A stretch of 64,000 nucleotides of DNA from Centroscyllium fabricii (Eukaryota): NCBI GenBank assembly GCA_051313645.2, contig JBNRSN020000012.1, positions 177,444,001 to 177,508,000 of the forward strand, in the 5' to 3' direction. The position numbers and the translations under genes are program-made. Of this stretch, positions 1-64,000 are shown piece by piece. Position 1 is the stretch's first letter. Every line of letters begins with the position of its first letter. A model generated the notes under the pieces. The model was not told where the DNA came from, ran no database searches, and worked only from the letters and a program-made list of their open reading frames with translations.

Positions 1-265
1 ACCAGTATTTATTGCCCATCCCTCATTTCCCTGAGGTGAATGAGAATCAATCACTTAGTGTGGGACTGGAGTCACAGATAGGCCCAGGCCAGGTAGAGGT
101 GACAGCTTCCCTTCTCTGAAGGACATTGGTGAACCAGTTGAGTTTATTGCCAGCAGTCTGTCAGAATGCATGGCAATTATTTTGGTGCTGATCCATAACT
201 CACCAAATTTATTAAATTCACTTTGCCTTGGGGGGATTTCAACTTGTGACCTTGGGGTTACTACA
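1..265 (-). mobile_element. Degenerate tRNA-derived SINE whose 3' tail matches the L2/Daphne-like LINE family at 52619-53970
   Basis: Reverse complement ends ...GAGGGATGGGCAATAAATACTGGT, resembling the LINE tail GGGCAATTAGGGATGGGCACTAAATGC at ~53895. The body resembles a common shark SINE (GGTTCACCAATGTCCTTCAG...GTGACTCCAG), recalled from memory. Confidence 0.6.
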
Positions 266-375
266 GCAGTGGTGGGACCACTCTTCTAACTCCGCAGTGG
301 CTGCGGCGCTGGATGAGAAACTAGAGCGGTTACAAACTTGGTTTAACTGAGTGGGTTGACGTCGTCTGATGGTCT

Positions 376-779
376 GGGGTAATTGGCCTATCTCTCCTCT
401 ACCGCTGACCCATAGCCTTTGTGCTGCCCCTTGTATCTCTGGCACTTCATCCACAACCTGCCAGCTCTGGTAAGTTGCCGGAGCCAAAGACGTGGCAGGG
501 GTGGTGGCGCGGGTGGTGGGATGATTGGAATTGCCAGCAGGCTTTCGCAGTGACAGGTCACAGTTAAAATCGCGGTCAAAGCCTGAGGACATCGTCGAAC
601 CCTGATCTGTATATTTAAAGAAGGACCCCCGCCATTTTCGATCAGGGTGTCCTTGCCACCTGCTCAGAAGAGCTGGTGAAAATGGAAGACGGTGAGATCC
701 AGACGGGTAAACCACCCGGCCGATTTCAGCCGCTTGCCTGCCCGGTTTCCGCTCGGCAGCCAGGGTCACAATTGACCCC
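376..779. mobile_element. Possible GC-rich MITE remnant
   Basis: Imperfect terminal inverted repeats GGGGTAATTG (376) and CAATTGACCCC (ending 779). No clear TSD. Confidence 0.3.
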
Positions 780-1520
780 TAGATATCAGGGTCGTGGCTT
801 TCACCAAAAGCACGACATTAGCCACAGGGAATACTCAGGAGGATGAAGAGTCGGTTTGGGTGGTGGATGATGATGGAGAAGCTGGCTCGAGCTGTGAAGG
901 TGCAGCGGGACCTCGTGGGTTGGTGCTGAGTGATGTTGTGCTCTCAGCTGCCAAGGCACCATAGAGGTTGCAAGTTGGGTCCGTGCTGAGCTAGGTGGGA
1001 CATCGGATGGGCTGGTTAAAGCACCCTCGGCTAGGGTGGAACAAAATCAACCAGACCTCCTGCCCCTCTGCTCGCTCTCCAGTGGCATCTGCTACTTGGT
1101 GTACCCCTGATTGATACTGATGTGAGGACAGATGATTGTAGTCTAATAACCTATCTCAGCTCATCCATGTGAAATGTTAACTTGCCGCCTGAACTCCTGG
1201 GGTATAGCTGAGAAAAGGAGAACTTCATTTCAATGACAGAGACCCGAGGAGAACGTATGAGAAGAGCCCTTGTCATTGTGCTGACATCAGGTACCAGTGA
1301 TGGGATGATGCCTTTCATGGTGCTTGACTGCTTTTGCCATCTGCTTGCGACGGAACATGGTGAAGACTTGGCAGGGATGTGTTTGTGAAAACACTGGCCC
1401 ATTAAATGGTGGGTGAACAGTCTCAGATAAAATCTTCCCACCCAGGAGAGGGCAGGAACCTTTTTTAGCGTTTACAGACGGTGCCATTTGCGGTGGATGA
1501 AAGCTCGTCCCCGCTGCGCT

Positions 1521-4500
1521 GACCCACCCACTGCGCTATTGCTATCCCACATGCAGCGCTATCGCTATCCGACCCACTGCGCTATCGCTATACCACCCAC
1601 TGCACTATCACTATCCCACCCACAGCACTATCGCTATCCCACCCACAGCACTATCGCTATCCCACCCACAGCACTACCGCTATCCCACCCACAGCACTAT
1701 CGCTATCCGACCCACTGCGCTATCGCTATACCACCCACTGCACTATCACTATCCCACCCACTGCACTATCGCTATCCCACCCACAGCACTATCGCTATCC
1801 CACCCACAGCACTATCGCTATCCCACCCACAGCACTACCGCTATCCCACCCACAGCACTATCGCTATCCGACCCACTGCGCTATCGCTATACCACCCACA
1901 GCACTATCGCTAACCCACCCACTGTGCTATTGCTATCCCACCCACAGCATTATCGCTATCACACCCACAGCCCTATCGCTCTGCTAACCGCAGGGCTATT
2001 GGTATCCCACCCACAGTGTTATCGCTATCTCACGCTCAGCGCTATCGCTATCTCACTTACAGCACTATCGCTATCCCACCCACAGCACTAACCCTTTCCC
2101 ACCCACAGCGCTATCGCAAACCCATCCACTGTGCTATCGCTACCCCACCCACAGCATTATCGCTACCCACCTACAGCACTATCGCTATCCCACCCACAGC
2201 ACTATCGCTTTCCCACCCACAGCGCTATCGCAAACCCATCCACTGTGCTATCGCTGTCCCCCCCACAGCATTATCGCTATCCCACCCACAGCGTTATCGC
2301 TATCTCATGCACAGCGCTATCGCTATCCCACCCACATCACTATCACTATCCCACCCACAGCACTATCACTATCCCATCCACAGCGCTATCGCTATCCAAC
2401 CCACAGCGCTATCGCTACCCACCCACAGCGCTATCGCTATTCCACCCACAGCACTATCGCTATCTCACCCACAGCACTATCGGTATCCCACCCACAGCAC
2501 TATCGCTATCCCACCCACAGCACTATCGCTATCTCACCCACAGCGCTATCGCTATCCCACCCACAGCACTATCACTATCCCACCCACAGCACTATCGCTA
2601 TCCCACCCACAGCACTATCGCTATCTCACCCACAGCGCTATCGCTATCCCACCCACAGCACTATCGCTATCCCACCCACAGCACTATCGCTATCTCACCC
2701 ACAGCGCTATCGCTACCCACCCACAGCACTATCGCTATCCCACCCACAGCACTATCACTATCCCACCCACAGCGCTATCGCTATCACACCCACAGCGCTA
2801 TCGCTATCTCACCCACAGCGCTATCGCTACCCACCCACAGCACTATCGCTATCTCACACACAGCACTATCGCTACCCCACACACAGCACTATCGGTATCC
2901 CACCCACAGCGCTATCACTATCCCACCCACTGCACTATCGCTATGCCACCCACAGCACTATCGCTATCCCACCCACAGCGATACCGCTATCCCACATACA
3001 GCGCTATCGCTATTCCACCCACTGTGCTAACGCTATCCCACCCACAGTGCTATCACTATCCCACCCACAGCGCTATCGCTATCCCACCCACTGCGCTATC
3101 ACTACCTCATCCACAGCGATATTGTTATCCCACCCACAGCGCTATCGCTATCCCACCCACAGTGCTATCGCTATCCCAAGCGCAGCAATATCGCTATCCC
3201 ACCCACAGCGCTATTGCTATCCCACCCAAAATGCTATCGCTATCCCTCCCACTGTGCTATCGCTATATCGCACCCACAGCGCTATCGCTAACCCACCCAC
3301 TGTGCTATCGCTAGCCCAGCCCGTGCACTATCACTCTCCCACCCACAGCACTATCGCTATCCCACCCACAGCGTTATCGCTATTGCACCCGCCCACAGCA
3401 CTATCGCTATCCCACCCACAGCGCTATCGCTATACCACCTACAGCACTATCCCACCTGCAGCACTATCGCTACCCCAGCCACAGAGCTATCGCTATCCCA
3501 CCCACAGTGCTATCGCTATCCCACCCACAGCACTATCTCTATCCCACCCACAGCACTATCACTAACCCACCCACAGCGCTATCGCTATCCCACCCACAGT
3601 GCTATCGCTATCCCACCCACAGCACTATCACTATCCCACCCACAGCACTATCGCTATCCCACCAACGGTGCAATCCCGCCCGCAGGACTATCCCACCCGC
3701 AGAGCTATCCCGCCTGGAGTACTATCCCACCCGCAGGGTTGTCCCACCCGCAGGATTATCCCACCCGCAGCACTCTCCCAACCGCAGGGCAATCCCACCC
3801 GCAGGGTTATCCTGCCCGCAGGGCTATCCCATTGCAGGGCTATCCCACCCACAGGGCTATCGCGCCCACAGCACTATCCCATCCGCAGCACTATCCCACC
3901 CGCAGGGCTATCCCGCCTGCAGGGTTATCCCACCCGCAGGGCTACCCCACACGCAGCACTATCCCACCTGCAGCAATATCCCACCCACAGGGTTATTCCG
4001 CCCGCTGGGTTTTCCCACCCGCAGCACTATCCCATCCGCAGCACTATCCCACCCGCAGCACAATCTCACCCGCAGGGTTAACCCCCCCGCAGCTCTATCC
4101 CACCCGCAGCACCATCCCACCCGCAGCACAATCGCACCCACTAGGTTATCCCACCCGCAGCACAATCCCACCCGCAGCTCTATCCCACCCGCAGCACAAT
4201 CCCACCCGCAGGGCTATCCCGCCTGGAGTACTATCCCACCCGCAGGGTTGTCCCACCGGCAGGGTTATCCCACCCGCAGCACAATCCCACACGCAGGGCA
4301 ATCCCACCCGCAGGGCAATCCCACCCGCAGGGTTATCCTGCCCGCAGGGCTATCCCATCCCCAGGGCTATCCCACCCGCAGGGCTATCGCGCCCACAGCA
4401 CTATCCCATCCGCAGCACTATCCCACCCGCAGGGCTATCCCGCCTGCAGGGTTATCCCACCCACAGCACTATCCCACCCGCAGCACTATCCCACCCGCAG

Positions 4501-5443
4501 CACTATCCCACCCGCAGGGTTAATCTGCCCGCTGGGTTTTCCCACCCGCAGCAAAATCCCACCCGCAGGGTATTCCACCCGCAGGGTTATCCCCCCCACC
4601 GCAGCTCTAATTCACCCGCAGCACAATCCCAGCCGCAGCACAATCCCACCCGCAGCTCTATCCCACCCACAGCACAATCCCACCCGCAGGGCTATCCCAC
4701 CCGCAGAGCTATCCCGCCTGGAGTACTATCTCACCCGTAGGGTTGTCCCACCCGCAGGTTTGTCCCACCCGCAGCACTATCTCACCCGCAGGGCGATCCC
4801 ACCCGCAGTATTATCCCACCCGCAGGGTTATCCCACCCGCAGGGCAATCCCACCCGCAGGGTTATCCCACCCGCAGTATTATCCCACCCGCAGGGCTATC
4901 GCGCCCACAGCACTATCCCATCCGCAGCACTATCCCACCCGCAGGGCTATCCCGCCTGCAGGGTTATCACACCCGCAGGGTTATCCCACCCGCAGCACTA
5001 TCCCACCCGCAGGGCTATCCCGCCTGCAGGGTTATCCCACCCGCAGGGTTATCCCACCCGCAGCACTATCCCACCCGCAGCACTATCCCACCCGCAGGGC
5101 TACCCCACATGCAGCACTATCCCACCCGCAGCACTATCCCACCCGCAGGGCTACCCCACACGCAGCACTATCCCACCCGCAGGGTTGTCCCACCCGCAGC
5201 ACTATCGCACCCGCAGCACTATCACACCCGCAGCACTATCCCACCCGCATGGTTATCCCACCCGCAGCACAATGCCACCCGCAGGGTTATCCCACCCACA
5301 GCACTATCCCACCCGCAGGATTATCCCACCCACAGCACTATCCCACCCGCAGCTCTATCCCACCCGCAGCACTATCCTACTCGCAGGGTTATCCCACCAG
5401 CAGCACTATCCCACCCACAGCACTATCCCACCCGCAGGGTTAT
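1521..5443. repeat. Compound minisatellite: 23-bp unit (CTATCCCACCCACAGCACTATCG) to ~3665, then related 17-bp unit (ACTATCCCACCCGCAGC)
   Basis: Read directly. The ORF track shows 23-aa and 17-aa periodicities (three units per period). A few more 17-mer-like units lie at ~6754-6820, beyond the CR1 insertion. Confidence 0.95.
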
Positions 5444-6753
5444 AAGAACATAAGAACTTAAGAAATAGGAGCAGGAGTAGGCCAATTGGCACCTCGAGCC
5501 TGCTCCGCCATTCAACAAGATCATGGCTGATCTGATCCTAACCTCAAATCTACTTTCACTCTCCATCCTGCCGAAACCCATGTGATCTCCCTGGAGAGGC
5601 GAAAAAACAGATTAAAAAAACCAGTGGCCAATTTGGGAGAAATAATCTTGGAAATTCCTCTCCGACCCATCTAGACAATTGACAAAAATCTAGGAGATCA
5701 CTTGGCTGATCTAAACCTAGCCTCACATCCACTTACCTGCCCGTTCACCGTAACCCCTAATTCCCTTTGCTTCTAGGAAACTGTCTATCTCTGTTTTAAA
5801 TTTATTCAATGTAGTAGCTTCCACAGCTCTCTGGGGCAGCAAATTCCACAGCCCCACCACCCTCTGAGTGAAGAAGTTTCTCCTCATCTCAGTTTTGAAA
5901 GGGCAGCCCCTTATTTTAAGATTATGCCCCCTAGTCCTAGTTTCACCCACCATTGGGAACATCCTCACCGCATCCACCTGATCAAGCCCCTTCACAATCT
6001 TATATGTTTCAATCATAACGCCTCTCATTCTTCTGAACTCCAATGAGTAGAGGCCCAATCTACTCAACCTCTCATCATATGTCAGCCCCCTCATCCCCGG
6101 GATCAACCTAGTGAACCTTCTCTGCACTGCCTCGAGAGCAAGTATGTCTTTTCTTAAATATGGACACCAGAACTGCACGCAGTACTCCAGGTGTGGTCTC
6201 ACCAATACCCTGTACAACTGCAGCAAGACCTCCCTGTTTTTATACTCCATCCCCTTAGCAATAAAAGCCAACATTCCGTTGGCCTTCCTGATCACATGCT
6301 GCACCTGCATACTAACTTTTTGTGTTTCTGCACCAGGACCCCCAGATCCCTTTGCACTGAAGTACTTTCCAGTTTCTTTCCATTAAGATAATAACTCGCT
6401 CTATTATTTTTTTCTGCCAAAGTGCACAACCTCACACTGTATTATATTTCATCTGCCAAATCTCTGCCCACTCACTTAGTCTGTCTATGTCCTTTTGCAG
6501 GTTTTTAATGTCCTCCTCACTCATCACTCTCCCTCCCATCTTTGTATCGTCTACTAACTTTGATATGTTGCACTTGGTCCCTTCCTCCAAATCGTTAATA
6601 TAGATTGTAAAGAGTTGGGGTCCCAGCACCGACCCCTGCGGAACACCACTAGTCACTGATTTCCAGTCTGAGAATGAACCATTTATCCCAACTCTCTGCT
6701 TTCTGTTAGATAGGCAATCCTCCACCCATGCCAGAATATTACCCCCAATCCTG
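5444..6753 (-). mobile_element. 5'-truncated CR1 LINE (RT C-terminal part, 3' UTR, microsatellite tail) inserted in the minisatellite
   Basis: ORFs 6432-6725 ([16 protein letters not shown]) and 5723-6310 (VRPHLEYCVQFW, EFRRMRG). Tail AAGAACATAAGAAC on the + strand. Confidence 0.92.
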
Positions 6754-7202
6754 TGGTTATCTTACCCACTGTACCATCCCGCCCGCAGTGTTATCCCACC
6801 CACAGGGCTATCCCGCCCGTCAGTTCCAGCAGTTTACTTTTTCATTTCCTTCTAAAAGCAGATGTCGGTTAGGGGTCAGAGAAGGGGGCAGATTTTCTGA
6901 TGAGAAGTCCTGCACAGACATTCGAGGTACCCAGCAGAATGTGAGATGGAAATAATAAGCATTCTGAAGTGTTTTATTTTATTAGTGCTGTAACACTGAC
7001 AGGGCCGCAACAGGAGCTGACAGGTCTGACATATTTATAGCATGACAGTATGAGAAACCGCTGTTTATTAATTCAACTTCAGCATAAATCTATTACGCTG
7101 ATGGTGTGAATAAAAAATGACTAAGGACCGATTGCAGTTTGAACTGACTCCCTCATTCAGTGCAAGCTGAACTGTTTCAGGACTGAACCAAGGCTGATCA
7201 CG

Positions 7203-8460
7203 AAGGAGGAACGCGACAGACACCTACAGACACTGAAAGACGCCCTCGTAAGAACGGGGTATGACACTCGACTCATCGATCGACAGTTCCGACGGGCCAC
7301 AATGAAAAATCGCGTAGATCTCCTCAGAAGACAAACACGGGACACAACCAACAGAGTACCCTTTGTCGTCCAGTACTTCCCCGGAGCGGAGAAACTACGC
7401 CATGTTCTTCGCAGCCTTCAGCATGTCATTGATGATGACGAACACCTCGCTAAGGCCATCCCCGCGCCTCCACTACTCGCCTTCAAACAGCCACCTAACC
7501 TCAAACAGACTATAGTTCGCAGCAAATTACCCAGCCTTCAGGAGAACAGCAACCACGACACCACACAACCCTGCCACAGCAACCTCTGCAAAACGTGCCA
7601 AATCATCAGCACAGATACAATCATCACACGTGAGGACACAACACACCAGGTACATGGTACATACTCATGTAACTCGACCAATGTTGTCTACCTCATACGT
7701 TGCAGGAAAGGATGCCCCGGCGCATGGTACATCGGCGAGACCATGCAGACACTACGACAACGGATGAACGGGCACCGCGCAACAATCGCCAGGCAGGAAT
7801 GTTCCCTCCCAGTCGGGGAACATTTCAGCGGTCAAGGACATTCAGCTTCCGATCTTCGGGTGAGCATTCTCCAGGGTGGCCTTCAAGATACACGACAACG
7901 CAAAATCGTCGAGCAGAGGCTGATTGCCAAGTTCCGCACCCATGAGCACGGCCTCAACCGTGATATTGGGTTTATGTCACGCTACATGTGACCCCGCCTG
8001 GCGTGGAGTCGTCCAGACCCGAACCATTTTTGGCTTGCTCTGCAATTTTGAGTAAGAAAAATCATGGTTTTTATAAAAAAAGTAATACTGTGGGACTTAC
8101 AGCAGACTAGCGTTAGGCCCTGTGACTGCACCCCTTTGATGTGTTTTTTTTTGCTTTAATAAGGGGGGGAAAAAAATCATTCTGTGTGTTTTGAGCATGT
8201 GACCACCCTTGCAATTGTGCCCCATTGTTCGCAGATTGAGGTGTTAAGGTATGCTAATATGCTTGTGTGCTCTAGGGGAAGAGGTCGGATTTCTCCCTTC
8301 CTCCGATATGTGTGATCTTTAAATCAGTCTCTTCTGTCACCTGAGGAAGGAGCAGCGCTCCGAAAGCTTGTGATTTAAAATAAAACGTTGGACTATAAAC
8401 CTGGTGTTGTGTGACTTTTTGCATTTGTCCACCCCAGTCCAACACCGGCACCTCCACATT
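7203..8460 (+). mobile_element. Penelope-like element, 3' fragment (RT thumb/linker, GIY-YIG endonuclease, 3' non-coding part)
   Basis: ORF 7302-7991 has CKTC, NVVYLIRC..C..WYIGET..LRQRMNGH and GLN, typical of the PLE GIY-YIG domain. Hammerhead motif at 8337-8373. Confidence 0.9.
8337..8373 (+). ncRNA. Minimal type-I hammerhead ribozyme motif of the Penelope element
   Basis: Stem I TCAC/GTGA; core CTGAGGA(A); stem II GGAGC-AGC-GCTCC; GAAA; palindromic AGCT in place of stem III; UH site TT. Confidence 0.8.
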
Positions 8461-8604
8461 ATGATCACTAATGGACTGTGTTGGCACAGTGACTGGCTGT
8501 GCTGTGGTGAGAATGGCAAAAAATACCGGGTACACTGGACAAATCACTCATAACATTTAAGGATTGACATTCTGATCAACAAAGTTCATGTCCAAACGTA
8601 TAAT

Positions 8605-8950
8605 TAAAAAAAAAATATTTATGGAATGTGGGTGTCTTTGGCAAGGCCAGCATTTATTGCCCATCCTTAATTGCCCTTGAGAATGTGGTGGTGAGCCATC
8701 TTCTTGAACCGCTGCAGTCCGTGTGATGAAAGTACTCCTACAGCGCTGTTAGGGAGGGAGATCCAGGATTTTGACCCAGCGACGATGAAGGATTGGCGAT
8801 ATACTTCTAAGTGAGGATGGTATGTGACTTGGAGGGGAACTTGGAGGTGGTGGTGTTCCCATGCGCCTGCTGCCCTTGTCCTTCTAGGTGGCAGAATTTG
8901 CGGGTTTGTGAGGTGCTGCCGAAGAGGCCTTGGCGCGTTTTTGCAATGCA
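8605..8950 (-). mobile_element. 3' end of an L2/Daphne-like (CR1-group) LINE; continues at 23768-23963
   Basis: Reverse complement of the 3' UTR at 53640-53970. The sequence resumes colinearly at 23768 after the nested CR1/Gypsy block. Confidence 0.85.
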
Positions 8951-9373
8951 TAGGGTCTGATGAAAGGGAGGAACTGAAAGAAATCAGTATTTGTAGGGAA
9001 ATGGTGTTAAGGAAATTTACAGGATTGAACGCTGGAATCTGGAACAGTACCCATGGATGGAGGGTAGCTAATGTTACCACTGTAGAACTGCAAGCACTCA
9101 AAAGAATACACAGAGACAGAGCTAAAGGGAAAACACAACTTTACTCTAAGAATTCAAAACCTGGAAGAGGCAGAACCACGATGTATCAACATATTCAAAA
9201 AACTGTCCCGCCGTTGGTGACGTCATCACGTCCACCGACGTGGTGACGCAACCGCATCACGTGGGTGATCGAGCTGCGCTCCGCGGAGCCCCGTTGGCGG
9301 ATTCGTAGTCCCAGCGGGTGTGCCGCTACACAGCTCCCCCCAGAATCCGTCCGGGAGAAATAAATTGCCGTGT

Positions 9374-12300
9374 CTATGTGTGCCGTTGGGGCGGTCGGAT
9401 GATGCGGCCGGACCGTGTTGCTCGTTGTTGCCGGTTCTGCGTTGGAGTGTGGGCGGGTTTAGGTGCGGGAGGGCGACCGCGTTGTGGTGGTTGCGCGGGG
9501 ACCGTGGTCTCGCCCGCTGTCACGTGTGCCGGCTTGAGCCGGTCTATAGTTACTATCTCAGTTCTTTTGCCCATTTGTAACTCGAAGAACTTGTCTCCCG
9601 CCCGAAGCACTCTGTAAGGGCCATCGTACTGTGGCTGTAAAGGGGCTCGGTGCCCGTCTCGTCGGATAAATACCCATTTTGAATTTTTAATGTTCTCTGG
9701 CACCCGAGCTGCCGGCTCTCCGTGCCGGGCCACTGGCAATGGCTGAAAGGCTCGTGCCGGGTTTGCCCAGTCTTTTAAATACTGGTCTGCTGACCAGGGT
9801 GAGTTGGCCTCAGCCAAAAATTCGCCCGGTACCGTCAAAGCCTGGCCGTAGACGAGCTCTGCTGCTGAGGCGTTGAGGTCCTCTTTGACTGCCGAGCGCA
9901 GCCCGAGGAGGACCCATGGAAGGCGGTCGGTCCATGAAGCATCCTTCAGCGTGGCCCGCAATGATGCCTTCATTGAGCGGTGGAACCGTTCGCATAGGCC
10001 GTTCGCCTGTGGGTGGTATGCGGTGGTCCTGTGTAGCGTCACTCCGAGGTCGCGAGCGATGGCTGCCCATAGAGTTGACGTAAACTGAGGTCCTCTGTCG
10101 GAGGTGATGTCTGTGGGTACGCCGAATCGGGCGATCCATGTGGCGATGAACGCCCTGGCCAGGTCCGTGGTGTTGGTGGCCGTGAGGGGAACTGCTTCAG
10201 GCCAGCGAGTGTTGCGGTCGACCATGGTCAGTAGGTGCGTGTGGCCGCGAGATGCTGGTAGAGGCCCAACGAGGTCAATATGAACGTGGTCAAAGCGTCT
10301 GGCCGGTACTTTAAAATTTTGCAGCGGTGCCTTGATGTGCTTGTGCACTTTGGAGCGCTGGCAGGCTATGCATGAGGTGGCCCAGACGCTGACATCTTTG
10401 CGCAGGCCGCGCCATACGAACCGGGCCGATATGAGTCTAATGGACGCGCGGACGCCGGGGTGTGACAGGTCGTGGAGGGTCGCAAAGATTTGTTGTCTCC
10501 AAGCGAGGGGCACGACGGGCCTGGGTTGTTGTAAGGAAACGTCGCAGCAGATGACGGTGGCAGCGGGACCGTGCGCGACATTGGCCAAGCGTAGGCCAGG
10601 GAGTTTAGTGGCTGCGTTGAGTAGGTCAGGGTCGGCCAGCTGGTCGGCGGCCAGCTGGGCGTAATCAACTGCCATTTGGGCGGCGTTGATGGTGGGGCGT
10701 GAGAGGCAGTCAGCGACTACATTGTCGCGGCCGGAAATGTGCTGAATGTCGGTTGTGAATTCCGACACGGCCGTGAGTTGTCGCTGCTGCCTGGCCGACC
10801 AGGGTTCAGCTACCTTAGCCATCGCAAACGTGAGTGGCTTGTGGTCGGTGAAGGCTGTAAAGTGTCGGCCCTCCAGAAGGAACCGAAAATGTCGCACCGC
10901 CAGATGGAGAGCCAGTAGCTCCCCATCAAAGGCGCTGTATTTAACCTCTGGGGGCCGGAGTTGCCGGCTGAAAAAGGCCAGGGGCTGCCACGAGTTGCCG
11001 GTCCACTGCTCAAATACGGCCCCGACCGCGTGGTCGGAGGCGTCGGTGGTGAGGGCTACTCTGGCGTTGGGCCTAGGGTGTGCTAGAAGGGTGGCGTTTG
11101 CCAGGGCGGTTTTGGTTGCGGTGAAGGCGGTGGCGGCGTCGGCCGTCCACTCGACCGCAGCCTTGTTGGACTGCCCGCGGGTGGCCTGGTATAAGGGGGC
11201 CATGAGGGCGGCTGCTCCCGGGATAAATCGGTTATAGAAATTAACCATGCCCAAGAATTCTTGCAGTCCCTTAATGGAGTGCGGGCGAGGGAATTCTTGC
11301 ACCGCCTGCGCTTTCGAGGGCAGGGGTATGGCTCCTGCCTGGGAAATGCGGTGGCCGAGGAAATCGATGGTCTCGAGGCCAAATTTGCATTTAGTGGGGC
11401 TTAAGATAAGGCCGTGTTCGGTAAGGCGCTGGAACAGGGTCCTGAGGTGGAGGAGGTGTTCCTGAGGAGAGGAGCTGGCCACGAGGATGTCGTCCAAATA
11501 GACGAAGATGAACTTCAAGTCCCGTAGGACTGAGTCCATGAGGCGCTGGAAGGCCTGGGCCGCGTTTTTAAGGCCGAAGGGCATCCTCAAAAATTCAAAG
11601 AGCCCGAAGGGGGTGATCACGGCCGTTTTGGGGATGTCCGCCGAGTGCACGGGTACCTGGTGGTAGCCACGCACCAGGTCGATCTTAGAAAAGATCGTGC
11701 GCCCTGCCAGTCTGGCGGAAAAGTCCTGGATGTGGGGTACGGGGTACCTATCCGGGGTGGTGGCGTTGTTGAGGCGGCGGTAGTCGCCGCAGGGGCGCCA
11801 ACCTCCGTCGGGCTTGGGGGCTATGTGGAGCGGGGAGGACCAGGGGCTGTTGGAGCGGCGGATAATGCCGAGTTGTTCCATGGTGCGGAACTCGGTGATG
11901 GCGATCTCCAGCTTAGCTGGGTCGAGCCTACGGGCGTGTGCATGGACGGGCGGGCCTGTGGTGGTTATGTAATGCTCTACCCCGTGTTTGGCCTTGCGGG
12001 AGGTGAACGTGGGGTTGGTAAGGGCGGGAAATTCCGCCAGGAGTGTGCCGTAGGCATCGCGGTCCTTGGAGCGGCATTGGGCTGCCGCGTGGGTCAGGAG
12101 TGCGCGCCCTGTGGAACATGGAATGGTCGTCATGGTGCTTAGATTCACCAGGCGGCGCCGGGTTACATCGACCAGTAGGCCGTTGGCGCAGAGGAAATCT
12201 GCCCCGAGGAGGGGAGAGGTGACCTGGGCCGTTACAAACTCCCAGGTGTACGTGTGGCCTGCAAGGGTAATAGTCAGCTCGCGGGTGCCGTACGTTTTAA

Positions 12301-13195
12301 TGCTGGACCCGTTGGCTGCCGCTAGTGGCGGGCCGCGGGTGCCTCGTTTGGTTTCTGCGGGGGAGGCTGGCACGATGCTGTGCTGCGCGCCTGTGTCGCA
12401 GAGGAACCTGAGGCCGGTGCCGCTGTCGGTGGCGAAGAGGAGTGCTCCTGTGTGGCCTACCGACATGGTGGAGGCTGAGTTAGGTTTAAACGTGCACGGC
12501 TGGACGCAGCGGTGCGCTTTGTGCTCAAACCGCGTGTGATAATAGCACCAGCCGGTGCTAGAGGGACGCGGTTGTCTGGGCGGGCGTGGGGCCTTGGGTT
12601 CGGGCGTAAAATTGTGCCCGGGGGCCGAATAGTTGCGCTCTACCGATGCTGAGTTGGGAGCGCACGTGGTAGAGCTGGTGCGCTGCGCCGCCATAAGCCT
12701 GTCGGCTTCCTCGCCGAGTTCGTCGTCGCTAAGGTGGGCTAGGGCTGCCAGGGCAGGTCTGATTGCGCGGGGCAATTTGAGGAGAAAAACCGTGCGAAAT
12801 AGGGTGGCAGGGTTGGGAGTAAGCGCCTGCATCTGACCTAGCAGGTCCGATGGGTCGGTGTCCCCGAGCTCGGGGAGGTCGAGGAGTTGGCAGTCGCGCT
12901 CGAACTGGGAAGGGGTAAACTTCTTAATCAGCGCGGCCTTAAGTGTTTCGTACCTGCCTACGGAGGGCACGCGCTGGATCGTTGACCACATCCTATCGAC
13001 GGTCGTTTGGGGCAGAGCTGTGAAGACCAAGTCGTAGCGGTCGTCCCCGTTGACGCCATTTGAACGGCAGCTGGCTTCTATGCAGCTAAACCAGGCCGCT
13101 GGCCGTTGCTCCCAGAACTCAGGCAAAACAAGTCCGCGCCCGGTGTTCCGTCCAGCCCCCTGTGATCGTGGAGCTTGGTTCCTTGGTTTGGACAT
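9374..13195 (-). CDS. Gag-Pol polyprotein of element A (1273 aa from the first ATG after the PBS)
   Basis: Gag LPEFW..PAAWF and CYYH-x9-C-x3-C (CHCC) motif; protease DTGA; RT YLDD; RNase H TDAS/TDHKPL/ADCLSR; integrase HHCC, D,D,E (HIDLVG, SDRG, LCERF); GPY module. Confidence 0.93.
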
Positions 13196-13243
13196 TTTTA
13201 AATGCTGCAGCTCTTCTTCACTGGACTGGAAGTCGTTCCAGTT

Positions 13244-13256
13244 GTCGGGGTCACCA
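13244..13256 (-). promoter_or_regulatory. Primer-binding site complementary to the 3' end of tRNA-Trp
   Basis: TGGTGACCCCGAC, 1 nt after the 5' LTR of element A; complementary to ...GUCGGGGUCACCA. Confidence 0.85.
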
Positions 13257-13681
13257 CTGTAGAACTGCAAGCACTCAAAAGAATACACAGAGACAGAGCT
13301 AAAGGGAAAACACAACTTTACTCTAAGAATTCAAAACCTGGAAGAGGCAGAACCACGATGTATCAACATATTCAAACTGTCCCGCCGTTGGTGACGTCAT
13401 CACGTCCACCGACGTGGTGACGCAACCGCATCACGTGGGTGATCGAGCTGCGCTCCGCGGAGCCCCGTTGGCGGATTCGTAGTCCCAGCGGGTGTGCCGC
13501 TACACCACACTATTCAAAAAGGGTGGTAGAGAGAAAGCGGGGAATTCCAGAAGGGTAAGCCTGACATCGGTAGTTTGGAAAATGCTAGAGTCCATTAGAA
13601 AGGATGCAATAGCTGAGCACTTGGGAAACAGTGACAGGATCGGATAAAGTCAACATGGATTTACAAAAGGTAAATCATGCT

Positions 13682-16600
13682 TGTGGTAAACCACTGTTTG
13701 TATATAGTTGCCTCTTGCCTGTATGTATACATGCCCGGGCATGCCTGAAGCTGACTTCGCCCCTAGCCTACCTGATATAGGCCCAAGCTCTGGGAGCCTG
13801 GCTCAGTACAAGGAGTCGCCATCAGTCTAAGGATGTTCCAGGGTTCTTAGTGAATAAAAGCCTCAGTTGTATTCTCAACCTCGTCTCGAGTATAATTGAT
13901 CACGCAGTTTTGAGATGGATGCTCTCCTGAAGCTATCCACCCTGGAACTCGACCCGAGCGCACCAGAGGCGCCGAGCAGCTTCTCCCACTGGCTAACCTG
14001 CTTCGAGGGATTCCTGACGACCTCCGCCAGCACTGTCCAGACAGACGTCCAGAAACTCTTGCTTCTGCAGTCACGGCTCCATCACCGGGTGTTTCAACTC
14101 ATCAAGGGAACGACCTCCTACACATCGGCGATGGCCCGCTTCAAGGAGCAGTACGAGCGGCCGACTAACACGGTTTACGCCAGGCACCTCCTGCTGACTC
14201 GCAAGCAACGGCCCGTGGAGAGTTTCGCTGGCTTTGTGCGGGCTCTGACAGAGCTCAGCAGAACCTGCAACTGTGAAACGGCCTCGGCAGATGAGCACAG
14301 GGAGCTGCTAGTCCGGGACGCCATCATCGCAGGCGTACAATTGGACTACACCAAGAAGAGACTGCTGGAACTGGGGAAACTGTCCCTGAAGAAGGCCACA
14401 GACATCGGACTCACACTCGAAGGGGCTGATCGGAGTATGGAGTCGTACGCACACATGGCCACCCCATGGACCTCGCGGGAGCCGCCAGCGTGGAACACGC
14501 CAGGCCCGGAGCCTTACGCCGTGCCACCTTCGCCTCACCCCGTGAACGGCACGACCACCGCGGCGGTGCCCTGGAGCCAGAAGTGCTATTTCTGTGGCCA
14601 AGTGAAACATTCCAGACAGCACTGTCCGGCGAAGGACGCTACGTGCACACGTTGCCAGAAGAAGGGACACCACGCAAGCGTCTGCAAGTCGTCCCCCAGG
14701 CCCAGCAGCGCCGCGTGCGAACCGACCTCGCGGCCATCTTTGACAACCCCCACCATGTGCGACTCATGGGGGCAGCCATATTGGATGCCTGCAGCCACAG
14801 ACCGACCCGGCTCCCCGACTGAATGCGATGAGCCACCAGCCCCGGTACTGGCTTCCGTCACCTTGGACCAGTCCGGGCCCCACCACCTCATAAAGTCGAT
14901 GATGGACGGCTGTGCCACGAACTGCCTGTTTGACTCGGGGAGCACGGCAAGCTTTATCCACCCCGATACGGTGCGACGCCTCTCGCTCTCCACTCGGCCC
15001 ATGCACCAGCGCATCTCCCTCGCATCCAAATCCCAGACCGCGGATGTCGACGGTTACTGCGTGGTAACGCTGTCGGTCAGCGGCGCAGTGTACAAGGATT
15101 TCAAACTCCTGGTCCTACCCAACCTCTGTGCGGCCGTCCTCCTGGGGTTAGACTTCCAAACCCACCTAAATAGCGTTTCGATGGCTTATGGTGGGCCCCT
15201 CCCCCCCCTCACTGTCTGCAGCCAGAAGACCTCAAACCGCCCACCGCGCGCCGTCTGCAGCCTCTTGATCCTCAAGGTCGCCCCTCTCCCACTGTTCGCT
15301 AACCTCACCCCAGACTGTAAACACATAGCCACCAAGAACAGGAGATACAGGGCTGGGGACAGGGCTTTCATCAAGTCCGAGGTACAGTGGCTCCTGCAGG
15401 AGGGGGTGATTGAGGCTAGCACCAGCCCCTGGAGGGCCCAAGTAGTCGTTGTTAAGACCGGTGAAAAGAACCGATTAGTTATCGACTACAGCCAGACCAT
15501 CAACCGCTTTACGCAGTTGGACGCGTACCCACTTCCCCGCATATCTAACATGGTCAATCAGATTGCGCTGTACAAGGTGTTCTCCACCATTGACCTGAGG
15601 TCGGCTTATCACCAACTCCCCATCCGCCCCGCGGTCCGCCGCTATACTGCCTTCGACTCTAATGGCAGCCTCTACCACTTCCTCAGGATCCCCTTCGGGG
15701 TCACCAATGGTGTCTCGGTTTTCCAACGAGATGGACCGTATGGTTGACCAGCACGGGCTGCTGGCCACGTTCCCGTAACTAGACAACATAACCATCTGCG
15801 GCCAGGACCTGCAGGACCATGACGCCAACCTGGCAAAATTCCTTCGCACGGCCCAATTCCTTAACCTCACCTATAACAAGGAGAAATGCATGTTCCGCAC
15901 AACACGCCTTGCTATCCTTGGCTGTGTCATGGAAAACGGGGTCATCGGTCCCGAACCAGAACACATGGCCCCCTCATGGAACTCCCCCATCCCCCATTGC
16001 CAAAAGGCCCTGTGAAGATGCCTGGGCTTCTTCTCCTACTATGCCCAGTGGGTCCCTAACTTTGCGGACAAGGCCCGCCCGCTCCTTAAGTCCACCTCCT
16101 TTCCCCTAACGACGGAGGCCTGTATGGCCTTCGACCGCATCAAACAGGACATCGCAAAGGCCACCATGCATGCGGTGGACGAAACCACCCCATTTCAGGT
16201 GGAGAGCGATGCGTCCGATTTTGCCCTGGCCGCCACCCTTAACCAGGCGGGCAGACCCGTGGCCTTCTTCTCACGAACCCTCCAAGGCCCCGAGACTAGA
16301 CACTCCTCTGTCGAGAAGGAGGCCCAGGCCATAGTGGAAGCTGTGCGCCACTGGAGGCATTACCTGGCCGGTCAACAGTTTACCCTGCTCACTGACCAGC
16401 ACTCAGTTGCTTTTATGTTCAGCAACAAGCAGCGGGGTAATATCAAAAACTACAAGATATTGAGGTGGAGAATTGAGCTCTCCACCTACAACTACGACAT
16501 CTTGTACCGGCCCGGGACGCTCAACGAGCCCCCAGACGCCCTCTCCCGGGGAACATGCACCAGCGCGCAGGTGGATCGACTGCGGTCCCTCCACAATGAC

Positions 16601-19600
16601 CTCTGCCACCCGGGCATCACCCGGTTCTTCCATTTTGTCAAGGCCCGCAACCTGCCCTACTCCATTGAGGAGGTCAGGACCATGACCAGGGACTGCCAGG
16701 TATGCGGCGATTGTAAACCGCACTTTTACAGGCCAGACAGGGCACAACTGATCAAGGCCACCCATCCCTTTGAGCGCCTCAGCATCGATTTCAAGGGACC
16801 CCTCCCCTCCCTCGACCGCAACGTGTATTTCCTCACTATTATTGATGAGTACTCACGTTTCCCCTTCACAATCCCCTGCCCTGACATGACCTCGGGCATG
16901 GTCATCAAGGCCCTGCACAATCTCTTCGCCCTGTTCGGGTTCCCCAGCTATATCCATAGCGACTGGGGTGCCTCATTTATGAGCGACGAGCTGCGACAGT
17001 ACCTGCATGCTAGAGGAGTCGCCACGAGCAGGACCACCAGCTACAACCCCCGGGGAAACGGACAGGTGGAGACGGAGAACGCTACAGTCTGGAAGGCCAC
17101 CCTGCTAGCCCTAAAGTCCAGGGGCCTTCCAGTCTCGCGCTGGCAAGACGTTCTCCCAGATGCACTCCATGCTATCCAATCCCTTCTCTGCACCACCATA
17201 AATGCCACCCCGCATGAAAAAATGTTTGTCTTCCCCAGGAAGTCCACATCGGGGACATCGCTCCCATCTTGGCTGACGTCCCCAGGGGTCGTCTTGCTCC
17301 GGAAACACGTCAGGAGCCATAAGACAGACCCCCTCGTCGAAAGAGTCCTACTCCTCCACGCGAACCCCCAATATGCCTACATTGCGTATTCGAACGGGCG
17401 GGAGGACACCGTATCTATTCGGGACCTCGCCCCCTTGGGTGCCCCCGATGCTGCCGAGCCCCGCCACCCCCCCCTTTTGCAACCCACCACCCCCCGGGAG
17501 GCGCCTACGTCCGATCTTTCTCCTCTAGCCCCTGTACACTGCATGCCGGATACAAGGGCCCAGCCGCCGACCGCCGACTGACCCCGTACGGACAAAGCCG
17601 TGGAACCAGCACCGCAGCCAGAGCCACGATGATCACAGAGGCGTACCAGACCTCCTGAAAGACTCATGTACACTTGACCTTGTCTCACTTCACCCCGCTG
17701 GACTCATTTTTAAAGAAGGGGTGAATGTGGTAAACGACTGTGATGCACAATCAATTACGCCAGTCGATGATTAGATGTAATCAAGGCTTTTATTCACATA
17801 GAACTGGACACAGGTCCGACGATCTTCCAAGCCAAAGTGAGAGCACTCAGGTGTGCTCTCACTTTTATACCCAGTGGGCGGAGCCTGGGGAGGAAGCCGA
17901 GGAGCGGAGTCCTCCCAGGTGAGTCCTCCCTGGCAGGGAGATGGTACGTGCAGTTACAGGGAGGGGACACAAGGGGGAGACATATATATATACAACATAC
18001 AGTGGTTTACAACATTCACCCCCTGTTTAAAAAAATGAAGGCGGGGGTGAGTGATCTTTTAATATATACATGCACAAAGTCAAATATTCAGTCTGTCTGG
18101 CGGTCTGGTCTGCCGAGTCGACTGTCACAGAGCAGGTCTTGGGGTCATTTCCGGGGGTCTTGGGGTCGTTTCCGGGGTCGACGGCCGTGCAGTCTCCAGC
18201 GGTTGTCCGATCTCCGTCTATACGATGTCTTCCGAAGTCGGTGGTGGCGCAGCCGTGGGGGGGTGGGGGTCGTGCATCGGTCTGTCCCGCGTTTCCACTG
18301 TGCCGCCTACTAGAGCTACAAAGGAACCATACGACCACGTCTCGTGAAGGGGAACGGTGGTGGGGGTGGGGTTGGGGATGAGGGCTGGGTAGTTGATGGT
18401 CTCTGGGGCCCCCGAGGGTGCAAGGTCCCTAATGGAGACCGTGTCCTATCGCCCATCTGGGAACCCAACGTAGGTGTACTGGGGGTTGGCGTGGAAGAGC
18501 TGCACCCTCTTGACCAGGGGGTCTGTCTTGTGGGCCCTCACGTGTCTCCGGAGCAAGACAGGCCCGGGGGACGTCAGCCACGTTGGCAGCGAGGTCCCGG
18601 ATGCAGACTTCCTGGGGAAGCAAAACATCCGCTCGTGGGGGGTGGCATTGGTGGCGGTGCAGAGCAGTGACCTGATGGAGTGAAGGGCATCTGGGAGAAC
18701 CTCCTGCCAGCGGGAGGCGGGGAGGCCCCTGGACCGCAGGGCAAGGCTGATGGCCTTCCAGACGGTGCCGTTCTCCCGTTCAACCTGCCCGTTGCCCCGG
18801 GGGTTGTAGCTGGTGGTCCTGCTTGTCGCAATCCCTTTGGACCGCAGGTTCTGGCGCAGCTCGTCACTCATGAACGCTGACCCTCTGTCTGAGTGAATAT
18901 AGTTGGGTAGCCGAACATGGTGAAGATGCTGTGCAGACACCTGATGGTTGTGGCTGTGGTCATGTCGGGGCACACGATTGCGAAGGGGAAGCGTAAGTAC
19001 TCATCAACCACTGTCAGGAAGTACCCGTTCCTGTTGGTGGAAGGGAGGGGGCCCTTGAAATCGACGCTGAGTGGTTCAAAGGGGCGGGTGGCTTTGACCA
19101 AACTGGCTCTGCTAGGCCGGAAAAATTTAGGTTTGCACTCCGCGCAGATGGGGCAGTGCCTGGTGACTTCCCGGACGTCCGAGACGGAGTAGAGCAGGTT
19201 GCGGGACTTCACGAAGTGAAAAAGCCGTGTGACTCCGGGATGGCAGAGGTCATTGTGGATGGCTTGCAGTCTATCCACTTGTGCGCTGGCACAGGTTCCA
19301 CGCGATAGTGTGTCCGAGGGCTCATTGACTTTACCGGGCCGGTACAAGATGTCGTAATTATAGGTGGACAGTTCAATTCTCCACCTTAGGATTTTGTCAT
19401 TTTTTATCTTACCCCGCTGATTGTTTTAAACATGAAAGCCACTGACCGCTGGTCAGTGAGCAGGGTAAATCTTCTACCGGCCAGGTAGTGTCTCCAGTGC
19501 TGCACTGCTTCCACGATGGCCTGGGCCTCCTTCTCCACTGATGAATGCCTGATTTCGGGGCCATGGAGGGTGCGGGAGAAGAAGGCTACCGGCCGACCAG

Positions 19601-22512
19601 ACTGGTTGAGAGTGGCGGCCAGGGCAAAGTCAGAGGCATCACTTTCCACCTGGAACGGGGCGGATTCATCCACAGCGTGCATGGTCGCTTTGGCGATGGC
19701 TGCTCTGATGCTGTTGAAGGCTGCACGAGCCTCGTTCGACAGGGGAAAGGAGGTGGATTTCAGGAGGGGGCGGGCTCTGTCAGCGTACTGGGGGACCCAT
19801 TGGGCATAGTTCGAAAAGAAGCCCAGGCACCTTTTCAGGGCCTTCGGGCTCTGGGGGAGGGGGAGCTCCATGACGGGGCACATGCGTTTGGGGTCCGGGC
19901 CGATGACCCCGTTTGCCACGATGCACCCCGGATGGTGCGGAATACACATTTTTCCTCATTGTAAGTGAGGTTGAGGAGCTTGGCGGTGTGGAGGAATTTG
20001 GCCAGGTTGGCATCGTGGTCCCTCATGTCGTGGCCACAGATTGTCGAGGTAACGGAAGGTAGCCAGCAGCCCGTTTTGGTACAGCATCCGGTCCATCTCC
20101 CGCTGGAAGACTGACACGCCGTTGGTGACCCCGAAAGGGACCCTCAAAAAGTGGTAGAGGCGGCCATTCGCCTCAAAGGCGGTGAAGTGGCGGTCTACAG
20201 GGTGGATGGGGAGCTGATGGTATGCCGACTTAAGGTCAATTGTAGAGAACACCCTGTACTGCGCAATCTCATTGACCATGTCTGAGATGCGAGGCAGGGG
20301 GTATGCGTCCAATTGGGTGAAGCGGTTGATCGTCTGGCTGTAATCGATGACCAGGCGGTGTTTGGTGCCGGTCTTGACAACCTGGGCTCTCCCAGGGCTG
20401 TTGCTGGCCTCGGTGATCCCCTCCTTCAGTAACCGCTGGACCTCAGACTTTTTAAACAGTCTGCCCCCTGTGCTGTAGCGCCTGCTCTTGGTAGCTATGG
20501 GCTTACAGTCGGGGGTGAGGTTAGCAAATAGTGAGGGAGGGGAGACTTTAAGGGTCGAAAGGCTGCAAACGGTGTGGGGTTCGCGCTGCGCGAACTGCTG
20601 GCTACAGACAGTCAACGGGGGGAGGGGACCGCCGTATTTCATGATAACGCTGTCGAGGTGGCTCTGAAAGTCAAGGCCCAGTCGGACGGCAGTGCAGAGG
20701 TGGGGGAGGACTAATAGTTTTAAATGGTTGTACACGGTACCCCACACTTTCAATGTTACTACACAAATCCCACCGACTTCCACCGACATGGCGTTGGAGG
20801 CCATTAGGATCCGCTGGCGCGTGGGGAGTACCATGAAGGAAAGCCTCCGTACAGTGTCCGGGTGTATGAAACTTTCGGTACTCCCCGAATCAAAAACGCA
20901 ATTAACCGTACAGCCGTTTACCTCAATGTCCATTTTCGATCGCGCCAGTTGGTGAGGCCGGGTCTGGTCCAGTGTTATCGATGCGAGCTGCGGGAGCTCC
21001 ATCGTCAGGCGTGGTGATGTCCACTGGTCGCACGCGGCTGAGTAGGCCTCAAGATGGCCGCCCTGTGGGAGAAAACGTGGTGCTGGTCCAAGATGGCTGC
21101 CCCCGTATTCACTGTGTGGAAGGGGGGAGGGTGCAATATGGCCGTCCGATCCAAGAAGGCCGCTGCCACAGTCGCCATGTGGGGTGAGTGCTGGTTGCCC
21201 CAAAATGGCCGCTCTGATGGAGCGCATGCGGCGCTGCTGGAGGGGGATGGTCTGCTCTTACAGATTGCTGCATAGTGTCCCTTTTTCTTGCAGCTGGAGC
21301 ACAGCGCTTCTTTAGCAGGGCAGCGCTGCCTGGGGTGTTTTGACTGTCCACAGAAATAGCACTTCTGGGGTCGGGCCGCTGCCGCGGACGTGAGTGGGGG
21401 CGCAGCGGTGGTCATCTCGCCCGCCCACGAGGTCAGCGCTCGCGCACCATGTTGGTCGTAGGACTCTCTTTGCAAGTGCGCAGCCTCCAGCGATTTTGCC
21501 AGTGCTTCAGCTGCCGCCAGGCCTATGTTACTTTGCTCCAGCAGCCGCTGGCGCGTATAGGATGACCTGAGTCCAGCCACTAGCGCATCCCTAATGATTA
21601 TGTCCTGGTGCTCGTTGGCTGTCAGCGGCCTACAATTGCAGGCGTGCACGAGCGTTCGCAACGCTGCCATATAGTTCATTAAAGACTCACCAGGCTGTTG
21701 TTTCCTGTTTAACAGTAGATGCCTGGTGTAGATCTCGTTCGTTGGTATCGTGAACCGAGCTTTTAGGGCGTCCAGGGCGCTCCTGTAGGTCGTTTCGCCC
21801 TCGATGAAGCTGAAGAGCTCAGGGCTGACCTGAGCCCGCAGGACGTTGAGCTTCCTCTGGTCTGTGTCCACGGTCAGGCGGGATTCCGCGGGGAAGGCTT
21901 CGAAGCAGGACACCCAGTGTGTAAAGGCCCGCTCAGCGCCTGCTGATCGCAGGACGAAGTTGAGTCTTTCGGGCCTCAGGAACTTCTCCATCCTCTTTGT
22001 AAAAAACTATGTGAATAAAATTGATGCACAATCAATTACGCCAGTCGATGATTAGATGTAATCGAGGCTTTTATTCACATGGAACTGGACACAGGTCCGA
22101 CGATCTTCCAAGCCAAAGTGAGAGCACTCAGGTGTGCTCTCACTTTTATACCCAGTGGGCGGAGCCTGGGGAGGAAGCCGAGGAGCGGAGTCCTCCCAGG
22201 CGAGTCCTCCCTGGCAGGGAGACGTTACGTGCAGTTACAGGGAGGGGACACAAGGGGGAGACATATATATACGACATACAGTGGTTTACCACACACTGTT
22301 TGTATATAGTTGCCTCTTGCCTGTATGTATACATGCCCGGGCATGCCTGAAGCTGACTCTGCCCCTAGCCTACCTGATGTAGGCCCAAGCTCTGGGAGCC
22401 TGGCTCAGTACAAGGAGTCGCCAGCCAGTCTAAGGATGTTCCAGGGTTCTGAGTGAATAAAAGCCTCAGTTGTATTCTCAACCTCGTCTCGAGTATAATT
22501 GATTGCGGATCA
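13682..22512 (+). mobile_element. Element B: degenerate Mag-like Gypsy retrotransposon; 3' LTR interrupted by element C
   Basis: 5' LTR 13682-~13900; 3' LTR 17726-17740 plus 22294-22512. TSD ATGCT/GTGCT. Gag with two CCHC knuckles, protease DSGS and RT (13915-15747); RNase H-integrase (16124-17581). Frameshifts and stops present. Confidence 0.92.
17741..22293 (-). mobile_element. Element C: degenerate Mag-like Gypsy retrotransposon inserted in the 3' LTR of B
   Basis: LTRs 17741-18014 and 22022-22293. TSD GACTG/CACTG. Gag 21005-21991, PR-RT 19956-21227, RNase H and integrase fragments 18429-19949. Confidence 0.92.
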
Positions 22513-23767
22513 GTGCTTGACTAACCTACTGGAATTTTTTGAGGATGTAACTGGTAAAATTGATAAGGGAGAACCAGTAGATGTGTTGTATTTGGACTTT
22601 CAAAAGGCTTTCGATAAGGTCCCGCATAAGAGATTAGCATGCAAAGTTAAGGCACATGGGATTGGGGGCAAGTTATTGACTTGGATAGAGAACTGGTTGG
22701 CGGACAGAAAGCAGAGAGTAGGAATTAACGGGTCTTTTTCCAAGTGGCAGGCAGTGACTAGTGGGGTACAGCAGGGATTGGTCCTTGGACCCCAGCTATT
22801 CACAATATATATTAATGATCTAGATAAGGAAACTAGATGTAATATCTCCAAGTTTGCAGACGACACAAAGCTGGGTGGGCGTGTGTGCTGTAAGGAGGAT
22901 GCTGAGAAACTCCAGGATGATTTAGACAGGTTGGGTGATTGGGCATACGTGTGGCAGATGCAATATAACATGGATAAATGCGAGGTTATCCACTTTGGTG
23001 TCAAAAACAGAAAGGCAGACTATTATCTGAATGGCAATAGATTGGGAGGCGGGGAAGTGCAACGAGACCTGGGTGTCCTTGTGCACCAGTCGCTGAAAGT
23101 AAGCATGCAGGTGCAGCAGGCAGTGAAGAAGGCAAATGGTATGTTGGCCTTCATAGCAAAAGGGTTTGAGTACAGGAACAAGGATGTCCTGCTGCAGTTA
23201 TACAGGGCCTTGGTGAGACCACACCTTGAGTACTGTGTACAGTTTTGGTCACCTTATCTGAGGAAGGATGTTCTTGCCATGGAAGGAGTTCAGCAAAGAT
23301 TCACAAGGCTGACACCTGGGATGGCAGGAATGACGCATGAAGAGAGATTGGGTCGATTGGGCTTATACTTGCTGGAGTTCAGAAGAATGAGAGGGGATCT
23401 CATCAAAACTTATAAAATTCTGACAGCTCTGGACACACTAGATGGTCGGAGAGCCCAGAACCAGGGGTCATAGTCTAAGGATAAGGAGTAGGCCATTTCG
23501 GACAGAGATGAAGAAGAATTTCTTCACCCAGAGAGTGGTGAACCTGTGGAATTCTCTGCCACAGAATGTAGTTGAGGTCAAGTAATTAAATATATTCAAG
23601 AAGGAGTTAGATATATTTCTTAGAGCTAAAGGTATCAAGGGATATGGGGAGAAGGCAGGTACGGGGTACTGAGTTTGGATTATCAGCCATGATCTCATCG
23701 AATGGCGGAGCAGGCTCGAGGGGCCGAATGGCCTACTCCTGCTCCTATCTTCTATGTTTCTATGTTT

Positions 23768-23963
23768 GTAGATGGTACACACTGCAGCCACAGTATGCCT
23801 GTGGTGGAGGGAGTGAATGTTTAAGGTGGTGGATGGGGTGCCAAAGAAGCGGGTTGCTTTGTCCTGGATGGTGTCGAGCTTCTTGAGTGTTGTTGGAACT
23901 GCACTCATCCAGGCAAGTGGAGAGTATTCCATCACACTCCTGACTTGTGCCTTGTAGATGGTG
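23768..23963 (-). mobile_element. Upstream continuation of the LINE at 8605-8950
   Basis: Encodes IYKAQVRSVMEYSPLAW...CTIYK, nearly identical to the end of ORF 52593-53672. Confidence 0.85.
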
Positions 23964-24220
23964 TATTTGTAATACACTTGTATTACCTTCTTGTGTGTGA
24001 TGTTTGTGTGCCGATATTATAAAGCTACCATACTTGAGTACAGTACAAGAGCAATCAACGTGCGTGTATGAACATCACTTCTCAGGATTTCTATCCTTCA
24101 TTTCTTCCTACAGGACCAGCTGGATTTACAAACCCAAGCAGTATGTGTGTAGCCGAACTGTCCTGTGTGTGTCCTTTATTATTGCACCCGTAAGCTGAAG
24201 CACCACCTTTCCTGGTTAGT

Positions 24221-24292
24221 TAGTGCCATGGGATCTTTTACGCCCACCTGAGAGGGCAGCCGGGGCCTCGGTTTAACGTCTCATCTGAAAGA
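24221..24292 (-). mobile_element. Deu-domain fragment of a DeuSINE (SacSINE1/AmnSINE1-related)
   Basis: Reverse complement TCTTTCAGATGAGACGTTAAACCGAGGCCCCGGCTGCCCTCTCAGGTGGGCGTAAAAGATCCCATGGCACTA matches the Deu-domain core as I recall it. Confidence 0.8.
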
Positions 24293-25122
24293 TATGCAAT
24301 GTTACTGAGCCTTATATAACAGGAGAGCCCCTGGTGTCTGCTGAGTCAGCTAACATCAGCTGGAGCCGGTGGCATGAGGTGCTATTGTTATTCTTAGTAT
24401 TCCCGGTCACATTTGGGGGGTAGAAAGGAGAGAAATCAGACAGACTTCTTCTGTCAGGTGTGTGCTTGTTGGCATTTGTGTAAGGACAGAACAAGGCTCA
24501 GCTATAAATTTCCATAGGGTCAATGGTCTACTAAAATTCACATCCCAGATTCAAACAGAACATATGTACACTTTGAATGGGGTAGTGGAGGACCATCAGC
24601 CCCCGTGGGACCTCCTACACTGGCCTGTGCAATTGATCAAGAGGGGAGGGCTGGAGAAGGGAGTGAGATGTGATGCAATACATTCCCACCATTGATGTGT
24701 GGATAGGATCTGCTAAACCAGCATTCTTTTCGGTTTCTGTCAGACTTGCTGCTCCCTGCAACTGGAAAGTCAGTTGAGGACCAGTCAGAGAGATGAGGAT
24801 AACATTTTAAAAATGATATTTTTAAGGCAACTTCTTTTTATTGTGTGCTGAATTAAGCAAAGTTGTCTCTCTGATGTCTAAGTGAAAGAAGGGCGTTAAA
24901 TCTTCATACTTTTAGGACAGTTTCTCAGCACAGCGTTAGTGAGTGCGCTAACTTGTGGTAAGTTGGCGATTGATGAGTCTGTGTGGCCTTTGTTCATCCT
25001 GAGGCCTCGTGGCATGATCTAACTAAGTGACTCAATGAACAGTCAGAAAATATGGGCTTGTTTCTAGACTGACCAGCAAGTTAAGTGACCCCCTCTCTCT
25101 CTTTCTCTCTCTCTTTCTCCAG

Positions 25123-25278
25123 CTTGCCATTCTGGAACGTTTAAGGCAAACCAAGGCAGTGAACTGTGCACCCCCTGCCCCACCAACAGCAGGTCCTTGA
25201 ATGAGGCGTCCAGTGTGTGTTCCTGTCGCAATGGATATTATAGAGCAGACTTTGATTCGCCCAACATGCCTTGTACAA
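25123..25278 (+). CDS. Internal exon of an EphB-class receptor tyrosine kinase (EPHB1/EPHB2-like), cysteine-rich/EGF-like region (exon 4 equivalent)
   Basis: Polypyrimidine tract plus AG (25121-22); 156 nt, phase 1-1; donor GTGAGT (25279). Translates (A)CHSGTFKANQGSELCTPCPTNSRSLNEASSVCSCRNGYYRADFDSPNMPCT, the Eph Cys pattern preceding the first FN3 domain. Paralog not resolved. Not in the ORF track. Confidence 0.93.
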
Positions 25279-25786
25279 GTGAGTAGAGACCTGGCAGCAT
25301 GTTTAAGGAATGCAGCGATGCTTAAGCACTCAGATCAGTGCTTATCGAGCGCCGCGGTTATCTGCCTCTTTATTAAGGATTAGGGTTGTCACAGCCTAGG
25401 TACTATGACAAGTAAATGCAACTAAACAGATTCAGTTTCTTTAAAAAAAGTAATAATTGAGTTGTTGACTTCACCATTTTCGGGATCCCTGAGTGAAAGT
25501 GAGGAGCAGCACATTTGCTCGAGGATCAATGAAGAAAGTGGGCCTGCTGCGCTCATGCTCACAGTGTTGTCATACTACATCAAACTTGAACTGTTAACAC
25601 ACCTGAAAGGGCAGTTATAGATTTTACAGCATTTTGAACTGTGTAACATTTGGGTGGAAGGTTGGTTGGCTGGAGGTATGTCGCTGGCGGTAGACTGGTT
25701 TCAGTGTGATTTCATTGCAGTGTATTAACATCTGGGTGTTAAATGAACCTCGTGGCAACACTTACGTAATGCCATTCGGTTAAAAT

Positions 25787-25892
25787 TCCCCAGCTGCCAT
25801 GGTGGGATTTGAACTCATGTTTCCCATGGATCATTAGTCCAGGCCTGCTGGATTAATAGTCCAGTAACATAACAACTGTGCTACCATAGCCC
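25787..25892 (-). mobile_element. tRNA-derived SINE head fragment
   Basis: Reverse complement has A-box-like TGGTAGCACAGTTG and B-box GAGTTCAAATCCC followed by ACCATGGCAGCTG. Confidence 0.65.
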
Positions 25893-25959
25893 AGTGGATG
25901 ATGATGATAGTGTTGATGATGATGGCTTTCCAGGCACATTGATGTGCTTACATGAATTG

Positions 25960-26635
25960 TCAGGTAACAAAAAAAGGCTAATGGAATGCTGGCCTTTATA
26001 TCTGGAGGACTAGAGTACAAGGGGTAGAAGTTATGCTGCAGCTGTACAAAGCCCTGGTTAGACCACACCTGGAGTACTGGGAGCAGCTCTGGGCACCGCA
26101 CCTTAGGAAGGAGATATTGGCCTTGGAGGGAGTACAGCGTAGATTTACCAGAATGATACCGGGACTCCAAGGGTTAAATTACGAGAGCGATTACACAAAC
26201 TAGGGTTGCATTTCCTGGAGTTTAGAGGGTTAAAGGGTGATTTAATCGAAGTTTTAAAGATATCAAGGGGAACTGATAGGGTAAATAGAAATAAACTATT
26301 TCCGCTGTTTGGGGAGTCTAGGACTAGGGGACATGGCCAAAAACTTAGAGCCAGGCCTTTCAGGAGTCAAGTTAGGAAACACTTCCACATTCAAAGGGTG
26401 GTTGAAGTTTGGAACTCTCTTCCACAAATGGCAATTGATGCGAGATAAATTGTTAATTATCATCAGAGATTGATAAATTTCTGTTAACGAAATATATTAA
26501 GGGATATGGGGCAAAGGCGGGTATGTGAAGTTAGTTCACCGATCAGCCATGATCTCATTGAATGGCGGAACAGGCTCGAGATGCTAAACGGTCTACTCCT
26601 ATTCCTATGTTCCTATATTCCTTTGTTCCTATGTC
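25960..26635 (+). mobile_element. Degenerate CR1 LINE 3' fragment
   Basis: Homologous to 23120-23767 (KKANGMLAFI, LEFRGLKGDLIEV). Tail CCTATGTT-like repeats. Confidence 0.88.
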
Positions 26636-27094
26636 CATCCCCCCAACAAACCAATTATCCTGATTTAAAAGGTAATGCAGCCCAGAGCATTATTTCAAGG
26701 ATGTAATATATCCCAGCTTCAGGGGATGTTGATAAAGCGCTCAAGCTTCAAGTATGGGCTCCTGATAGTAATGCTGGTGCGATGCTGAACCACATGAATC
26801 AGCAATGTCCCAGGATGGACCTCTGGTCTCTGATGAATTAGCTGATCCTGCTATGATGGTGAGAGGGACATTACAGGTATTTCAATGTCCTCAGACTAGG
26901 GAGGAGAAAAGTCATTCAAGATTCACTCTCCGATCATCATCTTTGTTGTTACATTTGTGTATGTTTGTGCATGCGAGTGTGTGTATGTGTGTATGTACGC
27001 TTGTGTGTGCATATATGCTCATGTGTGTATACGGTCATGTGTGGCAGTGTATATGCTTGTGTGCATGTTTATGCTCGTCTGTGTGTGTGGACAC

Positions 27095-28430
27095 CCAACA
27101 TGGCTTCATAAAAAGGAGGTCATGTCTTTCAAACCGAATTGTATTTTTTGAAGAAGTTACAAATTTGATGGATGAGGGAAGCCCAGTAGACGTTGTCTAC
27201 TGGACTTCCAAAAAGCTTTTGATAAGGTATCGCACAAGATTGAAGCCTCTGATATTCGTGGTAATATATTGAGCTGGATTGAGAATTGGCTGGCAGGATG
27301 TAGGCAAAAGTAGTTGTAGATGGATTTCTATCTGTTTGGGGTGTGATATCCTGCAGGGATCAATAGTGGGACCATTGCTTTTTACTATTTTTATTAATGA
27401 TCTGGATGTAGGTGTTGGGGGCATGATCTGTGAATTTGCAGCTGGTACTAAGATCTGTGAGAGTGTTAGGGCTATAGATGATGCTTCAGGCAGATCTTGA
27501 TGTGTTGGGAGATTGAGCTCATGACTGGCAAATGATGTTTAATTTGGAGAAGTGCAGTGTTTGCTTGTGGGCAGGCCAAATACTCAACAAACATACACCC
27601 TTCAGTGAAAACCATTAAAGAAGGTGGAGAAAGAAAGAGATCTGGGCGTTCTAGTGCTTTCATCTCTAAAGGTACACGAGCAATGCCAGGAAGCAATAGC
27701 TAGAGTGAATAAAGGTGTTGGGGTGCATGCATAGGAAAATTGATTATAAGACAAAGCGTACTATTTTGTTGTTGTACAAGACTTTGGTCAGGCCTCAGTT
27801 GGATTACTTTGTTCAGTTTTGTTCTCCTCATGTGGTGGGTGATATTGAGGCTTTGGAAAGGGTGCAGAGGAGAAGCCACTAGACTTATTCCCAGTTTAAA
27901 GCATCTCACTTATAAAGATAGGCTGAAAGAGTTGGGACGCTACACTTTGGAGAAGCGTAGACTTAAGGGTGATCTGATCGAGATTTATGATGATGAAGGG
28001 AATAGATTGTGTTCCAATTGAGTGTTTATTCCAATTAAATAGGTTAGGGAGGACCAGGGTTGACAATTTTAAGTTGTCTAATGCCAGATCTGGGTTAGAT
28101 GTCAGATGGTGGTTATTTTCCCAGAGAATAATGGACCTCTGGAACAGGATGCCAGCTCGTGCAGTGGACGACAATTCACTGAATTTCTTCCAGTGAGAGC
28201 TGGACCTGTTTCTGGCTGGGGAGGACATCACCTCTTACAAAAAAGTAGGTACTTCAGGGAATTCAGAGCCAGAGTGATCTCCTGGACTAATTTTGATCGC
28301 CTAGATTGGCCTGAGTTTTTAAATGTTTATTTGCCTCTCCTAGGAGATCACATGGCTTCGGGATGGGGTGTCTATACATTGTGAGGTACCACAATTGTCT
28401 TTTCCTGTCCGTTATTGCTCGTATGTTCAT
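27095..28430 (+). mobile_element. Old, heavily mutated CR1 LINE flanked by degenerate (TG)n tracts (26955-27090, 28420-28495)
   Basis: Fragments QHGFIKRRSCL, LQGSIVGPLLFTIFINDLD and LEKRRLKGDLIE lie in shifting frames. Confidence 0.82.
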
Positions 28431-31400
28431 GTGTGTTAGCGAATATGCTTGTGTGTGTGTGTGCATACACCTGTGTATATATATACTCGTGTGAGTAAAA
28501 GTTGGGTGAGGACAGGTTCAGGGCCAGCTGCAATGCTCCCCTCTCTCTAGTAGTGGAAGAGCCCAGCAACAGTTACTGTCTGGCCTCAAAGCTGAAGCAC
28601 AACCATTTGGGCGAGAAACTGGAGGGATGCGAATGCCAGGGTAAGTCATTCCCTGCAGAGGAGGATTCGATAAAAATCAGGATTACACAGCTTCATTCTT
28701 GCATTTTCTGAACCCAGCTGTGTTATTCCCACATGCCTCACCTCACTTTGGGTGTTGCCGTGCCCTTATAGTTGGGAGATACACTCTTACACAGTTGGTA
28801 CACACATTTGGCAGTGACTTTCGGACTCCTCCTTCCCATGGATGCGATTTGAGTGTCCCGATAATGGTTCTGTGACAGCCTGCAATCGTTGCTAATGGCC
28901 CAGGTGACTGAGTCAATGGGTCATTTTCACACAGCTACCGTGACCTGCTGAAGTGGCAAGAAAGGGAAATGCAAATCAAAAAATAAAACTGGACAGAGGC
29001 CGACTTCTAAATGAATGATTTCACCAGTGGCTCCGACTCCCCCTTCTCCTCCCTGTGGTAACCGTAATTACCAGTGTATATATATGGATGTGTTCACCTT
29101 CAACTCTGTACATTCTGTGCAAGGCCAGGTCAGCCACACCTCTAACTCCTCCCCTCAGGTGGGAGCATATAGGTGAGGGCCGCCCTGCCCCCGCTCAATC
29201 TCGCCTTGAACTCGACAGGAGACTAGCTCCATTGTAAGTGAATAAAAGCCTGTAGTTTGGGTAACTACTCGTCTTTCGTGTTTGATTGACGATACGTCAA
29301 TTTTATTCACTTAAATTTAAAACATGGAGAGTAACGCAGTGAAACCGGATCGCCTCGATATCAATCCTCAGGCACCCAATGCTGCTAACAACTTAGAATA
29401 CTGGTTCGGCCTGGTCGAGGCCTACATGAAGGCCGTAAAGGCTACAAGTGATGAGGACAAACTCCAGGTACTCTCATCACGGATCAGCGGCCGGGTGTAT
29501 TCCTTTATCCGCGGCCTCAAGATGTACGGGGAAGCGGTGAAGAAACTAAAGGACTGCTACATGCGCCCGGTCCACTCGGTCTATGCCAGGCATGTTCTGG
29601 CGACCAGACGACAACGACTCAGTGAGTCCAATGAACAGTTCTTACTAGCGCTTCAAGCCCTCGCACGGGCCTGCGACTGCCAGCCAAGGACGGCGGAGGA
29701 AGAAGCGAACCTCCTAATACGGGATGCATATGTGGCTGGACTCAGGTCCAGCCAGGCCCGCCAACGGCTGCTGGAGCAGGACACACTGTCGCTCGGGTCC
29801 ACAATAACTCTTTCAAATGTGGTGGACGGAGCGCTCCGAAAGCTGGAGGTGTACGGAGACCACGGCCTACACGATACCCCTGACCCCTGGGCAACACCGC
29901 GACAGGCCGAGACCCCCATGATGGCAGCGGCGGCTGCGAAGACACCGGCGGGGCACAGATTTTACTTCTGCGGCCAAGGGAAGCACCCGCGGGCGCAGTG
30001 CCCCGCAAGGAAGGTGAACTGCGAGCGGTGCGCGAAGAAGGGGCACTACGCGAAGGTGTGCAAGTCCAGCCCAGCCTCCATCTCCAGACCCAGCGGCCTG
30101 TGAAAACAGCGATGCCACTCCATGGCCCAAGGTACGGTGTTGCAGCGCGACCCAGCAGCGGTCAGCCGGGAGTAAATCGCGGGCGCCTCAGTCCCCCTTA
30201 ACTGTACGGCGGAGGCCGGCCGCGCGTGCAGCACGGGCGCCGCCACTCCAAATGCAATAGCGGACGGCCATATGCGACCCCCTTGTGCCGCCATCTTATC
30301 CTCAGCGGTCGGCCATGTGCGACCCCCCAGCACCGCCATCTCATCCACCGCGGTCCGCTGCGTGCGAACCACGGGTGACGCCATCTTATCCTCAGCAGTC
30401 GGCCATGTGCGACCCCCCAGCACCGCCATCTTGTCCACCGCGGTCGGCCGCGTGCGAACCACGGGCGCCGCCATCTTGTCCACCGCGGTCCGCCACGTGC
30501 GAACCACGGGCGCCGCCATCTTATCCACCGCGGTCGGCTGCGTGCGAACCACGGGCGTCACCATCTTGTCCACAGCAGCCAGACTCGAGCGCATTGCCAG
30601 CGCCGCCATCTAACGAGCGGCCATCTTGCCAACTGCCCCGGCTGGGGCCCCAGCTAGTGGAGGGCCCCCACTCACACACATACACCTCGGCCTCAGCCAC
30701 TGTCGATCAGGCTAGGCCGCACACCTTGTCCAACTCCATGATGGGGATTAAGGTGGACGGGCACGTCACTAACTGCCTGTTCGACACCGGTAGCACAGAG
30801 AGCTTTATACACCCCGACACAGTGCGGCGCTACACACTGCGGACCCAGCCCACACACTACCAAATCTCCTTTGCCTCAAAGTCCCACACGGCGGACGTCA
30901 CCGGCTACTGCAGCATCACGCTCACGATCAGGAACTGCATTGACCGCAGCTTGAAGTTGTACATCCTCCAGCAGTTGTGTGCCCCAGTCTTACTGGGACT
31001 GGATTTCCAGTGCCACCTGAAGAGCGTGACGATGGATTTCGGTGGAACCCTGGCCCCACTCATCGTCAGTAGCCGGGACAATCCCTACTTAAAGCGGTGC
31101 TCGACTTGCGGCCTGTCCACATTAAAAGTCGACCCCCCTTCACTGTTCGCCAATCTCGACCCCAAATTCAAGCCCATTGCTACTAAATGTCGGCGTTACA
31201 GTGCAGGGGACCGGGCGTTTATCAGGTCAGAAGTCGGGCGTATGCTGCAAGAAGGGATCATTGAGGCCAGCACCAGCCCTTGGCGGGCCCAGGTAATAGT
31301 GGTTAAGACGGGCGAGAAACTGCGCATGGTCATTGACTATAGCGAGACGATTAACCGCTACACCGGGCTCGACGCCTACCCCCTCCCCCGCATCTCGGAT

Positions 31401-31759
31401 ATGGTAAACCAGATCGCCCAGTACAAGGTCTTTTCCACAATTGACCAACTCCCCATCCGGAAATCCGACCGCCAGTACACCGCCTTCGAGGCGAACGGCC
31501 GGCTCTACCACTTCCTCCGGGTCACCTTCGGTGTGACCAACGGAGTGTCGGTGTCCCAGAAGGGATGGACCGTATGGTTGACCAGAACGGGTTGCAGGCC
31601 ACCTTCCCCTACCTGGACAACGTGACCATCTGCGGCCATGACCAGCAGAACCATGATGCCAACCTCGCCAAATTCCTGCACAAGGCAAAACGGCTGGATC
31701 TCACGTACAATAAAGACAATTGTGTCTTTAGTACGGATCGGCTCGCTATCCTTGGATAC

Positions 31760-34700
31760 TGTGGTAACCGTTATTGTACATAGTTTTACCACCACAATAT
31801 TGTTGCCAATATTGCCTGTATAAGATAACCATGTTGCAACACTGTCGTGGAGCCGGGTCAGCCACACCTCTAACTCCTCCCCCAGGTGAGGCCCTTTATA
31901 GGTGAGGACTGACCGGGCTCACTCATTCTGTTCCTGTTTGTTCGTTCGGAGTATAGCTCCAAAGTAAGTCAATAAAAGCCTGTAGTTTAAGGTCACCACT
32001 CGTCTTTGACTTTATTGAGTAAATTGACGATACGTCAATTTTATTGACTTAAAAATTTGAAATGGAGAGCGGCGCGGTAAAGCCAGAGAAGCTGGACACC
32101 AGTCCACAGGACCCAGCCGCCGCCACTACGTTCGAACACTGGTTCGGTCTCCTGGAGGCCTACATGGACGCCGCCAAGGCTACAACCGACGGGAACAAAC
32201 TACAAGTTCTCCGGTCTAGGATCTCCAGCCGAGTATTCTCCCTCATCCGAGACGCCAAAACCTACCCAGTGGCTGTGGAAAAACTGCGGAAATGCTACGA
32301 GCGCCCGGTCCACTCGGTCTACGCCAGACATGTGCTCGCGACCAGACCACAACTGCCGGGTGAGTCCAACGAACAATTCGAGCAGGCACTCCAGGCCCTG
32401 GTACGGGTCTGTGGCTGCCAACCACGGACAGCAGAGGAGGAGGCGAATCTTCTCATCCGTGATGCCTACGTAACAGGCCTAAGGTGCGTTGAGGCCCGCC
32501 AGCGGCTGCTTGAGAAAGACTCTTTAACCTTAGAGGAGGCGATCTCCATATCGAACTCGGTAGAAGGGGCACACAACAAGCTGCAGGCGTACAGCGGCTC
32601 AAACCCGCAGGTCTATGATGCGTGGGCCGCGCCACAACGGGCCCAGGCCTGGGCAGCACAACAACGGGTCAAGACCCCCACGATGGCAGCGACAGCCGCA
32701 AAGGTGCAGGCGGACAGACGGTGCTACTTCTGCAGCCAGGGACTGCATCCACGGGCGAGATGCCCAGCGAAGACCGCGACCTGTGAGAGGTGCTCCAAAA
32801 AGGGACACTATGCGAAGGCCTGCAGATCAGCACCAGCAGCGCCCAACTCCAGGTACAACAGCGCAGCCTGTGAAAGCTCCACCAGGCCTCAGGTAAGCTG
32901 CAATAGCAGCGCGATCCAGCGACGGTCCGGGGGTAGAAGAAAAGCGCCCCCATCTCCCACCCTGATGCAGCAAAGGCCGGCTGCACCCAAGGCACGCCAA
33001 GCTCAGCCACGGCCAGCCAAGCGTGACCCCCCCCAACGCCAGCAGCACACCCAGCGCGGTCCGCTGCGTGCGAACCACGGGCACCGTCAACCCAACCACC
33101 ACAGCTCGCGTGCGAACCACGGGCACCACCAACCCAGCCACCGCGGCCCGCTGCGTGCGAACCACGGGCGCTGCCAGCGCGCTCACAGCGGTCAGCCGCG
33201 TGCGAACCACGGGCACCGCCATCTTGTCTCCAGCGCCCCGCCATGTGCGAACCACAGGCGTCGCCATCTTGTGTACAGCCCCAACCAGCAGGGGGCCCCC
33301 ACACACAGATGCACACTTCGGCCTCAGCCATACCTAAAGTCGACCAAGCTAGGCCACACACCCTATCGAACTCGATCATGCCGATCAAAATTAACGGCCA
33401 TATTACAAATTGCCTGTTCGACACTGGAAGCACAGAGAGCTTCATCCACCCCGATACAGCGCAGCGCTACGGACTGCAGATCCTGCCCACGCGATACCAA
33501 GTCTCCCTTGCTTCACAGACCCACACCGCGGACGTCACCGGCTACTGCTCCGTCACGCTCACAGTCAAGGGTTGTGTGTACTGTAACTTTAAGTTGTACA
33601 CCCTCAAGCAGTTGTGCGCCCCAGCCTTACTAGGTCTGGATTTCCAGTGCCACCTCAAGAGCGTGACAATGGAGTTCGGCGGGACCCTGCCCCCCCTCAC
33701 CGTCAGTAGCCGGGACAGTCCCTTCCCAAAGCGGAGCCCGGCCTGCGACCTCTCCACCCTGAAAATCGACCCCCCCTCACTGTTCGCCAATCTCGACCCC
33801 AACTGCAAGCCTATTGCTACTAAGAGTCGGCGGTATAGTGTGGGGGATCGCACGTTTATTAGGTCGGAGGTCGGGCGTATGCTGAAGGAGGGGATAATTG
33901 AAGCCAGCACCAGCCCCTGGCGGGCCCAGGTAGTAGTGGTGAAGACTGGCGAGAATCAGCGGCTGGTTATCGACTACAACCAGACTATTAAACGCTACAC
34001 GAGGCTCGACGCCTCCCCCCTCCCCCGCATCTTGGACATGGTCAACCAGATCGCCCAATACAAGGTGTTCTCCACGATCGACCTTAAGTCGGCGTATCAC
34101 CAACTCGCGATCTGGAAAGCTGACCGCCCGTACACCGCCTTCGAGGCGAACGGTCGGCTCTACCACTTCCTCCGGGTCCCCTTCGGCATGACCAACGGAG
34201 TATCGGTATTCCAGCGGGAGATGGACCGCATGGTTGACCAGAACGGGTTGCGGGCCACCTTCCCTTAACTGGACAACGTGACTATCTGCGGCCATGACCA
34301 GCAGGACCACGATGCCAATCTGGCCAAATTCCTTGACACGGCGGAAAGGCTGGACCTTACGTATAACAAAGATAAATGTGTCTTTAATACAGATCGGCTC
34401 GCCATCCTCGGATACGTGGTGGAGAATGGGGTCCTCGGCCCCGACCAACAGCGTATGCGCCCATTGCAGGAACTGCCCCTTCCTCACAACCCCAAAGCCT
34501 TGAGGAGATGCCTAGGATTTTTCTCCTACTACGCACAATGGGTCCCACAGTTCGCGGGCAAGGCTAGACCACTCCTCAAGGCTGCCGTCTTCCCCCTCTC
34601 GGTAGCAGACCAAACGGCATTTGCCCGGATAAAGGAAGACATTATCAAGGCGACCATGCACGCCGTTGATGAATCCATACCTTTCCAGGTGGAGAGTGAC

Positions 34701-36530
34701 GCTTCGGACTTTGCCCTTGCCGCCATCCTGAATCAGGCAGGCAGGCCCGTAGCGTTTTTCTCCCGCACCTTACAGGGACCCGAAATTCGCCACTCTGCAG
34801 TGGAAAAGGAGGCCCAGGCCATCGTGGAGGCCGTGCGCTACTGGCGTCATTAACTATCCAGTAAGCGTTTTACCCTACTCACCTACTAACGGTCAGTGGC
34901 GTTTATGTTTAATAATAAACAAAAGGGTAAGATCAAGAATGATAAGATCCTGCGGTGGCGGATCGATCTCTCGACTTACAAGTACGACATTCTTTACCGA
35001 CCAGGTAAACTCAATGAACCCCTGGACGCACTGTCCAGGGGAACGTGCGCCAGTGCCCAGCTAGACCGGCTGAAGGATCTCCACGATCGCCTCTGTCACC
35101 CGGGTGTCACCAGACTCGCCCACTTCGTTAGATCCCGTAGACTCCCCCACTCAATCACGGAGATCAAGGCTATGACCCGAGAGTGCCCTGTTTGCGCCGA
35201 GTGCAAACCCCAATTTTTCCGGCCAGACACGGTGCTCCTCATTAAGGCCACCCGCCCCTTTGAACGTCTAAGCGTGGACTTCAAAGGCCCCCTCCCCACC
35301 ACCGACCGCAAATCTCACTTCCTCACGGTCGTAGATGAGTTCTCCCGCTTCCCCTTCGCCTTCCCCTGCCCAGATATGACGAGCGCAACGGTGATAAAAC
35401 ACTTCACCACGCTGTTCGCCATTTTCGGTCTCCCCAGCTACATTCATAGCGACCGGGCGTCATCGTTCATGAGCGATGAGCTGCGTCAGTTTCTGCTCCA
35501 GAAAGGGGTTGCCTCGAGCAGAACGACCAGTTATAACCCCCGGGGGAACGGCCAGGTAGAAAGGGAGAATGGGATCATCTGGAAGGTGGTCACCCTGGCC
35601 TTGATGTCCAGAGGCCTTCCAGTGTCCCATTGGCAGGCAGTCCTCCCAGACGCGCTGCTTTCAATACGCTCTCTGTTATGTACGGCCACCAACGCCACCC
35701 CTCATGATTTAATGTTTTCCTTTCCCAGGAAGTCGACTTCGGGGACAGCTCTTCCTACATGGCTCACGACACCGGGGCCGGTTTTCCTTAGAAAACACGT
35801 CCATGGCCACAAGACCCACCCCCTGGTGGACAAGGTGCAGCTCCTGCATGCTAACCCACAGTATGCCTACGTACACTTCCCGGACGGGCGCGAGGACACC
35901 GTCTCCATCAGGGACCTAGCGCCCGCCGGGAGCACCACAGCAGAGCAGCCCGCCCAGCCACGGTATCTCGAACACCCCCTGCACCTACAGTGGCCACCGA
36001 GGTATCCAGAGCCCCAGCCGTGGCCAGCCCAAGACCACCATTCCGATGGCTCGGATCAACCGATACCACCAGCATCTGAAGTTTCGGCACCAGCGCCACT
36101 GTCACCACCACCGGACCCGAGAGGGACGGACCAGAACGAACTTCTGCCAGAACCCCGGCGGTCCTCCAGACAAACGCGACCGCTGGACAAACTTATAATG
36201 AACTGCTCTGTCCATTCACCCCGCTGGACTTAAATTTTCAAGAAGGGGTGAATGTGGTAACCGTTATTGTACATAGTTTTACCACTACAATATTGTTGCC
36301 AATATTGCCTGTATAAGATAACCATGTTGCAACACTGTCGTGGAGCCGGGTCAGCCACACCTCTAACTCCTCCCCCAGGTGAGGCCCTTTATAGGTGAGG
36401 ACTGACCGGGCTCACTCATTCTGTTCCTGTTTGTTCGTTCGGAGTACAGCTCCAAAGTAAGCCAATAAAAGCCTGTAGTTTAAGGTCACTACTCGTCTTT
36501 GACTTTATTGAGTAAATTGACGATACGTCA
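31760..36530 (+). mobile_element. Element E: full-length Mag-like Gypsy retrotransposon nested in the RT of D
   Basis: LTRs 31760-32037 and 36253-36530. Perfect TSD GATAC. Gag from 32062; PR-RT-RH-IN 33243-36233 with a few stops. Confidence 0.94.
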
Positions 36531-36996
36531 GATACGTGGTGGAAAACGGTGTCCTCGGCCCCGACCCACAGCGTATGCGCCCCTTGCAAGAGCTGCCCTT
36601 ACCTCACAACCACAAAGCCCTGAGGAGATGTCTAGGGTTCTTTTCTTATTACGCGCAATGGGTTCCCCAGTACGCGATAAGGCCAGACCTCTCCTCAAGG
36701 CCGACGTCTTCCCCCTCTCGGAAGAAGCCCAAACGGCATTCGCTCGGATTAAGGAAGACATCATCAAGGCGACCATGCACGCCATTGATGAGTCCATCCC
36801 TTTCCAGGTGGAGAGTGACGCTTCGGACTTCGGCCTTGTCGCCACCCTGAACCAGGCAGGCAGGCCCGTAGCGTTTCTCTCCCGGACCCTACAGGGCCCC
36901 GAAACTCGCCACTCAGCAATGGAAAAGGAGTCCCAGGCCATCGTGGAGGCAGTGCACTACTGGCGTCATTACCTGGCCGGTAAGCATTTTACCCTG

Positions 36997-39900
36997 TGTG
37001 GTAACCCATATTGTATATACGATTACCACTGTAATATTGTCGCCAACATTGGCTTTGTATGATACACCGCTTTGTAACACTGTCGTGGAGCCAGGTCAGC
37101 CACACCTCTAACTCCTCCCCCAGGTGAGTCCTTTATAGGTGAGGACTGACCGGGGCTCCCTCATTCTGTTCTGATGTTCGTTCGGAGGGCAGCTCCAAAG
37201 TAAGTTAATAAAAGCCTATAGTTACGGTAACTATTCGTCTAGTCTTTTATTAAGACAAATTGACGATACGTCAATTTTATTAACTTAAAAATTTTGAAAT
37301 GGAGAGCGGCGCGGTAAAGCCAGAGAAACTGGACATCAGTCCACAGGACCCAGCCGCCGCCACCACGTTCGAACACTGGTTCGGTCTCCTGGAGGCCTAT
37401 ATGGACGCCGCCAAGGCTACAACCGACGAGAACAAATTGCAGGTTCTCCGGACTAGGATCTCCAGCCGAGTATTCTCCCTCATCCGAGACGCCAAAACCT
37501 ACCCAGGGGCAGTGGAAAAGCTGAGGAAATGCTACGAGCGCCCGGTCCATTCGGTCTACGCCAGACATGTGCTCGCGACCAGACCACAACTATTGGGTGA
37601 GACTAATGAACAATTTGAGCAAGCGCTCCAGGCCCTGGTACGGGTCTGTGGCTGCCAAGCCCGGACAGCAGAAGAGGAGGCGAATCTCCTCATCCGAGAT
37701 GCGTATGTAACTGGCCTGAGGTGCGTGGAAGCCCGCCAGCGGCTGCTCGAAAAGGACTCTTTGACTCTTGAGGAGGCGATCTCCATAGCTAACTCCGTTG
37801 AAGGAGCACGCAATAAGCTGCAGGCGTACAGCGGCACAAACCCGCAGGCCTATGACATGTGGGCTGCGCCACAACGGGCCCAGGCCTGGGCAGCACCACA
37901 ACGGGTCGAGACCCCCACGATGGCTGCGACAGCCGCAAAGGACAAACGATGCTATTTCTGCGGCCAGGGACTGCACCCACGAGCGAGATGCCCAGCGAGG
38001 ACCGCGACCTGTGAGAGGTGCTCCAAAAAGGGACACTATGCGAAGGCCTGCAGATCAGCACCAGCAGCGCCCAACTCCAGGTACAGCAGCGCAGCCTGTG
38101 AATGCTCCGTCAGACCTCAGGTAAGCTGCAATAGCAGCGCGATCCAGCGACGGTCCGGGGGTAGAAGGAAAGCGCCCCCATCTCCCACCCTGATGCGGCA
38201 AAACCCGGCCAAGCGCGACCCCCCAACGCCAGCAGCAGACCCAGCGCGGCCCGCTGCGTGCGAATCACGGGCACCGCCAACCCAACCACTGCGGCTCGCT
38301 GCGTGCGAACCACGGGCACCGCCAACCCAGTCACCGCGGCCCGCTGCGTGCGAACCACGGGCGCCGCCAGCGCGCTCATAGCGGTCAGCCGCGTGCGAAC
38401 CACAGGCACCGCCATCTCGTCTCCAGCGGCCCACCATGTGCGACCCCCCGGCGCCGCCATCTTGTCTCCAGCGGCCCGCCATGTGCGACCCCTCGGCGCC
38501 GCCATTTTGTCTCCAGGGCCCCACCATGTGCGAGCTAGGGGCGCCGCCATTTTGTGTACAGCCCCAACCAGCAGGGGGCCCCCACACACAAAGGCACACT
38601 TCGGCCTCAGCCATACCCAAAGTGGACCAGGCTAGGCCACACAACCTTTCTAACTCAATCATGCCGATTAAAATTAACGGCCATATTACCATTTGCCTGT
38701 TTGACACTGGAAGCACGGAGAGTTTTATACACCCCGATACAGCGCAGCGCTATTGGCTGCAGATCCTGCCCACGAACTACCAAGTCTCCCTTGCTTCGAA
38801 GTCCCACACCGCGGACGTCACCGGCTACTGCTCCGTCACGCTCACGGTCAAGGGTTGCGTGTACCGTAATTTTAAATTGTACACCCTCAAGCAGTTGTGT
38901 GCCCCAGCCTTACTAGGTCTGGATTTCCAGTGCCACCTCAAGAGCGTGACAATGGAGTTCGGCGGGACCTTGCCCCCCATCACCGTCAGTAGCCGGGACA
39001 GTCCCTTCCCAAAGCGGAGCCCGGCCTGCGGCCTCTCCACCCTGAAAATCGACCCCCCATCACTGTTCGCCAACCTCGACCCCAAGTGCAAACCTATTGC
39101 TACAAAGAGTCGGCGGTACAGTGTGGGGGATCGCACGTTTATCAGGTCGGAGGTCAGGCGTATGCTGAAGGAGGGGATAATTGAAGCCAGCACCAGCCCC
39201 TGGCGGGCCCAGGTAGTAGTGGTGAAGTCTGGCGAGAAACAGCGGCTGGTTATCGATTACAGCCAGACTATCAACCGCGACACCGGGCTCGACGCCTACC
39301 CCCTCCCCCGCATCTCGGACATGGTCAATCAGTTCGCCCAATATAAGGTGTTCTCCACGATCGACCTTAAGTCGGCGTATCACCAACTCCCGATCCGGAA
39401 AGCCGACCGCCCGTACACCGCCTTCGAGGCGAACGGTCGGCTCTACCACTTCCTCCGTGTCCCCTTCGGCATGACCAACGGAGTGTCAGTGTTCCAACGG
39501 GAGATGGACCGCATGGTTGACCAGAACGAGTTGCGGGCCACTTTCCCTTACCTGGACAACGTGACCATCTGCGGCCATGACCAGCAGGACCACGATGCCA
39601 ATCTGGCCAAATTCCTTGACACGGCAGATAAGCTGGACCTTACGTATAACAAGGACAAATGTGTCTTTAATACAGACCGGCTCGCCATCCTCGGATACGT
39701 GGTGGAGAACAGGGTCCTCGGCCCCGACCGACAGCGTATGCGCCCCCTACAAGAACTGCCCCTACCTCACAACCCCAAAGCCTTGAGGAGATGCCCAGGA
39801 TTTTTCTCCTACTACGCACAATGGGTCCCACAGTTCGCGGACAAGGCTAGACCACTCCTCAAGGCTGCCGTTTTCCCCTCTCGGTAGAAGCCCAAACGGC

Positions 39901-41827
39901 ATTCGCCCGGATAAAGGAAGACATCATCAAGGCGACCATGCTCGCTATTGATGAATCCATTCCCTTCCAGGTGGAGAGCGACGCTTTGGACTTTGCCCTT
40001 GCTGCCACCCTGAATCAGGCAGGCAGGCCCGTATCGTTTTTCTCCCGCACCCTGCAGGGACCCGAAACTCACCACTCTGCAGTGGAAAAGGAGGCCCAGG
40101 CCATCGTGGAGGCCGTGCGCTACTGGCGTCATTACCTGGCCGGTAAGCGTTTTACCCTTCTTAACGACCAACGGTCGGTGGCGTTTATGTTTAATAATAA
40201 ACAGAAGGGTAAGATCAAGAATGATAAGATCCTGCGGTGGCAGATCGAACTCTCGACTTACGAGTACGACATTCTTTACCGACCAGGTAAACTCAATGAA
40301 CCCCCGGACGCACTGTCCAGGGGAACGTACGCCAGTGCCCAGCTAGACTGGCTGAAGGACCTCCACGACCGCCTTTGCCACCCGGGTGTCACCAGACTCG
40401 CCCACTTTGTTAGATCCCGTAGCCTCCCCTACTCCATCACGGAGATCAAGGCTATGACCCGAGAGTGCCTTGTTTGCGCCGAGTGCAAACCCCAATTTTT
40501 CCGGCCAGACACGGTGCACCTCATTAAGGCCACCCGCCCCTTTGAACGTCTAAGCGTGGACTTCAAAGGCCCCCTCCCCACCACCGACCGCAACTCATAC
40601 TTCCTCACGGTCGTAGATGAGTTCTCCCGCTTCCCCTTCGCCTTCCCCTGCGCAGATATGACGAGCGCAACTGTGATAAAACACTTCACCACGCTGTTCG
40701 CCATTTGCGGTCTCCCCAGCTACATCCATAGCGACCGGGGGTCATCGTTCATGAGCGATGAACTGCGTCAGTTTCTGCTCCAGAAAGGGGTTGCCACGAG
40801 CAGAACGACCAGTTATAACCCCCGGGGGAACGGCCAGGTAGAAAGGGAGAATGGGATCATCTGGAAGGCGTTCACCCTGGCCCTGAAGTCCAGAGGCCTT
40901 CCAGTGGCCCATTGGCAGGCAGTCCTCCCAGATGCGCTGCATTCAATACGCTCTCTCCTGTGCACAGCCACTAACGCCACCCCTCATGACTTGATTTTTT
41001 CCTTCCCCAGGAAGTCGACTTCGGGGACAGCTCTTCCTCCATGGCTCACGACACCGGGGCCGGTCTTCCTTAGGAGACACGTCCGTGGCCACAAGACCGA
41101 CCCCCTGGTGGACAAGGTGCAGCTCCTGCACGCGAATCCGCAATATGCCTTCGTGCAGTTCCCGGACGGGCGCGATGACACCGTATCCATCAGGGACCTG
41201 GCGCCCGCCGGGAGCACCACAGCAGAGCCCCTGGACGGGCAGCAGCCCGCCCAGCCACAGTATCTAGAACACCCCCTACGTCTACGATGGCCTCCGAGGT
41301 TTCCAGAGCCCCAGCCGTGGCCAGCCCAAGACCACCATTCCGATGGCTCGGACCAATTGAGACCACCAGCATCCGAAATCACGGCACCAGAGCCGCTGTC
41401 ACCACCACCGGACTCGCGCAGTACGGAACACGATGAACCTTTATCGGAGCCCCGGCGGTCCTCCAGGCTGACACGACTGCCGGACAAGCTCAAAATGAAC
41501 TGCTGTGTCCATTCACCCCGCCGGACTTAAAATTTTCAAGAAGGGGTGAATGTGGTAACCCATATTGTATATACGATTACCACTGTAATATTGTCGCCAA
41601 CATTGGCTTTGTATGATACACCGCTTTGTAACACTGTCGTGGAGCCAGGTCAGCCACACCTCTAACTCCTCCCCCAGGTGAGGCCTTTATAGGTGAGGAC
41701 TGACCGGGGCTCCCTCATTCTGTTCTGATGTTCGTTCGGAGGGTAGCTCCAAAGTAAGTTAATAAAAGCCTATAGTTACGGTAACTACTCGTCTAGTCTT
41801 TTATTAAGACAAATTGACGATACGTCA
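36997..41827 (+). mobile_element. Element F: full-length Mag-like Gypsy retrotransposon nested in the RNase H of D; close relative of E
   Basis: LTRs 36997-37273 and 41551-41827. Perfect TSD CCCTG. ORFs 37299-38381, 38436-39887, 39938-41530. Confidence 0.94.
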
Positions 41828-43255
41828 CCCTGCTCACCGACCAATGGTCGGTGGCGTTTATGTTTAATAATAAACAACGGGGTAAGATCAAGAATGATAA
41901 GATCCTGCGGTGGCGGATCGAGCTCTCGACTTACAAGTACGACATTCTTTACCGTCCAGGCAAACTCAATGAACCCCCGGACATACTGTCCAGGTGAACA
42001 TGCGCCAGCGCCCAGCTTGACCGGCTGAAGGCCCTCCACGATCACCTCTGCCACCCGGGTGTCACCAGACTTGCCCACTTCGTCAAATCCCGTAGCCTCC
42101 CCTACTCCATCACGGAGATAAAGGCTATGACCAAAGAGTGCCCTGTCTGTGCCGAGTGCAAACCCAAATTTTACAGGCCAGACACGGCGCACATCATCAA
42201 GGCCACCCGCCCCTTTTAACACCTGAGCGTGGCCTTCAAAGGCCCCCTCCCCTCCACTGACCGCAACTCGTATTTCCTCAAGGTCATTGACGAGTTCTCA
42301 CGCTTCCGCTTCGCCTTCCCCTGCCTAGACATGATGAGCGCAACGGTGATCAAACACTTCACCACGCTGTTCGCCATTTTCGGTCTCCCCAGCTACATCC
42401 ATAGTGACCGGGGTTCGTCGTTCATGAGCGACGAACTGCGTCAGTTTCTGCTTCAGAAAGGGGTTGCCTCAAGCAGAACGACCAGTTACAACCCCCGGGG
42501 GAACGGCCAGGTAGAAAGGGAGAACGGGACCATCTGGAAGGCGGTCAACCCGGGCCTGAAGTCCGGATGCCTTCCAGTTTCCCGTTGGCAGGCGGTCCTC
42601 CCAGACGCGCTCCATGCCATCCACTCTCTGTTGTGTACCACTACTAATTCAACACCTCACGACCTGTTATTTTCCTTCCCCAGGAAGTCGACTTCGGGGA
42701 CAGCACTCCCGCTGTGGCTCACAGCGCAGGGGCCGGTGTTGCTTAGGAAACACGTCCGCGGCCACAAGACCGATCCCCTGGTGGAACGGGTGCACCTGCT
42801 CCATGCCAACCCGCAGTATGCTTACGTGACATTCCCGGACGGGCGCGAGGACACAGTCTCGATCAGGGACCTGGTGCCCGCCGGGAGCACTAGGGCAGAA
42901 CCCCCGGTCGAGCCTCAGCCCGACCATCCGCCACCCACCGAATACTGGCCCCCATACATACACACACCGGGGCCCTCAACACCACCGATCAACGACCCGG
43001 GATCGGACACCGCACCGCCGGCACCGTTGGCGGAGAGCCCGATCCCGGCCCTGCAACCGGCACCACCACCGTTAGCAGGTCCTCGAGGCATACGCGACCG
43101 CCAGAGAGACTAATAGCGCAGTGCTGATTGCGTCTAACGGACATATTAAAAAAAAAAAAATTCTCTTCTTCTTCTCTCGTTCACCCCGCCGGACTTGTTT
43201 TTAAAGAAGGGGTGAATGTGGTAACCGTAATTACCAGTGTATATATATGGATGTG

Positions 43256-43650
43256 GTGGCACAGTGGTTAGCATTGTTGCCTCACAGCACTGGAGACCCG
43301 GGTACAAATCCAGCCTCGGGTACTATCTGTGTGGAGTTTGCACATTCTCCCCGTGTCTGCGTGGGTTTCCTCCGGGTGCTCCGGTTTCCTCCCACAGTCC
43401 AAAGATGTGCGGGTTAGGTTGATTGGCCATGATAAATTGACCCTTAGTGTTAGGGGGATTGAATATGTGGGGTTACGGGGATAGGGTGGGATATGTGTTG
43501 ATGGAGGCTCGATAGGGATCGAGGGATATGGGGAGAGGGCAGGGGCGGGATACTGGGTTTGGATGATCAGCCATGATCTCATTGAAGGGCGGAGCAGGCT
43601 CGAAGGGCCGAATGGCCTACTCCTGCTCCTAGTTTCTATGTTTCTATGTT
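43256..43650 (+). mobile_element. V-SINE (HE1-like) with CR1-type 3' tail, inserted in the 3' LTR of D
   Basis: tRNA head (GTGGCACAGTGG, B-box-like GGGTACAAATCC); V-domain GTGTGGAGTTTGCACATTCTCCCC...CCTCCCACAGTCCAAAGA; tail GGCCGAATGGCCTACTCCTGCTCC plus TTTCTATG repeats. Absent from the 5' LTR of D. Confidence 0.92.
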
Positions 43651-44719
43651 CACCTTCAACTCTGTACATTGTGTGCAAGGCCAGGTCAGCCACACCTCTA
43701 ACTCCTCCCCTCAGGTTGGAGCATATAGTTGAGGGCTGCCCTGCCCCTGCTCATTCTCGCCTTGAACTCGACAGGAGCCTAGCTCCATTGTAAGTGAATA
43801 AAAGCCTGTAGTTTAGGTAACTACTCGTCTTTCATGTTTGATTGACGATACGTCACTCCCCTCGCTCCGCAGTATTCCACGGGAGAGATGTATCGACCCC
43901 TGGGCCCTAACTCCTCCTCATATCCAGACCCCTGCCTCTACTGCAGCTGAACTTGAACCAAAACACATCTCTCAATCACTTTTTTGGGGGATGTCCCTGA
44001 GCAGACAAAATTGTTTGAACCCGTGTTCATTTTTCACACGCCTTTTTGGACTTAAAGAAGAAGTTATCTAATCAAGTCCCCGCCTACCGCACCCCCCCTC
44101 CCTCCCACATCCTCGCAGCCGGACTTTTGCATTAGTACAATACTGTTAATTGCCCAAGCAATAATGCGAAAGAGATGTTTCAATATGGCCGAGAATAATG
44201 CTTCTGCTCACCGCCTCCCCACCCTCGCTCGCCGGCTAATCGTAATTGTAAGCATATGATTAGGGAGCGCTGTCACCAGTTTTGATTCAAGCTAGTGCCT
44301 CCCATAGAAAGTAATAACTGTATATGACATCGTCCTCGAGTGCTCCAGCAAGGCATGTCAAATCGAAATTCTGGCATTGGATCAAAGAAGCAGTGAAGTT
44401 GTTAACAGCACAGGGACACATATTATAAATATCACCCTCTCTAGGATTTTATTTACTGTAGGTTTGGGGCTGAAACTTTGAAAAGTACCTTGTCAACTCA
44501 CTCTTGGGGTTCCTTAACGGATAAGTAACCTCTCACCAATTAGCCTGTGTGTCGTGCCTGAGGTGAGTCTCCCAACAAATAACAGGACTCTTGAAACTAT
44601 TTCAGTAATAGTAAATATCCCCAAACAAAGACAAATCAAAATGAATCCCTGAACAGGAAATGGGGTTTTGATTCGAGCTTTGTGAAGGGAATGTCAGAGT
44701 TATTCCCGAGCAGTCTGCC

Positions 44720-44751
44720 TGCACCTCCTAGTGGCCGATTTAGGAGCTGCA
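44720..44751 (-). promoter_or_regulatory. Candidate CTCF site with upstream motif
   Basis: Minus strand TGCAGCTCC-TAAAT-CGGCCACTAGGAGGTGCA: a core resembling TGGCCACCAGGGGGCGC, preceded by a TGCAG upstream motif at a 5-nt spacer, in non-repetitive DNA. Confidence 0.6.
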
Positions 44752-44835
44752 TTGTCAAGGGCCTGTAAGCAGGCAGAGGCCATTTTGTGTCGAGCAGAAC
44801 TGTTTGGGCATCTTTAAAAATGTCAGTGTCTTATG

Positions 44836-46980
44836 TGATGCGCAAATCAATCACGCCAGTCTTTGGTGAAAAGTAATTGAAGGCTTTTATTAGCTAAGAA
44901 CTAGACCTGGTCCGCGATGAGTCCGCCCGGAATGAGAGTCAGGTGGGCGGAGCATCCTCCTTTATACTCATACCCGGAGGCGGGGTCAGCTGGTCCAGAT
45001 CCTTACAGAAAAGAACAGATTTATTAGCACAAACTATATACAATAATAGCACAGTGTGAACCACACTAAATGGTTCACCACATTCACCCCTTCCTTAAAA
45101 AACAAGTCCCGCGGGGCGAATATCAGCACTGCGTTATCAGTCTTTGAGGAGGTCAAACAGTCCGAGAAGATCTGCGAAGCAGTGGTGATTCACATGAATA
45201 GGCGTGAGTAGTCGCAATCGAAAAAGACGCTGATGGGGCTCCCGACGTGAACAGGGACTCCACCAGTGGAAGAGGAGGCTCATGCGCAGGAAGATCTGGT
45301 GGAGGTGTAGCAGCCGCCGGAAGAGTAGGTTGAGCAGCGTGATGAACTCCGTCGTGCATTGTAGGTGACAAGGACCCCGATGTAGTGTGCGCCGGTGAAT
45401 TAAAAGAAGGCCCCTGTTGTGGAAGTGCGACCTGGCAGGGCAAGGGCTCCGCCAACAACTCCACGTGAACGTCTCCAGCGGGCGCGAGGTCCCTAATCAA
45501 GACGGTATCCTCACGCCCGTCTGGGTACTCCACGTAAGCATACTGAGGGTTGGCATGCAGCAGGCGCACACGTTCAACAAGGGGGTCCATCTTGTGCCCA
45601 CGGGCATGATTCCGAAGCAGAACCGGCCCCGGGTTGGTAAGCCACGTAGGCAGAGACGTCCCCGAAGTCGATTTCCTGTGGAAAGAGAAGAGTCTCTCGT
45701 GAGGAGTGCAACCGGTAGCTGTACACAAAAGGGAACGAGTAGCGTGGAGCGCATTCTGGAGGACCTCCTGCCAGTGGGAGGTTGGAAGGCTTTTGGATCG
45801 AAGGGCCAGAGCAATGGCCTTCCAGATGGTCCCATTATAACGTTCTACCTGCCCATTCCCCCGGGGGTTGTAACTGGTCGTTCTGCACGAGGCAACCCCC
45901 CTCGCGAGCAGAAAATTACGCAGTTCGTCGCTCATAAATGAGGACCCCTCGTCGCTGTGTACGAAGCTGGGGAGGCCGAAAATGGCGAATAGGGTGATAA
46001 AATGCTTTATAACTGTTGCACTCGTCATATCTGGGCATGGGAATGCAAAAGGGAAACGGGAGAACTCGTCGACCACAGTGAGGATGTACGAGTTACGATT
46101 GGTAGAGGGGAGGGGACCTTTGAAGTCCACGCTCAGGCGCTCGAATGGGCGGGTGGACGGGAGATGGACCGAATGGTCGACCCCCGGGTGGCAGAGGTCA
46201 TTGTGCAGGGTTTGGAGACGTTCACGTGGAGTTGTTGGTGGAGCCCTTGCCCTCCCAGGTCGCATGTCCACAACAGGGGCCTTCTTTTGGGAGTGGGAAG
46301 GAGGTAGCTCTGAGGAGAGGCCGGGCCTTATCAGCATAATACGAGAAAAACCCCAGGCATCTCCTCAAAGATTTGGGGGAGTGCAGCAGGGGCAGCTCCT
46401 GAAGGGGGCGCATACGTTCGGGGTCGGGGCCGAGGACCCCATTCTCAATTACGTAGCCGAGGTTAGCCAACCGGTTAGAGTTGAAAACACACTAATCCTC
46501 ATTGTAAGTGAGGTTCAGACGCTGGGCCGTACGGAGAAACCTGTCCAAATTGGCATGGCCGCAGATCGTGACATTGTCCAAATACGGGAATGTGGCCTGC
46601 AAATGGTAATGGTCAACCATTCGGTCCATCTCCCGTTGGAAGACCGAAACTCCGTTGGTAACCCCAAAGGAGACCCGGAGGAAGTGAAAAAGGTCGATGG
46701 TGGAGAAGACCTTATACTGAGCAATCTGGTTGACCATATCATTTATCCTAGGAAGCGGATAAGCGTCGAGCCCAGTGTAGCGGTTAATGGTCTGACTATA
46801 GTCAATGACCATGCGCTGTTTGTTGCCCGACTTAACCACTACCACCTGGGCCCGCCACGGGCTGTTACTGGCCTCGATGATGCCCTCCCGCAACAACCGG
46901 GCAACCTCTGCCTTAATAAAGATGCGGTCCCCCGCGCTGTATCGCCTACTCTTAGTTGCAATGGGCTTGCAGTCAGGGTC
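44836..46980 (-). mobile_element. Element G: 5'-truncated, internally deleted and rearranged Mag-like Gypsy element, same subfamily as J
   Basis: 3' LTR 44836-45082 and PPT; integrase 45153-46150; RT fragment 46300-46980. Closely similar to 60900-63870. Confidence 0.9.
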
Positions 46981-47208
46981 AATTTATCATGGCCAATCAA
47001 CCTAACCCGCACATCTTTTAACTCTTGTGCAACGGAATCAGTTGATTGGCGGCGGGGTTGGAAATTGTGCTGCGTGATATTAGTAAGATGTGTTAACTCA
47101 CTTGTACAAATACATTAAAACATTTGTTCAAATGCAGGGAAAGAAATTTGGTGGGACCGAAATTGGCGATTTAACACCGGCCCGTTAGTGCTAATCGGGT
47201 GCTACAGA

Positions 47209-50200
47209 TGTGGTAACCGTATTACCACTTGTATATAGTTACATGTATAGTTGCGGGTGCATTGGCAGGACTTGTACACTGTGGGGTCACTTATGTATAG
47301 ATACTGTATGTAAGGCCAGGTCAGCCACACCTCTAACTCCTCCCCTCAGGTGGGAGCTTATAGGTAAGGTCTGCCCTGCCCCCGTTCATTCTCGCCTTGT
47401 GCTCAACGGAGACTAGCTCCATTATAAAGTTAATAAAAGCCTGTAGGTAACTACTCGTCTTTTGTATTATTGACGATATGTCAATTTTATTAACATTATT
47501 TATAAAATGGAGAGTAATGCAGTGAAACCGGACAGACTGGATATAAATCCACAAGAACCAGACGCTGCTAACGATTTCGAACATTGGTTCGGCCTAGTCG
47601 AGGCCTACATGAAGGCCGCAAAGGCAACGAGCGACAGGGACAAACTGCAGGTCCTCTCATCAAGAATCAGCAGCCGGGTGTATTCCTTCATCTGCGGCCT
47701 CACGACATACACGGAGACGGTGAAAAAGTTGAAGGACTGCTACTTGCGCCCGGTCCACTCGGTCTATGCCAGCCATGTACTGCTGACCAGACAACAGCGA
47801 CTCAACGAGTCGAATGAACAATTCCTTTTAGCGCTTCAAGACCTCGCACGGGCCTGCAACTGCCAGCCAAGAACGGCGCAGGAGGAGATGAATCTCCTCG
47901 TATGGGATGCATATTTGGCTGGAATCAGGTCCAATCAGGCCCGCCAGCGGCTGCTGGAAAAGGACACTCTGTCGCTGGAAGAGGCGATCTCGATTTCGAA
48001 TGCGGTGGACGGAGCGCGCCGCAAGCTAGAGGCGTATGGCGGACAAGACCCACATGATACCCTCGATCCCTGGGCGCCACCATGATGGGTCGAGACCCCC
48101 ACGATGGCAGCGGCAGCTGCGAAGACGCCGGCAGGGCGAAAGTGCTACTTATGCGGCCAGGGACAGCACCCGCGAGAGCAATGCCCCGCGAGTAGCGCGA
48201 CCTGCGAGCGGTGCACCAAAAAGGGACACTACGCCAGAGCTTGCAAGTCGACCCCAGCGTCCAGCTCCAGACCCAACAGCGCGGCCTGCGAGAACTCCAA
48301 CGCCATCCCATGGCCTAAGGTAACATGTTGCAGCGCGACCCAGCAGCGGTCCGGGGGTATATCGCGGGCGCTTCAGTCCCCCATATCTGTACGGCCATGT
48401 GCGACCCCCGGCACCGCCATCTTGTCCACCGCGGTCAGCCGCGTGCGAACCACGGGTGCCGCCATTTTGTCCTCAACAGCTGGACTCAAACGTGCTGCCA
48501 GCGCCGCCATCTTGTGAGCGGCGATCCTGCCAACTGCCCAGGCTGGGGCCCCAGCTAGCGAGGGCCCCCATACACACACAGACACCTCGGCCTCAGCCAT
48601 TGTTGACCAGGCTAGGTCGTACACCCTATCAAATTCTATGATGGCGATTAAAGTGGACGGGCACATTACTAACTGCCTGTTCGACACCGGAAGCACAGAG
48701 AGCTTCAACCACCCCGACACAGTGCGGCGCTACGTACTGCAGACCCAGCCCACGCACTACCAAATGCTCCCTCACGGTCAGGGACTGCGTGTACCGCAAT
48801 TTCAAGCTGTACATCCTCCAGCAGTTGTGCGCCCCAGTCTTACTGGGACTGGATTTCCAGTGCCACCTGAAGAGCGTGACAATGGAGTTCGGCGTGACCC
48901 TGGCCCCCCTCACCGTCAGTAGCCGGGACAATCCCTTCTTAAAGCGGAGCCCGACTTGCGGCCTGTCCACCCTGAAAGTCGACCCCCCCTCGCTGTTCGC
49001 CAAACTCGACCCCAATTGCAAACCTATTGCTACGAAGAGTCGGCGTTACAGTGCAGGGGACTGGGCATTTATCAGGTCGGAAGTCGGGCGTATGCTGCAA
49101 GAGGGGATAATTGAGGCCACCACCAGCCCCTGGCGGGCCCAGGTCTTAGTGGTTAAGACCAGCGAGAAACTGCGCATGGTCATTGACTACAGCCAGACGA
49201 TTAACCGCCACACCGGGCTCGACGTCTATTCCCTTCCACGCATCTCGGGTATGGTTAACCAGATCGCCCAGTACAAGGTCTTTTCAACAATCGACCTCAA
49301 GTCGGCGTATCTCCAACTCCCGATCCGGAAATCTGACCGCCAGTACACCGCCTTTGAGGCAAATGGCCGGCTCTACCACTTCCTCCGGGTCCCCTTCGGC
49401 GTGACTAACGGAGTGTCGGTATTCCAAAGGGAGATGGACCGTATGGTTGACCAGAACGGGTTGCAGGCCACCATCCCCTACCTGGACAACGAGACTGTGG
49501 TGATATTGAAACTTCCGGCAGAAAGTCGAATGAACTCTGCACATGTATTTCCTGTGACATCATTTCCTTTTTACATGTCACTTCCTGTATAAATGTCACT
49601 TCCTGTTTAGTGGTATAAGTTCTGCTGCTATCCAGTCTGGGATGATGCTTCCCGTGTAAGCATGTGAAACTCTAACTCTGTAAATCGTTGATTAAAGCTT
49701 TGCTTAGAGTTGTTCATGTGTAGGTCTCTTTTGTCACATCAGTGACCATCTGCGGCCATGAACAGCAGGACCACGATGCCAACCTTGCCAAATTTCTGCA
49801 CACGGCGAAACGGCTAGATCTCACGTACAATAAAGACAAGTGTGTCTTTAGTACAGATCGGCTCGCTATCCTCGGATACTTGGTGGAAAACGGGGTCCTC
49901 GGCCCCGACCCACAGCGTATGCGTCCCTTACAGGAACTGCCCCTACCTCACAACCCCAAAGCCCTGAGGAGATGTCTGGGATTTTTTTCCTATTACGCAC
50001 AATGGGTCCCCCAGTACGCAGATAAGGCCAGACCTCTCCTCAAGGCAGACGTCTTCACCCTCTCGGTAGAAGCCCAAACAGCATTCGCCCGGATTAAGGA
50101 AGACATTATCAAGGCGACCCTGCACGCCGTTGATGAGTCCATCCCTTTCCAGGTGGAGAGTGATGCTTCGGACTTTGCCCTTGCCGCCACCCTGAACCAG

Positions 50201-52019
50201 GCAGGCAGGCCCGTAGCGTTTTTCTCCCGGATCCTACAGGGACCCGAAACTCGCCACTCAGCAGTAGAAAAGGAGGCCCAGGCCATCGTGGAGGCAGTGC
50301 GCTACTGGCGTCATTACCTGGCCGGTAAGCGTTTTACCCTGCTCACCGACCAACGGTCGGTAGCGTTTATGTTTAACAATAAACAAAAGGGTAAAATCAA
50401 GAATGATAAGATCCTGCGGCGGCGGATCGAACTCTCGACTTACGAGTATGACATTCTTTACCGCCCAGGCAAGCTCAACGAACCCCCGGACGCACTGTCC
50501 AGGGGAACGTGCGCCAGCGCCCAGCTGGACGGGCTGAAGGCCCTCCACGATCGCCTCTGCCACTCGGGTGTCACCACTTCATAAAATCCCGTAGCCTCCC
50601 CTACTCCATCACTGAGATCAAGGCTATGACCATAGAGTGCCCTGTCTGCGCCGAGTGCAAACCCCAATTTTACAGGCCAGACACGGCGCACATCATCAAG
50701 TCCACCCGCCCCTTTGAACGTCTGAGCGTGGACTTCAAAGGCCCCCTCCCCTCCACTGACCGCAACTCGTATTTCCTCACGGTCATAGACGAGTTCTCCC
50801 GCTTCCCCTTCGCCTTCCCCTGCCCAGACATGATGAGCGCAACGGTGAAAAGGCACTTCACCACGCTGTTCGCCATTTTCGGTCTCCCCAGCTACATCCA
50901 TAGCGACCAGGAGGCGTCGTTCATGAGCGACGAACTGCGTCAGTTTCTGCTTCAGAAAGGTGTTGCCTCAAGCAGAACGACCAGTTACAACCCCGGGGGA
51001 ACGGCCAGGTAGAAAGGGAGAACGGGACTATCTGGAAGGCGATGAACCTGGGCCTGAAGTCCAGAGGCCTTCCAGTTTCCCGTTGGCAGGAGGTCCTCCC
51101 AGATGCGCTCCACTCCATCCGCTCTCTGTTGTGAACGGCCACAAATGCTACACCTCACGATCTGTTATTTTCCTTCCCCAGGAAGTCGAATTCGGGGATA
51201 GCACTCACACCGTGGCTCACGACACCGGGGCCGGTCTTGCTTAGAAAGCATGTCCGCGGCCACAAGACCGACCCCCTGGTGGCGAGGGTACAGCTGCTGC
51301 ACGCCAACCCGCAGTATGCCTACGTGCAATTCCCGGACGGGCGCGAAGACACAGTATCGATCAGAGACCTGGCGCCCGCCGGGAGCACTAGGGCAGAACC
51401 CCCGGTCGAGCCTCAGCCCGACCAGCCACCACCCACCAAATACTTGCCCTCATATACTCATACACCGGGGCCCTCGACAATATCGACCGACGGCCTGGGG
51501 CCGGACACCACGCCGCCGGCACCATTGCCGGAGGACCCGACCCCGGTACTGCAACCGGCACCAGCACCGATCCCGACACCGCAACTGGCACCAGCACCGC
51601 TACCGGAACCCCGGCGGTCGTCGAGGCAGACACGACCGCCGGAGAGACTAATAGCACATTGCTAATGGACAATAAAACATTTTTTGCTACTGTTCCCTCT
51701 TGTTAACCCCGCCGGACTCATTCTCAAAGAAGGGGTGAACGTTGTAACCGTATTACCACTTGTATATAGTTACTTGTATAGTTGCGGGTGCATTGGCAGG
51801 ACTTGTACACTATGGGGTCACATATGTATAGATACTGTATGTAAGGCCAGGTCAGCCACACCTCTAACTCCTCCCCTCAGGTGGGAGCTTATAGGTAAGG
51901 TCTGCCCTGCCCCCGTTCATTCTCGCCTTTCGCTCGACGGAGACTAGCTCCATTATAAAGTTAATAAAAGCCTGTAGTTAAGGTAACTACACGTCTTTTG
52001 TATTATTGACGATACATCA
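47209..52019 (+). mobile_element. Element H: degenerate full-length Mag-like Gypsy retrotransposon related to D
   Basis: LTRs 47209-47483 and 51740-52019. TSD ACAGA. Gag from 47507; fragmented PR, RT, RNase H and integrase ORFs. Confidence 0.93.
49496..49741 (+). mobile_element. Solo LTR of an unrelated family inserted in the RT of H
   Basis: 246 bp, TG...CA, terminal inverted repeat TGTGGTGA/TCACATCA, TATAA and ATTAAA. TSD GAGAC/GTGAC interrupting YLDN-VT-ICG. Confidence 0.85.
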
Positions 52020-52618
52020 ACAGAATTAGCGCTATCGCTTGCACCCAGCGCGAAATTCAGGTGAGCGCTATGTTGGAGGTTAATTGGTAGCTCCCCAACG
52101 GACTTTGCGCCCAGCTGGACATCGGGAATGACGTCATCAGCCTGCGCAGCGCTTGGTAGACGCTCGGGACTGAAATTGGGCAGCGTCCGCTGAATTACCG
52201 CTGGGCGCTGCCCACGCCAGCTTTTTCGGGCCGTAACAGCAGCGGGGGAACGCTGCTTAAAGGGGAGTGTGGCTGTCGGCCATTTTTATTGCTGGCTGAC
52301 TGCCAGCACCTTCCCTCTTGGCCTCCCCCGCTGCTCCCTTGGCGGGGTCAGACCTCTGGGAACTGAGCCCGGCACTTCCCTCCAGTGCCGGGATCCTTCT
52401 TGAGATTCTGGTCCCACGGCGGCCCCGCTGGGCTCCGGCCGCAGCCGCGCTAGGCCACTCGCCTTTAATCTTTAGATGGTGGAAAGGCTTTGGGGAGTCA
52501 GGAAGTGAGACACTCGCCGCAGAATTCCCAGCCTCTGGCCTGCTCTTGTAGCTACAGTATTTATATGGCTGGTCCAGTTCAGTTTCCGATCAATGGTAAC
52601 CCCCAGGATGTTGATAGT

Positions 52619-53970
52619 CAGCAAAGTGATGGAAGGCGTCGTCGACAGTGCTATCAAGTGGCACTTACTCAGCAATAAACTGCTAACTGACGCCCAGTTT
52701 GTGTTCCGCCAGGGCCACTCGGCTCCTGACCTCATTACAGCCTTGGTCCAAACATGGACAAAAGAGCTGAACTCAAGAGGTGAGGTGAGAGTGACTGCCC
52801 TTGACATCAAGGCAGCATTTGATCGAGTGTGGCATCAAGGAGCCCTGGCAAAGCTGAAGTCAATGGGAATCAAGGGGAAAATTCTCCATTGGTTGGAATC
52901 ATACCTAGCACAAAGGAAGTTGGCTGTTGTTGTTGGAGGTCATTCATCTCAACCACAGAACATCACTGCAGGAGTTCCTCAGGGCAGTGTCCTAGGCCCA
53001 ACCATCTTCAGCTGTTTCATCAATGACCTTCCCTCCATCATAAGGTCAGAAGTGGGGATGTTTGCTGATGACTGCACACTGTTGAGCATCATTCGAGACT
53101 CGTCGGATACTGACGCAGTCTGTGTCCATATGCAGCAAGACCTGGACAACATTCAGACTTGGGCTGACAAGTGGCAAGTAACATTCGCACCACACAAGTG
53201 CCAGGCAATGACCATCTCCAACAAGCGAGACTCTAACCATCTCCCCTTGACATTCAATGGCATTATCATCACTGAATCCCCCACTATCAACATCCTGGGG
53301 GTTACCATTGATCGGAAACTGAACTGGACCAGCCATATAAATACTGTGGCTACAAGAGCAGGCCAGAGGCTGGGAATTCTGCGGCGAGTGTCTCACCTCC
53401 TGACTCCCCAAAGCCTTTCCACCATCTACAAGGCACAAGTCAGGAGTGTGATGGAATACTCTCCACTTGCTTGGATGAGTGCAGCTCCAACAACACTCAA
53501 GAAGCTCGACACCATTCAGGATAAAGCAGGCCGCTTGATTGGCACTCCATCCACCACCTTCAACATTCACTCCCTCCACCACCGGCGCACTGTGGCTGCA
53601 GTGTGTACCATCTACAAGATGCACTGCAGCAACTCGCCAAAGCTCCTTCAACAGCACCTTCCAAACCCGTGACCTCTACCACTGAGAAGGACATGGGCAG
53701 CAGATGCATGGGAACAGCAACACCTACAAGTTCCCCTCCAAGCCACACACCATCCTGACTTGGACCTGTATCGCCGCTCCTTCACTGTCGCTGGGCCAAA
53801 ATCCTGGAACTCCCTTCCTAACAACATTGTGGGTGTACCTACACCATATGGACTGCAGCGGTTCAAGAAAACAGCTCACCACCATCTTCTCAAGGGCAAT
53901 TAGGGATGGGCACTAAATGCAGTCCTAGCCAGCCAGTGACGCCCACATCCCATCAATGAATAAAAAAAAA
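52619..53970 (+). mobile_element. 5'-truncated L2/Daphne-like (CR1-group) LINE with open RT region, 3' UTR and A-tail
   Basis: ORF to 53672 with [32 protein letters not shown] and A-run ending at 53970. Confidence 0.9.
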
Positions 53971-54284
53971 TTGGGGAGGAAGGCTGCCGCTATGCGCTCT
54001 TTGGCGCAGCGACGCGCCTGCGCCCCGATATTCGGCCGCCTCACACCAAGAGTGAGGTGGCTCGCCTGCTTTAGTGCCCGCCCTCCCATTATGGGCGATG
54101 CAAGCGAATTTCAGATGTAAATAGCGCAGCGCCCAGGCCCAGGCCAGCTCCGCAAATCATGGGCTGAACAATTTAGCCTCCGGTCTATTAATCTTACTTT
54201 GATAAATCATAAAAATATTCAACATTCTTGCAGATTTAGATTATAAGTCCAAGAAAAGTATGGATCTGGGGAGAATATATCGGC

Positions 54285-55380
54285 AGGGCCTGATAATCTA
54301 CATCCTAGGGTACTTAAGGAAGTGGCCCTAGAAATAGTAGGTGAATTGCTGGTCATCTTCCAAAATTCAATAGACTCTGGAACAGTTCCCATTGATTGGA
54401 GGGTAGCTAATGTTACTCCACTAATCAAAAACGGTGGTAGAGAGAAAACAGGGAATTACAGACCAGTAAGCCTGACATCGGTAGTGAGGAAAATGCTAGA
54501 GTCCATTATAAAAGATGTAATAGCAGAGCACTTGGAAAACAGTGACCGGATCAGACACAGTCAACATGGATTTACAAAGGGTAAATCATGCTTGACTAAT
54601 CTACTTGAATTTTTTGAGGATGTAACTGGTAAAATAGATAAGGGAGAACCAGTGGATGTGGTGTATTTGGATTTTCAAAAGGCATTCGATAAGGTCCCGC
54701 AAAATAGATTAGCGTGTAAAGTTAAGGCACATGGGATTGGGGGCAAGGTATTGACTTGGATAGAGAACTGGTTGGCAGACAGAAAGCAAAGAGTTGGAAT
54801 AAATGGGTCTTTTTCTGAGTGGCAGGCAGTGACTAGTGGGGTACCGCAGGGATCGGTCCTAGGCCCCCAGCTATTCACAATATATATTAATGATCTAGAC
54901 AAAGGAACTAGATGTAATATCTCCAAGTTTGCAGATGCCACAAAGCTGGGTGGCCGTGTGTGCTGTAAGGAGGATGCTGAGAAACTCCAGTATGATTTGG
55001 ACAGATTGGGTGATTGGGCAGAAGAATGGCAGATGCAATATAGATGCAATGAGGAGAAAGACGCCCGCGCCTCCAAAAATGGAGGAGCGCGGGAAATGAC
55101 GTTGGCAGGCCGCATCCGAGGCAAGGTAGGTAGCAAGAAACAGAACCGTGCCCTCGGTGAGCCCGCCCGGAATGAGAGATGAGTGGGCGGAGCATTCTCC
55201 TTTATACTAGTACCCAGAGGCGGGGTCAGCCGGTACAGGTCCTTACAGAAATGTACAGATATTAACAGATATATTAACCCAAACTATATACAATAATCGC
55301 ACAGTGTGAACCACACTAAAAGGTTCACCACATGGCCTACTCCTGCTCCTAGTTTCTATGTTTCTACTATGTTTCTATGT
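54285..55380 (+). mobile_element. CR1 LINE fragment (54285-55042) and its 3' tail (55333-55380), with a Gypsy remnant between them
   Basis: ORF 54322 onward: [30 protein letters not shown]. Tail TGGCCTACTCCTGCTCCTAG plus TTTCTATG repeats. Confidence 0.88.
55043..55332 (-). mobile_element. Deleted remnant of a G/J-subfamily Gypsy element (5' part of LTR fused to gag-pol linker)
   Basis: 55160-55332 matches the LTR at 44920-45082; 55043-55135 resembles the reverse complement of 59760-59890. Confidence 0.8.
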
Positions 55381-55666
55381 AAATATTTGTCATAAGAAAT
55401 TGATGTAATTAGTTTTGTTGGGAAAGAGTGATGTTACATAGTTATTTGTGGGACTACTTTATACAAGTGTACTAACACCTAAATCAAGCAGCAGCACTAC
55501 GATGCTGGAAAAGAAGTGCTGCAGGCATCTCACTGTCAGTTGGATGTATCACCCCGCACAATGAGGCAGCAGCCATTTATAACCTAAGTAAAGCACCAGA
55601 TAATCAGATCAAACTACCGAGTCGAGAGTCATCTGTACAAAGCACTGCGAGTGCTAGGAGACATAA

Positions 55667-57145
55667 CAGTATCTGTGGCCTAGCTCCTCTCTCAGTATCT
55701 GTGGCCTAGCTCCTTTCTCAGTATCTGTAGCCATCTCCTCTCTCAGTATCTGTGGCTTAGCTCCTCTCAGTATCTGTGACCTAGCTCCTCTCTCAGTATC
55801 TGTGGCCTCGCTCCTCTCTCAGTATCTGTGGCCTCGCTCCTCTCTTAGTATCTGTGGCCTAGCTCCTGTCAGTATCTGGGGCCTAGCTCCTCTCTCAGTA
55901 TCTGTGGCCTCGCTCCTCTCTCAGTATCTGTGGCCTCGCTCCTCTCTCAGTATCTGTGGCCGGGCTCCTCTCTCAGTATCTGTGGCCTAGCTCCTGTCAG
56001 TATCTGGGGCCTAGCTCCTCTCTCAGTATCTGTGGCCTAGCTCCTGTCAGTATCTGGGGCCTAGCTCCTCTCTCAGTATCTGTGGCCTAGCTCCTCTCAG
56101 TATCTGTGGCCTAGCTCCTCTCTCAGTATCTGTGGCCTCGCTCCTCTCTCAGTATCTGTGGCCTCGCTCCTCTCTTAGTATCTGTGGCCTTGCTCCTCTC
56201 TCAGTATCTGTGGCCTCGCTCCTCTCTCAGTATCTGTGGCCTAGCTCCTCTCTCAGTATCTGTGGCCGGGCTCCTCTCTCAGTATCTCAATTCAATTCAA
56301 TTCAGTTCAATTCAATTCAATTCAAGTTTTATTGTCATTGCAGAGTACAAGTAGAATACAACAAAACAAAGACTCGCCGCTCCCAAGAGTAGAGCAAATA
56401 AGTTACATACAATTGCATACAGTAAAATACATTTCAGGTGTGCAGATACTGGAGGTTTTTGTTAGAGTTCAGGAGGCTGACAGCCCTGGAGAAGAAGCTG
56501 TTATTGAATCTAGTTGTGCGGGTGCGGATTAATCTGTAGCGACTCCCGGAGGGCAGGGAGGTGAACAGACTGTGGCTGGGGTGTGTGGGGTCTTTAATAA
56601 TGTTCAGAGACCTCCGTAGGTAACGTTTGAGGTAGGTGCATTCAATTGACAGTAGCTGGGTGCCGGTGATCCGTTGGGCAGTTTTGACTACCCGCTGCAG
56701 GGCCGAGATGGTGCAGTTTCCATACCAGACTGTGATGCAGCTTGTCAGTATGCTTTTGATTGTGCAGCGGTAGAAGTTGGTGAGGATGCCAGATGACAGC
56801 TTGGCTTTTTTCAGCTTCCTTAAGAAGTACAGGCGCTGTTGGGCTTTCTTAATCAGAAATGAGGTGTTTAGTGACCAGGAGAGGTCTTCCAAGATGTGGA
56901 CCCTGAGGAACTTGAAGCTGGACACCCTTTCCACCTCAGCCCCTTGGGTGAAGAAGGGGGTGTGTCTTCTGCTTTTAGTCTTCCGGAAGTCCACTATAAT
57001 CTGTGGCCTAGCTCCTCGATCAGTATCTGTGGCCTAGCTCCTCGCTCAATATCTGTGGCCTAGCTCCTCGCTCAATATCTGTGGCCGGGCTCCTCTCTCA
57101 ATATCTGGGGCCTAGCTCCTTTCAGTATCTGGGGCCTAGCTTATT
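55667..57145. repeat. 26-bp minisatellite (CAGTATCTGTGGCCTAGCTCCTCTCT), split by a Rex1-like LINE
   Basis: Units read directly at 55667-56287 and 56998-57145; 24-bp variants occur. Confidence 0.93.
56288..56997 (-). mobile_element. Rex1/Babar-like LINE 3' fragment with (TTGAA)n tail
   Basis: ORF 56434-56994 has VERVSSFKFL, KKAQQRLYFLRKL, FYRCTI..ILTSCITVWYG, typical of the Rex1 RT C-terminus. AATAAA precedes the pentanucleotide tail. Confidence 0.85.
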
Positions 57146-57642
57146 TCAGTACAATAGTGCCTATATTTCAAAAATGTACTTCATTGGCTATAAAACACTT
57201 TGGGACATCTTGAGGTTGGGAATGGCACTATATAAATGCAAGTCTTTCTTTCTTTTCTCAATATGTATGGCTTTCCTCGTTTCCCAGTATGTGGTATGGT
57301 TAGGCAGCTCCATGAAGAAGAGGTGGGGAAGAGACAAATATATATTAAAATGGTAAAGGCAGGAAATAAAAGAATACAAATCTTTGAATGATGTCTTTGA
57401 AGCTGGAAGTCGTGTGGAAATCATCCTGCCTGGGCTGACAAAAGAGGTTGTGTGTGTATGTAGTGCGGAGTGTATAAAGGTACTCTCAAAATACCCATAT
57501 CATCAAAATATTCAAGAAAGGTTATTTTGGGGGAGGGTATAATTGCTGCCATTCTCATGTCTGTTTCTGCTCAGTATCTAATGCGGAGTTAATTTTTCAG
57601 CTCTTGTGATTTAAGGAGCCTTTTGTGCCTTCTGATATTAAT

Positions 57643-58544
57643 GGGCCATGTTTTCCTGTGGCCCGTTTGCCGCTGGTGCGCGCTCCCGAGCACCCGCGGT
57701 GCACGCACACGTACTTTTTTTTTTTTTTCTAACGGCAATTTCCTGTGGGAAATGCCGGGTTTTTTTCCAGCGGAGGGGACGTCTTTTTTTTGGTGCGGGG
57801 TGCAAGCCACGCCCACTGAGGTCGGCTTTCCCCCCGCACAAAGCACAGAATCGGCCTGCGGGATGAAGAAGATCGGGTAGGGAAGCACCTTTTTTTTGTT
57901 TTTTTTCAGTTTCTAGGAAGCTGTTTTTTTTAAGTTTCTGCCTTTTCTGATGTTAGGGGTTTTTTTTGCTCCAGTGAAAAAAACACTTTTAAAGTTAATT
58001 TTTTTTTGATTCCTTTGGAGATATTTGTCTGTGGTCTTTCAGCTTGTAAATGGGTAGGGTTTTATATTATTTGGTGAAAGTGAAAAAAAACGGGGATTTG
58101 AACGCGATGTCAGCAGCTGTGATGGCCCATCAGAGCTGCTGACATCGCGTTCAAATCCCCGTTTTTTTTCACTTTCACCAAATAATATAAAACCCTACCC
58201 ATTTACAAGCTGAAAGACCACAGACAAATATCTCCAAAGGAATCAATTTTTTTTTAACTTTAAAGGTGTTTTTTTCACTTCTCAAAGCTGCCTGCAGCCC
58301 TCTAAGACTCCTTTTTAAATGTGCAGCAAAAGAGAGACTTGCCCACGTGATGCACCCGCATTTTGAGCAGCTGCCACAGGAAATCTGCAGCTCAAAGTCT
58401 TCCTGGGTAGGAAGCTGAAGCCCCTTGCCCATCAGCACAGGAAATTCACGTTTCTGGTAATCACCCGAGCTGCACCCCCACGAGGCATTTCTGACCCCCC
58501 TTCGTGGGGGTGCAGCTCTTCTGGAGCACAGGAAAACAGGGCCC
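57643..58544. mobile_element. Non-autonomous DNA transposon (MITE, possibly PIF/Harbinger-like) with a long internal palindrome
   Basis: 18-bp TIRs GGGCCATGTTTTCCTGTG / CACAGGAAAACAGGGCCC (1 mismatch), flanked by AAT on both sides. Palindrome 57973-58280. Confidence 0.7.
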
Positions 58545-58616
58545 AATGGGTCAGTGACAGCAAATTGGGCCTCTGTTTAGAGGGTTCCTGAAGGGGGAAA
58601 TTGCTGTGATACAGAA

Positions 58617-61600
58617 TGTGGTGAACCATTTAGTGTAGTTCACACTGTGTTATTATTGTATATAGTTTGTGCTAATAAAGATGTTCCTTTCTGTAAGGAC
58701 CTGGACCAGCTGACCCCGCCTCCGGGTATGAGTATAAAGGAGGATGCTCCACCCACGGGACTCATCGCGGACCAGGTCTTGTTAATAGCGAATAAAAAGC
58801 CTTTGATTTCGATTCACCAAAGACTGGCGTAATTGATTAGCGCATCAATTTTATTCGCTAAGATTTACAATGGGTGATGAGCCAGGACAGAGCCAACAGC
58901 CAGCTGCACCAGACACCTGGAAATCGATCCTCAAGCTGAAGACTCTCGACCTCAACCCCCAGGCACCGAACGCTTCGAACGATTTCGAGCACTGGCTGAG
59001 CTGCTTCGAGTCGTTTCTGGTGGTGGCCGGAGTCAGCGATACGCACATGAGACGGGTCCTAGTCTCCTGCATCAGTGGCAGGGTCTATGCAATCATCAAG
59101 AACGCCACTGATTATGATGCAGCGTTGGAGCTGCTGAGGGCTCGGTACCTCCAGCCTGTCAACGCCGTCTACGCTCGCCATCTACTTGCCACGCGGAGGC
59201 AACAGCATGGTGAGTCGAACGAGGAGTACATGGAGGCTCTTCAGGCTCTTGCTCTGCGCTGCGAATGTGCACCCGTTAACGCCCAGAGCACATGGACCTC
59301 CTCGTCCGCGATGCCTACATGGCAGGAATCCGATCGGCCCCAGCGCGCACCCGCCTGGTCGAGCAGGATAATTTGTCCCTGAACCAGGCGGTGAAGCTCT
59401 CCAATGCGGTGGATGGGGCCCTCCGCAGCCTGGATCTGTACACGGGGCACGGCTCCCACACGGTTTCCCCAGGGCCTTGGGACTCGCGTTTAATGCCCTT
59501 GATGGCAATCGTGGCGGCTACGGCGCCATCCGGACAGCCAGCGCCCCTGAAATGCCATTTTTGTGGCCAAAAACGCCACCCACGAAGCTCCTGCCCAGCG
59601 AAGTCAGCATCCTGCTCCAGGTGTGGCAAGAAGGGCCACTTTGCGAAGGTCTGCCGATCGGCCCCGGAATCTGCTAAGAAAACGGCAGCAGCCTGTGATC
59701 TCTACACCACAGAGTGGCCTCAGGTACTTGGCGCCCCCCCAACAGCGTTTTTCTAAGAAACTATTACCTACCTTGCCTCGGGTGCGGCCAGCCAGCGCCA
59801 TTTCCCGCGTTCTGCCGTCTTCCTCTACAGTTGAAATGTGGGCGCCGTCGCCATCTTTGGGGGGCGCGGCCTTCTTCATGGCTGCAATGGAGCGAACGGG
59901 CGGCAGAGGCCCCGCCCCATCACGTGACGCCGCCGTCTCCCCACGTCACGTCAGCAGCGGTCCCCCCATCACGTGACGACGACCGAACGGGTGGCAGAGG
60001 CCCCGACCGATCATGTGACGCCGCCGTCTCTCCGCATCACGGCAGCAGCGGTTCCCTCCCATCATGTGACACCACCATCTGATCGCGTCACAGCATCAGC
60101 GGTCCCGCCCCGTCACGTGACGACGCCATCTTGGTGCAGTACGGCCTGCATACCTACAGCGGAGGGCCCGGTGCCATCTTTCTATAGGAAGATTTTTAAA
60201 GCACAGGCTGCTGCAGCAACTAGTAACTTTAAATCAACCTCAGTGGTCCTGGCAGCTGCAACAGACTACTCCAGACCACTTCAGCATCTGGGCGCTGCTG
60301 CTGCGCCGCGAGCCCTTCGGTGTTCCCGACGGCATTCTCGGAGACTCAGCCACCGGTCCGAAACACCACCGCGGCCCGCCGCGTGCGAATCACGGGCGCC
60401 GCCACCAACCGCGGACCCTGCATCGCACAAGGGCCCCAGCGCGCACACCACACTTGCCTCTACGGCCCCGAACTCGTCTCTTACTTTATCAACAATGACC
60501 ACCCGAGTGGAGGGGCACCTCACCCGCTGTCTGTTCGACACTGGGAGTACGGAGAGCTTTATACACCCTGATAAAGTGCGCCGTTATTCCCTCAGGGTTA
60601 GGCCCACGCATCGTAAAATCTCCCTCGCCTCCGAGTCCCAGACTGTGGACGTCATCGGCTGCTGTACAGTCATCATTACCGTGAAGGGGACGACATACCG
60701 CAACTTTCCACTGTACATCCTCCCACAGCTCTGTGCCCCTGTGTTGCTTGGCCTGGATTTCCAGTGCCATCTGCAGAGCTTAACGATGGCGTACGGTGGT
60801 CCCCTGCCTCCGCTCGCTGTCAGCAGCCGCGACTGGTCTGCCTCACAACCACACTCCTCTTGCGGTCTGTCTACCTTGAAGGTAGACCCCCCTCGCTGTT
60901 CGCCAACCTTGACCCTGACTGCAAGCCCATTGCAACCAAGAGTCGACGATACAGCGCGGGGGACCGCACCTTTATTAAGGCAGAGATTGCCCGGTTGTTG
61001 CGGGAGGGCATCATCGAGGCCAGTAACAGCCCATGGCGGGCCCAGGTGGTAGTGGTTAAGTCGGGCAACAAACAGTGCATGGTCATTGACTATAGTCAGA
61101 CCATTAACCGCGGCACGGTGGCACAGTGGTTAGCATTGTTGCCTCACAGCACTGGAGACCCGGGTTCAAATCCAGCCTCGGGTACTATCTGTGTGGAGTT
61201 TGCACATTCTCCCCATGTCTGCGTGGGTTTCCTCCGGGTGCTCCGGTTTCCTCCCACAGTCCAAAGATGTGCGGGTTAGGTTGATTGGCCATGATAAATT
61301 GACCCTTAGTTTTAGGGGGATTGAATATGTGGGGCTACGGGGATAGGGTGGGATATGTGTTGATGCAGGCTCGATAGGGATCGAGGGATATGGGGAGAGG
61401 GCAGGGGCAGGATACTGGGTTTGGATGATCAGCCATGATCTCATTGAATGGTGAAGCAGGCTCGAAGGGCCGAATGGCCTACTCCTGCTCCTAGTTTCTA
61501 TGTTTCTATGTTTCTATGTTTACACTGGGCTCGACGCTTATCCACTTCCTAGGATAAATGATATGGTCAACCAGATTGCCCAGTATAAGGTGTTCTCCAC

Positions 61601-64000
61601 CATCGACCTTAAGTCGGCCTATCACCAGCTCCCCATCAGAGCTGAGGACCGTAAATGCACTGCCTTTGAGGCAAATGGGCGCCTTTTTCACTTCCTCCGG
61701 GCCCCTTTGGGGTTACCAATGGAGTTTCGGTCTTCCAACGGGAGATTGACCGAATGGCTGACCAGTACCATTTGCAGGCCACATTCCCATATTTGGACAA
61801 TGTCACGATCTGCGGCCATGATCAGCAAGATCACGATGCCAATTTGGACAGGTTTCTCCGTACGGCCCAGCATCTTAACCTCACTTACAATGAGGATAAG
61901 TGTGTTTTCAGACATGGGGAGAATGTGCAAACTCCACACAGATAGTACCCGAGGCTGGCTATCCTCGGCTACGTAATTGAGAACGGGGTCCTCGGTCCTG
62001 ATCCCGAACGTATGCGCCCCCTTCAGGAGCTGCCTCTGCCGCACTCCACCAAATCTTTGAGGAGATGCCTGGGGTTTTTCTCGTATTATGCACAATGGGT
62101 TCCCCATTATGCTGATAAGGCCCGGCCTCTCCTCAGAGCTACATCCTTCCCGCTCCCATTAGAGGCCTAAATTGCATTTTCACATATTAAGCAGGACATC
62201 ATCAAGGCAACCATGCACGCTATTGATGAGTCTCTCCCCTTTCAGGTCGAAAGCGACGCCTCAGACTTCGCCCTGGCCGCCACCCTCAACCAGGCAGGCA
62301 GGCCCGTTGCTTTCTTCTCCCGTACCCTACAGGGCCCTGAAGTCCGGCACTCTTCAGTGGAAAAAAAGAGGCCCAAGCAATTGTGGAAGCAGTGCGCCAC
62401 TGGCGCCACTATTTGGCCGGTAAGCGTTTTACTCTTCTTACTGACCAGCGGTCAGTAGCATTTATGTTCCACCATAAACAGAAGGGTAAGATCAAGAATG
62501 ACAAGATCCTCAGGTGGCAGATCGAACTCTCCGCCTTTGAGTATGACATTCTGTACCGGCCAGGGAAGCTTAATGATCCCCCGGACGCCCTGTCCCGAGG
62601 ATCGTGTGCCAGTGCCCAGTCTGGTAGTCTGAAGACCCTCCACGCTAATCTCTGCCACCCGGGGGTCACCAGGCTCGCTCACTTCGTTAAATCACGCAAT
62701 CTCCCTTATTCCATTGTGGAGATCAAGGCAATGACGCAGGAGTGCCCTGTCTGTGCTGGGTGCAAGCCCCAGTTTTACAGGCTTGACAGGGCGCACCTCA
62801 TCAAGGCCACCCGCCCATTCGAGCGCCTGAGTGTGGACTTCAAAGGTCCCCTCCCCTCTACCAATCGTAACTCGTACATCCTCACTGTGGTCGACGAGTT
62901 CTCCCGTTTCCCTTTTGCATTCCCATGCACAGATATGACGAGTGCAACAGTGATAAAGCATTTTATCACGCTATTCACCATTTTTGGCCTCCCCGGCTTC
63001 GTACACAGCGACCGGGGGTCCTCTTTTATGAGCGATGAACTGCGTCACTTTCTGCTCGCGAGAGGAGTTGCCTCGAGCAGAACGACCAGTTACAACCCCC
63101 GGGGGAATGGCCAGGTTGAGCGGTTTAATGGGACCATCTGGAAGGCCATTTCTCTGGCCCTTCGATCCAAAGGCCTTCCAATCTCCCACTGGCAGGAGGT
63201 CCTCCAGGATGCGCTCCACGCTACTCGTTCCCTTTTGTGTACAGCTACCGGTTGCACTCCTCACGAGAGACTGTTCTCTTTCCACAGGAAATCGACTTTG
63301 GGGACGTCGCTGCCGACGTGGCTTACCAACCCGGGGCCGGTCCTGCTTCGTAGACATGTCCGGGGGCACAAGACGGACCCTCTTGTTGAACATGTGCGCC
63401 TGCTGCATGCCAGCCCTCAGTACGCTTACGTGGAGTACCCAGACGGGCGTGAGGATACCGTCTCGATTAGAGACCTCGCGCCCGCTGGAGACGTTCATGG
63501 GGAGTTGTTGGCGGAGCCCTTGCCCTCCCAGGTCGCACTTCCACAACAGGGGCCTACTTTTTATTCACCGGCGCACATTACATCGGGGCCCTTGCCACCT
63601 ACAATGCACGACGGAGTACATCATGTTGCTCAACCTCCGGCGGCTGCTACACCTCCACCAGATCTTCCTGCGTATGAACCTCCTCTTCCACCGGTGGAGT
63701 CCCTGTTCACTTCGGGAGCTCCGTCAGCATCTTTTCCGATTGCGACTACTCACGCTTTTTCATGTGAATCGCCATTGGTTCGCAGGTCTTCTCGGACTGT
63801 TCGACCTCCTCAAAGACTGATAACGCAGTGCTGATGTTCGCCCTGCGGGACTTGTTTTTTAAGGAAGGGGTGAATGTGGTGAACCATTTAGTGTAGTTCA
63901 CACTGTGTTATTATTGTATATAGTTTGTGCTAATAAAGTTGTTCTTTTCTGTAAGGACCTGGACCAGCTGACCCCGCCTCCGGGTATGAGTATAAAGGAG
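58617..64000 (+). mobile_element. Element J: degenerate Mag-like Gypsy retrotransposon; 3' LTR runs off the window
   Basis: 5' LTR 58617-58847; 3' LTR starts 63875. Gag 58870-59756; PR/RT fragments; RNase H-integrase 62383-63834. Confidence 0.93.
61112..61520 (+). mobile_element. V-SINE (HE1-like) inserted in the RT of J
   Basis: Nearly identical to 43256-43650. Interrupts ATTAACCGC|TACACTGGG, which is contiguous in element G. No TSD. Confidence 0.93.

Follow-up and report, generated by a model that had tools for sequence, protein, structure and literature searches.

Reverse transcriptases (RTs) with a natural Asn at the second aspartate of the YxDD active site are known from one lineage of LTR retroelements, the nematode BEL/Pao elements, in which YVDN occurs in Cer7–Cer12 of C. 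elegans and in the hookworm Atlas element (PMC554778, PMC9094657); the accessible text of PMC9094657 treats YVDN as a distinguishing feature of nematode belpaoviruses, and that of PMC554778 leaves the activity of the YVDN enzyme undetermined. The same substitution at the same position has been engineered in Ty1 where, according to the accessible text of PMC2148107, D211N (but not D211E) keeps polymerization and dNTP binding, with kpol down 223-fold and transposition abolished, RNase H suppressors restoring only 5–10%; Ty3 RT is reported there to be similarly flexible at its active site. A preliminary description of the locus discussed here had stated that Asp-to-Asn blocks Ty1 transposition while polymerase activity stays, in agreement with this source. 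In contrast to the nematode elements, which are of another superfamily, the family that we describe belongs to a Ty3/gypsy clade in which D and N have switched repeatedly; a single genome holds more than 200 000 copies, and there is evidence of selection. Every sign points to massive transposition of this family, whereas Ty1 D211N needs RNase H suppressors to transpose at all. Asn for the third carboxylate is also found in motif C of other natural palm polymerases, as GDN in the Mononegavirales and ADN in birnavirus; unlike the elements here, these are RNA-dependent RNA polymerases in which the state is fixed and does not switch. Within a literature search that had subscription papers, Repbase, GyDB and some supplements outside it, we found no report of YLDN or YXDN in Ty3/gypsy, nor of a self-priming gypsy retrotransposon in a shark.

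The window (the whole stretch of DNA analysed, 64 000 nt from the shark Centroscyllium fabricii) contains eight copies of the family (B–H and J) and one neighbour, element A (Table 1). When the window sequence is read, the motif is (Y)LDN in 8/8 copies at the positions originally proposed, being YLDN in C, D, F, G, H and J and stop-LDN in B and E, and both Asn codons are used as had been claimed, AAC in B, D, E, F and H (5/8) and AAT in C, G and J (3/8). Since the motif aligns with the YLDD of Ty3 and the structure model of the copy F RT fits the Ty3 and MMLV RT folds, the Asn takes the position of the second YxDD aspartate. The model (pLDDT 86) matches Ty3 RT 4ol8 with Z 19.9 and rmsd 4.7 over 253 residues, a fold score tied with MMLV fragments, and Ty3 provides the top sequence matches among solved structures (E 5.5e-34). 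The canonical three-Asp site is not present; the third Asp is Asn and the other two are each kept in 48/51 copies. An assembly error is unlikely; the 40 differences listed in contigs of three public runs (out of 65 rows) take in position 39557, where the change is synonymous, but not 39558, the first base of the Asn codon in copy F. Element A had been offered as a contrast with a normal motif, and its YLDD is confirmed, but it is not a sister control, since an RT identity of only 32% places it in a different clade; in its GPY motif and its AANG flap it is similar to elements with CsRN1-type markers.

Copy F has the organization of a Ty3/gypsy element, with the order gag-PR-RT-RH-IN (PR-RT-RH-IN by Pfam), TG...CA LTRs, a polypurine tract and a target duplication, and its coding region is interrupted by one stop and one frameshift. 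Same-clade elements are densely nested over 13682–52020: D holds E and F, the 3′ LTR of B holds C, and the target duplications are 5 bp long. The ATTTTATT stretch is missing from copy B through deletion, which corrects an earlier note. In D, E, F and H the Gag-protease linker (38200–38560 in the window) is enlarged by short tandem repeats. Directly after the Asn codon of copy H lies a solo-LTR-like insert (49495–49741) with TG...CA ends, an ATTAAA signal and near-duplicated 5-bp flanks, whose 3′ end is like the LTRs of a second DN lineage (L160, see below). A 17-bp minisatellite of more than 80 units at 3700–5450 is open in several frames, and two adjoining frames tested gave no Pfam match.

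Table 1. Features of the window, in window coordinates
Feature	Position	Strand	Remarks
Element A, Ty3/gypsy	9073..13505	-	LTRs 98.5% identical
YLDD of element A	11489-11500	-	in 1318-codon open frame
Copy B	13682-22512	+	PBS region deleted; copy C within its 3′ LTR
Stop-LDN of copy B	15776..15787	+	TAA-CTA-GAC-AAC
Copy C	17741-22293	-	
YLDN of copy C	20040..20051	-	
Copy D	29054-43855	+	contains E and F
YLDN of copy D	31610..31621	+	
Copy E	31760-36530	+	LTRs 98.6% identical; target duplication GATAC
Stop-LDN of copy E	34266..34277	+	
Copy F, gag-PR-RT-RH-IN	36997..41827	+	inserted in copy D; 277-nt LTRs 98.9% identical; target duplication CCCTG
TATA-like box and initiator-like TCATTC of copy F	37132..37167	+	31 nt apart; predicted transcription start near 37163
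LTR segment ending AATAAAA, copy F	37201..37213	+	complementary to PBS position; predicted self-primer
PBS-position sequence, copy F	37275..37287	+	one base past LTR terminal CA; no tRNA-type TGG start
RT domain of copy F	39075..39857	+	Pfam RVT_1; structure model
Motif A catalytic Asp of copy F	39363..39365	+	kept; Asp in 48/51 genome copies
YLDN of copy F	39549..39560	+	Asn for second YxDD Asp; aligned to Ty3 YLDD
Polypurine tract of copy F	41538..41546	+	before 3′ LTR
YLDN of copy G	46573..46584	-	fragmentary copy
Copy H	about 47210-52020	+	
YLDN of copy H	49479..49490	+	
YLDN of copy J	61790..61801	+	

Beyond the window, Asn is fixed in the family. Across the whole genome (assembly 7.2 Gb) a 29-nt pattern, which recovers only 4/8 window copies, matched YLDN 214 286 times, YLDD 296, YLDS 464 and YLGN 822 times, and the reversed control pattern had no match, which puts the YLDN count far above chance; a looser pattern gave 234 789 DN versus 478 DD. 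Because YLDD, YLDS and YLGN are each a single A-to-G change from YLDN, YLDD stands at or below background. The loci fetched were picked by the DN pattern, which makes their Asn count circular, and the genome counts alone are free of this. The 30 YLDD copies fetched are spread over many subfamilies (11 changes on the tree), and the one all-DD cluster in that tree is put down to a thin sample of DN copies, its codon contexts being found as DN as well. Copies are thus overwhelmingly YLDN, and the intact YLDD consensus envisaged as a counter-case in the preliminary description was not what we found. The looser pattern brought up two further lineages: a second YLDN lineage (L160–L164, YLDNITVAG), with RT 57–59% identical to copy F and LTR pairs at 94–100%, and one genuine YLDD family of the same clade (L149–L157, L165–L168; 123 matches, DD in 96 of the first 100), 53–56% identical in RT, broken around RT in 13/13 sampled copies and with a longest frame of 543 codons; DD families with other flanking residues would escape the patterns used.

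We show, in addition, that purifying selection acts on RT, RNase H and integrase. In single-frame domain matches (51 RT, 47 RH and 39 IN copies) pairwise dN/dS is 0.35–0.48 at dS<0.1 and 0.05–0.11 at dS>1.5, the high values among near-identical copies reflecting the dominance of post-insertion decay, and the remaining catalytic residues of the three enzymes are kept in about 91–97% of copies. Recent insertions of the family exist: the 40 loci fetched gave 24 LTR pairs, one of them spurious (L105) and dropped, the other 23 being 89–100% identical with three at 100%, and open frames around YLDN reach 1460 codons. The family thus shows what is expected of an autonomous one, namely a pol under purifying selection, RH and IN whose catalytic sites are intact, and insertions of recent date, and the genome counts, identical LTRs and purifying selection uphold the original claim of repeated transposition by a clade whose natural site is DN. 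Since YLDN far outnumbers YLDD, the domains are under selection and the LTRs of some copies are identical, we consider it very likely that the family copied itself, in cis, with an RT carrying Asn and predicted to be functional.

Judged by its sequence, the family belongs to a wide animal Ty3/gypsy clade, in which the closest named homologues are from catsharks and rays and the named hosts include sharks, rays, corals, anemone, mussel, spider, insects and Trichinella. No relative was found in the viral contigs searched, and an atlas search returned generic RT clusters only; contigs filed in bacterial MAGs (L108–L118) carry these animal retrotransposons, likely through host contamination of the bins. 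The family was called Mag-like in the preliminary description, a label that is provisional, as its markers fit Cigr-1 as given in PMC2774666 at least as well as Mag. Like the Cigr-1 clade (Ciona; molluscs, annelids), the family has two CCHC arrays, integrase after RNase H, no GPY/F, no chromodomain and no env (PMC2774666), all markers of low specificity, and its host range is comparable, as far as the accessible parts of PMC6238403 and PMC8556966 describe it; unlike the TANG flap of Cigr-1, its protease flap is S/T-rich, mostly MAS or MAT followed by S/T, with LANG or MANA in 2 of the 17 rows listed. With the Mag lineage (A, B and C clades) it shares the two CCHC arrays, integrase after RNase H and the lack of env, but it has no tRNA-type PBS and a Mag-type GxV/I motif is not placed with certainty. 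The two CCHC arrays, present in 97/120 long homologues, are common to Mag and Cigr-1 and hence not diagnostic, and GPY/F is absent in 120/120, GPV occurring at a position of uncertain homology.

Both states of the active site are widespread in this clade. Among 240 homologues 184 are xxDN, 50 xxDD and 6 other, the 120 long ones dividing into 91 DN, 28 DD and 1 other and the 120 short ones into 93, 22 and 5. On quick IQ-TREE or FastTree trees (no bootstrap, direction of the switches not set, rows with neither DD nor DN left out), the minimum number of D/N changes with the site masked was 11 (6 forced; element A outgroup counted), 13 (12 forced) or 14 (10 forced), forced changes being those required by well-supported branches. 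The D/N site has, on these trees, flipped many times across the clade, with at least 10–13 switches, and amplified families occur in both states; ten large protein clusters are 3 DD-type and 7 DN-type among the members that show the motif. Among homologues with a named host, those with DD are from non-marine animals (spider, damselfly, psyllid, Trichinella) and those with DN from marine ones, a distribution that is not independent on the tree.

The family's primer-binding site (PBS) position is complementary to a segment of the element's own LTR, and self-priming is likely. In 28 genome copies the LTR and PBS segments pair at 13/13 positions in 20, at 12 in seven and at 11 in one (G-U allowed), the fold z for self-pairing is -3.5, and positions 8–13 pair at 5.75 of 6 with the own LTR versus 4.22 across elements. 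Two-sided changes occur at several positions (AATAAA to ATTAAA, for example, is matched in the partner), in covariation counts that take no account of relatedness. No tRNA gene lies within the 64-kb window. The TATA/initiator spacing is, by eye, equal in many subfamilies, and the predicted start suggests that the paired segment lies about 38 nt inside the RNA and would act as an internal primer. Tf1 and Tj1 are the nearest parallel, their PBS position being complementary to their own LTR-derived RNA rather than to a tRNA (PMC4600332, accessible text); unlike theirs, in which the primer is the RNA 5′ end, the predicted start here would be some 38 nt upstream of a paired segment bearing a poly(A) signal, and the copies here, set against Tf1/Tj1, have no chromodomain match in Pfam. 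Alternatively, the pairing could have no role beyond masking the 5′ poly(A) signal.

Our best account is that of an abundant Ty3/gypsy family with a YLDN RT that very likely copies itself, for which metal binding by two aspartates is predicted and priming by its own RNA is likely. The two remaining aspartates are predicted to hold the metals, and the isosteric Asn would keep enough of the role of the third residue, so that the third carboxylate may be a permissive Asp/Asn position in this clade. Considering the drop in kpol and the loss of transposition in Ty1 D211N, the shark clade must carry a background that removes or tolerates the cost. In the alignment of homologues no column co-varies strictly with the D/N state, and the six best columns fail the independent-pairs test (median p 0.22–1); the compensating residues that the preliminary description had proposed to look for did not emerge, none tracking the switch after tree correction. 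Tolerance may come from a clade-wide background older than the switches and not from a single partner residue. A weak candidate for such a background is the Thr two residues after the motif, found in 117/119 long homologues in both states (absent, as read by eye, from 7/93 short DN homologues) and Leu in Ty3 and element A. With either residue in the RT, the LTR segment ending AATAAAA would base-pair at the PBS position and yield the minus-strand primer on cleavage.

A refinement of this account is that Asn is favoured and not just tolerated, tuning rate, metal use or RNase H coupling, with reversion selected against. It is possible, although we hold it at less than even confidence. Despite saturated synonymous divergence there is no amplified DD subfamily in the main lineage; the third base of the Asn codon changes at least nine times on a 50-copy tree (one frameshifted row left out); all shark and ray homologues in the branch of the window are DN, and a 54-row branch has no DD at all. 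However, the nine changes are inflated, the 50 copies having been selected with the DN pattern and AAC-G being a CpG site, and in other parts of the clade D/N varies between close sisters and the DD clusters reach 444 and 242 members. The fullest joint reading, that a family ranking among the most prolific retrotransposons of a vertebrate genome, at roughly a tenth or more of the 7.2-Gb assembly, was built by a two-Asp RT in which Asn is actively preferred, using an internal self-RNA primer that bears the poly(A) signal, with one helix both hiding the 5′ poly(A) signal and supplying the primer, we regard as conceivable but unlikely to hold as a whole.

It had been proposed that Asn is co-adapted with the unusual priming, and this we consider quite improbable. 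Every DN element of the genome with an intact 5′ end that was examined has the pairing (the 5′ ends of window copies G and J left out), as do eight DN loci from other collections, but YLDD relatives carry the same 15-bp pairing, namely L111 from another collection and L151 and L166 from the small decayed family of this genome; because of this the priming mode and the Asn are not tied. The 13 loci of that family gave four LTR pairs, of which two pair over 15 bp and two are decayed. Of the 18 loci taken from other collections, L062, L066, L112, L115, L116 and L118 showed no self-pairing (the 5′ end being missing or rearranged in some), nor did L065 and L067, both of other clades; L117 carries it, its YxDD/DN motif unread. 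The nematode BEL/Pao elements, moreover, reached YVDN separately (PMC554778, PMC9094657, accessible text).

We also argue against YLDN copies being non-autonomous and moved in trans by a YxDD partner, a possibility raised from the start and one that we now hold to be very improbable. Each of the eight window copies is broken, the YLDD of element A lies in an open frame, and a genuine same-clade YLDD family is present; yet that family, the only amplified one of its kind that the patterns used brought up, comprises about 120 decayed copies, is about 1900-fold rarer, and makes a poor candidate helper because its RT is only 53–56% identical and all 13 sampled copies are broken. Additionally, the RT of a passenger should decay neutrally, whereas dN/dS is about 0.1–0.2 and the catalytic residues are kept.

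An origin of DN by post-insertion CpG decay of GAC-GAC, or an Asp restored by RNA editing or deamidation, has a negligible chance of being right: GAC precedes the Asn codon in all eight window copies, as decay would give, but GAT does so in 18/51 copies, GAT-AAY subfamilies without a CpG precursor (one with 3384 matches, the first 100 all Asn) rule decay out, and hardly any undecayed GAC-GAC exists, with the CpG o/e of the copy F RT standing at 0.89; edited RNA would be copied back as DD, yet DD stays at background, and deamidation is likewise rejected as a source of restored Asp, Asn before Val or Ile deamidating slowly.

Finally, a residue that is essential in Ty1 can, very likely, be dispensable in nature, and where the accessible text of PMC554778 left open whether a natural YxDN RT works, this genome provides strong evolutionary evidence that it does. 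Natural sister enzymes that differ in D/N are plentiful in the clade, one host even having families of both kinds, and they offer a way to probe the third carboxylate; a very large family would be misjudged by any annotation pipeline that treats YxDN copies as dead. At about 4.7 kb each, the 234 789 sites would amount to about 1.1 Gb or 15% of the assembly, a rough figure given that many copies are partial and that the strict pattern caught half of the window copies, and the family may for this reason be relevant to the large size of this genome.
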